A stretch of 39,480 nucleotides of DNA, from contig RDOA01000033.1 of NCBI GenBank assembly GCA_011364925.1, forward strand, positions 1 to 39,480, in the 5' to 3' direction. Positions within the stretch are counted from its first letter, which is position 1. Each line of letters begins with the position of its first letter. The position numbers were made by a program, and so were the translations under genes. Source of the DNA: Promethearchaeota archaeon. Its GTDB lineage: Archaea; Asgardarchaeota; Lokiarchaeia; Sigyniarchaeales; SOKP01. This document shows, in pieces, positions 1 to 39,480 of the stretch. The notes beneath the pieces were generated by a model. That model was not told where the DNA came from. It made no database searches and saw only the letters and a program-made list of their open reading frames with translations.

Positions 1-102
1 GTTTTTGCGCAAATCTTCTTTAACTTCGAAAATCTTCTCTTTTTCCCATTTGTTCTGCCATTTTTTCTCGATTTTTTGAAAATCGTATTCGTTATTAACC
101 AT
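1..102 (-). CDS. leuS: Leucyl-tRNA synthetase, N-terminal fragment (runs off the window start)
   Basis: Manual translation from ATG at 102 gives MVNNEYDFQKIEKKWQNKWEKEKIFEVKEDLRKN. This matches the class Ia Y-x-F-x-x-IEKKWQ-x-x-W N-terminus typical of LeuRS; ValRS is less likely. Not in the ORF track because it is truncated. Confidence 0.75.
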   Translation of the reverse strand, partial: MVNNEYDFQKIEKKWQNKWEKEKIFEVKEDLRKN

Positions 103-234
103 TATTCTTCAAATTCAATGTTTTATATCGACTATTAAAATATAAACATGAATAATTTAAACAATAAATTTTTTTTGAATTAAGGTATTTTCTTCATCAA
201 AAAGGTATTCCCCACTACAGCTTTTATTCTAAGT

Positions 235-1242
235 ATGACAGTAAATAAGATTAGAGTGTCGATTGGGAGCGCATCTGTGCTTGGGTTATATGAAAGCGAG
301 AGGTTTAAAGACATTCCTACTACTTGCTATTTAATGACATATAAAGAGGGGCACTGTGTAGCAAATTGTGGTTTTTGTCCTCAAGCAAGAGAATCAGAGA
401 GTTCAATCGAATTACTTTCTCGCGTGAATTGGCCAATTTTCTCGTTACAAGAGGTCTTAACAAAATTGAAGTATTTGCCACCTAGCAAAAGGTTTAAAAG
501 AATTTGCATCCAAACTCTTAATTATCCTCGAAATTTTCACGATCTCATTGAAATAGTTTCTCAAATTAAAAAAAATAGCGAAATTCCAATATCAATAGCA
601 ATCCCTCCAATGTCTCAAGAAAAATTAAGTCAACTCAAACTAATTGGAGTTGAAAGAGTTGGGATAGCTCTTGATGCAGCGACATCCGAAATTTTTGAGA
701 AGGTAAAAGGAAAGGAAGTTAAAAATCCTTATAGATGGGAAACACACTTAGAAAATCTTAAAGAAGCATTAAAGATTTTTGGGGAAAGTCTTGTTACAAC
801 ACATTTGATTGTAGGTCTAGGAGAAACCCCAAAAGAGATTTTAGAGTTAATTAGTGATCTTCACGAACTTAAAATTAAAGTAAGTTTGTTTGCGTTTATG
901 CCAATTAAGGGGACAAAACTTGCGGACTTACGACAACCAGACTTATTAAATTTTAGGAAAATACAATTGGGGCGATATTTACTTATAAATAAGCTCAAAA
1001 GCCTTCGGGATTTTACGTTCAGTAGTAATGGTGATATCGTTAAATTCAATTTAAATGAAAAAGAATTATGGAATTTGGTAAACGATTCAAATGCATTTTT
1101 AACTTCAGGTTGTTCTGGTTGCAACCGTCCATATTATACATCAAAACCTTCAGGACCAATTTATAATTACCCAAGAAAGCTTTCTAATAATGAGAAAGAG
1201 GAAATTTTTGAGAGTTTAATTAATCTTGTAAAAAATAGTTAA
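235..1242 (+). CDS. lipS2: Radical SAM lipoyl synthase subunit LipS2-type
   Basis: CxxxCxxC motif (CVANCGFC); C-terminal TSGCSGCNRP is close to the TxGCPxC(N/D)RP signature of archaeal LipS2; adjacent to a lipoyl ligase-family gene and a LipS1-type gene. Confidence 0.85.
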   Translation: MTVNKIRVSIGSASVLGLYESERFKDIPTTCYLMTYKEGHCVANCGFCPQARESESSIELLSRVNWPIFSLQEVLTKLKYLPPSKRFKRICIQTLNYPRNFHDLIEIVSQIKKNSEIPISIAIPPMSQEKLSQLKLIGVERVGIALDAATSEIFEKVKGKEVKNPYRWETHLENLKEALKIFGESLVTTHLIVGLGETPKEILELISDLHELKIKVSLFAFMPIKGTKLADLRQPDLLNFRKIQLGRYLLINKLKSLRDFTFSSNGDIVKFNLNEKELWNLVNDSNAFLTSGCSGCNRPYYTSKPSGPIYNYPRKLSNNEKEEIFESLINLVKNS

Positions 1243-2033
1243 TGTCTGAAAAAAATATGGAGTGGAGATTTCTCCCTCTCGAGACCAGGAATGGATATTG
1301 GAACATGGCATTAGATGAAGCTATCTTGGAAACAGTAATAAAGCACGAAGCTCCTTCTACGCTTAGATTATTTAAATGGGATCCATCCACAGTGTCAATT
1401 GGAAGAAATCAAAGTCTTTCTGGGGAGGTTAACATTGAGTTCGCTAAAGAAAATGGGTTTAGTATAGTTAGGAGGATTACAGGGGGAGGAGCAGTGTTCC
1501 ACGACAATCTTCGCGAAATTACTTACTCCATTGTATGTCCTACGAAATTTTTAGAAAAACTTAATGCAAAGAATGTGCGTGAACAATTTGAAAAAATTGA
1601 AGCTGGGATTATTTTAGCTTTACAGTATTATGGATTAGAACCGGAACAGGGTGTAATACATTGTCCTGCTATTTTTTTAGACGGAAAAAAGTTTTCTGGA
1701 AACGCTCAAGTTAGAAAGAAAGGCTATATCTTACAGCATGGAACTATTTTACTAGAACTCGACCCAGAACTTATGTATTCCGTTTTAAAGGCACCTTATA
1801 ATGTAGGCAAGGCAAAGATGGTACAATCTGTTTATGCTAAGTGTATAGGCATAAAGGACAAGTTAGAATATTATAATGAAGTTGATTTTATTAAATCTTT
1901 GAAAAAGGGATTTGAATCAAGTTTAAGTATTAAATTAAAGGATGGAATTCTAACCGAGAATGAACTAAATCTAGCTGAAAAGCTTGCTTTAACAAAATAC
2001 TCAAGTAGTGAATGGTTAAAGAAATATGAGTGA
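1242..2033 (+). CDS. Lipoate-protein ligase / octanoyltransferase family protein (BPL_LplA_LipB catalytic domain only)
   Basis: Motifs NMALDEA, LRLFKW, RRITGGGAVFHD, GKKFSGNAQ and LQHGT. No C-terminal LplB accessory domain. Start overlaps the lipS2 stop (TAATG). Confidence 0.9.
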   Translation: MSEKNMEWRFLPLETRNGYWNMALDEAILETVIKHEAPSTLRLFKWDPSTVSIGRNQSLSGEVNIEFAKENGFSIVRRITGGGAVFHDNLREITYSIVCPTKFLEKLNAKNVREQFEKIEAGIILALQYYGLEPEQGVIHCPAIFLDGKKFSGNAQVRKKGYILQHGTILLELDPELMYSVLKAPYNVGKAKMVQSVYAKCIGIKDKLEYYNEVDFIKSLKKGFESSLSIKLKDGILTENELNLAEKLALTKYSSSEWLKKYE

Positions 2034-3075
2034 TAATGAAAAACTACTAGAGAAATTTGAATCTGGTAATCAAACATGGTCAGATTATGAAAAATTTCTA
2101 AATCTTAACATAGATGAATTAGAACCCTTTTTAAAGCAAGCATATACAATTAAGAAAAGAAATTTCGGAAATCTTCTCAAAATCTATGTTCCTAATAAAA
2201 GGTTTCCAGCAGTGAGTATTACAGGGAGTGATTGTTCGTTGCATTGCGAACATTGTAACAAGAAATATCTTGATGGAATGACCCCAATTTTAAACAATAG
2301 TGAATTAAAAAAATATTTAATGGAATTACATAATAGTGGTGGAATTGGTATTCTGCTTTCAGGGGGTTGTCTACCAGATGGCTCAGTTCCCTTATTAAAC
2401 TATTTAGATTCGATAAAAGTGATAAAACAAAAAACAAATTTAATAATAAATGCTCATACTGGTTTACTTAATGAGGAAACTGCTAGAAAACTAGCAGAAG
2501 TTGGTGTTGATATTGTTTCATTTGATATTAATATGGACGAAGATATAATTAAAGAGATCTATCATCTAGATAGAAATTTAGACGATTACAAAAAATCAAT
2601 CGATATCTTGTTAGAGTACGGAATAAATGTAGTGCCTCACATTTGTATCGGATTGTATTATGGAAAACTCCATAAGGAGCTAGAATCAATAAAATTTGTA
2701 AAAGAATCAAGATTAAATCCCTCTTTAATCGTTTTAATTGCTTTAATTCCCCCAAAAGATGCTAAAACCAAATTCGACAGACCAGAACCACAAGATATCG
2801 CTAAAATTATCTCCTCCATTAGATTTGCGTTTCCTAATACAGAAATCTCTTTGGGTTGTATGAGGCCAAGAGGAAATGTCAAAGTTGAGATAGAAAAATA
2901 TGCGATTAAATCAGGTATTAATAGGATTGAGATACCTTCAAAGAACACTTTAAAGTGGGCCAAAGAGAGAGATCCAAACATAAAGTACAAATTTTTTTCC
3001 GCTTGTTGCGCAATACCAAACGAATTTGAAAAATTCGCCCTAAGTAAAGATTCAGATTTAAAAAAATATATATAA
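2026..3075 (+). CDS. lipS1: Radical SAM lipoyl synthase subunit LipS1-type
   Basis: SITGSDCSLHCEHC (CxxxCxxC), LLSGG, VVPHI, plus the LipS1 signature motifs GCMR and C-terminal CC (SACCA). Overlaps the upstream gene by 8 nt. Confidence 0.85.
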   Translation: MSDNEKLLEKFESGNQTWSDYEKFLNLNIDELEPFLKQAYTIKKRNFGNLLKIYVPNKRFPAVSITGSDCSLHCEHCNKKYLDGMTPILNNSELKKYLMELHNSGGIGILLSGGCLPDGSVPLLNYLDSIKVIKQKTNLIINAHTGLLNEETARKLAEVGVDIVSFDINMDEDIIKEIYHLDRNLDDYKKSIDILLEYGINVVPHICIGLYYGKLHKELESIKFVKESRLNPSLIVLIALIPPKDAKTKFDRPEPQDIAKIISSIRFAFPNTEISLGCMRPRGNVKVEIEKYAIKSGINRIEIPSKNTLKWAKERDPNIKYKFFSACCAIPNEFEKFALSKDSDLKKYI

Positions 3076-3103
3076 AATTTACATAAATATCCCTGCGAGA
3101 AAA

Positions 3104-4507
3104 ATGAATAATAACATAAGTTTGATCGGATTAGAAAATATTCCCATTATAAAACCAGGTGATGATCTCCCATCGATTATTTACAATGCTTTAAATGAAA
3201 ATCAAATGTCTTTACAGAATGGAGATATCTTAGTTATAGCTCAAACAGTAGTTTCAAAAAGTCTCGGAAGAATTAAAAATCTAAATGATATCACGCCCAG
3301 CCAAGAAGCTATTGATATATATGAAAAAATGGCGCCTTTGATTGAAAAAAGTGGTTTACCCTCAAAATCTCCAGAGTTAATACAAAGTATACTCGATGAA
3401 TCGAAAGAGGTAATAAAAACAGAACAAGTCATGATTGTTGAAACTCATCATGGCTTTATATGCGCCAATGCGGGAATCGATCAATCAAATGTGGGAGGAG
3501 GTGGCTTAATAACATTATTACCTATCGATTCTGATAAAGAAGCTGAAAAGATTAGAAGTTCCCTTCAAAAATTAACTGGAAAAAGAATTGCCATAATAGT
3601 ATCTGATTCGTTTGGAAGAGCTTTCAGAATTGGAGCCGTCGGAGTGGCATTAGGTGTATCAGGATTAAGTCCAATTCTGGATAAAAGAGGGAGTAAAGAT
3701 CTTTATGGGAAAGAACTACAAAGCACGATTGTTGGTCAAATTGATAATTTAGCGTCCTCGGCTCAATTGATCATGGGAGAAGCGGATGAAGGCATACCAG
3801 TTGTATTAATAAGAGGATATAATTACGCTTTTGAGGAGAATGTATCCATTAAACAAATTTTAAGAGAAAAAAAGGCTGATTTGTTTAGAAAAGAAAGAGA
3901 TCCAAAAGATCTCGAAGATATTTTGAAAGCTCGTAGGAGTTATAAGTTCAGGTTTAGTGATAAAAAAGTGAATAAAAATTTGATAGAAGAGAGCATAGAG
4001 TTAGCTCGTTGGGCACCAAGTGCTCATAATGGTCAATTTTGGCGTTATATCATAATAGAAAGGGGAAAATCCCGTGAAAATCTAATCAAAAATATGAACA
4101 ATAAATTAAAAGATGATTTACAAGGAGATGGAAAATCGGAAGAATTTATTCGCAAAAAAGTTGAAAAAACCAAAACTAACTTTTTGGATGCTCCTTATTT
4201 AATTCTTCTTTGTTTAGACGATAAAGACTTAGAGAGATATTCAGACAAAACTCGGATAAAATACGAATTTATAATGGGAGTACAAAGTGTTAGTGCTTCA
4301 GCAACTTACTTACTCCTTGCTTTTGAAATAAAAGGATTATCTGCATGCTGGTATTGTGCCCCATTATTTGCTAAGGATATTATTACGAAAACATTGAACT
4401 TGCCTGATTCCTATATTCCAATGGCATTTTTTACAGTAGGTTATTCAATTAAGAAGACACCAAAACCAAAACGTAAGGACTTGAATGAAATAATTTTCAA
4501 TGTATAA
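3104..4507 (+). CDS. cofE: Coenzyme F420-0:L-glutamate ligase fused to a C-terminal FMN nitroreductase domain (FbiB-type)
   Basis: N-terminal CofE motifs IPIIKPGDDL, VVSKSLGR, CANAGIDQSN, DSFGRAFR and MGEADEGIPVV; C-terminal nitroreductase motifs ARRSY and WAPSAHNGQFWRY. Confidence 0.92.
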   Translation: MNNNISLIGLENIPIIKPGDDLPSIIYNALNENQMSLQNGDILVIAQTVVSKSLGRIKNLNDITPSQEAIDIYEKMAPLIEKSGLPSKSPELIQSILDESKEVIKTEQVMIVETHHGFICANAGIDQSNVGGGGLITLLPIDSDKEAEKIRSSLQKLTGKRIAIIVSDSFGRAFRIGAVGVALGVSGLSPILDKRGSKDLYGKELQSTIVGQIDNLASSAQLIMGEADEGIPVVLIRGYNYAFEENVSIKQILREKKADLFRKERDPKDLEDILKARRSYKFRFSDKKVNKNLIEESIELARWAPSAHNGQFWRYIIIERGKSRENLIKNMNNKLKDDLQGDGKSEEFIRKKVEKTKTNFLDAPYLILLCLDDKDLERYSDKTRIKYEFIMGVQSVSASATYLLLAFEIKGLSACWYCAPLFAKDIITKTLNLPDSYIPMAFFTVGYSIKKTPKPKRKDLNEIIFNV

Positions 4508-4529
4508 TTAATGGATTTCATGAGGAATA

Positions 4530-5465
4530 ATGAGCAATAACTATTACTTAATTCTTGCTGGAGGAGTGGGTGCAGCAAAATTCATCGAAGGTCTTGCCAA
4601 TGTAGTCGACCCATCTCTGTTAAAGATTGTCATTAATACTGGTGATGATATTGAATTGTATGGTCTGAAAATTTGCCCCGATATCGATATAATTACTTAT
4701 ACCTTAGCAAATATAATTGATAAGCAGAAGGGTTGGGGCGTTCAAGATGAATCCTTTAATTGTTTAAATGCTTTAACAAAATTTTACGACTTTAAGTGGT
4801 TTAACCTAGGGGACAAAGATTTAGCAACTCACATCTTTCGAACTGATTTATTTAAGAAAGGTTATAATAAAACAGAAATTACATCGATAATTTGTAAAAG
4901 GTTAGGAATTAAATCTCAACTTATTCCAATGAGTAATGATGATGTTCAAACGTTTATTAGAACAAAAACAGAGACAATGCATTTTGAGAAATATTATATT
5001 AAATATCAATGCGAACCTGATGTATTAGAAATATCAATTCATGGCATAGACAAAGCAAAACCAGAAAAACATATTATTGAATATATAAAAGGAGCAAAAA
5101 AAATAATAATTTGCCCGTCGAATCCAATAGTGTCGATAGGGACAATATTAGGGTTATATGGGATTAAAAATGCTTTAAAAAAAGTAAAGCATAAAGTTAT
5201 TGGTATTAGTCCTATTATTGAAGGCGCAACGGTAAAAGGTCCGGCAGATAAATTAATGAAATGTCTTGGATTAGAAGTTTCTTGTATAGGAGTAGCGAAT
5301 TATTACAAAGAAATTTTAAGTCACTTTGTTATTGATAATAGAGACGGTGAATCAAAACCAGAAATTGAGGATTTAGGGATACATACTTACTGCTATGATA
5401 CACTAATGGATTCTATAGAAAAAAAGAAAGCTCTTGCTCAATTTGTTATTAATATTGAAGTTTAA
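4530..5465 (+). CDS. cofD: 2-phospho-L-lactate/phosphoenolpyruvate transferase CofD (FbiA)
   Basis: Motifs LAGGVGAAKF, NTGDD, ICPDID, WFNLGDKDLATH, PSNPIVSIG and GPADKLM; adjacent to cofE. Confidence 0.95.
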   Translation: MSNNYYLILAGGVGAAKFIEGLANVVDPSLLKIVINTGDDIELYGLKICPDIDIITYTLANIIDKQKGWGVQDESFNCLNALTKFYDFKWFNLGDKDLATHIFRTDLFKKGYNKTEITSIICKRLGIKSQLIPMSNDDVQTFIRTKTETMHFEKYYIKYQCEPDVLEISIHGIDKAKPEKHIIEYIKGAKKIIICPSNPIVSIGTILGLYGIKNALKKVKHKVIGISPIIEGATVKGPADKLMKCLGLEVSCIGVANYYKEILSHFVIDNRDGESKPEIEDLGIHTYCYDTLMDSIEKKKALAQFVINIEV

Positions 5466-5482
5466 CTCTTAAATCTAAAAAT

Positions 5483-6931
5483 TTATGTTGCTGTCTCTTG
5501 AATTTCAACTTCCTTTTCTTTTTCTTCTTCTACTTCTTCTTTTTTAACGTAATCTCCAACTGATGCTAATATCTCTTTAATTCTTCCTTCTTGTTGAAGT
5601 CGGATAATTAAATTTCTATGTTTTATTGAAGCAATAACCTTTGAGATTACCGGAAATAGAAGTATTAATGGGATTAATAAGATTATAATTACTTCTGGTG
5701 AATACATCGCAACACTCTCTGTGATCGCTGGAGGTAAACTGAAAACATGTTCCATAAACCATTTGGGATGAATTATTATGAAACTAATTATTACTAATAA
5801 ACCAAACCGAAAAATAAAATTCGTCGCCGTAGATGTCAGAAGACTTCTTGGCCTGGGTGCAGATGATCGAGCAGTTATAGTATCACGAGCTTCAGAATCC
5901 TCTCGAAACAGTTGATCTATATATCTTCCAAGTCTTCTGGTTTTTGAGGCAGCTGTTATCAATTTTTTTTCTTCTTCCTCTAATTTTCTTCTCTCAATCA
6001 TTTCCTTGACAAAAGAAAAAGTTTCCCCTGTTTTTGCGAAGAACTTACCGATCGTTGCTTTGTCTTCGATTTTTAGTTCTTGTCTTCTTGCCTTAGCTTC
6101 TTCCTTTATTTTGTCAACATTTGCAGTTATATAATGAGATTCGCTCTCCAATACGAGCAATTGAGCTTCTAATCTCAATCTTCTCTCTAAAGATGGTTTG
6201 GTAACTGTGTAAGTATAATTTATTTGAAACGCTAACTCTAAATACATATATGACGCAATAGCAAGAAGAATTACTGGACTACCGAAAAATTGAAAGATAT
6301 TATCGATAGGTATCTGTTTTAATGAGGGATCAAGCGGATCAGGTAGATTTTCCAAATCTGGTAGGGTTATATAAAAAAGTTTCAGCATATCTCTAAGCCC
6401 AAAAACCATTAGAGGAATTACCAGCATGAGTACAATAGAACCAATAACAATGATATCGCTTTTAGGGTCTGTTTTTAGAAATGCTTTGATTGCATAGATT
6501 ATAGCAATTATAAAAAGAATTTGAAATGCGAATAAATACAGGTTCTCACTAAATACTGTAAATTCTTGGCCGATATAATAAGGAAGGTCTAAAAATTTTG
6601 GTGTTTCCCCACCAGGGACATTAGGGAATGTAAACCATAAATTAAAAAGCTGTCTGAAGAAATCATCTACTAAAGTAAATAAATCTAGTGAAGCGGCAGA
6701 AAATAGAAGTGAGATGATAAATGCACAACCAATCGCAATGCTATATGCTACACCAAATACGATGTAAGTTGCAATATTTTTTAAACTATTGAAAAACGCT
6801 AGTATAGCGAGTTCTCCATCAGATGTAGTTAGAACAGTATCGAAATGAAATATTGAGAGGAAAATGAAGAGAATCCAGACAAAAATCAAGACATTTATTA
6901 TCTTTAAAACTAAAATATAATTTCTTGCCAT
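5483..6931 (-). CDS. Uncharacterised polytopic membrane protein (~7 TM) with a large charged helical loop; last gene of the MoxR cluster
   Basis: 482 aa ORF with about seven hydrophobic segments and a ~130 aa charged helical loop (LERRLRLEAQ...ERRKLEEEEKK); starts 2 nt after the DUF58 gene stop. Confidence 0.8.
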   Translation of the reverse strand: MARNYILVLKIINVLIFVWILFIFLSIFHFDTVLTTSDGELAILAFFNSLKNIATYIVFGVAYSIAIGCAFIISLLFSAASLDLFTLVDDFFRQLFNLWFTFPNVPGGETPKFLDLPYYIGQEFTVFSENLYLFAFQILFIIAIIYAIKAFLKTDPKSDIIVIGSIVLMLVIPLMVFGLRDMLKLFYITLPDLENLPDPLDPSLKQIPIDNIFQFFGSPVILLAIASYMYLELAFQINYTYTVTKPSLERRLRLEAQLLVLESESHYITANVDKIKEEAKARRQELKIEDKATIGKFFAKTGETFSFVKEMIERRKLEEEEKKLITAASKTRRLGRYIDQLFREDSEARDTITARSSAPRPRSLLTSTATNFIFRFGLLVIISFIIIHPKWFMEHVFSLPPAITESVAMYSPEVIIILLIPLILLFPVISKVIASIKHRNLIIRLQQEGRIKEILASVGDYVKKEEVEEEKEKEVEIQETAT

Positions 6932-6933
6932 TT

Positions 6934-8262
6934 CTAATATGCACTCCCCTTCTTTTTAGCTTCCATATAATTACCTAATACTTGATTCATCATATCATCT
7001 GGACCAACAGTTATAATGTTCACTCCAAGATTTCTTACCTCCTGTTTAACACTGATGATGTGTTCCATCATTTCTTCACTAATTGCTTCTGCAAGTGCTT
7101 TATCTGTTGACGAAAGATCAATTTCATGAATTTCGAACCAAGGACTGAAAGGATTAATTATTATTACTGTATGATTGAATGGGATTAGCTTTCTAATTGC
7201 TTGACCGATCTCTTTTGGACCCGCTTCTAAATCTGATATTATAAAAATTAAACTACGTTTTTGATATCGCCTATTCAGAAAGTCCATAGCCTCTACAAAG
7301 CGGGATTTTCCTTGTGGTTTAACTTTAGCAACAAAATCTAATACTTGATAAAAGTGATCTTCTCCGCTACCTGGTTTTAGGAAATTAAAATTCTTTTTAT
7401 CTGAGTACGTAAACACACCTACTTTATCTTTCCGAGACAAAGCAACTTTTGTTAATAGCATACAAGCTCTGATTGCAAACTCAAATTTAGTGTTTTCTAT
7501 CGCTCCTCCTGCCATTGAATTTGACGAATCAACTAAAATCATAACAGAAACATCTCTTTCGCTTTCAAATTCCTTTACGATTAATTTTTGAGATCGCGCA
7601 CTCGCTTTCCAATCAATTAATCTAAATTGATCTCCGAATACATATTGTCTCATGCCATAAAATTCTGATCCAAGTCCCTTTTGTTTTGACCTTTGTAGGC
7701 CATAATTTTGACTCAACGACCTTTTAGATCCCAAAATTTCTATACGTTTTATGTCTTCGTAAGGTGGATAAACCAGAATGTCAGACACACTATCAGGTAC
7801 AACTCTTTCAACTGAGTTAAAGCCAAGTCTATCTTTAACTATTAAAGATAGAGGACCTAAAGGATATTCTCCCCTGACTTTCGGTTCTAGAATATAACTG
7901 AATTTTATCTGATTCCTAGGTCCTATTCTTGTTGTTATGAAATTTTCTCCTAAAACCAATCTAAATAGTTCTGGATTGTAATAATCTCGAATTTCTAGAA
8001 AATCAAAGCTATTTTTACCCGAGTTCTCAACAACAACCTTTACATGAACAAAGTCATCTTTAAAAACTTTTTCTTTTTCAAGTTCTCTATGAACGCGCAG
8101 TTCTTCTATGTTCATCTGGTAATAGAATAGAGGTAGGCTTACAACAGTACTAAATATTAAGAGAATTGCAAAATAAATTAGGAAGTAATTTTCAAATGCA
8201 AATCCGGCTGTCAGAAAAAAAACTGAGAATAACACTAATGTTCTTCCTTTTCCTCCTAACAT
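6934..8262 (-). CDS. DUF58/VWA-domain protein (MoxR partner) with N-terminal TM hairpin and Ig-like domain
   Basis: DUF58 motif GSEFYGMRQYVFGD...IDWKASAR...KEFESE; MIDAS motif DSSNS and later ISD; two N-terminal TM helices. Confidence 0.9.
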   Translation of the reverse strand: MLGGKGRTLVLFSVFFLTAGFAFENYFLIYFAILLIFSTVVSLPLFYYQMNIEELRVHRELEKEKVFKDDFVHVKVVVENSGKNSFDFLEIRDYYNPELFRLVLGENFITTRIGPRNQIKFSYILEPKVRGEYPLGPLSLIVKDRLGFNSVERVVPDSVSDILVYPPYEDIKRIEILGSKRSLSQNYGLQRSKQKGLGSEFYGMRQYVFGDQFRLIDWKASARSQKLIVKEFESERDVSVMILVDSSNSMAGGAIENTKFEFAIRACMLLTKVALSRKDKVGVFTYSDKKNFNFLKPGSGEDHFYQVLDFVAKVKPQGKSRFVEAMDFLNRRYQKRSLIFIISDLEAGPKEIGQAIRKLIPFNHTVIIINPFSPWFEIHEIDLSSTDKALAEAISEEMMEHIISVKQEVRNLGVNIITVGPDDMMNQVLGNYMEAKKKGSAY

Positions 8263-8320
8263 AATTTATTCATTCCTCTTATATTTAGACTTTTTTCCAT
8301 TGATATTTTAAAAAAATACT

Positions 8321-9301
8321 TTAGATAGGAATTGGAATATCTTCGATGATGTTCTTAATCACCGTCTTAACATCAAGACCTTCAAGTTCAGCTTCCGGTT
8401 TTAACAAAATTCGATGGTTCAATGCGGGGACAACTAGCGCTCGCACATCGTCTGGAGTTACATAAACTCTTCCAAGGATTGCAGCTCTTGCTTTCGAACA
8501 CTTCATCAAGACTAGAGATGCTCGTGGACCACAACCAAGAGCAACTTGAGGGTGGTTTCGAGTCTTTAAGATTATATCTCTAATGTATTTTAGTATTCTA
8601 TCATCTATGTAAACCATATTCATTAATTTTTGTGCCGCTAGTAACTCTTCCCCACTAGTTATTGATTCTACGGAAGGAGAATCACCAGAAATCTGCCGTC
8701 TCATTATATCCACTTCCTCTTCTTTTTCAGGGTAATCCAACCAGAGCTTCATAATGAATCGATCTAGTTGTGCTTCTGGTAGAGGATAAGTACCCTCCAT
8801 TTCAACAGGATTTTCTGTTGCGATGACCATGAAAGGTTTTTGAAGAGGAAGCGTTTCACCTTCAATTGTTATTTGTCGTTCAGCCATAGCTTCGAGAAGA
8901 GCTGCTTGAGTTTTGGGAGCACTCCTATTTATTTCGTCTGCTAAGACAATATTTGCAAATAATGGGCCTCTTTGAAGCACAAATGCACCCTCGTTTTGAT
9001 CAAAGATTTTAGTTCCCGTAATATCTGCAGGTAGCAAATCTGGAGTAAATTGTACTCTTCTAAAAGAGATTCCGAGAGTTTTTGCGAAAGTTTTTGCCAT
9101 AACTGTTTTTCCTAAACCAGGCACTCCTTCAAGAAGGACATGCCCATTAACTAATAATGCGATGAAAAGTTGCTGTAAGATATCTCCATATCCCACTATA
9201 ACACGGCTTACTTCTGAGAGAACTTCTTGTGCTATTTCTCTAATGGGCTCTACATTTATTTGTTCCATATCGTAGTATTTTGCTTTATTTGGGGTTTCCA
9301 T
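8321..9301 (-). CDS. moxR: MoxR-family AAA+ ATPase
   Basis: GHVLLEGVPGLGKT (Walker A), RVQFTPDLLPADITG, LADEINR (Walker B), ATENPVEMEGTYPLPEAQLDRF. Confidence 0.96.
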   Translation of the reverse strand: METPNKAKYYDMEQINVEPIREIAQEVLSEVSRVIVGYGDILQQLFIALLVNGHVLLEGVPGLGKTVMAKTFAKTLGISFRRVQFTPDLLPADITGTKIFDQNEGAFVLQRGPLFANIVLADEINRSAPKTQAALLEAMAERQITIEGETLPLQKPFMVIATENPVEMEGTYPLPEAQLDRFIMKLWLDYPEKEEEVDIMRRQISGDSPSVESITSGEELLAAQKLMNMVYIDDRILKYIRDIILKTRNHPQVALGCGPRASLVLMKCSKARAAILGRVYVTPDDVRALVVPALNHRILLKPEAELEGLDVKTVIKNIIEDIPIPI

Positions 9302-9370
9302 TAATTATCACATCTTTTATTTTTTATTTTTTTTGATTAATTTAATTTTAATTGATTATTTTGATTGTGT

Positions 9371-11104
9371 TTAAATATTTTTAACCATCCATTCCATTTC
9401 GAAGTAGAGGTTTTCAAAATCTTGTTCATTTTTAACTTTACTTTTTCCTTCTTTAATAGCTATCATTGTATCCATAAATTTTGATATTCTTCTTACTTTA
9501 GATTTCGTAATTTTTGGTTCCTTAGCGATAACAAAATCTAATACATTTTGGGTTGTAATTTTACGCCCTTGTAAAATTGCATTTAGTTTTCTTTCTAACC
9601 TTCTATATAGTAAAGTCAAAGCCTTTCCATATCTATTTTTCTCTCTATACCACTCGATCTTTTCTGCAAAAAAGGAGGACGTTCTAAATCTTTCTCTTTC
9701 TTCTGCTCTATCTATCTCTTCAGCTTTCTTTTTCTCCTTTTTCTTATCTTTTTTAGGTAAATATTTTCTCAAAGAATAAACTGCTAACAGAGGATATATC
9801 CAAGCGGTAATTGGATTAGTACTTAAATGTATGATATATTGAGTGATAAATCCAAAAATTCCTGCTGATGTCATATCTCTTGAGAATTCTGGTCGAATGT
9901 GAGCCTCGTCAAAAACGACGACCCAATTTTGTTTAGGTTCGCCATAAGTGAGCCAATGTATTATATTTAATCCAAATTGGAGATTATCATAAGCAGATTC
10001 AGCTATTAACTCGTTATTAAATAAACTCGCATCGGCTGATAAAAAAATTCTTGAATTTCCAATATCTTTAGCCATAAAAACCCCTTGTGAATAACCTCCA
10101 AGGGGCCATTTTGTCGGAAAACCAGGCAAGGCACCTCCGATAAAACTTAGATCAACATAGTCATCATCAAAATTATACTTATGGTCACCGTTTTTATCGA
10201 CATACCCATAATCCGTACTTGAACCTACTAAATCCCATCCAAAATATGAAATAAATGGACCTCCTACTACGGAAGATGCTTCTGATAAAATAACTTGGCT
10301 AATACCAATGGTGGTTGGATGAGTTGAAAATGATTTTATTACGGGAAAATCTGGTGCCGTGTCGAATGAAGCGTTATCTCTCAAGATTCCATTAGCGAAT
10401 ATTGTAACTGGTATTTTACCCATTAAAGAAGGATCAAGAAGGCTAGCTAAATAGATCTCCCATAATAGAGTACTTGTACTACCATGATCATGGCAGATAA
10501 ATAATGAGTTCCGTGTACTTGAAGTATTATCATATCGGAAAAAATCCAAGAAGTATGGAATTTCAAATATTGGATTATAAAATTGGTTCGGACCTAATAA
10601 GATCAATAAAATGGATTTGTCTAATCTTTCTGTAGCACTCAGACTAGACTGAATTGACATCACCTCGTATCCATCATTTTTTATTGCCTGTCTGAAATCA
10701 CTCGACCCATTCCAATCATTGTTATAAACTGAAAAGTTTTGATCGTTAACCCCTTGGTCGAATATTGGCCCAAACAAGGGGATAAAACAAAAAATAAAGA
10801 TTACTATGAAGAGAGCTTCTTTAAAGACAGATCCCCCTTTTTGTTTCTTTCGCGATTGGACTTCTCTTGATTTTTGAACTGTCACATTTCTAATAAAAAT
10901 TATTAATCCGAATCCTAAGAATATAGCTCCGATATAACACACTAAAGGTAAGTAACTTATGAAAATGGGAAGATCTTCACCATAAATCTCAAAGAAGCCA
11001 CTTATAAATATACCATAGACTATTAGAAAAATTGTGAAAAAGCCTATGACCAAACCCTTTGAGAGACTAACATTCCTTCCAGAAGATTTTCCAACACTTG
11101 ACAT
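9371..11104 (-). CDS. DUF4350-like membrane protein (3 N-terminal TM, extracellular domain, TM, cytoplasmic helical tail)
   Basis: FSVYNNDWNGSSDF, ADASLFNN and VVFDEAH motifs resemble DUF4350 proteins of MoxR clusters; a DxNxD-type possible Ca-binding loop (DKNGDHKY); genomic context. Confidence 0.7.
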   Translation of the reverse strand: MSSVGKSSGRNVSLSKGLVIGFFTIFLIVYGIFISGFFEIYGEDLPIFISYLPLVCYIGAIFLGFGLIIFIRNVTVQKSREVQSRKKQKGGSVFKEALFIVIFIFCFIPLFGPIFDQGVNDQNFSVYNNDWNGSSDFRQAIKNDGYEVMSIQSSLSATERLDKSILLILLGPNQFYNPIFEIPYFLDFFRYDNTSSTRNSLFICHDHGSTSTLLWEIYLASLLDPSLMGKIPVTIFANGILRDNASFDTAPDFPVIKSFSTHPTTIGISQVILSEASSVVGGPFISYFGWDLVGSSTDYGYVDKNGDHKYNFDDDYVDLSFIGGALPGFPTKWPLGGYSQGVFMAKDIGNSRIFLSADASLFNNELIAESAYDNLQFGLNIIHWLTYGEPKQNWVVVFDEAHIRPEFSRDMTSAGIFGFITQYIIHLSTNPITAWIYPLLAVYSLRKYLPKKDKKKEKKKAEEIDRAEERERFRTSSFFAEKIEWYREKNRYGKALTLLYRRLERKLNAILQGRKITTQNVLDFVIAKEPKITKSKVRRISKFMDTMIAIKEGKSKVKNEQDFENLYFEMEWMVKNI

Positions 11105-11158
11105 TATAAATTTGTTTTACCTTTTATTAAAAACTCAATATTAATCGGAACTAAAACA

Positions 11159-11539
11159 CTAAAAACTTACAGTTGGTAACGTTTTACCTGTTATATCGTT
11201 GTATAAATTTGAAAATAATTGAACCGTAAAGTTTAATTCTTTTCCTGTGGGTTCCACTCCACCATATATAATATCTTCAATTTTTTTTATAAAAGGATAT
11301 ATGGTTTCTGGTTTTTGTCCTAAATCGTTGACACAGGTTATAGCATATTCTCGTATTGTTTGGTATGCTAGACGTGGTTTTTTATACTTGAGAGTTATTA
11401 TATCGTTGTATATTAGGTAGATGTAAGCAATAGCTTCTTTCGCTCTATTTGAATCTGTCAAAATCTTTACATTTTCAAATTTTTGCTTAATGTTTACTTC
11501 AGGTTCTGGTTCCTTTTTTGATTTTTTCGTTTTTGCCAT
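11159..11539 (-). CDS. Small soluble DUF4129-like helical protein
   Basis: EAIAYIY...QTIREYA...IYPFIKKIEDIIYG pattern; clearly homologous to the C-terminal domain of 11645..13225. Confidence 0.7.
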   Translation of the reverse strand: MAKTKKSKKEPEPEVNIKQKFENVKILTDSNRAKEAIAYIYLIYNDIITLKYKKPRLAYQTIREYAITCVNDLGQKPETIYPFIKKIEDIIYGGVEPTGKELNFTVQLFSNLYNDITGKTLPTVSF

Positions 11540-11644
11540 ATTCTTTACCTATTTCTGTTTTGTTAATTTATTAAATTATTTTTTTTGATTTTATATTTCT
11601 TTCTACTTTTTGTTTTAAGTTTCAATTTGATCTGTTCTAATTTA

Positions 11645-13225
11645 TTAAAAATTTAATTCAAAATTGTATCCAGTTAATTCAAAGTATATTGGAGAGAATA
11701 AATTAATTGTACCGTAGAACTCTTTATCAGTTATCTGAAAGGGTTTTGCGTATATTATCTCCTCTACTTTTTGTATAAAAGGATAAATGGACGCTGGACT
11801 TAATTTTAAATTTGTTACTGAAATTATAGCAAAATCTCGTATAGTTTCATTTCCTTTTCTAACTCTACCAAATTTAGCTCCAATTAAATCCATGTAAATT
11901 GCATTGAAGAGGTAGGACAGTGATTCCTCTAACCTACCAGATTCTTTTAAAATTTTGAGATTTATTATTTTATCTTCAAGAGGTAGATTTACTACCTTTG
12001 ATAGCTTATCTTGTTTCTTATAATAACGATAACCATAAAAAGCTAAACCTCCGATAACAACTCCTATTATTGGAAGAAAAATTGAGAAGAACATTAGGAA
12101 AGGAGGAGCTTGAGGACCTAAACCAGGGGTTACTGTTGCTTGTTGAACGGTAATAAATTGTCTAGTGACTATATTTTTACCAGGATTATTTAGCAATCGA
12201 ATGGAAATACTTGCCTGGCCAGTCCATTGAGGAAGTGCGTGAACAATTGAAAAATCTCCGTTTGAATCTGTTGATAGAGAATTAATGAAAGTCCCATTAT
12301 AATATATTTCGATAATTCTGTTGGTTATAGCGAGAGAAGGATTGGTTCTAGAGACTACTTTTCCTGAGATTCTTAAATTGCTGGAAGCTCTAATTGTCGA
12401 TGGTAGGTCCCATATACATGATATATTCGAAAATAGATTTGTATTAGTATAGAGATGGTCGGAATATCCGACATCGGGTGGCGAAGCGTATGTAAGGAGC
12501 AGTTCTAAAATAGTAATACCAATATCTGGAATAAAAACTGGTTGGATTAAGCCTGATCCATCTGTAGAGACAAACCCACTATCTACAACAACGGGTCCAT
12601 CATACCAATAATAATTAATGGTTGAAAAAGGAATCCCAGAGCCACTATAATACCTTAAATAATCATCATTATCGAAGTCAAAAAATTCTCCGATTAATTT
12701 AGCTGTTCTAGGAGTATTAAAATCAAAATAAGAAGTGGTATTTACATAGATTATATAATGAGTACGATACTCGACTGTATCAGGAGTAGAATCAATCACA
12801 GTTGCTTCAATTTTATGAGACGAGTATATATCAAGGAAAGGATCAACGATATAATCTATTTGGAAATAGCCGTTTATGTCTGTAACATCATTATAACTGG
12901 AATCTACAACGTCATCTACTTCAATAGCAATAGTGTATCCTGGCTTTCCCTCTCCACCAGGAGGAATCCTGTTAAAAAGTCGCCCTTGTACGGTTATTAG
13001 ATCATCGTGAGTAAATCGTGTGTTATTGATGCCAACAGGATTAGTTAAATCTAGAGTCGCCCAGATACCTGAACTTTTCAAGTATTTTTCTTTATTTTGA
13101 ATATTCTGATAATTTGGAATTTGAAAAAATAATATGCTTGGAAAAATGATTAAGATACAGGCTAATACGATAACAATATAACCTATTTTATTATTAGGTT
13201 TTAATATATTTACTAATCTCGTCAT
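11645..13225 (-). CDS. Membrane-anchored Ig-like repeat protein with C-terminal TM and cytoplasmic DUF4129-like domain
   Basis: N-terminal hydrophobic helix; three beta-rich repeats carrying TDxxGxF-like motifs (TDINGYF, TDGSGLI, TDSNGDF); TM segment FLMFFSIFLPIIGVVIGGLAFY; tail with ETIRDFA...IYPFIQKVEEIIYA. Confidence 0.75.
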   Translation of the reverse strand: MTRLVNILKPNNKIGYIVIVLACILIIFPSILFFQIPNYQNIQNKEKYLKSSGIWATLDLTNPVGINNTRFTHDDLITVQGRLFNRIPPGGEGKPGYTIAIEVDDVVDSSYNDVTDINGYFQIDYIVDPFLDIYSSHKIEATVIDSTPDTVEYRTHYIIYVNTTSYFDFNTPRTAKLIGEFFDFDNDDYLRYYSGSGIPFSTINYYWYDGPVVVDSGFVSTDGSGLIQPVFIPDIGITILELLLTYASPPDVGYSDHLYTNTNLFSNISCIWDLPSTIRASSNLRISGKVVSRTNPSLAITNRIIEIYYNGTFINSLSTDSNGDFSIVHALPQWTGQASISIRLLNNPGKNIVTRQFITVQQATVTPGLGPQAPPFLMFFSIFLPIIGVVIGGLAFYGYRYYKKQDKLSKVVNLPLEDKIINLKILKESGRLEESLSYLFNAIYMDLIGAKFGRVRKGNETIRDFAIISVTNLKLSPASIYPFIQKVEEIIYAKPFQITDKEFYGTINLFSPIYFELTGYNFELNF

Positions 13226-13253
13226 TATTATCTGTATCTTTATATTTTTTTAA

Positions 13254-16200
13254 TTATGGCTCTCTATATAGTTCTATTGATAAAAATTCCACATAATAAT
13301 AATCAGGAGAACTGAAATTGTCTTCTGGGTAGAACGTAACATTAATCTCAGCGTTATCAGGCCAACTACCAACAAGTATAGTGATATTAAAGAAGCCATT
13401 AATATCTGTAAAACCGATGGCTGTTGCTAGCACATTTCCTACACTATCTGTTACGGTAACATTGACTTCCATAAAAGCCATGGCAGTTCCATTATCCCAA
13501 TTTAAAAATCCATAGACATAGAGATCGTCACCAAAGTAAAATTCATCTTTAACAACTCTAGTATCATAGTTTCCATTTATATTTACACCAGCTGTAATAT
13601 TGATGGGAACAACCATACTTATTGCTGTTTCCATATAGTTTGGCAAAGAGATTCCAACATCATAAAGACTTCCGGTAAAATAAATAAGAATGTAATAGCT
13701 ACCTTGAGGACAGTTCAGAAATATACGATTATTATCATAAAGATAATTTCCCCCATAAACGGTTCTAAATTGAGGACCATTTATGTTTAAGTACCCTGAA
13801 ACATCTCCAAGCGTACTATGCCATAAAATAAGACCTATTTCCAAACCGTTTAAATGCGTGCCGTTCTGTTGAAGCACGCCATCAACATTAAACTGATGAT
13901 AGTTTCTTTGAATTACCGTTCTGTCAAGATTAATAGAAATACTAATAGTTTCATTAATCACGATATAAGTAGTGTTAAAAGTGCTAAATGTATGATAATT
14001 AACTCGGAATCTTAACAAGCCCGCATATAAATCGTTTGTAGAGAGATTAAATTGAACGAACCCCGTTGAACCACTTGAAAATGTGTGTGAATCTAAAAGA
14101 TTATTAGTATAATCGTCATAGATATACACAGTTCTGGAATCAAACGGTTCTGGGTGAACGATTTGCACTTGAACATGGATAGTCTCGCCAAAATTATATG
14201 TTTCGGGGAGATATCCTGGGTCATAAAAAGGAACTGTGTGTCTACCTTCTACAGACAATAAAATATTGAGGTTATCAGGATCATATACTTGTAAATCCAA
14301 AATTCCATTATCAGCAGTGGTAAAATTACTATAACCTCCAAGATAGAAATCATATTCGTTATTTAAATTATAAGGCCAAGAGTACATAAAAATTCCATCA
14401 AATGCGACAATAATTGTGTAGTTTTTCTCAGGAGTTGAACTTAGAACCGAATAAGTTAAATCAAATACCCCACTTTCGTCTAAACGTAAGAATCCACTCT
14501 CTAGCGAGAGATATCCAGAGTAATCCGTAGCAAATTGGTCGAGCATATATACAAAAATTCTTGCGTATTTAATTGGCAAACTGTTGTTGGAATCTATCAC
14601 ATAGCCATGTATATTGAAATTTCTATTTGATGAACCACTCCTAGCGACGATATTCGGAGTGGGACCGCTTTCAATATTTATTGTTATAGGTGCGTTACAT
14701 ATAAAATACGAATAATTATAATTAGAGCCCCATCTAGCATATATTTGATGAGGTCCTGCAACAGTAAAAGTATCCGCATTATAAATTAAACTGGTAAAGC
14801 CATTAAGTGTTGAGGCTGAGCCTATTAAAACATCTTGAGTCACATCATAGAAGTCAATCCATTCTCCGTCACCAATGGGTATTCCGCCGGATTCGAGATA
14901 CACGCTTAAATTTACAAATCCATTCCTATAAATCACGGGTTGGTTATAATCGTCTGTTGGGTAACCATCTATCCAAAAATTAAATGTTAATGTGGTCGGA
15001 GTCGTTACCATAAGCTCATTAATAAACGTAGAAGATGTGTTGATATAAGGCAAAATAAAAAACGCGGGGTACACAGGATGAAAACTGCGATCAATAGTAC
15101 CATTGAAATCAAGTCTTAAAGTATAATTACCCGTTGGAGTATTCGATGCTACTTCAAACCATACATTAAAGTATCCATTGAAGTCGGTCCAGATTGTATT
15201 AGATGGCATTAAGTAAGGGGAACAGTCAATTCCACTTCTTAGTAACCGTAAATCTACTCTTGAATTCCCGATAGGTCTCCCAGTAGTGCGATCCAGAAGC
15301 TCTCCTTCTATATTGAAAAAGGTATTAGTAGCTCCCATTGCTGTGCGATTAATTACTCGAGGAACTGGCCCAGAAAAGATGTTGATTATAGGTTCTTCGT
15401 TTAGAATAAAGTATGAATGGTTTTCTTCTATCCCTACCTTTGCAAATAATAGATTTGGTCCTGTTGTCATTAGGTTATTTACAGTGTATCTGTATTTCGC
15501 AATCCCATTAATGTCAGTAGTATTAGCCCCTATTTGTAAACCACTCCTGTAGTCAAAAAACTGAACATTTTGATTTGGTATTGGGAAACTTGTTTCGTTC
15601 ACAACTTTTGCTTTTAGAATTATATCGTTACCTCTATTCGCAACCGGAGAATCTGGAATGAACGAGGGAACATCATTAATATAGAACCATACATATTTAA
15701 GAATTCCCCTTGTAACATTAAATTCCATTCGATTGCTTGAATCATTAACGTACCCAATGGCGAAATTCATAAAATACCAACTACCGTTTGTATCAATCCT
15801 TACATCGTATTGGTCAATAGAATTGTCGATAACATTAGTATAGACATCAAAAAAGCCATTAGGATCAGCGTTGAAGTATGTCATATCAAAGATGGGACTT
15901 GGAACTCTAGTACTTGTGCCCTTATAGAATACGACGATCTCCAAGGTCGTTCCACCTACATTTGTGTTTGCTACAGGATCGTATACATAACCTTGAATAT
16001 TTGTCGCAGGATCAATTGAAGTATTAACTTCTTGGGGGTTGATACTTTGAAGGTTTACTTCGATATCTCCATACACTGTATAAACGGTTGTATCATTAAC
16101 ATTAGGATTAAACTGAGCAAAAATATAATGGGGTCCTACTACCTGGGAATTATCGATATTTACTAAAATTGAAGCTTCCCCATTAATATCGGTGTAAACT

Positions 16201-17699
16201 TGGCCAAGGGATTGATACGATGTTATATCGAAGAACGAAATAGCTGTACTATTAACGGGATTTCCATCCAGTGTTAATGTTGCAGTCAAATTCGCCACAT
16301 TTCCTCTATATCCCGCTGTAAAGTTAGAATTTAAAACTAAAGAATAGTTGGCTAGTGTTGGAGGATTTCCTCCATAATTATCGTAATATACATCGAATTG
16401 TATCCATCTGCCATTTCCAATTGTATCTATAGGAATGTATATCTCAGCCCAATTATACATGTTTTTATATTTTATGGGGCAAGTGAGTTTCCCTTCTGTG
16501 GGATCAAAAATTTCTTGAGTTGTAAAGCTATTAAATCCATCTACAAAACGAGTCGGGATACCAAAAACTCGGGCAAATGCACAAAAAGCAGAAGTAAAAT
16601 CAGCCCAATATCCAATACCTTGCTCACAAAACCACTCTACTTGATCGTATCCCTGAGGAGCAGGATTATATTGGCTAGGATCTGTAATTCTAGCGAAATT
16701 ATATTGTAGGTAATTCCTAATCTTATCAGCGATAATAAAGGCATTATCACTACTTGTAATAGTTTTGTTTATTTCATTAACATAATAAGCGAAATCGTCA
16801 TTATTGTTGATATAAACATCAAGAGTATCTCCCTTTAGTTGTAAATATTTAGCTTGAATTGCAGGATCGATATATACAGGTTCAACTGCCATAGCATCGA
16901 TTTCAGCACCAGTTGGTAAATCTAACCCAAATAGCTCATAAGTCATGTTTACATTTCCTTGTGTGGCAGGATCAAGATTTATATCTAATGTAGTACAATT
17001 AAAATCATCCTTGTACAATTCAGGAGGACTTGTCATAAAATAGGGATTGGTATAAACACTACTTTCCATAATATAAGGATTAGGGAACAATGAAGGGATA
17101 ACCATTGAATTTGAGCCAGCATTTGGCGTAAGTAGCATTTTTAAAGATAACAAATCTTTGTCAGAATGATAACTTGAATAATTCGAATAGGAGTAAAAGT
17201 CAAGAATTTGTTTAGCAGCAGTTGAGTGCCATCCATCGCCGGTATATTCGTCAAAACTTTCGTATTTCCATAATTTAGTACGAATTTCATTGATATCATT
17301 ATAGTCGTAGATCCTGAAAACTTCAATTTCAGAAGCCATGAGTGCTGCAAGAGCTTGAGAATAATTATTTAAGTTTAAATCGTCGATGTTGCCATCAAAC
17401 ATTTCTTCTAAAGCGTTTAAAAGGTCACTCATTTCGTCTGGGGTTAGATTAAGATTTGAAAACAAGTCTTGAAAATCAGATACATTATAAGGAAATGGAG
17501 GCATTACTAATATGACGTCCTCGGGATCAGTTTCGTCCAATCGGTCGCTTGGAGTGGGCCTTTGGGTATTCCAAAGCAAACTCCAAAAAATAACTGAAAA
17601 CATAAACGCCCCGATTAACAATACTGCTACAACTACGATTTTAATAATTCGTTTTGTATTGATCGAGGTTGCTAATAAATCCTCACGAAATTCTGACAT
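13254..17699 (-). CDS. Large cell-surface transglutaminase-like (TgpA-type) protein with Ig-like repeat stalk; catalytic residues degenerate
   Basis: N-terminal TM; FDEYTGDGW (TgpA N-domain-like); core GYWADFTSAFCAFARVFGIPTRFVDGF...YNWAEIY...GRWIQFD; about 1000 aa of beta-rich repeats with many NxS/T sequons. Confidence 0.85.
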   Translation of the reverse strand: MSEFREDLLATSINTKRIIKIVVVAVLLIGAFMFSVIFWSLLWNTQRPTPSDRLDETDPEDVILVMPPFPYNVSDFQDLFSNLNLTPDEMSDLLNALEEMFDGNIDDLNLNNYSQALAALMASEIEVFRIYDYNDINEIRTKLWKYESFDEYTGDGWHSTAAKQILDFYSYSNYSSYHSDKDLLSLKMLLTPNAGSNSMVIPSLFPNPYIMESSVYTNPYFMTSPPELYKDDFNCTTLDINLDPATQGNVNMTYELFGLDLPTGAEIDAMAVEPVYIDPAIQAKYLQLKGDTLDVYINNNDDFAYYVNEINKTITSSDNAFIIADKIRNYLQYNFARITDPSQYNPAPQGYDQVEWFCEQGIGYWADFTSAFCAFARVFGIPTRFVDGFNSFTTQEIFDPTEGKLTCPIKYKNMYNWAEIYIPIDTIGNGRWIQFDVYYDNYGGNPPTLANYSLVLNSNFTAGYRGNVANLTATLTLDGNPVNSTAISFFDITSYQSLGQVYTDINGEASILVNIDNSQVVGPHYIFAQFNPNVNDTTVYTVYGDIEVNLQSINPQEVNTSIDPATNIQGYVYDPVANTNVGGTTLEIVVFYKGTSTRVPSPIFDMTYFNADPNGFFDVYTNVIDNSIDQYDVRIDTNGSWYFMNFAIGYVNDSSNRMEFNVTRGILKYVWFYINDVPSFIPDSPVANRGNDIILKAKVVNETSFPIPNQNVQFFDYRSGLQIGANTTDINGIAKYRYTVNNLMTTGPNLLFAKVGIEENHSYFILNEEPIINIFSGPVPRVINRTAMGATNTFFNIEGELLDRTTGRPIGNSRVDLRLLRSGIDCSPYLMPSNTIWTDFNGYFNVWFEVASNTPTGNYTLRLDFNGTIDRSFHPVYPAFFILPYINTSSTFINELMVTTPTTLTFNFWIDGYPTDDYNQPVIYRNGFVNLSVYLESGGIPIGDGEWIDFYDVTQDVLIGSASTLNGFTSLIYNADTFTVAGPHQIYARWGSNYNYSYFICNAPITINIESGPTPNIVARSGSSNRNFNIHGYVIDSNNSLPIKYARIFVYMLDQFATDYSGYLSLESGFLRLDESGVFDLTYSVLSSTPEKNYTIIVAFDGIFMYSWPYNLNNEYDFYLGGYSNFTTADNGILDLQVYDPDNLNILLSVEGRHTVPFYDPGYLPETYNFGETIHVQVQIVHPEPFDSRTVYIYDDYTNNLLDSHTFSSGSTGFVQFNLSTNDLYAGLLRFRVNYHTFSTFNTTYIVINETISISINLDRTVIQRNYHQFNVDGVLQQNGTHLNGLEIGLILWHSTLGDVSGYLNINGPQFRTVYGGNYLYDNNRIFLNCPQGSYYILIYFTGSLYDVGISLPNYMETAISMVVPINITAGVNINGNYDTRVVKDEFYFGDDLYVYGFLNWDNGTAMAFMEVNVTVTDSVGNVLATAIGFTDINGFFNITILVGSWPDNAEINVTFYPEDNFSSPDYYYVEFLSIELYREP
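13257..16350 (-). repeat. Protein-level tandem Ig-like repeats (alternating A/B modules, about four pairs plus a terminal module)
   Basis: A modules: FFDITSYQSLGQVYTDINGEA..VGPH, FFDYRSGLQIGANTTDINGIA..TGPN, FYDVTQDVLIGSASTLNGFT..AGPH. B modules: INIFSGPVPRVINR..FNIEG, INIESGPTPNIVAR..FNIHG. Boundaries are approximate. Confidence 0.7.
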
Positions 17700-17852
17700 A
17701 TTTACTCTATTTTACCCTTAACTTTTCCATATCAAGTTTGCAATACTAATTAAAATTATAGTATAAATAATTTTCCTAATAATTCAGATTGATATGAAAT
17801 ATTATAAAAAAATGAATAAAATCTGTAAAAATACAATCAAAATGAAGGTAAA

Positions 17853-17885
17853 CTTTTTTTTAAAAAAGGGAAAAATAAAAATTAT
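17853..17885 (-). terminator. Putative oligo-T archaeal terminator after the Pro-rich/Zn-ribbon gene
   Basis: The minus strand reads ATAATTTTTATTTTTCCCTTTTTT immediately after the stop at 17886. Confidence 0.4.
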
Positions 17886-18758
17886 TTAAAATTCAAAACC
17901 GCATTTTGTGCAAATACTTTTCTTTGCGTATTGAGGTTTGGGAATATAACTTAAAATTTTTGATTTATCCTCAACTTCCTTAATCGCAAATCCAGTAGCC
18001 CCACAATTTGGACAGATTCTTCTACCTGATCCAATTCCAGCAGCTGGACTGGGCATTGGGGTTGTACTGGGAGAAGAAGTTGGTGAGGTGCCAAATGAAG
18101 GACTACTCCCAAGAGTTGGAGATTGAGTAGTAATGCCTTGAGCTAGACTTGATGGCATTACAGCTTTAGGTTCTTTTAATTCTTGAATTCTTCTATCTTT
18201 ATAAGCTGATTCTTCTTGTAACCTGGCAATTTGATTCTGTAACGGTCCGATCTGTTGCTGTAAGTTCATATTCTCCTGTTGAACCTGTTGAAGTTGGCCC
18301 TCTAATTGGGGAATGTGAGCTTGTAGTTGTGCCTTCTCATTATTTATTTGAGAAATTTGATTTTGAAAACCCTCCATTGATGACTGAAGACTTCGAATTT
18401 GTCCCGTTAATTGGTTGATTTGATTATCCTTACTCATAAGTTGAGCATTTAAATTAGCACATTCAGCATTCGCTTGATTAACTTGGTTCTGCAATTGACC
18501 TATTTTCGTATCTCTATCTTGAACTTGAGACATCACAGCATTATAGTCTGCTTGTGTAGGACCGGTTGGGATTGCGGGTGCAGTTCCATATACTGGGGAT
18601 TCAAATGATGGTGTAGGAGGAGGTGTAGGTGGCGCCATTGTGGGAGGAGGTGTTGTAGGGGGAGGCATCGAAGGGGGAGGCATCGAAGGTGGTTGAAACG
18701 GGGGAGGACCCCTAGGCTTGTATTCGTCCTCGTCATCTCTTTCATATTCTTCCGACAT
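17886..18758 (-). CDS. Uncharacterised protein: acidic N-terminus, polyproline region, Gln-rich coiled coil, Ser/Pro/Thr linker and C-terminal Zn ribbon
   Basis: PPPFQPPSMPPPSMPPPTTPPPT; about 125 aa of heptad-like Q/N-rich sequence; CPNCG...CTKCG at the C-terminus. ATG 18758 is preferred over 18776 because GAGAAG lies just upstream. Confidence 0.8.
   Translation of the reverse strand: MSEEYERDDEDEYKPRGPPPFQPPSMPPPSMPPPTTPPPTMAPPTPPPTPSFESPVYGTAPAIPTGPTQADYNAVMSQVQDRDTKIGQLQNQVNQANAECANLNAQLMSKDNQINQLTGQIRSLQSSMEGFQNQISQINNEKAQLQAHIPQLEGQLQQVQQENMNLQQQIGPLQNQIARLQEESAYKDRRIQELKEPKAVMPSSLAQGITTQSPTLGSSPSFGTSPTSSPSTTPMPSPAAGIGSGRRICPNCGATGFAIKEVEDKSKILSYIPKPQYAKKSICTKCGFEF
18661..18690. repeat. 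15-bp tandem duplication within the polyproline-coding region
   Basis: GGAGGCATCGAAGGG followed by GGAGGCATCGAAGGT, encoding two PSMPP-type units on the minus strand. Confidence 0.8.
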
Positions 18759-18873
18759 AATTATCTTCTCTTTCATTTAATCCTAAAAATTACATTATCT
18801 GTAACTTTAATAGTGAATTTTGTTTATAAACTATGGCACAAAAAGTGATCTGCTTTTACTGGTGTGTAATGAA

Positions 18874-19959
18874 TTAAAAGCAATTCCAGTAAGGTTTTAG
18901 CGAATTCTTCAAATTAGGAATAACTTTATTGCTGATATAATTCATAACATCATTTTCAGATTCTCTAGATTTTTCTTCTATTAAATGATTGTTGTTATTA
19001 AGTACTTGAAGACAATTATAAACAGCCTTGGCTTGTTTATCTATCTCGTAACCTCCCTCAAGTGTAATTAATATTCGATCCTTAGTGTATTTTGCGGCTA
19101 ATTCTTTTATTTTTTTTAAGTAGTTTGCTGGACCTTGGTAGGTCCATCCCATATTCGTAAGTCTATCTGTCCAATGCGTATCAAATCCTGCAGAAATCAA
19201 TATGAACTCCGGTTTGAATTCTTCGCAAACTGGAGCAATAATCTCATTAAAAAATAAAATATTGGCATCATCAGCCGCTCTTGGAGGCATAGGAAAATTG
19301 ATTATTTTGCCTTCTCCTGCTCCTTTTCCAACATCATTGATAAAACCTGTTCCGGGGTATAAAGTCCTTCCATCTTGGTGTGAATCAAAGAAGACGAGTT
19401 CACCATATTCAGAACCATCGTAAAAAATATCAGAAGTTCCATTTCCAGCGTGACAATCCCAATCAATTATTGCAACTCTCTTAAAATTTTTTTCTCTAAA
19501 CAGGTATTCAGCTGCAATAGCGATATTATTAAATATACAAAAACCCGCACACTTATAAGAGTTTGAATGATGACCGGGAGGTCGAACTATCGCAAATGCA
19601 TTGGTCACTCCACCATTCAGAATACTATCAATACCGTTCAAATTTCCTCCAACACTGTATAATGAAGTTTCATAAGTTTTTGCGCATACAGCTGTGTCCA
19701 TATCTAAATTCTGAATATGTCCCGTTATTCTGGCTACTTCGCTAACTTCCTTGACCTCGTTGATTAAACTCTCTTGATGAACATATCTAATTTGTTCTAT
19801 AGTAGCCGCTCTAGGACTTATTAATTTAAAATCAGGATTTTCCAAAACTTTTTTTTCTTCTAAGAAATCCATTATTCCAATTAATCTTTCGTGTGATTCA
19901 ACATGTACTCCAATACGGTGCTCTAAATAAATAGGATCGTATACAATACCTGTATTCAT
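18874..19959 (-). CDS. Zn-dependent histone deacetylase family protein (class II/HdaH-like)
   Basis: Motifs RPPGHH, GFCIFNN, DWDCHAGNGT, YPGTG, SAGFD and LEGGY; catalytic His pair, Asp-His-Asp Zn ligands and Tyr are all present. Confidence 0.93.
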   Translation of the reverse strand: MNTGIVYDPIYLEHRIGVHVESHERLIGIMDFLEEKKVLENPDFKLISPRAATIEQIRYVHQESLINEVKEVSEVARITGHIQNLDMDTAVCAKTYETSLYSVGGNLNGIDSILNGGVTNAFAIVRPPGHHSNSYKCAGFCIFNNIAIAAEYLFREKNFKRVAIIDWDCHAGNGTSDIFYDGSEYGELVFFDSHQDGRTLYPGTGFINDVGKGAGEGKIINFPMPPRAADDANILFFNEIIAPVCEEFKPEFILISAGFDTHWTDRLTNMGWTYQGPANYLKKIKELAAKYTKDRILITLEGGYEIDKQAKAVYNCLQVLNNNNHLIEEKSRESENDVMNYISNKVIPNLKNSLKPYWNCF

Positions 19960-20096
19960 CTAAACTTCCTCTTTACTTTTAAGTTTAACATTTATTGATA
20001 TACATTTGAGGATTTAATTAATAAACTATTTATAACTTCTTATTATGTCGATTGCTAATTAAATTAAATGATCCAACAGAAATTTTTTAGATCAGT

Positions 20097-20609
20097 ATGG
20101 TTTATCGTATTAAAATTATTATTATAGGAGAACCTGGAGTAGGCAAAACTTCATTAGTGAAAAGATTTGTATCTGGTCGCTTTACCAGAGATTATCGTGT
20201 TTCAATAGGAGCTAATTTGTTTGTAAAGGAGTTAGTTTTAAATTCAGAGATCCAAGTCACAATTCAAATCTGGGATATTGCTGGTCAAGAAAAATGGGTA
20301 AAGATGAGACATTTGTATTATAAAGGAGCTCATGGCGCTTTAGTTGTTGGAGACGCTACTAGAGGAAATACTTTTAAACAGTTAAGGGAGTTTTGGCACC
20401 CAGACCTCAAACAATTTTGTGGAAAAATTCCAAGTATTTTAGTAGTAAATAAAGTAGATTTAAAACCTATGATATCTAACAGTGAGGTTGAAAATATTGC
20501 GCAAAACATCGATGTTAACGAAACCATTTTTACATCAGCTAAAAATGGTCAAAATGTTGAGAAGGCATTCCATAAAATTGCTGAAGAAATTGTTGTAAGG
20601 AAAAAATAA
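20097..20609 (+). CDS. Rab-like small GTPase (Ras superfamily)
   Basis: G1 GEPGVGKT, G3 WDIAGQE, YYKGA, G4 NKVD and G5 TSAK; no C-terminal Cys motif. Confidence 0.93.
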   Translation: MVYRIKIIIIGEPGVGKTSLVKRFVSGRFTRDYRVSIGANLFVKELVLNSEIQVTIQIWDIAGQEKWVKMRHLYYKGAHGALVVGDATRGNTFKQLREFWHPDLKQFCGKIPSILVVNKVDLKPMISNSEVENIAQNIDVNETIFTSAKNGQNVEKAFHKIAEEIVVRKK

Positions 20610-20637
20610 AAAGAAAATTCGTATTCTTTGCTAACCA

Positions 20638-21618
20638 CTATAACCCAATAACAAGTTTTACGAATTCTCGTTCTCCAGGATTTAGAAATCGTTCAAAAGC
20701 TTTTTGAATATCTCGGATTGGTATAATTTCAGAGACGAATTTATTCGCATTTATTTTTCCTGAAGAGAAAAAATCAAGAGCGCAGAGAATATCCTCACGA
20801 TCATGACCTAAAACACCCCTTATACTAACTTCCTTAGAATTCAATAGGAACATTGGAAATGATACTTTACCCTTAAACACACCCTCTAATACGATGGATC
20901 CGCCTTTCTTTATTAAATCTATTGCCATTAAAATTGAGTCCTGATTTCCAGCACAGTCAAAAATGAAGGTTGGTTCTCCATTATTTTTTAGGAATTTTTT
21001 AATTTTTGCTGGATTGGGAGGAAAAGAATCTGTTGCCCCGAATTCTATCGCCTTTTCTCTTAAAAATGCTTGCGGCTCTATCACAATAATATAATTTGGA
21101 TTTTTTTCTACTAATAAATAACTTAAGAAACATAATCCGATATTTCCAGCTCCAATAATAATAATATTTTGACTCTCAGCAATTTCACATAATTTTATAG
21201 CCCTACAAGCGTTAGCAAACGACTCAATTAAAACAGCTTCTTTTGTAGAAACAGATTCTGGTATTTTAAATAAATATTTTCTTGGAACCTTTACGAATTC
21301 AGCAAATCCTCCATCTTTAAAGATTCCCATGCCATCAAATTGTCCTTGACTAATATCCAGTGCCACATTTATTCCACATACCTTATCACCTACTTTTACA
21401 TCGCTAATTTCTGATCCTAATTCAACTACTTCTCCTGTGAATTCATGTCCCATTATTAATGGTACCTGATACATCTTAAACTTAAAATTTGTGATGTCAC
21501 TTCCACAAATTCCGCAGTAATTAACCTTGACAATTACTTCATTATTTTCCGCTATCGGTCGGGGATAATCTTCTTTATATACAATTTTTTTGATATCTTC
21601 AAAAACCGCAGCTCTCAT
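20638..21618 (-). CDS. Zn-dependent medium-chain dehydrogenase/reductase (threonine/sorbitol dehydrogenase-like)
   Basis: CGICGSD, GHEFTG, GGFAE and Rossmann GAGNIG motifs. Confidence 0.9.
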   Translation of the reverse strand: MRAAVFEDIKKIVYKEDYPRPIAENNEVIVKVNYCGICGSDITNFKFKMYQVPLIMGHEFTGEVVELGSEISDVKVGDKVCGINVALDISQGQFDGMGIFKDGGFAEFVKVPRKYLFKIPESVSTKEAVLIESFANACRAIKLCEIAESQNIIIIGAGNIGLCFLSYLLVEKNPNYIIVIEPQAFLREKAIEFGATDSFPPNPAKIKKFLKNNGEPTFIFDCAGNQDSILMAIDLIKKGGSIVLEGVFKGKVSFPMFLLNSKEVSIRGVLGHDREDILCALDFFSSGKINANKFVSEIIPIRDIQKAFERFLNPGEREFVKLVIGL

Positions 21619-21737
21619 AATTGATCATCTCAATTTTTATATGTTATTTAATTCTTTAAGAAGATAAGGATTTCAATATTTTAACATCTTAGCATTTTTA
21701 ATTTTAAAACAAGTAAAATTTAAATAAGGAATAAATT

Positions 21738-22445
21738 ATGGAAGAAAGGAAAGAAGAACACAAAGAGGGAGGAGGAAAAATCCGGAGTGCTATATTAGGA
21801 TTAAATGATGGATTAATATCTACTTTCACATTATTAGTAGGAGTTGCAGCTGCAACTATAGTCTTTAGTGGTGTTGTTATTGTCATTTTGACAGGTATTG
21901 CAGCAATGGTTTCCGGAGCCATAAGCATGGGGTTAGGTGAATATATTTCTTCTAAATCGGAGTATAACTACATAAAAAATGAAATTAAAAGAGAAAGGGC
22001 AGAAATTTCTCTGTTTCCAGAGGAGGAAAAAGCAGAAGTAAGAGTCATATTTAACAAGATGGGATTTGATGGTGATATTTTGGATGCTTGTGTTGATAAT
22101 ATAACCTCTAACGAAGATATTTGGCTAAATTTCTTAATAAAAAGCGAGTTGGGATTAGAACACCCAGAAAACCCTATTATGGGTGCACTTCTAACCTTCG
22201 TTTCGTTTGTTCTTGGAGCTTTTATCCCACTTTTTCCTTACTTTCTTAATCTAGGTTTAGCATCGTTATTCTTGTCTTCAATAATCTCATTTGGTTCTTT
22301 GTTCCTAGTTGGAATTCTAAAAACCAAAATTACAGGAGAATCTTGGATTTTAGGAGGCCTCGAAATGGTATTAATTGGTATTGTGGCTTTTATTGCTTCT
22401 TATGGTATAGGATTAGCCTTAGAGCAAATAATTCCTTCAGTGTAA
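21738..22445 (+). CDS. VIT1/CCC1 family Fe2+/Mn2+ transporter
   Basis: GLNDGL and SGAISMGLGEYIS motifs, a Glu-rich cytoplasmic metal-binding region, GAFIPLFPY, and about five TM helices. Confidence 0.93.
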   Translation: MEERKEEHKEGGGKIRSAILGLNDGLISTFTLLVGVAAATIVFSGVVIVILTGIAAMVSGAISMGLGEYISSKSEYNYIKNEIKRERAEISLFPEEEKAEVRVIFNKMGFDGDILDACVDNITSNEDIWLNFLIKSELGLEHPENPIMGALLTFVSFVLGAFIPLFPYFLNLGLASLFLSSIISFGSLFLVGILKTKITGESWILGGLEMVLIGIVAFIASYGIGLALEQIIPSV

Positions 22446-22459
22446 TTAATTGGCTCTTT

Positions 22460-23032
22460 CTAATTTAAAAATTTTTTAAAAAAAATCTGTTCATGATTGC
22501 AATTAGGACAAACTTTAGGAGGAGCACCTAATTCGACATTTCCACATATTTGACATATATAAATATCAAGATCTTTAATTGTTTCGTTATTATCAAGTTT
22601 TTTTAAGTATTCACTAAATAATTTACTGTGAATAATTTCAGCTTTTCTCGCTAGATTAAACGAGAATTCAGCTAAATATACATCATTTTTTTTTGCTGTT
22701 TTTATATATGATTTGTACATCTTCTTAAATTCAAATGTTTCACCAGAAATTGCCTGAATCAAGTTCTCTCTTGTACTTTTTACTGATTTCTTTAGTTCAT
22801 TTGTATCGTTTTTAACGAAACTGTTCAAATCTGGAGAACTATCAGTTATTTTTTCAATCGCTTTAAGATGGTTTTTTATATGAATAGCTTCCGCATTTGA
22901 AATTGCATTGAATAGTTTGCTAATCTCGTGAAATCCCTCTTTAGCTGCCTTCTCAGCAAACAGTCTATACTTAATTTCTGCGTTACTTTCCCCTAAAATC
23001 GCTTCTTTGAGATTCTCAATTACAGCTGACAT
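22460..23032 (-). CDS. rbr: Rubrerythrin
   Basis: Di-iron motifs GES, AEAIH, GETFE and AEIIH; C-terminal rubredoxin-like CQICG...CPNC. Alternative start at 23038. Confidence 0.92.
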   Translation of the reverse strand: MSAVIENLKEAILGESNAEIKYRLFAEKAAKEGFHEISKLFNAISNAEAIHIKNHLKAIEKITDSSPDLNSFVKNDTNELKKSVKSTRENLIQAISGETFEFKKMYKSYIKTAKKNDVYLAEFSFNLARKAEIIHSKLFSEYLKKLDNNETIKDLDIYICQICGNVELGAPPKVCPNCNHEQIFFKKFLN

Positions 23033-23101
23033 TAACATCCTAAAAAAATTTGAATAGAAACTGGTGATATGTAATTTAAAATTATTAATTAAATTAATTT
23101 T

Positions 23102-25282
23102 TTAGTCTTTTAATAAGGAATCAGCAGTAGTAAAAAGGGGCAAATATTTATTTTGATTTTTCTTTATTTTCTCTTGGCTTAAATTTCTAGATGAAATTTC
23201 ATCAAACAAGGATGAATCCTTTTGATATGAAAGTCTGCTATAGACTTTTGGATTTAGTTCCTTGACAAATTGTGATAAGTTTAAATCTTTAACACCTTTA
23301 AAATTTTTAATTTTTTGTGGAGATAAGAGGTATAATTTCTCTTTAGCCCTAGTTATTCCCACATAGAAAACTCTTCGTTCTTCCTCATAATCGCTAGTAT
23401 TCATTTTTACTTTATTGGAAGGGAATAAATTTTCAGATAACATAGGAATAAAAACAACCTTCCATTCTAAACCCTTTGCTCGATGTATGGTGGAAAGGGT
23501 TACAGGTGATTGATTTCCGTTATTTGATAGCCCTACTGTTTTTGTTTCGATAGTGGACTTGTTTAAGGCTAAAGCATCTAGAAAGTTTTGAATAGTATCG
23601 TAATTTTGAGAATAGATTGCAATTTGTTTTAGATCTTCTACGCGATCTTGCCAATTGGAATATTGGAGTTTCAAGTGTTTTGTTAATTGATTGATTAATT
23701 TCATAATTACTTCCTTAGATTTATCAACTTTAACAGATGTAAGAAATCCTTTTAAAAATAATAGGACTTCTTCTTGAACTCCTTTAGCTATTTTTAGATT
23801 TTGTAATTTTCGCTTAAATAAACTGTCTGATATTATGCTATTCAGTGGATCAGTCGTATTGGATAAAATATCAAACATTTTTGAAGCGATTTTTTTTCCT
23901 ACCCCTTGGAATTGTGAAAAAATTCTTGACCATGAAATTTCATCTTCTGGATTTTGAATAATTCGAAGATGGGCGAGTAAATCTTTTACATGAGCTCTTT
24001 CAAGAAAAGAAACTCCAGAATGAACTATATACGGTATATTTTGATTTTGTAATTCTAATTCTATTCGTAAAGAATGAAATCCCGCTCTATATAAAACAGC
24101 AATATCACTGAAATTGTATCCATCCTTCTGTAAATCAATTATTTTATTCGCAATGATTATTGCTTGTTGTTCGTCATTCTCCGAGATAATATGAACCGGT
24201 TTTACACCTTTTTTCCGTGTTTTTACCATTTCTTTCCTAAATTGAGATTTATTATGCTTAATAGAATCATTAGCCAGGTTTAGGATTTCAGGGACACTAC
24301 GGTAATTTTGCGTTAATTTATAAATGCGACAATTTTCAAATCGCTTTGAAAATTCCATTATATTTTGGAAGTTAGCACCCCTAAATCCGTAAATGCTTTG
24401 CGCATCATCTCCTACCACCAATATATTACCTTTTTCAGTATATTTCGATAATTTTCGGATGATTTCGTCTTGTAAATAATTTGTATCTTGATATTCATCC
24501 ACTAAGATAAAATTAAATGTAGATGCAATTCTTTGTGCCATGAATCTCTCATCTAAAAGACGATTCCAAAACACTAGCATGTCATCAAAATCAATGAGAT
24601 TGTCTTTCGCTTTTTTATTCTTATAAACTTTATATATTTCTTTGAGTTTTGAAATGATTTTAGAGTCATCATACTGGCTATATTTCCATTTTATCGTTTC
24701 ACTAATTGTTTTATTACAATTTATGGAATAGGATAAAATTTTTCTTGCTGTTTTTGGAGTTGGAAAAGAATTATTGTCAGTTTGAACTTCTGTAGCGTTA
24801 TAAGTGATTTTCATTAGAATGTTAGCGTCAGCTTCATCTATTATAATATAATTTGGTTTGAAGCCTAAAGATTCTGCATATTGTCGAAGGAATCTATTAG
24901 CGATGGAGTGAAAAGTTCCCGCCCAAATCCCTTTTGGTTTAATACCTATTAAAATTTCTACTCGTTTTATCATTTCTGTAGCAGCTTTGTTAGTGAAGGT
25001 CACTAACATAATTTCTGAAGGTTTCACATTCTCAGAGAGAAGTTTTGCTACGCAATATACAATAGTTCTTGTCTTTCCAGAGCCAGCACCAGCAATTATT
25101 AATTGCGGTCCTTTGATCTCGTTTACAACATCAAATTGTTGGTTGTTTAAATCCTTTCTAAAATCAATTTTTGACAAGCCCTCTGAAATAAGGGTTTCAG
25201 TTGAAATTGTATTATCTTCATTAAACACATCAAAAGAAATTTCTTTATTTTTTGTAGGTCTGAGATAGTCGTTTAAATTCAT
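23102..25282 (-). CDS. uvrD: SF1A UvrD/PcrA/Rep-family DNA helicase
   Basis: Motifs AGAGSGKT, TFTNKAA, GTFHS, VDEYQD, VGDDAQSIYGFRGA, NYRS, STIHRAKGLEW and EERRVFYVGITRA. Confidence 0.95.
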   Translation of the reverse strand: MNLNDYLRPTKNKEISFDVFNEDNTISTETLISEGLSKIDFRKDLNNQQFDVVNEIKGPQLIIAGAGSGKTRTIVYCVAKLLSENVKPSEIMLVTFTNKAATEMIKRVEILIGIKPKGIWAGTFHSIANRFLRQYAESLGFKPNYIIIDEADANILMKITYNATEVQTDNNSFPTPKTARKILSYSINCNKTISETIKWKYSQYDDSKIISKLKEIYKVYKNKKAKDNLIDFDDMLVFWNRLLDERFMAQRIASTFNFILVDEYQDTNYLQDEIIRKLSKYTEKGNILVVGDDAQSIYGFRGANFQNIMEFSKRFENCRIYKLTQNYRSVPEILNLANDSIKHNKSQFRKEMVKTRKKGVKPVHIISENDEQQAIIIANKIIDLQKDGYNFSDIAVLYRAGFHSLRIELELQNQNIPYIVHSGVSFLERAHVKDLLAHLRIIQNPEDEISWSRIFSQFQGVGKKIASKMFDILSNTTDPLNSIISDSLFKRKLQNLKIAKGVQEEVLLFLKGFLTSVKVDKSKEVIMKLINQLTKHLKLQYSNWQDRVEDLKQIAIYSQNYDTIQNFLDALALNKSTIETKTVGLSNNGNQSPVTLSTIHRAKGLEWKVVFIPMLSENLFPSNKVKMNTSDYEEERRVFYVGITRAKEKLYLLSPQKIKNFKGVKDLNLSQFVKELNPKVYSRLSYQKDSSLFDEISSRNLSQEKIKKNQNKYLPLFTTADSLLKD

Positions 25283-25343
25283 TTTTTTTATGAAATTTAG
25301 GTTTCTATTTAATTATTCAGAGAGCCTTCAGTATTAAACTGGA

Positions 25344-27470
25344 TCAATCATCTTTATTAGTGAATTTAATCATATTGTTTTTAGGTTCATAAAGCGTTCC
25401 TTCTTTAATTAACTCATCTATGGCGTCTTTTATCCATTTTTCATCTAAATCATCTTCAAGGCTTAGAATTTGTACAATATTCTTCTTGTCTAATGATTTC
25501 CAATTATTATTTTCAAAAATTTCTTTTAATCTACTTAACATTTTATCAAGTTTGCTAATTGAACTTCTAGACTGACCAACTAAAATACGATCCATATCAA
25601 TTTTTCCTGTAGTTTCGTCATAACCGGTATCTTTTAGGAACCTTTTAAACAATTTTATAATTTCTTCCACATCACTCTTGACTACTTTATCTCTTAAAGC
25701 CATTTTGGCATAAGCTTCGGATAAACGAACAAGTGCATCTAGATTTCTTGCAAGAATGGAGACAATCGAGTCTTCGCTGTCGTATTTCCCTCGAAGGTCC
25801 AGATAGAACTCTTTTATTACTTCTTTAGCCTCTTCAGTTAACACGGGGAAGCAAGTTCTTCTCGCATGTTTGATGTATTTCTTTAACAAATCTCCTGGAA
25901 TAGGTGCTATTGCTCCTTTTTTACTATCAAAATTGTCATCTGTTCCAATCATTGAATTTTGGAGAATAAATTCTGCCATCTGTGCGTCATCAGAAGGATC
26001 TGGCCTATCTATGACAATGAATATCAGATCAAAACGAGATAAAAGCGATGGAGGGAGATGGATATTTTGTGTAGGTGTTTTATATCGATCATATCTTCCT
26101 GAACGCGGATTTGCTGCTGCAATAATTGCAGTTTGTGCTTTTAATGTAGCTACGATACCTGCTTTGGCAATACTTACGGTTTGTTGCTCCATCGCCTCGT
26201 GTAGAGCTGATCTATCGGCAGTATCCATTTTATCAAATTCATCTATCGCTGCAACACCACCATTTGCTAAAACTATTGCCCCAGCTTCAAGATTCATTTG
26301 ACCGGTATCTGAATCTTTTATTACAGCTGCGGTTAACCCAACGGCGGTAGAGCCTTTTCCAGAAGTATATAATCCGCGAGGTGAAACTTCAATAGCGCTC
26401 TTTAGAATTTCAGATTTACCTGTACCGGGATCGCCAACAAATAGAATATGGATATCCCCTCGTTTATACCCTCCACCTGGTCGTTTTTTCCTCGTTCCTC
26501 CAAAAAGACTTAAAGCAGTGGCCAATTTCAGATCATCTCTGCCGTAAATTATTGGAGAAATAGATCTAGCTATTTTTTTCTGTATCATTGGTTCTTTAGA
26601 TAACTTTTCAATCTCTCTTTTATCTTCTTTGGATAATTCTATGAAATCATCACTCTTATCTTCGGGATCAATATAGTTAATATCGACGAAGGTTTTGAAT
26701 AATGTACTATTTATACTTTTAGTCGATTGAGCCAAAACTGATCTATATATTCCCATAAACTTAACTCTATCACCCGGTTTTACAGTGTCAACTAAATTGT
26801 AAGTCAGAATTGCTTGAATTGATCTTGGTATTCTACCAGGTGGTAAATCTTCTGGGATTTCTTGGATCATAACGCTTTGCCAGTCAATAAACTCCGAATT
26901 CTTGGAGATCAAACGAAAATCTGCTTGAGATTTTGCTTTACATCTTGAATTTGAACAAAATTTAGGCCATCTAATTTTAGAAGTGATTTGAAGCACTTCA
27001 AAACGAGCACCGCAACTCAAGCACTCAAATTCTGCTTTCACTAATTTAGGGCGTATTGTTGAACTTCTAACCAGAATTCCTTTGGTCCATACGAGATTGT
27101 CAATATGTTTTGCTCTTAATCCTCTTAAAGCGATTACTAATGGACTTTTTTCATCTTTAGTTTTTATTCTCACGAAATATTCTTGATCAGTTAATTTTCC
27201 TGCTTGAAATTTCATTACATTTTTAAAAGCCTCTGTAGCATCTTCTATTAGTTCAATAGGATTCTTTTTAAGAAGATCGGCAATATCAGGGTTAAAAGCT
27301 AGTAAATCTTCATACAAAAATATTAATATGTTACCACCTTTAGAAAAAATATCGTTTATTTGGTCTTGATACTTATATTCTCCAGGTTTTTCTTCGAATA
27401 ATCTATAGAAATCTTCAAAAGACTGTATTTTGTTAATGGGAACACTAGGACTAGTTAATGGCGTTGTCAA
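25344..27470 (-). CDS. mcm: MCM replicative helicase
   Basis: Zn finger CLSC...CSNSRC, QEIPEDLPPG, GDPGTGKS, IDEFDKM, HEAMEQQTVSIAKAG, SRFD and a C-terminal winged helix. TTG start with GAAGTGA upstream; no intein. Confidence 0.97.
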   Translation of the reverse strand: MTTPLTSPSVPINKIQSFEDFYRLFEEKPGEYKYQDQINDIFSKGGNILIFLYEDLLAFNPDIADLLKKNPIELIEDATEAFKNVMKFQAGKLTDQEYFVRIKTKDEKSPLVIALRGLRAKHIDNLVWTKGILVRSSTIRPKLVKAEFECLSCGARFEVLQITSKIRWPKFCSNSRCKAKSQADFRLISKNSEFIDWQSVMIQEIPEDLPPGRIPRSIQAILTYNLVDTVKPGDRVKFMGIYRSVLAQSTKSINSTLFKTFVDINYIDPEDKSDDFIELSKEDKREIEKLSKEPMIQKKIARSISPIIYGRDDLKLATALSLFGGTRKKRPGGGYKRGDIHILFVGDPGTGKSEILKSAIEVSPRGLYTSGKGSTAVGLTAAVIKDSDTGQMNLEAGAIVLANGGVAAIDEFDKMDTADRSALHEAMEQQTVSIAKAGIVATLKAQTAIIAAANPRSGRYDRYKTPTQNIHLPPSLLSRFDLIFIVIDRPDPSDDAQMAEFILQNSMIGTDDNFDSKKGAIAPIPGDLLKKYIKHARRTCFPVLTEEAKEVIKEFYLDLRGKYDSEDSIVSILARNLDALVRLSEAYAKMALRDKVVKSDVEEIIKLFKRFLKDTGYDETTGKIDMDRILVGQSRSSISKLDKMLSRLKEIFENNNWKSLDKKNIVQILSLEDDLDEKWIKDAIDELIKEGTLYEPKNNMIKFTNKDD

Positions 27471-27500
27471 ACAAAATCACTTCGAAATTAATTTTGATGT

Positions 27501-27518
27501 ACCAAAAATATTTTTGGT
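27501..27518. promoter_or_regulatory. Perfect 18-bp palindrome upstream of mcm (possible operator)
   Basis: ACCAAAAATATTTTTGGT is its own reverse complement and lies 31-48 bp before the mcm start; function unproven. Confidence 0.3.
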
Positions 27519-27649
27519 GATATTTTAATTCCATATATTAACGATTTAAGCTTATTAAACAGAAAATAAAATTAGTTTGAAAAAAATAATGAGAGAGAAT
27601 TGATTTAGTGAAATACTCCGTGTATAGATTTAATAATACAAAAAGGGCT

Positions 27650-30600
27650 TTAATTCTCTTTTAATCTCGTTAGTACTCCACATATTACAGGATCTTGTGA
27701 CATTTCACATCTTATTTTAAGTAAGGAAATTACTCTTTTTTTTATGGTATCATCCTCATACCTTACTGTACGACCCAATATCCGAGCTATTGATTGCTGC
27801 GTTTCAATTGTAGATTCATCACTTAAATTTTTTAACAAGTTGGACAATATTTTGGTAATACCTCTTTTTTGAATGATTTCAACCATCACATCTATAGTAT
27901 TAGCCCTTACTTCTTTGCTTTCATCTGCAAGCAATAAAAGAATACTACTAAATATTTTATCTATATCTTCAATATTGTAAATTTTTAGGAGATTAACTGC
28001 ACCCTCTCTTACTTTTGAATCAGTACTTGTTAGATTATCCGAAACTTTTTTAAATGGAATTGAAATATCTGATATTCCATGTATTGATGATAAAAGATTC
28101 ATAGATGAGCGTCGAACCCAGCTTTTATTATCATCTATCAAATTTACTAGTTTTTTTATCACAATCTCCTTATTTTCAACATACTGAAGTAATTTTCCCA
28201 AACTATCCACAGCAGCATCCCTAACAATCCATTCTTCATCAATTAAACCAATATTTATTAAAGCATCAACAGCTGCTAGTGAATGTGTTTTTTCAACGTA
28301 ACCTAAGACTTTTGCACTAGTTTCTCTAATGAATGAATCTGAATCTGAAAGAAGTTCTATAATAAGAGGAACTGAAATTTGATCAGGTAATTTTTTTGAT
28401 ATTTCTAATAATGTTTTTGTTAGAACTATCCTTACTGACTGTTCTTGATTTGAAATGAAATTGAATATTCCTGTGAGAATTGGTTTTAGCGCTGAGGGTT
28501 TAATCTTTGAAATTTCAAGAATCAATTGAGAAGCTCTTTTCTTCACTTCTTTATCGCGATCTTGTAATAGAGTAATTATCAAATTTAAATCTAATAAACC
28601 AATGTAATCTTTTATTAACTCCTCTAATGATGATATTATGTTTAATTTAACCTCCTTATCATCTGAGCTTAAATATTCGATTAATTTAGGAATAACATCA
28701 GTTGGATATTTTTCACTTATTCTTGTTATTGTTTTAGAAATTATACCCTTCGAAATGTATTTTGATTCATCTTTTACTCTTAACAACTTATCAAGAATTA
28801 GATCAGGACTTTTTTTATAGTTGTAAACAATATTGTTTGAGATTCTTTCCTTTAGCACAGAATTTTCGAATTTTATAAAAATTAAAAAAGTAGTTAAGAT
28901 TTTTTCGGGGTTACTTTCCCATAATCTACTGAGAAGCGATAATATACTATCAATCGATTCAAGATTCTGAGTATCGATTTTATTAATAATCATATCAATG
29001 TCAATTGATTCTGGTTCTTCAGTATAATATTTCGTAAGCGCTAGAACAGAGTTTTTCCTTACATTGCTATCAGTATCTACCAAACCATCAAAAATAGGAG
29101 ATATAGGAATAGCGTTCTTTCTAAAATTTCCTAGTTTAGATACTACTTCAAAAATTGAAGCTCTTACAGAACTATTCGTATCACTCATCAATGGAATCAT
29201 AATATTGATAAGATTTAAGTCAATTTGGTTAAAATCAATATTTTTAAAGTTTTTAATTGCTGCTGCTCGAATATCTTTATTTTTATGATGTATTTTATTC
29301 AATATCATTTCAGTTGGAATATCCAATGAAAGGTCTGAAAAAAGATTAAGAATTTCTACTTGAACTGAGCTATTTGGGTCGTTAATTAAGCTCAATAGTT
29401 CAAATTGTTGAATTTTTTCTCGTTTAATAAGCGCGAGTCTTTTAATTATTTTTATTCCTATTAATTTCATTCGCCATTCAGAATCAGAAATTAAATTACT
29501 GATAACACTAGGAGGAACTTCTTTAATTAGATTATCATCCGCGTCCATTAACGATTTAGCAATAGGTATACTCATATCGTAGTTAGGAGATTCAATGGAA
29601 TCTATTATCCAAGGTAATATTATATCTGGTACAGCCTTTCCTAATTTTGTGAAGATTAAATATGATGTCTCTCTTGCGTACTGATTTGAATCACTCAATC
29701 CATCCAATAATGAATTTTTAAATTTCCAATTGTTTAGAGCAAGATCTTGTTTTAAAGGAATTCGTTCGTACATCATTAATAATGTGTCTTTTGCATGCCT
29801 TCTCAGCGTAGGATCAGAACTTTTTACAAAATTGAAGAGTGGAATCGCATCAAAAGTTTGACCGTATTCAGTAATTTTGGAGAATTTAAGGTTTTTTGTG
29901 AATTCATTATTTTTTGACAGGAAATAATATGAAGTAAAAACAATCATGCATATTTCTTCAATGACTGCCGCCCATGCGAACATTTTAAAGTTAGGAATAA
30001 TATTGACGGTAAATGCCCAAAAATTAAAGGTTTCCGTTAGTTTGACAGAATTTACTATCAAAAAGTTAATTAATACATTAATTCCAATCGCAGCCATCAA
30101 ATAAGCTGCGAAATAGATATCTATCCCTCTATATTTGATTTTTCTTCCCCAAAATCGCGTAAAATAACCAATTATTCCAAATAAGAGCGTAACAAACACA
30201 AAATAGGAAGTCATTGTTGAAATTCCGAATGATCCTGTAAAAAAGAAAATTATCGTCTGAAACAAGGATATCCATGCCCATACAAAAACAAAAATCATTA
30301 AACCTAAGAAAATGTATGATTTAGGATTTGATACGAATTGTTTCATGCCTCTTTTACTATTCTCAAAGTTTAGAAATAATGATCTCTTAATATCGGGTAT
30401 GTGATAATACTCATTACTAATCCCTGCTATATAGCCTTTAGATCCATAAAAGGTTAATATCATTAAGGGGTAAACGAGTAACCAAGAGATCCATATAATT
30501 AAAAAAGGTATACCAGTAAAGGAAATTAATAATGGAGGAATTGAAAATAAAAAATAGAGAAGAAACGCCATACTGATTGAAATTACTTTATTCTTTGAAA

Positions 30601-31003
30601 TATTAATAATGTTATGGCTGATAAATCTATGAAATGGTGTTAAACCTTCATCAGTTTCTGGGCTTAGTGCAATATATAGGAAGTCAACTAAAGGATAGAG
30701 GGAGATATACCCTAAACAAAAAGTAAAAGGAAGAAGCAAAGAAAGTTTTAATGTGTCTGGAGGAGTTAAAGAACTTCCTTGCCAAAATTCAGGAGTTTTC
30801 ACTGTAAAAATAAATGCCATTGCTATCACTACCATAACACTAGCACTAAAGATAAGTCCATAAATTACACACTGAAGGCGATCTTTGTTACTAAATTCCC
30901 CTTTTTTAACTAAGGCAACTTGTCTATAAATTATAACAAATCCAATTATGAAAAAAACAATAAAAATTATAAAAAGAATAAGTTCTAGGAGCAAGTTATT
31001 CAC
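27650..31003 (-). CDS. Polytopic membrane protein (~9 TM) fused to a long HEAT-repeat alpha-solenoid
   Basis: About nine hydrophobic segments in the first ~360 aa, then ~750 aa of repeats such as LISDSEWRMK, LINDPNSSVQ, LMSDTNSSVRAS, LVDTDSNVRKNS, LIDEEWIVRDAA and LADESKEVRAN. GTG start. Confidence 0.85.
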   Translation of the reverse strand: MNNLLLELILFIIFIVFFIIGFVIIYRQVALVKKGEFSNKDRLQCVIYGLIFSASVMVVIAMAFIFTVKTPEFWQGSSLTPPDTLKLSLLLPFTFCLGYISLYPLVDFLYIALSPETDEGLTPFHRFISHNIINISKNKVISISMAFLLYFLFSIPPLLISFTGIPFLIIWISWLLVYPLMILTFYGSKGYIAGISNEYYHIPDIKRSLFLNFENSKRGMKQFVSNPKSYIFLGLMIFVFVWAWISLFQTIIFFFTGSFGISTMTSYFVFVTLLFGIIGYFTRFWGRKIKYRGIDIYFAAYLMAAIGINVLINFLIVNSVKLTETFNFWAFTVNIIPNFKMFAWAAVIEEICMIVFTSYYFLSKNNEFTKNLKFSKITEYGQTFDAIPLFNFVKSSDPTLRRHAKDTLLMMYERIPLKQDLALNNWKFKNSLLDGLSDSNQYARETSYLIFTKLGKAVPDIILPWIIDSIESPNYDMSIPIAKSLMDADDNLIKEVPPSVISNLISDSEWRMKLIGIKIIKRLALIKREKIQQFELLSLINDPNSSVQVEILNLFSDLSLDIPTEMILNKIHHKNKDIRAAAIKNFKNIDFNQIDLNLINIMIPLMSDTNSSVRASIFEVVSKLGNFRKNAIPISPIFDGLVDTDSNVRKNSVLALTKYYTEEPESIDIDMIINKIDTQNLESIDSILSLLSRLWESNPEKILTTFLIFIKFENSVLKERISNNIVYNYKKSPDLILDKLLRVKDESKYISKGIISKTITRISEKYPTDVIPKLIEYLSSDDKEVKLNIISSLEELIKDYIGLLDLNLIITLLQDRDKEVKKRASQLILEISKIKPSALKPILTGIFNFISNQEQSVRIVLTKTLLEISKKLPDQISVPLIIELLSDSDSFIRETSAKVLGYVEKTHSLAAVDALINIGLIDEEWIVRDAAVDSLGKLLQYVENKEIVIKKLVNLIDDNKSWVRRSSMNLLSSIHGISDISIPFKKVSDNLTSTDSKVREGAVNLLKIYNIEDIDKIFSSILLLLADESKEVRANTIDVMVEIIQKRGITKILSNLLKNLSDESTIETQQSIARILGRTVRYEDDTIKKRVISLLKIRCEMSQDPVICGVLTRLKEN

Positions 31004-31110
31004 AATAATTTTTGGAATATTAATATTTTAATATATTTATATTTCTGTTGCTTTACATATATTTAGTTTATAGAAGAATTGAATACTATTTAAATGTGGT
31101 GTGATAAGAG

Positions 31111-31671
31111 TTGAATAAAATTGAAATCCAATTAGAAGATTCCTTAAATCGAGTGAATTTTATTTTTAAAAATGGAGAAGTAACAACTGAGAGTATTAGT
31201 GATTATAATGGGTTTTCAATATTAGGTGAATCGTTTGGACCATTTGAGAAAGGGAAAAAATATAGACTTCCATATTTCATAGCTCTCCCGTTGATCGAAA
31301 ATAACATAATAAAGATAGATTCAAAGGAAAAGTGTGATAACACTGATGTTCAAAGATATGCTATAAGTGAACGAGACGAGCAGAGCCTTTTACATAGAGA
31401 GAATAAGTTTTTCTTAAACAAAATAAGGGAGTTTAGATTTTTAATTGAAAAAGATGCAAATGACAACAAAATTCCTAAACTCGATTTAGATCGGTTCAGT
31501 TCATATTTTATTAATATTGTCGATAATAGATTACTCAAGCTTTTAAAGTTAGCTAAATCTAGTTTATCTTTAGACGACGAGAGAAAGTTAACTGATTCCG
31601 AAAAGTTATTGTTTTCCAAGCTTTTTGAAATTATAAGAACATGGAGAAATTTCTTTTTGACTAAAAATTAG
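31111..31671 (+). CDS. gins23: GINS complex subunit, Gins23/Psf2-like (B-domain first)
   Basis: N-terminal beta domain FGPFEKGKKYRLPYFIALPL, helical domain with RLLKLLKLA and LTDSEKLLF; length 186 aa; close to mcm; TTG start with GGTGTGA upstream. Confidence 0.8.
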   Translation: MNKIEIQLEDSLNRVNFIFKNGEVTTESISDYNGFSILGESFGPFEKGKKYRLPYFIALPLIENNIIKIDSKEKCDNTDVQRYAISERDEQSLLHRENKFFLNKIREFRFLIEKDANDNKIPKLDLDRFSSYFINIVDNRLLKLLKLAKSSLSLDDERKLTDSEKLLFSKLFEIIRTWRNFFLTKN

Positions 31672-31708
31672 AGAAAGTAATGAAGTTTTAACCTATTCTT
31701 TGATACAA

Positions 31709-32386
31709 TTATAAGAATTCTATTTCTCTTGTCCCATATTTCTTAAAATAGTCTTTAATATGATTAGAGACTTCAGGATTTGGATGCAATCTTGGTATTA
31801 AGTCTATTGCATTGCTCATAGCATAATATTGAACATTTTTCTTTTGAATTGCTTCTTCAACAGTCATACCATCGTCTCTTATTTCATTTCTATTTGTAAG
31901 TCCAATAGCGGCTATAATATTTACATGATTCGCTTCTAACTCATCGATTGCTTTAATCATCGAACCTCCCGTGGTCGTAGTGTCTTCGATTAGTATAACT
32001 TTTCCTTTAGGAATTCCAAGAAAATATTTATCTCTTAATTCACCATGATCTTTAGGTTTTCCTCTTCCCATTGACAAAACATACTTACCAGGCTTTATTT
32101 TTTTATCTTCGAACGCCCATTTGTATTGGGTTATTACTCCCAATTTGGTTGCACCTTCAGGAACTCCATAAAAACAATCTGGTTTAAGATTTAAAGATTT
32201 TATAAACGAAAGAAGAAAATTACTAACTCTATCTAACAAAAAGACATCTTCAGCAACCGTTCTCCAATTAACGTACCAATAGGATTTTCTTCCGGACTTT
32301 AATGTTAACGGCTCATCAAAAAATCCAATAACATTATTCTCAATGATAAAATCGTAAAAAAAATCTTTTTCTGTTTCCCAACTCAT
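31709..32386 (-). CDS. pyrE: Orotate phosphoribosyltransferase
   Basis: TLKSGRKSYWY, KDHG loop and PRPP-binding VILIEDTTTTGGS. ATG at 32386; the ORF track extends to a TTG at 32395. Confidence 0.88.
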   Translation of the reverse strand: MSWETEKDFFYDFIIENNVIGFFDEPLTLKSGRKSYWYVNWRTVAEDVFLLDRVSNFLLSFIKSLNLKPDCFYGVPEGATKLGVITQYKWAFEDKKIKPGKYVLSMGRGKPKDHGELRDKYFLGIPKGKVILIEDTTTTGGSMIKAIDELEANHVNIIAAIGLTNRNEIRDDGMTVEEAIQKKNVQYYAMSNAIDLIPRLHPNPEVSNHIKDYFKKYGTREIEFL

Positions 32387-32396
32387 TAAGATCAAC

Positions 32397-32915
32397 TTAA
32401 TCTTTTAGAAGTAAGTATTCTTTACGCGCTTTAGCGTACTCTTCTCCACTAATAGTGCCTGCTAAAAATTCTTTTTCCTTCTTCTGCATTATTTTCCTTT
32501 TTTCAGCTAATTGCTTTTTTCTTTCCGCTTTATCAAAGTTTTCTATAATTGGTTTACAGAGGACATTTAAAGTTTTATCTCCTTTTTTCATCAAGTTTTC
32601 AACATATGGCTTAATTGGTTTTACCAGTTCAATATTTTTTTTAGCTAATTCTTCTATTCGACTAAGTGCTTTACTTATTTCCTCTTGATCGTTACCATCA
32701 AGGACATTAATTAATCCAGGGATGGCAACATCTCTGAGCACTTCATCAAGATACTGCTCAATATCCTTCTTTAATTTATTATCATCATAAGTATTTAGTT
32801 GATTATTGCGAACATATTCAATAAAAATTAAAGGCAATTCTATTGGCCATTCTTTCATTTTATCCTTACTAATTAACTGGACGATTCCACCATCATTTTT
32901 ATGAAATATTTTCAT
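32397..32915 (-). CDS. Uncharacterised helical protein with a HEAT-like hairpin and a C-terminal SHOCT-like motif
   Basis: AIPGLINVLDGNDQEEISKAL (HEAT-like) and FLAGTISGEEYAKARKEYL (SHOCT-like); GAGGT RBS; packed between top6A and pyrE. Confidence 0.7.
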   Translation of the reverse strand: MKIFHKNDGGIVQLISKDKMKEWPIELPLIFIEYVRNNQLNTYDDNKLKKDIEQYLDEVLRDVAIPGLINVLDGNDQEEISKALSRIEELAKKNIELVKPIKPYVENLMKKGDKTLNVLCKPIIENFDKAERKKQLAEKRKIMQKKEKEFLAGTISGEEYAKARKEYLLLKD

Positions 32916-32931
32916 TGTACCAACCTCGAAA

Positions 32932-34125
32932 CTATATCCAATCTCCCGTTGATAATTTTTCAGGAATATATTGATCTGTCAAAAATTCAAAACCAAAAGT
33001 AGATAGTGCTTGAATTTCAGCTTTTATTTTTAACTTTAAAGCAAGTTTAAGATCTTCTTCCCATGCTTTGTTTCTTTTTACAAAATCTTCTCCTAGCAAC
33101 TCTTTAGTTCGTTTAATATCTGTTTGATTCATGGGAATTCTACAATCATTAGGGATTTTATATTTTTCCAAATCTTTAGTTAGTACACCTAAGAGTTTAA
33201 TATTAGGAGTTGCTAAAAAGGGCGATTCATAGCTTAACCGTTTTGATCCTCGAAGATATACAGAGTGAATGTAATGTCCATAAGGATCCGAATCTACAAG
33301 AGTAAACACCGGTAATTTAAGTTCCTTACTAATTCTTCTTAGAAACATTCTTGTAGCAATATCGGCTGCTCCTTTAGCTGTTAATATGATACATGGATAT
33401 TTACGCCAAAATCTCGCTTCTGATAACCTTATCATCGCTGCATCTTTCTCTAATACTAAAATAAATTCTGCGTCGGACTCTAATATTTCAATATTATCTA
33501 GCATAGGGCTTATAGTCCATCCTCCGCTCCCTAATCCTTCTAAGTCAATAATATCGTTTCGATCTCTAATTCTAAGGCGTCCTATACACGAACCCTTGGC
33601 TGACGCAACAATATGTGTAGAATTTCGAGTCGTATATAGCATTGTTGCAACATCTTCAATAGATTTATCACTATTCTTCTGATCTCCAAAAAGTTGGACA
33701 GCAGAATAGAAAATTTCCCTCTTCGTTGCGTGTAGATCTTTGAGTAATAATTCATTTACTTTTTCGAGTACTTTCATTAACCTTGTAATATCAGCGACAC
33801 TAGCAAGCGAATGGAACTGTTTTTCCATTATTTGTTTACCTAAAAGCAGTAAATCATTTTTTTCATCCCAAATTATGTTTGTACTGGTTCTCGAAGGCAA
33901 TTCAATAGAGGGTCTTCCCGTAGCATAAATTTTCTCGATAATAGAGTCCGTTAATTCGTAAATGCGCTCTAAGGTCTGTTTTTTGTTAAGATCATCGATT
34001 TTAACAGTATCTTCGGGTAATTTTATTTCTTTTTTTTCTTCTTCTAAACCTTTATTTAAATATTCTTGAAAGAGCTTTTTTGCTTCTTTTATATCCCACT
34101 TTTTACTTTCCGCTTTACTTGCCAT
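32932..34125 (-). CDS. top6A: DNA topoisomerase VI subunit A (Spo11 homolog)
   Basis: TKREIFY (catalytic Tyr), TOPRIM LEKDA and DSDPYG, KAEIQAL. ATG at 34125 follows an AAGGTGA RBS. Confidence 0.96.
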   Translation of the reverse strand: MASKAESKKWDIKEAKKLFQEYLNKGLEEEKKEIKLPEDTVKIDDLNKKQTLERIYELTDSIIEKIYATGRPSIELPSRTSTNIIWDEKNDLLLLGKQIMEKQFHSLASVADITRLMKVLEKVNELLLKDLHATKREIFYSAVQLFGDQKNSDKSIEDVATMLYTTRNSTHIVASAKGSCIGRLRIRDRNDIIDLEGLGSGGWTISPMLDNIEILESDAEFILVLEKDAAMIRLSEARFWRKYPCIILTAKGAADIATRMFLRRISKELKLPVFTLVDSDPYGHYIHSVYLRGSKRLSYESPFLATPNIKLLGVLTKDLEKYKIPNDCRIPMNQTDIKRTKELLGEDFVKRNKAWEEDLKLALKLKIKAEIQALSTFGFEFLTDQYIPEKLSTGDWI

Positions 34126-34135
34126 ATAATTCACC

Positions 34136-37100
34136 TTATATTAACTTCCAATGCTTTTTCCCCATTTTTGATTCAGTTAAAACTAAACCCTTGCGTTCCA
34201 ACTCTTTTAGTTTAATTTGTAAAAATCGAGCATCCATCATGTCTTTAATTTTCATCTTAAAGATTAACGCTGTGATAGGTTGCCATTCATTAGAGAGTGC
34301 TTCTATTATTTTATCTGTAGTAATTATTGGTAATTGAGTTTGAGTCAGTTGAGGTTGAGGTGGTTGAACTTGTGATTTTAGAACTTTTTTTTCAATAACT
34401 TGTGGTTCTGCTTCCCCTTTCGCTATTTGTAATTGTTTTCGTTTTTCAGCAACAGTTCCAGGTTTAACGGGTATAACTTCTAATGGTTCCTTTAACTCTT
34501 TAATTGAGGGTACGATTTCTTCAGGTTTTCCTTTCTTATAAAATTCTTGAATGATTTTGATAATGTCTTCCTTCCGAACTTTAGATGGTATTTCTATACT
34601 GTTTTCTGAACAGTATTCTCTCAATTCTTCAATTGTCCAATTCCGAAGGGTCTTTTCTGTTAAAACCTCATGGCTAGGTTCTCTTATCTTAGGTGCAACT
34701 TCTTCTGTTTCTTTTGTGTCTTCCCATTCGATTTCGACTTCTTTATGGATTTCTCTTTCTATTCCCTCTTTTTGAGCAGGAGGTTTCCTTACTTTAATTT
34801 TAGGAGGAGCTTTAACGCCAATCGCATCTTTCATTAATTTCATTAATTCCTCTTCTGAAATTTTTCCTTTATATCTACTTTCGCCTTGTGAAACGATGTT
34901 GTAAGCACTTGAAACAAATTGAGGTATATATCTTTCGATTAAGCCTGCTCTCTTCTCACTTTTTCGAATACTTGCTTTCCTATTAAGATATACTCTGAGC
35001 CGTCTTCCTATTGCTTCGAGACAATATTTTATTTCTTTGAGTAAATCCTCGTCTTCAGCTAATGCATTTTTTGATTGAGATTTAAACATTAAATGAACAT
35101 AGGGTCCGGAAACATTTACCATAAGCTTGATTGGGCCCTTTGGAAGATTGTTATCGTATGTATCTAATTTATAATTTTTCCAATTGACCGATTGAACAGC
35201 TTTAGTGATAGCGCAATCAGCACTATCTCTTAGTTTGGGAGTTCTGTTTACAAAACGAGATAATACATCTCTAGATCGTTTGGGAGTATCAAGTTTTCTT
35301 GGATCATTGCAATATGCCATAGCAGCTTCAACCACATAAGCTAAGCCTTTTCCTGACGTTGGAGGTCTTGTTTCTGCGTTCACGAAATCATCGTCTCTGG
35401 TGTAATTTACAGTGAAGTACTCAAAAACATCTTGATATGAGTCTTTCAACACTTCAGTTGACAAAGATATCTTTTTTTGAATTGTTTGTAGAAATTGATC
35501 TGGTTCTGAAAATTGGTCTTTTATGTCAACATTGGCTAATATTTTCGAGTTAAAAATTTTAATATTATCAACATCTATAATCTCATCTTCGATAGTTTCA
35601 GGCGTTATTGATAATTTTTGTTTTTCTTTGTCCTTTTTTCTTTTATCTTGCAATATTTCTGCTGAAGTTTTAAGACTTTCTATAGGATCATCGAAATAGT
35701 CGACATTATCCGAAATCTTAAGTCCAATTTCTTTAATTAAAGTGCTTTCTAAAACAATATCTCCAACAGGAATAGCCGTATCTGTTGGAGGATTCATATA
35801 CTTAATCGATTTAAAAGCGTGAAAGAGAGTATTGAATTGTTCGTTTGTTAATTCTGATGGTTTCGCCTTTGAAATTTGAACTTCATTCACCACATCTTCC
35901 AGTTCGGTACGATTTTTTATTTTTTTAGCTTCAACCAACCCCGAATTGGCAGTAAAAATCTTTTCTAAAGTACTTTTAATTTTTTCTCTTTCTAAATAAA
36001 TTGCATCTATCTCTTTTATTACTTTATCAATTTCTTTTTCTATTTTCTTTTCGTCTTTTTTAGTTTCAGATTTTTCTAATCGATTTTGATGTTTTTTGAT
36101 TTCGTTATCAAATTTATCTAATGCTTTGTTTGAATGATTGTATTTCTCCATAGCTTCCCAATAACTATTCTTCAACTCTTCAGAATCGACACTGTAAATT
36201 ATTAATTTATCACGAGGCTTTGTCGAACGTCCAAAAACTCTTTTTTCGAACTTAAAGTAATAAATGTCATCAGTTTTTTTCGTTAATTTGTTTACAAACC
36301 CACTATTAAGAATTAAAACAGATAGTTTTTCTTGTAAACTCCTTTCAGCAATATTAAGAATCTCTTTCGCAGTTTTTGAACTCATTCTTACAAAATTATC
36401 TTGTAAAAAAGCTGAGATTGACAAATTTTCTGATTTTGTTAAGAGATCTTGTAAATCCCCTATATTTATTGATGATGGATGTGGTTTTGCATATTTTGGT
36501 TGTTTGGGAAAACTTGAAACTAACCTTCTGTAAATCCATTCTTTTCCGGAGGGATCAATAAAAATTATTGTGATGTGTGGGTTCATTAATGCCGTTTCAT
36601 TAATATATGTGTCAACGTAACCCCTAACATATTTTACATTTAAATAATTCAATTTAATGTAAGTTCCGTGTAGAAATTGACTATCGACTTCAGTTGGGCG
36701 AACTAGATATTTCTTTTCGTTTTTTGAAGTCGTAAAGAATTCTGAAACTGTAGCGTAGATAGAATCCTTAGATTTTGATACTGCAACAATGGGTTTTCCA
36801 GTTGTATTTTGAGCGTCACTAAAAGCACTTGGAGCACCGAACCCTTGACTTCCACGAGTTTGTTTCAATTCAACGCTTTTTGAAGAAGCAAGGTATTTCC
36901 CATATTTACGTAAATCAGTTTTATGCATTCCTATTCCATTATCGAAGATTTCAAATGTATAACTCATCACATTTTTTTGTGATAGTTCAGATGTTAAAAA
37001 GGATGCGGCTTCAAATTCTCTTAGTCGAATTATAACAAGAGGTTCAATATCTACAATTGGTTCAACAGGTTTAATGATCTCGTTCATATCTTCTATAATT

Positions 37101-37528
37101 CGTCTTACCTCTTCTTCAACCTCGAGTTCTTCTTTATCAACAATCTCACCCGATTCTTCATCTTTATCCGAATGTACAACCAACTCTTTTTCGGAGGGTT
37201 GGGTTGATGTTAACCCAATTTCCTGCATAAGCGCCAACTTTGCTTCATTATTTAAAGGTTGGCCAACTTCATCTTTTCTTGCCTCCTCAAGGATGGACAA
37301 ATTCTCTAATGATAATTCTTGGTCTAGAGAGAATTTAATTCTTGATTCCTCATCTTCTAATTCTTGCCATTGGAATTCTTCAATCGCGTCTAACGCGTTA
37401 TCGAGAAATTCTGATACGTATTGCTGGTGCTTCCAATATCCAAACTCAAAGCCTACTAATTGCGTTCGCTTTCTCATAAATTGGGCGATTGTACCTTGCT
37501 TTATTCTGCCTTCTTCATCAGATTCCAT
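34136..37528 (-). CDS. top6B: DNA topoisomerase VI subunit B, with large insertions and a C-terminal extension
   Basis: GHKL motifs EFLDNALDA, DNGIG, RGSQGFG and HGT; NPH, KPHP, RFVNRTP, NWKNY and transducer FKSQSK; adjacent to top6A. Confidence 0.93.
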   Translation of the reverse strand: MESDEEGRIKQGTIAQFMRKRTQLVGFEFGYWKHQQYVSEFLDNALDAIEEFQWQELEDEESRIKFSLDQELSLENLSILEEARKDEVGQPLNNEAKLALMQEIGLTSTQPSEKELVVHSDKDEESGEIVDKEELEVEEEVRRIIEDMNEIIKPVEPIVDIEPLVIIRLREFEAASFLTSELSQKNVMSYTFEIFDNGIGMHKTDLRKYGKYLASSKSVELKQTRGSQGFGAPSAFSDAQNTTGKPIVAVSKSKDSIYATVSEFFTTSKNEKKYLVRPTEVDSQFLHGTYIKLNYLNVKYVRGYVDTYINETALMNPHITIIFIDPSGKEWIYRRLVSSFPKQPKYAKPHPSSINIGDLQDLLTKSENLSISAFLQDNFVRMSSKTAKEILNIAERSLQEKLSVLILNSGFVNKLTKKTDDIYYFKFEKRVFGRSTKPRDKLIIYSVDSEELKNSYWEAMEKYNHSNKALDKFDNEIKKHQNRLEKSETKKDEKKIEKEIDKVIKEIDAIYLEREKIKSTLEKIFTANSGLVEAKKIKNRTELEDVVNEVQISKAKPSELTNEQFNTLFHAFKSIKYMNPPTDTAIPVGDIVLESTLIKEIGLKISDNVDYFDDPIESLKTSAEILQDKRKKDKEKQKLSITPETIEDEIIDVDNIKIFNSKILANVDIKDQFSEPDQFLQTIQKKISLSTEVLKDSYQDVFEYFTVNYTRDDDFVNAETRPPTSGKGLAYVVEAAMAYCNDPRKLDTPKRSRDVLSRFVNRTPKLRDSADCAITKAVQSVNWKNYKLDTYDNNLPKGPIKLMVNVSGPYVHLMFKSQSKNALAEDEDLLKEIKYCLEAIGRRLRVYLNRKASIRKSEKRAGLIERYIPQFVSSAYNIVSQGESRYKGKISEEELMKLMKDAIGVKAPPKIKVRKPPAQKEGIEREIHKEVEIEWEDTKETEEVAPKIREPSHEVLTEKTLRNWTIEELREYCSENSIEIPSKVRKEDIIKIIQEFYKKGKPEEIVPSIKELKEPLEVIPVKPGTVAEKRKQLQIAKGEAEPQVIEKKVLKSQVQPPQPQLTQTQLPIITTDKIIEALSNEWQPITALIFKMKIKDMMDARFLQIKLKELERKGLVLTESKMGKKHWKLI

Positions 37529-37742
37529 TATGCCAATACCTCTTCATTTTTTCTGATTAAATTGAATCTCAACTAATTACACATAAGGGTATAGTTATTA
37601 CAATAAATATTACACGAATAATCTAATTCTTACGCAATTCATTCAATTTTTCAATATGTAATTGTTCAATCATTTTGAACAGAAATTGAATTACTATTTA
37701 AATCTTTTCTTTGATTGAAAAAATTTATTAAGGAACAGTAGA

Positions 37743-39026
37743 CTATATGTTAACTTCTCTGTTTAGATATTTTTCTAAAGCCACATCAAGGATTCTTGAT
37801 GCTACATATCTTTTAGTAGATTTTTCAATGTGAGTTATGTGCTTTTCTTTATCTATTATGTATACTTCATTATCCTTGCTATTAAAACCAATATCCTCGC
37901 GTCCCACATCGTTGGCAACGATTAGATCTGCCTCAGATTTTAAAAGCCGACTATGCGCTCGATCAATTAATTCAGTTCGCGAGACTTTAATTTCAGCCTT
38001 AAATGCAACGATAAATAGTCTATAATCTTTTCTTCGTGCCACATTTAATATTTTAGGTGTCAATTTCATATTTACTTTCAATTCTTCTACTTCGTCAGAA
38101 GATATTTTTCCCTCAACGCATTCAGTAGGTTTATAATCAGATATAGCTGCAGCAGAGATAAAAATGTCATAGTTAGTATAAGAGAGCTCATCTTTGATCG
38201 CATTAATAAAATCTTCGGCAGATTCAACGTGTTTCGTATTAATATAATCAGGTATTTTTACTGAACATTCACCAGCAACTAGTAATACTTCTGCCCCTCT
38301 TGCCGAAGCTTCTTTAGCTATTTCAATCCCCATTCGTCCAGATGATTTATTTGATAAATATCTAATGTCATCTATCGCCTCCCGGCTAGGACCAGCAGTT
38401 ATCAAAACTTTTTTACCTTCGAGATCTCTGGAGGTGATTAATAAATCTAAAACCCTATCAATCACATCGTCTACTTTGGCAATTTTAGCCTTTCCTTCAG
38501 ATAATCGGGGCCCCAATACATCAATACCATGTTCTTTTAAAATAGCAATATTTTGTTCTATTATAGGATGATACATACTTTCATGCATAGCAGGAACTAT
38601 AACAATTGGTATGGAGGAGCCAAATGCAGTTGAAACCATCGTAGTTACTGGCGTATCATCGATTCCATTAGCAATTTTGGAAATTGTATTTGCGGTGGCA
38701 GGACAAACTAAAATTAAATCAGCCTTTCCACTCGCATTAGGCCTATCTCCTGCTAAAAATACGTGTTCAACTGCTCCAGTTAATTTTGTAATTGTTGGAT
38801 TCCCGGTTGCCCAATGCATTAAAGAAGGTTTAATCAATTTCGTAGCTGCCTTTGACATAACCGGAATAACTTCCGCTCCTAAACGCATTAATTCCCTCGC
38901 TATTATAGGTGCATTGATTACTGCAACTGAGCCAGTCAGACACATACATATTGTCTTTCCTCTTAAAATTGTTCCTTTACTTTCAATAATGTCCTTGGAA
39001 GGATGACGTAATTGATGTTTTACCAT
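37743..39026 (-). CDS. coaBC: Bifunctional phosphopantothenoylcysteine decarboxylase / phosphopantothenate-cysteine ligase
   Basis: TGSVA, EHV, PATANTISK, PAMHESMY; CoaB motifs ITAGPSREAIDDIRYLSNKSSGRMG, AAAISDY, FKAE and VANDV. Confidence 0.95.
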   Translation of the reverse strand: MVKHQLRHPSKDIIESKGTILRGKTICMCLTGSVAVINAPIIARELMRLGAEVIPVMSKAATKLIKPSLMHWATGNPTITKLTGAVEHVFLAGDRPNASGKADLILVCPATANTISKIANGIDDTPVTTMVSTAFGSSIPIVIVPAMHESMYHPIIEQNIAILKEHGIDVLGPRLSEGKAKIAKVDDVIDRVLDLLITSRDLEGKKVLITAGPSREAIDDIRYLSNKSSGRMGIEIAKEASARGAEVLLVAGECSVKIPDYINTKHVESAEDFINAIKDELSYTNYDIFISAAAISDYKPTECVEGKISSDEVEELKVNMKLTPKILNVARRKDYRLFIVAFKAEIKVSRTELIDRAHSRLLKSEADLIVANDVGREDIGFNSKDNEVYIIDKEKHITHIEKSTKRYVASRILDVALEKYLNREVNI

Positions 39027-39480
39027 TGTTTGGATGTAATTTTTAATTAATCTGATTATTAAGAATTTATACTCAATTTAAAAATATTGCAATCCTTTTT
39101 TCTCTTTTTTTTAAAATTAGATAAATGAGTTTGATTTAGATTGTATACTTAGAAAGTTTTTATATTCTTTAAAATCCATTTTAGATTTAATTCTTAAAAG
39201 AAAGGAAAATAAGAGATAGTTTTTATAATGACCTCAATTTATGGTCCTTTACCTTCCTGACCAGGATTTATTCTATACTTTTGGTAAAATTTGATTACCA
39301 TTTTCTTACAATATTAATTATTAAAAAAGAATGAAAAGAAGGTGATGTTTTTCAATTTAGCATCTATTTATGGGAAAATTCCATCTTGACCAGGCATTTT
39401 TTCTCGCTATTTTTTTTTATAATTGAATTGTTCTTGTCTCAAAGCCCAAGTGGATTAATATAGCTTTTTCATTCAAGATT

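Follow-up and report, generated by a model that had tools for sequence, protein, structure and literature searches.

Relatives of the locus in archaea and bacteria

In archaea, a comparable arrangement has been known since 2015 under the name of the arCOG01314 "predicted secretion system". There, a membrane-anchored DUF4350 protein stands beside an AAA+ ATPase of the MoxR family, DUF58/vWA, membrane proteins with Ig-like ectodomains and small polytopic ones; the system is a prediction only, drawn from neighbourhoods of Euryarchaeota and Crenarchaeota with S-layer-like proteins of COG4743/pfam07760, and the DUF4350-MoxR-vWA neighbourhoods were predicted to form a membrane complex (Makarova et al., 2015; PMC5898192). 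In bacteria, the Pseudomonas aeruginosa genes PA2875 (MoxR), PA2874 (DUF58) and PA2873 (TgpA) are co-transcribed, and TgpA, which is membrane-bound and has its transglutaminase (TGase) core outside the cytoplasm, is active in vitro and essential (PMC3507681; structure 6g49). The PFNA cluster of bifidobacteria runs pkb2 kinase, fn3, MoxR AAA-ATPase, duf58 and tgm; its Ser/Thr kinase phosphorylates MoxR, its surface component is fast-evolving and species-specific, and the system is tied to host cytokine binding (PMC8430577, PMC6803598). Finally, RavA-ViaA, NorQ-NorD and CbbQ-CbbO each pair a MoxR AAA+ hexamer with a VWA/MIDAS adaptor encoded by the adjacent gene, and their clients are soluble or respiratory enzymes (for RavA-ViaA, as quoted in PMC12067865).

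The locus analysed here lies in a window of 39,480 nucleotides (the whole stretch of DNA under analysis) from an archaeon that is, as the first-pass annotation had it, a Loki-type Asgard. Its seven open reading frames form a single co-directional run on the minus strand at 5483-17699, exactly as first described, with intergenic gaps, from g1 to g7, of 28, 105, 54, 69, 58 and 2 nt:

g1, 13254-17699, minus strand: 1481 aa; type-II anchored surface protein with a predicted pseudo-transglutaminase domain
g2, 11645-13225, minus strand: 526 aa; bitopic protein with an ectodomain and a putative divergent DUF4129 tail
g3, 11159-11539, minus strand: 126 aa; free, soluble DUF4129-like paralog
g4, 9371-11104, minus strand: 577 aa; predicted DUF4350 membrane protein
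g5, 8321-9301, minus strand: 326 aa; MoxR-type AAA+ ATPase of the MRP subfamily
g6, 6934-8262, minus strand: 442 aa; DUF58 protein with VWA and MIDAS
g7, 5483-6931, minus strand: 482 aa; polytopic membrane protein of an apparently Asgard-only family

The flanking genes are unrelated to the cluster: convergent LipS/F420 genes (lipoate, F420) stop at 5465, and 186 nt separate the cluster from a coiled-coil gene upstream of it.

Judging by its domain content, the cluster is an Asgard form of the widespread module type already predicted as the arCOG01314 system; the kind of module is known, and g7 is its Asgard-specific component. DUF4350, MoxR, DUF58/vWA and membrane proteins with Ig-like ectodomains or polytopic topology are common to both, whereas the published description includes neither a transglutaminase-DUF4129 giant nor g7 (PMC5898192), and COG4743/pfam07760 was not found among the seven proteins here. 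Common to the cluster and the TgpA operon are MoxR, DUF58 and a membrane protein whose TGase core is extracytoplasmic, but the gene order differs, DUF4350, the free DUF4129 protein and g7 lack counterparts in Pseudomonas, and the six-helix TgpA_N domain was found neither in g1 or g7 nor convincingly anywhere in the genome; furthermore, the Asgard giant adds about 1000 aa of beta-sandwich domains predicted to be glycosylated. PFNA likewise links a beta-sandwich surface protein (FN3 in that case) with MoxR, DUF58 and a membrane protein resembling transglutaminases, but it is bacterial and lacks DUF4350 and g7, and the Asgard cluster has no kinase. Compared with RavA-ViaA, NorQ-NorD and CbbQ-CbbO, the adaptor is tethered to the membrane and is of the DUF58 branch, with a complex of surface proteins as the presumed client. 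Our literature search found no paper describing the function of this type of cluster, in agreement with the first-pass annotation. We tentatively favor, as a possibility still short of probable, a membrane-spanning complex in which MoxR, DUF58 and g7 would assemble or remodel the surface proteins from the cytoplasmic side.

Gene order and distribution in Asgard archaea

The order g1 to g7 is kept in 40 of the 43 related loci having enough flank, and DUF58 lies directly upstream of g7 in 70 of 70 loci, so the arrangement is more than chance and the genes form one conserved unit, as claimed at the outset. The first-pass annotation counted scattering in relatives against this view, and scattering does occur in a minority: the cluster is in three pieces in G030, and in three other genomes of the window's order MoxR and DUF58 stand 2-7 kb apart, with unrelated genes in between. 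Where the cluster is broken in some relatives, the breaks fall only at g4|MoxR and MoxR|DUF58, which marks the boundaries of sub-modules. Because MoxR is unlinked in some relatives, it need not be dedicated to the complex.

These disruptions are what could be adduced in favor of chance adjacency, or of shared transcription only, with no common function. This view is hardly credible given the conserved order, the linkage of the same five families across the phylum, the association of TGase, DUF4129, MoxR and DUF58 in bacteria as well, and the fact that parts of the cluster are missing together: g7 was not found in f18 or G052, and the canonical MoxR and DUF58 genes are absent there too.

Outside the window's order, five sampled Asgard families share a core of five genes, namely a TGase-Ig-TM-DUF4129 fusion giant, DUF4350, MoxR, DUF58 and g7; at least two further families (f7, f27) have the seven-gene layout, and a 1.4-Mb closed genome is among those sampled. 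In the five-gene lineages, TGase and DUF4129 reside on one polypeptide, and this Asgard-wide core is the apparent origin of the seven-gene form. TgpA resembles the five-gene giant in that its Pfam architecture also combines TGase and a C-terminal DUF4129 on one polypeptide.

The surface protein and its transglutaminase domain

The g1 protein has one N-terminal membrane helix (hydropathy peak at 13-31) and a TGase core at aa ~290-470 (Pfam Transglut_core, E 1.4e-13), followed by about 1000 aa of probable beta-sandwich domains, for which the Big_1 and CarboxypepD_reg matches are sub-threshold. It contains 38 N-x-S/T sequons, compared to 20.6 +/- 4.1 in shuffled sequences; the glycosylated surface proposed earlier is thereby borne out for g1 only, as predicted N-glycosylation. 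The surface genes of the cluster evolve fastest and the cytoplasmic ones slowest, g1 being the extreme, with 48-78% identity within the genus versus 83-96% for MoxR.

In a search of profiles against the PDB, the closest solved structure to the TGase core is Pseudomonas TgpA (6g49, E 2.1e-14), in alignment with which the catalytic C/H/D of TgpA is replaced in g1 by W365/Y415/D436. Across the whole order of the window, Trp or Pro occupies the Cys site and Tyr the His site; the core is still recognisable, even though most sampled lineages have lost the triad, which is intact in two, f21 and the first domain of f10. The transglutaminase domain of the window's g1 was said to be non-catalytic, and the substitutions indicate that it is.

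Could the cluster nonetheless be a TgpA-like envelope enzyme system, in which the TGase cross-links or cleaves surface proteins and is activated by MoxR and DUF58? TgpA, the closest solved relative, is after all active and essential (PMC3507681), and the two lineages with an intact triad raise the possibility of an originally enzymatic, not structural, role. In the window, however, Trp stands in for the nucleophile and Tyr for the general base, both sites are lost order-wide, and the cluster is nonetheless fully conserved. Catalysis by this domain of g1 in the window is ruled out by this W/Y/D triad, and the enzymatic scenario as a whole is highly improbable.

Divergent DUF4129 domains

According to hydropathy, g2 consists of an N-terminal anchor, an ectodomain of ~340 aa and, after a membrane helix at 376-394, a C-terminal tail. 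Neither g2 nor g3 has a Pfam match of its own, but the g2 tail aligns with g3, the two being clear paralogs, and comparison of the pair with segments of other Asgard lineages in which Pfam detects DUF4129 gives an hhalign probability of 99.6% (E 3.8e-24), which points to divergent DUF4129 domains missed by Pfam and agrees with the initial description of g3 as a free DUF4129-like paralog. Orthologs of g3 match Pfam DUF4129 below threshold (E 5e-4 and 4e-3), its AF2 model is a five-helix bundle (pLDDT 87.5), and it has 521 relatives; all organism names among the 120 listed are Asgard except for one Nanopelagicaceae bacterium MAG. The ectodomain of g2 is probably Ig-like, the leads being Atlas feature matches to CarboxypepD_reg/Big families (0.88). 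Thus, of the Ig-TM-DUF4129 architecture assigned to g2, the membrane helix and DUF4129 stand and the Ig label is a lead only. In g2 and every fused giant, DUF4129 comes after a membrane helix, as it does in TgpA, and the hydropathy prediction places these tails on the cytoplasmic side, in line with the first description.

An outside-in sensor or threshold switch is another scenario that these proteins bring to mind: the dead TGase cleft and the beta-sandwich domains would recognise a ligand outside the cell (a virus, a polymer or a partner cell), a signal would cross the membrane to DUF4129, and MoxR and the VWA protein would set or reset the state. Pseudo-enzymes often retain binding clefts, and the persistence of a recognisable TGase core after triad loss, the rapid divergence of the ectodomains and the free DUF4129 paralog, which could be a competitor or regulator, are all compatible with such a switch, as is the link of MoxR-vWA systems to thresholding in conflict systems, as far as it is quoted in PMC12067865. 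However, the Pfam/NCBIfam scan of the cluster found no output domain (kinase, DNA-binding domain or nucleotide cyclase), the near-universal single-copy presence in Asgard genomes better fits a housekeeping envelope role, and lipoate and F420 genes, rather than a variable defence island, flank the locus. We consider a sensor decidedly unlikely.

The DUF4350 protein, g7 and the question of secretion

The g4 protein itself scores 25.4 bits against Pfam DUF4350, below the 30.4 cut-off, but 16/16 of its orthologs match this family (best E 1.3e-20), which upholds the original DUF4350-like call; 9/16 also match ABC_transp_aux, a GldG-like family, and 3/16 match IFT52_GIFT. On this evidence, we assign g4 to the DUF4350 (arCOG01314, GldG/GIFT-like) membrane proteins. 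It comprises three N-terminal membrane helices, the only peaks in the hydropathy scan, an ectodomain and a conserved cytoplasmic helical tail, before which we read a putative fourth membrane helix from the sequence and the arCOG01314 description. A DUF4129 assignment of the g4 tail is unsupported (hhalign 32% and 2.4%).

The g7 protein, which starts 2 nt past the DUF58 stop, has no family match in Pfam or NCBIfam. Its HMM retrieved 135 clusters among 1.84 billion proteins, all named ones from Asgard archaea, and 103 of the 121 Asgard genomes sampled have g7, including 52/52 of the high-quality ones; by these searches, the family is Asgard-only and a near-universal component of the module. Of the roughly seven membrane helices first attributed to this unknown protein, six show as hydropathy peaks, the count of seven being read by eye from these peaks and the model's helices; the lack of a family stands. 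After a putative bundle of membrane helices, a charged cytoplasmic helical hairpin of ~120 aa (aa 241-344) is followed by a conserved DPEA...LTA-SSAP loop and two more membrane helices, and the charged tail is variable. The AF2 model (pLDDT 88.8, pTM 0.77) has no Foldseek match among solved folds (best E 0.28, TM <= 0.19), and VIA returned generic helical bundles (best Z 8.3).

We know of no MoxR ATPase that drives translocation. This bears on the possibility of a dedicated secretion or translocation system, in which DUF4350, g7 and DUF58 would be the export or anchoring apparatus, MoxR would energise or gate it, and g1 and g2 would be cargo rather than stable partners. Secretion was proposed for arCOG01314 neighbourhoods from the similarity of DUF4350 to GldG, which is linked to gliding and T9SS (PMC5898192), a similarity echoed by the ABC_transp_aux matches above; the polytopic g7, with its unmatched fold, could form a conduit, and the cargo-like g1-g3 are the most variable in length and architecture (1045-2361 aa). 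Yet g7 resembles no known channel or transporter, the cluster encodes no ABC ATPase or permease, the N-terminal signal anchors of g1 and g2 are ordinary ones suited to Sec/YidC insertion, and the conserved cytoplasmic DUF4129 tail of the giant fits a resident subunit better than cargo. Together with the lack of a known precedent for MoxR as a translocation motor, this makes secretion unlikely.

The ATPase, the VWA protein and a putative membrane-spanning complex

The MoxR call for g5 is confirmed by AAA_3 (E 9.7e-65) and AAA_lid_2 (E 2e-23), and Walker A (GVPGLGKT) and Walker B (VLADE) can be read directly off the sequence. In a genome scan for AAA_3, g5 is the sole strong match (4e-65, the next best being 9e-21), i.e. 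the only canonical AAA_3 gene of this genome. DUF58 (E 1.5e-35) and VWA_2 (E 5.5e-11) are likewise evident in g6, and its MIDAS (D-x-S-x-S / T / D) is intact, as noted initially: D245-S-S-N-S, T and D. The profile check of all seven proteins thus sustains the TGase, DUF4350, MoxR and DUF58 assignments, with DUF4129 recovered via hhalign. The MIDAS is conserved across Asgard type-A DUF58 proteins, with departures at the first Ser in L037 and at the Thr in L126, and is degenerate in paralogous type-B clusters. An N-terminal hydrophobic hairpin with K/R on both sides, conserved in type-A orthologs and missing in L009, argues for a cytoplasmic DUF58 body; the predicted cytoplasmic location of MoxR and DUF58 is retained. 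The vWA protein is secreted in the arCOG01314 description; were that reading right here, DUF58 could not meet MoxR, which would count against the complex.

In RavA-ViaA, NorQ-NorD and CbbQ-CbbO, the VWA adaptor docks the client via its MIDAS and the ATPase remodels it. It is by analogy with these systems that we propose action of MoxR, DUF58 and g7 on a surface complex, and we infer the physical association, the identity of the MIDAS ligand and the cellular role along the same lines. In this membrane-spanning complex, g1-g4 would be the structural unit, with the giant N-glycosylated pseudo-transglutaminase/beta-sandwich protein g1, the ectodomain of the bitopic g2 and the DUF4350 (GldG/GIFT-like) ectodomain outside, and the DUF4350 tail inside, alongside two DUF4129 helical bundles, tethered in g2 and free in g3. 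DUF58 and g7 would form an adaptor pair: the hairpin would hold DUF58 at the inner membrane face with its metal site presented, and g7, with its long cytoplasmic helical hairpin and conserved acidic loop, would be the obligate Asgard-specific membrane partner. The MoxR hexamer would be the motor, and the DUF4129 domains or the g7 loop might serve as handles by which MoxR, DUF58 and g7 assemble, activate or reshape the surface complex. Engagement of the DUF4129 tails by the motor and a surface stalk for adhesion as the product, both put forward in the first-pass annotation, are conjectural. The output could belong to the protruding surface structures and the non-crystalline glycoprotein coat observed on Asgard cells in culture; such cells display complex surface proteins, yet to be identified, and are devoid of an S-layer (PMC9834061; bioRxiv 2025.11.06.686947).

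Genomic context of the cluster

The cluster of seven genes, denoted g1 to g7 here, is real and strongly conserved. Its minus-strand open reading frames lie exactly at the coordinates assigned in the first-pass annotation and are separated by gaps of 28, 105, 54, 69, 58 and 2 nt. On the downstream side, the border is formed by a convergent string of LipS, lipoate-ligase, CofE and CofD genes that ends at 5465; on the upstream side, 186 nt of AT-rich spacer separate it from an unrelated coiled-coil gene, beyond which lie a gene of the histone deacetylase family and a gene for a Ras-family GTPase:

235-5465, plus strand: LipS1/LipS2-type arrangement, with a lipoate-protein-ligase-like gene between two radical-SAM genes, continued co-directionally by a CofE-nitroreductase fusion and CofD
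5483-17699, minus strand: the cluster, g1 to g7
17886-18776, minus strand: coiled-coil protein of 296 aa just upstream of the cluster, with weak matches to many eukaryote-type coiled-coil families
20097-20609, plus strand: Ras-family small GTPase near the cluster (E 9e-40)

The MoxR ATPase and the DUF58 protein

The product of g5 is a canonical MoxR AAA+ ATPase of the MRP subfamily, in which the AAA_3 (216.8 bits, E 1e-64) and AAA_lid_2 (82.3 bits) domains both score above the Pfam cut-offs and the Walker A (GVPGLGKT) and Walker B (VLADE) motifs, read in the translation, are intact; a genome scan identifies it as the only strong AAA_3 gene of this archaeon. The DUF58 gene, g6, starts 58 nt downstream of g5 and encodes a protein that matches Pfam DUF58 with 122.8 bits against a cut-off of 23.4 and contains an embedded VWA fold (VWA_2, 43.5 bits). 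The intact MIDAS attributed to this protein in the first-pass annotation is indeed present, the D-x-S-x-S, T, D signature being made up of D245-S-S-N-S, the T of ENTK and the D of ISDLE. The MIDAS is also kept in the DUF58 orthologs sampled phylum-wide from window-like Asgard clusters (type A), with the sole departures of the first Ser to Cys in locus L037 and of Thr to Asn in locus L126, and is degenerate in the DUF58 paralogs of a second kind of Asgard cluster (type B).

On which side of the membrane does the DUF58 protein reside? Its N-terminus is a hydrophobic stretch of 41 residues with a conserved turn within it, and since K/R residues flank this hairpin on both sides, the positive-inside rule suggests an in-out-in topology that would place the DUF58 body in the cytoplasm.

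A predicted surface protein with a disrupted transglutaminase site

The g1 protein contains a Transglut_core domain (51.5 bits) that follows a single N-terminal membrane helix and faces outwards. When a profile of 13 Asgard transglutaminase cores was compared with the PDB, the closest solved relative was TgpA of Pseudomonas aeruginosa (6g49, E 2.1e-14); a single-sequence phmmer search with the g1 transglutaminase region against the PDB returned only spurious antibody matches. The TgpA operon is the only relative on which there is experimental work: P. aeruginosa requires TgpA for viability and can dispense with MoxR, and transglutaminase activity has been shown in vitro (PMC3507681). TgpA and g1 share the outward-facing Transglut_core, whereas the TgpA_N domain, the C-H-D triad and the DUF4129 domain that TgpA-type proteins carry on the same chain are all missing from g1. 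In particular, TgpA_N (DUF3488, PF11992) has no match in g1 or g7, and the best match in the genome (E 0.005) is at another site and is interrupted by stop codons. The residues of g1 that align with the catalytic Cys, His and Asp of TgpA are Trp365, Tyr415 and Asp436, in agreement with the earlier proposal that this transglutaminase domain is non-catalytic. Among the other Asgard families, f21 has an intact triad, as does the first of the two domains in f10, and f5 has S/H/D; the triad is lost in all other sampled lineages (f7, f9, f16, f28 and the order of the window), where the combinations P/T/L, P/M/V, D/H/E, S/Y/Q, P/H/- and W/Y/D are found. Given that the module is kept despite the loss of the triad in most of the sampled Asgard lineages, transglutaminase catalysis cannot be its conserved function, and an enzymatic, TgpA-like mode of action is excluded for the lineage considered here.

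Two further Transglut_core genes are present outside the cluster in the same genome (409 and 237 aa; G000:C91:25977-26345 and G000:C11:89429-89779); both score above g1 and may encode active enzymes.

The suggestion that g1 is glycosylated is supported by an excess of N-x-S/T sequons, with 38 in g1 compared to 20.6 +/- 4.1 in shuffled sequences; the cytoplasmic proteins of the cluster contain almost none. No internal repeats were detected by BLAST in g1 or g2 at E < 0.01.

DUF4129 and DUF4350 domains

The C-terminal tail of g2 and the free-standing g3 protein are clear paralogs, for which a DUF4129-like identity had been proposed. The Pfam model PF13559 (DUF4129) matches neither of them at E <= 10 and finds nothing at E <= 1 in a six-frame scan of the genome, and orthologs reach 17.7 and 20.6 bits, under the cut-off of 24.8. 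The proposed identity is nevertheless upheld by profile-profile comparison: the alignment of the g2-tail/g3 family matches the alignment of Pfam-positive DUF4129 segments from other Asgard lineages with an hhalign probability of 99.6% (E 3.8e-24, 107 columns). Furthermore, the matches of the g3 HMM within the fused giant proteins of other Asgard lineages coincide with the C-terminal segments that Pfam recognizes as DUF4129 above its cut-off. The proteins listed in a search for homologs with the DUF4129-like profile were all close, unannotated relatives, and Foldseek found no match to the g3 fold at E <= 0.001. The weak Foldseek rows for g3 are HEPN-like four-helix bundles (TM 0.44-0.59), and g3 contains no R-x4-6-H motif.

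The g4 protein scores 25.4 bits with Pfam DUF4350, under the gathering cut-off of 30.4. Its orthologs match DUF4350 in 16 of 16 cases (best E 1.3e-20), ABC_transp_aux (GldG-like) in 9 and IFT52_GIFT in 3, and by these sequence matches g4 belongs, as an orthologous group, to DUF4350/arCOG01314. At its threshold, the hydropathy scan reports three N-terminal helices and none after the ectodomain; in the translation, one can see a hydrophobic stretch ahead of the K-rich tail. The notion that this tail is a third copy of DUF4129 found no support, since hhalign gave a probability of 32% with reference DUF4129 and of 2.4% with the g3 family.

An Asgard-restricted membrane protein

The g7 protein matches no Pfam or NCBIfam family, and an exhaustive search of 1.84 billion representative proteins with its HMM yielded only 135 clusters. 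All the named ones are Asgard (Hel-, Odin-, Hod- or Heimdall-archaeal), and the Atlas neighbours are likewise Promethearchaeota. The g7 profile finds one copy per genome in 103 of the 121 Asgard genomes sampled, and every one of the 52 high-quality genomes has it; in this search, g7 is absent from families f15 and f18. Canonical MoxR and DUF58 are also missing in the two f18 genomes checked and in the closed genome G052, and two f15 genomes carry the type B cluster instead.

The AF2 model of g7 is confident (pLDDT 88.8, pTM 0.77) and consists of a helical membrane bundle, two additional membrane helices and a tail that is poorly defined, with a 78-residue helix that runs from the membrane into a cytoplasmic hairpin formed with helix 304-344. 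Conservation is highest at E232, which belongs to a YLE-FQ-NY motif on a membrane boundary, and in the DPEA...LTA-SSAP loop that immediately precedes the sixth membrane helix. Comparison of the fold with the PDB gave a best Foldseek E of 0.28. When 48,161 chains were searched with VIA-align, the top scores (Z up to 8.3) went to helical bundles of the talin, TTYH and claudin-like kinds, a level that does not rise above the noise among helical proteins. The g7 family is well modelled and restricted to Asgard archaea; no relative could be detected, and it matches no solved fold.

Two other ideas on g7 were discarded. Its acidic C-terminal tail was considered as a conserved MIDAS ligand, but the tail varies in sequence and the model has low confidence there; an origin as a split-off TgpA_N domain has no Pfam match in its favor.

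Conservation of gene order across Asgard archaea

The view of the seven genes as a single unit is largely supported by a survey of 80 loci from species-representative genomes: among the 43 loci in which the sequence upstream of g7 extends for at least 8 kb, the order g1 to g7 is followed in 40. It does not extend to three genomes of the order in which 2-7 kb of unrelated genes (TPR, LRR, resolvase, DEAD helicase) separate MoxR from DUF58, nor to genome G030, where g1-g4 stay together, MoxR lies at a distance of 22 kb and DUF58-g7 is found on a different contig, which makes three pieces. The breaks occur only between g4 and MoxR and between MoxR and DUF58, so that the cluster resolves into three sub-modules. 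DUF58 immediately precedes g7 in 70 of 70 loci, mostly with a gap of 2-3 nt.

Within the genus, six genomes have all seven genes in order. Identity to the window is highest for MoxR and DUF58 (83-96%), followed by g3 and DUF4350, then g7, and lowest for g2 and g1 (48-78%), a gradient that fits the distinction between cytoplasmic and exposed parts. Other Asgard families have a five-gene core, present even in a closed 1.4-Mb genome, that begins with a giant protein of 1170-2305 aa (with a transglutaminase core, a beta-sandwich region, a membrane helix and a C-terminal DUF4129) and continues with DUF4350, MoxR, DUF58 and g7. Accordingly, the transglutaminase and DUF4129 domains that are split between g1 and g2 in the window lie on one polypeptide in loci L035, L036, L037, L040, L042 and L126. 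A free DUF4129 is added in f7 and f27, and in f7 the transglutaminase part is also split off, as in the window. From this distribution, we infer that the seven-gene layout is probably secondary, an 'exploded' version of a TgpA-like architecture.

Possible function of the cluster

In MoxR-VWA pairs, a client is bound by the VWA adaptor via the MIDAS and remodelled by the AAA+ ring. So what could such a pair act upon in Asgard archaea? The cytoplasmic face of the predicted complex would present three conserved handles, namely the tethered DUF4129, the free DUF4129 and the hairpin and loop of g7, and its extracellular face would expose the DUF4350 domain along with some 1800 residues of ectodomain, predicted to be glycosylated. 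Because the MoxR-VWA template is combined here with cytoplasmic handles and extracellular domains, we tentatively favor, at a little short of an even chance, the possibility that the cluster assembles or remodels a surface complex from inside the cell.

The cluster is a variant within an already described module type, not a new kind of system: this type was described computationally as the arCOG01314 predicted secretion system (Makarova et al., 2015; PMC5898192). That the Asgard cluster is a true secretion system, as proposed then, ranks second and seems unlikely. The adjacency of g4 to the MoxR and vWA genes follows the gene order in the description of the DUF4350/arCOG01314 family (PMC5898192). 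The 2015 system differs in having COG4743/pfam07760-type S-layer-like neighbours, for which there is no Pfam match among the seven proteins at E <= 0.01, and its vWA protein was read as 'likely secreted', in contrast to the cytoplasmic DUF58 body suggested for g6. The third possibility, an outside-in sensor, we regard as quite improbable. In the bifidobacterial PFNA clusters, FN3, MoxR, DUF58 and transglutaminase are linked (PMC8430577, PMC6803598) together with a Ser/Thr protein kinase gene, which the Asgard cluster lacks; no kinase domain was found in the seven cluster proteins or in ten flanking ones. The role of DUF58 is still unknown according to a 2025 review, and among the papers searched we found none that joins DUF4129 with DUF4350 or MoxR with the Asgard surface.

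Returning to assembly or remodelling from inside the cell, cultured Asgard archaea have an amorphous coat and elaborate surface proteins and lack an S-layer, and these surface proteins are thought to be important for cell-cell contacts in models of the origin of eukaryotes (PMC9834061; bioRxiv 2025.11.06.686947). The cluster offers named candidates for such a surface: a predicted giant glycoprotein in nearly every sampled Asgard genome and, on the cytoplasmic side, the ATPase and the adaptor likely to act on it. It also provides a clean natural experiment on the widespread, unexplained MoxR-DUF58-transglutaminase-DUF4129 module. A more far-reaching and quite unlikely reading is that DUF58, g7 and MoxR would constitute an Asgard-specific, near-universal membrane machine that builds or operates the complex surface structures of Asgard cells, with g7 as a new membrane-protein fold coupling the cytoplasmic AAA+ motor to extracellular glycoprotein stalks; if so, the structures concerned would be those proposed for contacts between protrusions and syntrophic partners.

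Variants of the cluster

The genome of the window has the type A cluster only. Type B clusters of other Asgard genomes consist of a small DUF4129 protein, DUF4350, MoxR and the degenerate-MIDAS DUF58, and were located as follows:

L033, 2157-7340: type B cluster
L043, 5416-9663: type B cluster
L044, 6795-11238: type B cluster
L125, 8293-12481: type B cluster

The type B DUF58 gene is followed by a tightly coupled ORF for a polytopic membrane protein of 203-260 aa that belongs to no Pfam family and is unrelated to g7 (hhalign 0.1%).

In a closed genome of the same order (G033:C1, locus L009), DUF58-g7 is present, the DUF4350 gene lies 1.6 Mb away and contains an in-frame TAA, and MoxR gave no match at E <= 1e-30; here the module may be undergoing decay. 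The cluster is also carried by a contig (L080, DATKTW010000073.1) from a MAG titled 'Candidatus Nanopelagicaceae bacterium', in which g7 is 75% identical to that of the window; this contig is probably mis-binned. Finally, the smallest Asgard genome sampled (G041, closed, 1.4 Mb) keeps the five-gene core (L126:4243-12399), with a Ser/His/Asp transglutaminase site and a shortened, 352-aa form of g7 in which the helical hairpin is reduced.

Follow-up and report, generated by a model that had tools for sequence, protein, structure and literature searches.

Bacterial NTT/Npt-HEAT fusions join a polytopic membrane domain to cytoplasmic HEAT repeats; their membrane domain has twelve TM helices and belongs to the MFS-like TLC family, and many of them carry a cNMP-binding domain. 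In eukaryotes, HEAT solenoids of ~20 repeats and similar length to the one described here make up karyopherin-beta2, SF3B1, CAND1, TBCD and the trunks of adaptins and condensin subunits (Cnd1/HAWK), all of them soluble, whereas the protein described here is embedded in the membrane. Asgard HEAT proteins are routinely taken as adaptin-like evidence for proto-trafficking. An asCOG entry combines a polytopic N-terminal membrane domain with HEAT repeats in Asgard archaea, and its Lokiarchaeum ossiferum and Promethearchaeum syntrophicum proteins belong to the family analysed here. This entry goes no further than a catalogue listing, which assigns it to category U (trafficking) and to the adaptin-type eukaryotic signature proteins; we found no account beyond it of the membrane domain, of the gins23 or DUF4332 gene pairings, or of the restriction to a single order that we report below.

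The gene lies in a 39,480-nt stretch of DNA (contig RDOA01000033.1, assembly GCA_011364925.1, Promethearchaeota archaeon; "the window" hereafter), where a single open frame at 27650-31003 on the minus strand runs from a GTG start to a TAA stop and encodes 1117 aa (ORF analysis). This TM-HEAT gene belongs to clade A of its family. Its GTG start and a TTG three codons later are conserved in close relatives, and an upstream stop is only 24 nt away from the GTG. Full-length homologues (1100-1135 aa; 55-96% identity) number more than 260, so the frame is no chance ORF; it encodes a membrane protein that is real and strongly conserved among Asgard archaea. The family was found in archaeal MAGs only, nearly all labelled Promethearchaeota or Asgard lineage, and our searches returned no bacterial members, in contrast to the bacterial NTT/Npt-HEAT fusions. 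Its range is a single order of Lokiarchaeia (~140 genomes), where it is near-universal (39/40 high-quality genomes), with orthologues in the cultured L. ossiferum (NEF87_002892) and P. syntrophicum (QEE15025.1). A contig scan with the single query P0154 gave no match, and the same scan with an alignment as query gave two loci. Clades were delimited on a FastTree phylogeny in which neither the deep branches nor the position of clade C is secure.

The TM domain spans aa 1-365 (29909..31003, minus strand). Kyte-Doolittle hydropathy places hydrophobic segments at aa ~5-26, 46-68, 86-113, 141-160, 162-184, 228-248, 260-281 and 294-317, with a weaker ninth at aa ~335-360. An AlphaFold2 model of the domain, computed from a 36-sequence alignment (pLDDT 84.7, pTM 0.83), contains nine long helices at the same positions, in agreement with the roughly nine helices counted in a first-pass annotation of this DNA; the Lys/Arg-rich loops quoted there are likewise all present in the translation. 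The four predicted inner loops hold 5, 3, 7 and 5 Lys and Arg residues, against 2, 0 and 0 in three outer loops. These counts support an N-out/C-in topology and therefore a cytoplasmic HEAT array, as that annotation had proposed from the positive-inside rule. Cytoplasmic linker helices at aa 366-397 (29813..29908, minus strand), with a conserved F-x-P-I-P-L-F-N motif, lead from the TM domain to the solenoid.

The solenoid itself comprises the remaining ~720 aa (aa 398-1117; 27653..29812, minus strand), for which the full-length AlphaFold2 model shows 44 helices (aa 398-1116) in ~20 repeats. Pfam matches over aa ~440-1100 include HEAT (PF02985; 1.5e-33, 112 bits against a cut-off of 23.5) and HEAT_2 (PF13646; 2.6e-31, 108 bits against 27.7). 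Hydropathy, modelling and Pfam thus bear out the TM-plus-HEAT architecture that had been read from the sequence: the product is an integral membrane protein with a nine-helix domain in the membrane and a ~20-repeat solenoid in the cytoplasm. No enzymatic and no cNMP-binding domain is present among its Pfam matches, as had also been noted, and it differs from the NTT/Npt-HEAT fusions in this respect as well as in helix number. The solenoid is nearly charge-neutral (105 K/R versus 107 D/E over aa 318-1117), and no DNA- or replisome-binding motif could be recognised in it. Its last stretch, aa 1081-1117 (27653..27763, minus strand), is a C-terminal element with a conserved K-x-R-V..L..R-C..S-Q-D-P-x-I-C motif, which tracks linkage to gins23: among the representatives examined, clades A and A' have it, and clades B and C do not.

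Elsewhere in the phylum, mcm and gins23 are no more than 5 kb apart in 20/20 families, and in 17 of these gins23 is directly upstream of mcm on the same strand, an arrangement kept in a sister order of the same class. The same pairing is known in Crenarchaea and Thermococcales (PMC2643942). In the order that carries the TM-HEAT family, gins23 is turned round, with the TM-HEAT gene wedged into the junction of this otherwise near-universal pair. Within the window, gins23 (GINS family; 31111..31671, plus strand) is separated from the TM-HEAT gene by a 107-nt AT-rich divergent intergenic region (31004..31110) that the two genes have in common and that contains TATA-like boxes in both directions. 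Aligned gins23/TM-HEAT intergenic regions had no regulatory motif in common other than TATA-like AT-rich boxes. The head-to-head configuration was found in all 23 clade A/A' loci, across three arrangements: gins23<->TMHEAT->mcm in family f1; gins23<->TMHEAT in family f2, where mcm is found on a different contig or at megabase distance; and mcm-> <-gins23<->TMHEAT at locus L085 of family f32, whose second locus, L086, has only a C-terminal mcm fragment nearby. Protein identity among the gins23-linked loci drops to 22%, and in f2 all local synteny except the gins23 pair has been lost.

Downstream of the TM-HEAT gene, mcm (25344..27470, minus strand; 708 aa, no intein) follows directly on the same strand in every f1 genus examined, after a 179-nt gap in the window (27471..27649) that has T-runs right behind the stop codon and a TATA-like box. 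Because such T-run-containing gaps of 160-340 nt intervene, the TM-HEAT gene and mcm are probably not co-transcribed, and a separate promoter for mcm is likely. Upstream of mcm, a perfect 16-nt palindrome (27502-27517) was considered as a motif and rejected, as it occurs once and no more than in shuffled sequence. The replication neighbourhood on which the first-pass annotation had relied is conserved, but mcm, named there as a neighbour, is adjacent in no more than two families of the order, one of them f1 and the other in a different arrangement; the invariant partner is the divergent gins23.

Clade B, which is paralogous, reveals a second, independent gene linkage of the family. All nine clade B loci have a gene for a ~260-aa DUF4332 protein immediately upstream on the same strand, the two genes being separated by 0-1 nt or sharing a base in loci with listed exact ORFs, and lying no more than ~150 nt apart, judged by tblastn match ends, in the others; L. 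ossiferum has this pair twice, as separate copies. The DUF4332 gene also matches TfoX_C, HHH_5 and Cdd1 and is of the helix-hairpin-helix type, and the protein is predicted to bind DNA; a search of PDB sequences found no relative. Paralogues further removed, clade C among them, adjoin unrelated genes, namely BacA/DAGK, acyl-CoA dehydrogenase and transglutaminase.

Taken with the topology, these pairings suggest that the TM-HEAT protein, embedded in the membrane, is a platform on which replication proteins or DNA-associated partners dock, a reading to which we assign a probability of roughly 0.4. The solenoid, together with the C-terminal element in gins23-linked clades, would bind a component of the replication or chromosome machinery, with GINS23 or the CMG helicase as the leading candidate; for clade B, that role would fall to the co-translated DUF4332 protein, which in turn would bind DNA. 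The partner, or DNA held by it, would thereby be placed at the membrane. Both the identity of the partner and the tethering itself are what we infer here; the first-pass annotation had likewise proposed a scaffold, possibly one linking chromosome or replication proteins to the membrane, and its linkage to replication genes holds, with the correction that it is gene order that points from the constant head-to-head gins23 pairing to a membrane link with DNA replication. The survival of the gins23 pair in 23/23 loci through three arrangements, the DUF4332 pair in 9/9, the co-occurrence of the C-terminal motif with gins23 linkage, the near-universal presence in the order and the conservation of the TM domain above the HEAT part all argue for docking. 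Against it, short divergent intergenic regions (here ~70-110 nt) can persist through overlapping promoters with no functional tie, so that a shared bidirectional promoter by itself could preserve the divergent pair. Gene-order conservation inside f1 may also be inertia, since the entire Top6B-Top6A-...-mcm block is syntenic there. The gap before mcm, the neutral solenoid with its lack of a binding motif, the unrelated neighbours of clade C and other distant paralogues, and the curated asCOG class of the architecture, which is intracellular trafficking and not replication, count against docking as well.

If the link is functional, the protein would be a rare archaeal membrane-anchored replisome or chromosome adaptor, with paralogues that travel with a predicted DNA-binding protein, and would bear on the origin of membrane-chromatin contacts before the nucleus. 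A bolder version, in which Lokiarchaeia of this order couple the replicative helicase (via GINS23) and, via paralogues and their helix-hairpin-helix partners, chromosomal DNA to the membrane through a dedicated HEAT solenoid family, seems to us rather unlikely. Were it true, the family would be a prokaryotic counterpart of nuclear-envelope membrane-chromatin and replication tethers, and signature genes now listed as adaptin-like trafficking would move to chromosome biology. Such tethers include the eukaryotic LEM/HeH inner-nuclear-membrane proteins and membrane-anchored Rif1, which has a HEAT-repeat N-terminal domain. The resemblance would be one of principle only, with no homology claimed: a protein at the membrane keeps DNA, or factors that regulate the MCM helicase, in place there, DNA or MCM/GINS binding by the TM-HEAT protein being putative, and clade B pairs a membrane HEAT protein with a helix-hairpin-helix protein. 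As the order includes both cultured Lokiarchaeia, the question is directly testable. Should the link not be functional, the family would still mark out a nine-helix membrane domain, uncharacterised so far and carried by nearly all members of one order.

No part of the protein is as well conserved as the TM domain, the HEAT part being less conserved in 35/35 homologues compared, and for this reason we regard this domain as more than a passive anchor. Conservation peaks at aa 281-320 (30044..30163, minus strand), a basic cytoplasmic loop with RFWGRKIKYR, in which W285 and K290 are invariant, followed by TM8 with N309 and N313; these two asparagines, D/E107 and an I-E-E motif are family-wide polar residues within TM3, TM8 and TM9. 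The earlier description of the protein as membrane-tethered was thus right about membrane embedding, but "tether" is too weak a word for a domain that outconserves its solenoid and has such motifs. The domain would probably bind or conduct a lipid, an ion or a small molecule, or assemble with other membrane proteins, and this putative activity may couple the state of the membrane to a cytoplasmic partner. The same features, and a helix number far above the need of an anchor, favour a transporter, channel or membrane sensor with an appended HEAT array that regulates it or binds partners, as in the bacterial NTT-HEAT proteins; its place beside gins23 would be an accident frozen by the bidirectional promoter. 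Homologues are indeed labelled "MFS transporter" in some databases; Pfam yields no MFS match, MFS_1 included.

This alternative is possible but doubtful, since no transporter family or fold could be recognised. The TM domain of the window protein matched no family in Pfam or NCBIfam, and for 18 aligned members searched against Pfam at E <= 10, together with a further 10 at E <= 1, the only matches were scattered and attributable to chance (DUF7176 in 4/18 members with E >= 0.029, TrbC, NSP4_N), none of them to TLC or MFS. Searching PDB sequences with a TM-domain profile (E <= 10) returned a single chance match, at E 1.1, and left SERINC chains unmatched. Nothing exceeded 0.79 in the ESM Atlas. 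A Foldseek search of the PDB with the TM-domain model reached E 0.26 at best, with no TM score above 0.2; of proteins with the 6+6 helix fold of MFS transporters, LacY, MCT1 and VMAT appeared only at E > 0.5 and TM ~0.1, and VIA re-scoring of the list gave Z 5.1 at most. A wide VIA fold search produced no secure match, and its top match is no classical transporter. The first-pass annotation had named a known transporter fold with repeats widespread in bacteria, or a position that is not conserved, as findings that would speak against it; neither was encountered. The domain occurs only in fusion with HEAT: among proteins of 220-700 aa, a profile search gave 27 matches, which we read as pieces of the fused family and not as genuine stand-alone domains because the named ones are labelled "partial" and most are on short contigs, and all-against-all phmmer yielded only 62 representative clusters, every one within the TM-HEAT family. 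An accident of gene order also poorly explains two conserved pairings and a gins23 pair that survived three rearrangements.

An adaptin- or coat-like scaffold for trafficking or membrane remodelling, recruiting cargo or cytoskeleton to the membrane as the asCOG label and eukaryotic-signature class imply, is improbable. Lokiarchaeal HEAT proteins do group with clathrin adaptors and Hawks (PMC5228436), and the solenoid matches Adaptin_N (PF01602, aa 636-900; 52.8 bits against a cut-off of 37) and Cnd1 (PF12717, aa 578-704; 62.2 bits against 26.4). Both matches overlap generic HEAT matches, so that the former is a clan-level likeness only and the latter a HEAT-clan cross-match. The best structural matches in Foldseek are karyopherin-beta2, SF3B1, CAND1 and TBCD; their TM scores are low (0.2-0.37; E ~1e-12, identity 10-15%), the match to karyopherin-beta2 being generic at TM 0.22, and by its model the solenoid is a generic long HEAT solenoid. 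Karyopherin-beta has an N-terminal importin-beta domain, whereas the TM-HEAT protein lacks an IBN_N match in Pfam and begins with the TM domain. Adaptin large subunits carry an appendage (ear) and work with medium and small partners; the TM-HEAT protein ends in HEAT repeats with no appendage domain in Pfam, and no sigma/mu-adaptin-like genes were present among the neighbours scanned. The kleisin partner of condensin HAWKs has no visible equivalent either, with no kleisin or SMC gene adjoining the TM-HEAT gene in the window.

A scramblase or lipid carrier of SERINC type, combining lipid handling in the membrane with a cytoplasmic scaffold, is least probable. Human SERINC3 (7rug_A), of a family with a bipartite 10-TM fold and like the TM domain with ~9-10 TM helices, some long, is the top VIA match of the TM-domain model and stands 2 Z units over the next, and Harpocratesius clade C genes follow BacA, at one of two loci also a DAGK/YegS lipid kinase. 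The match (Z 9.1, rmsd 6.9 A, 226/315 residues aligned, 8% identity) falls short of the trust level of ~13 for helical bundles and lies within the range of chance resemblance, no Serinc or other credible Pfam family and no profile signal accompany it, and L. ossiferum does not preserve the BacA neighbourhood.

We found no published discussion of the gins23 link of the TM-HEAT gene, and no mention of the accessions of the cultured-organism proteins in the main texts of the papers searched. In an ortholog table without gene identifiers, the group bearing the asCOG name, ORTHOMCL769, would by its position be the TM-HEAT gene: it is common to L. ossiferum and P. syntrophicum and directly follows the GINS23 group.

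The open reading frame at 27650-31003 on the minus strand of the window encodes a single protein of 1117 aa and coincides exactly with the coordinates proposed by the first-pass annotation. It opens with GTG, followed three codons on by TTG, a pattern shared with close relatives; 24 nt 5' of the GTG there is an in-frame stop. Hydropathy analysis resolved nine hydrophobic segments, eight of them clear and the ninth weaker, which coincided with the nine long helices of an AlphaFold2 model of the first 400 residues built with 35 homologues (pLDDT 84.7, pTM 0.83); this model also contained short amphipathic cytoplasmic helices. The full-length model (pLDDT 85.2, pTM 0.51) placed 44 helices between aa 398 and 1116, corresponding to ~20 HEAT repeats, and Pfam matched aa ~440-1100 to HEAT, HEAT_2, Cnd1, Adaptin_N and other HEAT-clan families. 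Alternate loops of the transmembrane (TM) domain carry 5, 3, 7 and 5 Lys+Arg residues, against 2, 0 and 0 in three of the intervening loops, and because of this excess the protein fits an N-out/C-in topology with its C-terminal part predicted to be cytoplasmic. The open reading frame, hydropathy, loop charge, AlphaFold2 and Pfam thus bear out the initial description of a membrane domain of about nine TM helices joined to a long cytoplasmic HEAT array; the lack of an enzymatic or cNMP domain, also noted there, held in Pfam, which left the TM domain without any match.

NCBIfam likewise held no match to the TM domain, a Pfam search with 18 aligned members at E ≤ 10 and ten more at E ≤ 1 returned scattered chance matches only, and a profile run against the complete set of PDB sequences gave one chance match. 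Among 1.84 billion representative proteins, phmmer retrieved only 62 clusters, of which all full-length ones measured 1100-1290 aa. A profile search restricted to proteins of 220-700 aa yielded 27 matches, taken to be fragments of the fused family because those with a name carry the label 'partial' and short contigs are the source of most. By these sequence searches, the TM domain forms a separate family, known solely fused to HEAT. The 'MFS transporter' label attached to a few homologues found no support in the family searches.

The TM-HEAT family was confined to the order of the window. When a single TM sequence was compared with 300 genomes sampled across the phylum, matches occurred in 66/68 and 7/7 genomes of f1 and f2, two families of this order, and in none of 226 genomes from other families. 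A profile run against every one of the class's 161 genomes recovered the gene in 123/134 (f1), 14/14 (f2), 1/1 (f31) and 4/4 (f32) genomes of the order's families, and in 0/2, 0/3 and 0/2 genomes of f3, f4 and f33 from other orders; 39 of all 40 high-quality genomes had a match, and misses within the order were mostly incomplete genomes. Exact look-up located members in Candidatus Lokiarchaeum ossiferum B-35 (NEF87_002892) and Promethearchaeum syntrophicum MK-D1 (QEE15025.1), so both cultured Lokiarchaeia have the gene, and in Candidatus Harpocratesius repetitus.

Crenarchaea and Thermococcales have long been known to pair gins23 with mcm (PMC2643942). Elsewhere in the phylum, across 20 families, the two genes lay less than 5 kb apart in 20/20 loci, and in 17 of these gins23 immediately precedes mcm in the same orientation; a sister order of the same class retains this arrangement. 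In the order of the window, gins23 is inverted and TM-HEAT diverges from it over about 70-110 nt. This divergent pair was present in 23/23 loci of clade A, to which the window belongs, and clade A', in three arrangements. In f1, it is followed by mcm and sits within a larger conserved block (Top6B, Top6A, a 172-aa ORF and a PRT-like gene). In f2, the remaining block is lost and mcm is distant (in Harpocratesius, TM-HEAT maps to 0.55 Mb and mcm to 3.40 Mb), and the pair is kept in 8/8 loci, those of L. ossiferum and MK-D1 among them. The f32 proteins share only ~22% identity with that of the window; in this family, locus L085 shows mcm converging on gins23, which in turn diverges from TM-HEAT, while L086 (closed genome, JBGLND010000001.1) has only a C-terminal mcm fragment at 4646-5515, ~0.7 kb from gins23. 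Its 290 aa comprise the end of the P-loop domain, the lid and the winged helix, and the fragment may be what is left of the ancestral neighbour, or else part of a split gene; a GH38 mannosidase gene lies ~0.85 kb upstream on the opposite strand. Of the two neighbours from which a replication link had first been suggested, gins23 proved a constant partner, and mcm was adjacent only in f1 and, arranged differently, in f32. TM-HEAT and mcm are separated by 160-340 nt, and are probably transcribed separately, since this gap in the window contains T-runs and a TATA-like box.

The window mcm (25344-27470) is uninterrupted and encodes 708 aa. In many relatives across the phylum the mcm match was split into two or three pieces (L034, L037, L041, L042, L053, L054, L057, L058, L061, L064, L069 and L085); in L085, matches to Intein_splicing and LAGLIDADG confirm that the interruption is an intein. 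At 27502-27517, ~30 nt before mcm begins, there is a perfect 16-nt palindrome, CCAAAAATATTTTTGG, of which the window contains a single copy, a frequency not above that in shuffled sequence. GINS23 of the window (31111-31671) and its order-mates matched the NCBIfam Gins23 model at E 1e-4 to 1e-15, compared with 1e-14 to 1e-28 in most other families of the phylum (two others also scored low), which may reflect faster evolution after the inversion.

A FastTree phylogeny set the gins23-linked clades A and A' apart from clade B and the long-branched clade C, the deep order being insecure. Clade B proteins measure 1172-1221 aa at the genome loci inspected and reach 1289 aa in database representatives; they were present in most of the f2 genomes inspected and in at least one genome of f1. 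In 9/9 loci, a ~260-aa DUF4332 gene lay immediately upstream on the same strand (L045 7501-8286, L050 3509-4285, L080 6668-7333, L081 3817-4458, L082 2330-3067, L084 24-833, L089 6524-7306, L092 3443-4228 and L093 3555-4346), with a gap of 0-1 nt or a shared base where exact ORFs were listed, and tblastn match ends ≤ ~150 nt apart elsewhere. Its product also matches TfoX_C, HHH_5 and Cdd1, i.e. tandem helix-hairpin-helix modules; no relatives were found among PDB sequences. L. ossiferum has two separate copies of the pair and MK-D1 also has it, while neither clade B nor DUF4332 was found in the genome of the window. Very divergent paralogues of 1477-2037 aa also occur in f2 (L083 5903-12283, L095 2455-8833, L094, L096 and L097). 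Two of these, in Harpocratesius species, come after BacA, L083 also having a DAGK/YegS lipid kinase, and that of L. ossiferum adjoins an acyl-CoA dehydrogenase instead; no conserved gene context was found for them, their surroundings being unrelated.

The TM domain was better conserved than the solenoid in 35/35 homologues compared (e.g. 69% vs 48%), with maxima at aa 281-320 (basic loop and TM8) and in the last ~37 residues of the protein. G21, P104, P179, W285 and K290 were invariant across 36-row alignments, and most representatives examined of clades A, A' and B share Y-P-[LC]-x-[DE] in TM3, [RK]-[FY]-W-x-[KR]-K-x-K in the TM7-TM8 loop and N-x-x-x-N-[FY] in TM8. Judged by its sequence, this domain is more than a mere anchor. 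A C-terminal element, K-x-R-V..R-C..S-Q-D-P-x-I-C, was seen only in the gins23-linked clades among representatives examined. The family thus has two independent, deeply conserved DNA-related pairings, with gins23 (A/A') and with a helix-hairpin-helix protein (B), which together with this clade-specific element suggest that TM-HEAT would serve as a membrane-embedded platform at which replication or DNA-associated partners dock. Such a function is plausible, and two cultured organisms allow it to be tested directly. We regard it as the most economical reading, at a probability of about 0.4, since we infer everything beyond architecture and linkage; against it, a short shared promoter can keep a divergent pair together without any functional tie, and no recognisable DNA- or replisome-binding feature was found in the solenoid. 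A role as transporter or sensor stays alive because the TM domain is so strongly conserved and carries polar motifs; we consider this role rather unlikely. In Foldseek searches of its model against the PDB, no match surpassed E 0.26 and TM 0.2.

An adaptin or trafficking role, implied by the curated label, appears improbable and weaker than a transporter or sensor: the HEAT part resembles karyopherin-beta2, SF3B1, CAND1 and TBCD only generically (E ~1e-12, TM 0.2-0.37). The L. ossiferum paper counts the 'adaptin N heat repeats domain' as a trafficking signature protein, and its supplementary ortholog table places a group common to L. ossiferum and P. syntrophicum immediately behind that of GINS23 (PMC9834061), so the architecture is already catalogued. 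Wells et al. likened lokiarchaeal HEAT proteins to adaptins and Hawks (PMC5228436), a 2025 study of Asgard replisome evolution leaves HEAT unmentioned (PMC12680538), and a 2026 preprint on Asgard solenoids describes adaptin- and condensin-like HEAT clusters and mentions no transmembrane forms (PMC13734099). The literature searched held no discussion of the TM domain, its single-order restriction, or the gins23 and DUF4332 links. The gene is real and unusual, catalogued but uncharacterised, with a new TM domain and a robust link to gins23 that is absent from that literature. A SERINC-like lipid role, also weaker than a transporter or sensor, is the least probable: exhaustive structural alignment of the TM model to 48,161 PDB representatives placed human SERINC3 at the top (Z 9.1, rmsd 6.9 Å, 226 residues, 8% identity), followed by Hrd1 (Z 6.9), but the aligner itself cautions that helical bundles are trustworthy from about Z 13, making this modelled likeness a lead rather than an assignment; the top 999 Foldseek chains, re-scored, reached Z ≤ 5.1.

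Within the Top6 block, the 172-aa ORF (32397-32915, minus strand) begins 0-16 nt after Top6A and matched no family. It adjoins Top6A in all f1 genera, even in L036, where other block genes have moved, and could be an accessory gene of Topo VI that has gone unrecognised. Top6B (34136-37528, minus strand; 1130 aa) has Rho_N/SAP-like matches near its C-terminus, is constant in length across f1, and shows 55-66% full-length identity at loci where the gene is complete. The metagenome-assembled genome G180 contains two full Top6-gins23-TMHEAT-mcm blocks (L041 on contig C91 and L042 on C29), both with TM-HEAT copies ~50% identical to the protein of the window; its stated contamination is 5%, and the bin is probably a mix of two strains or species.
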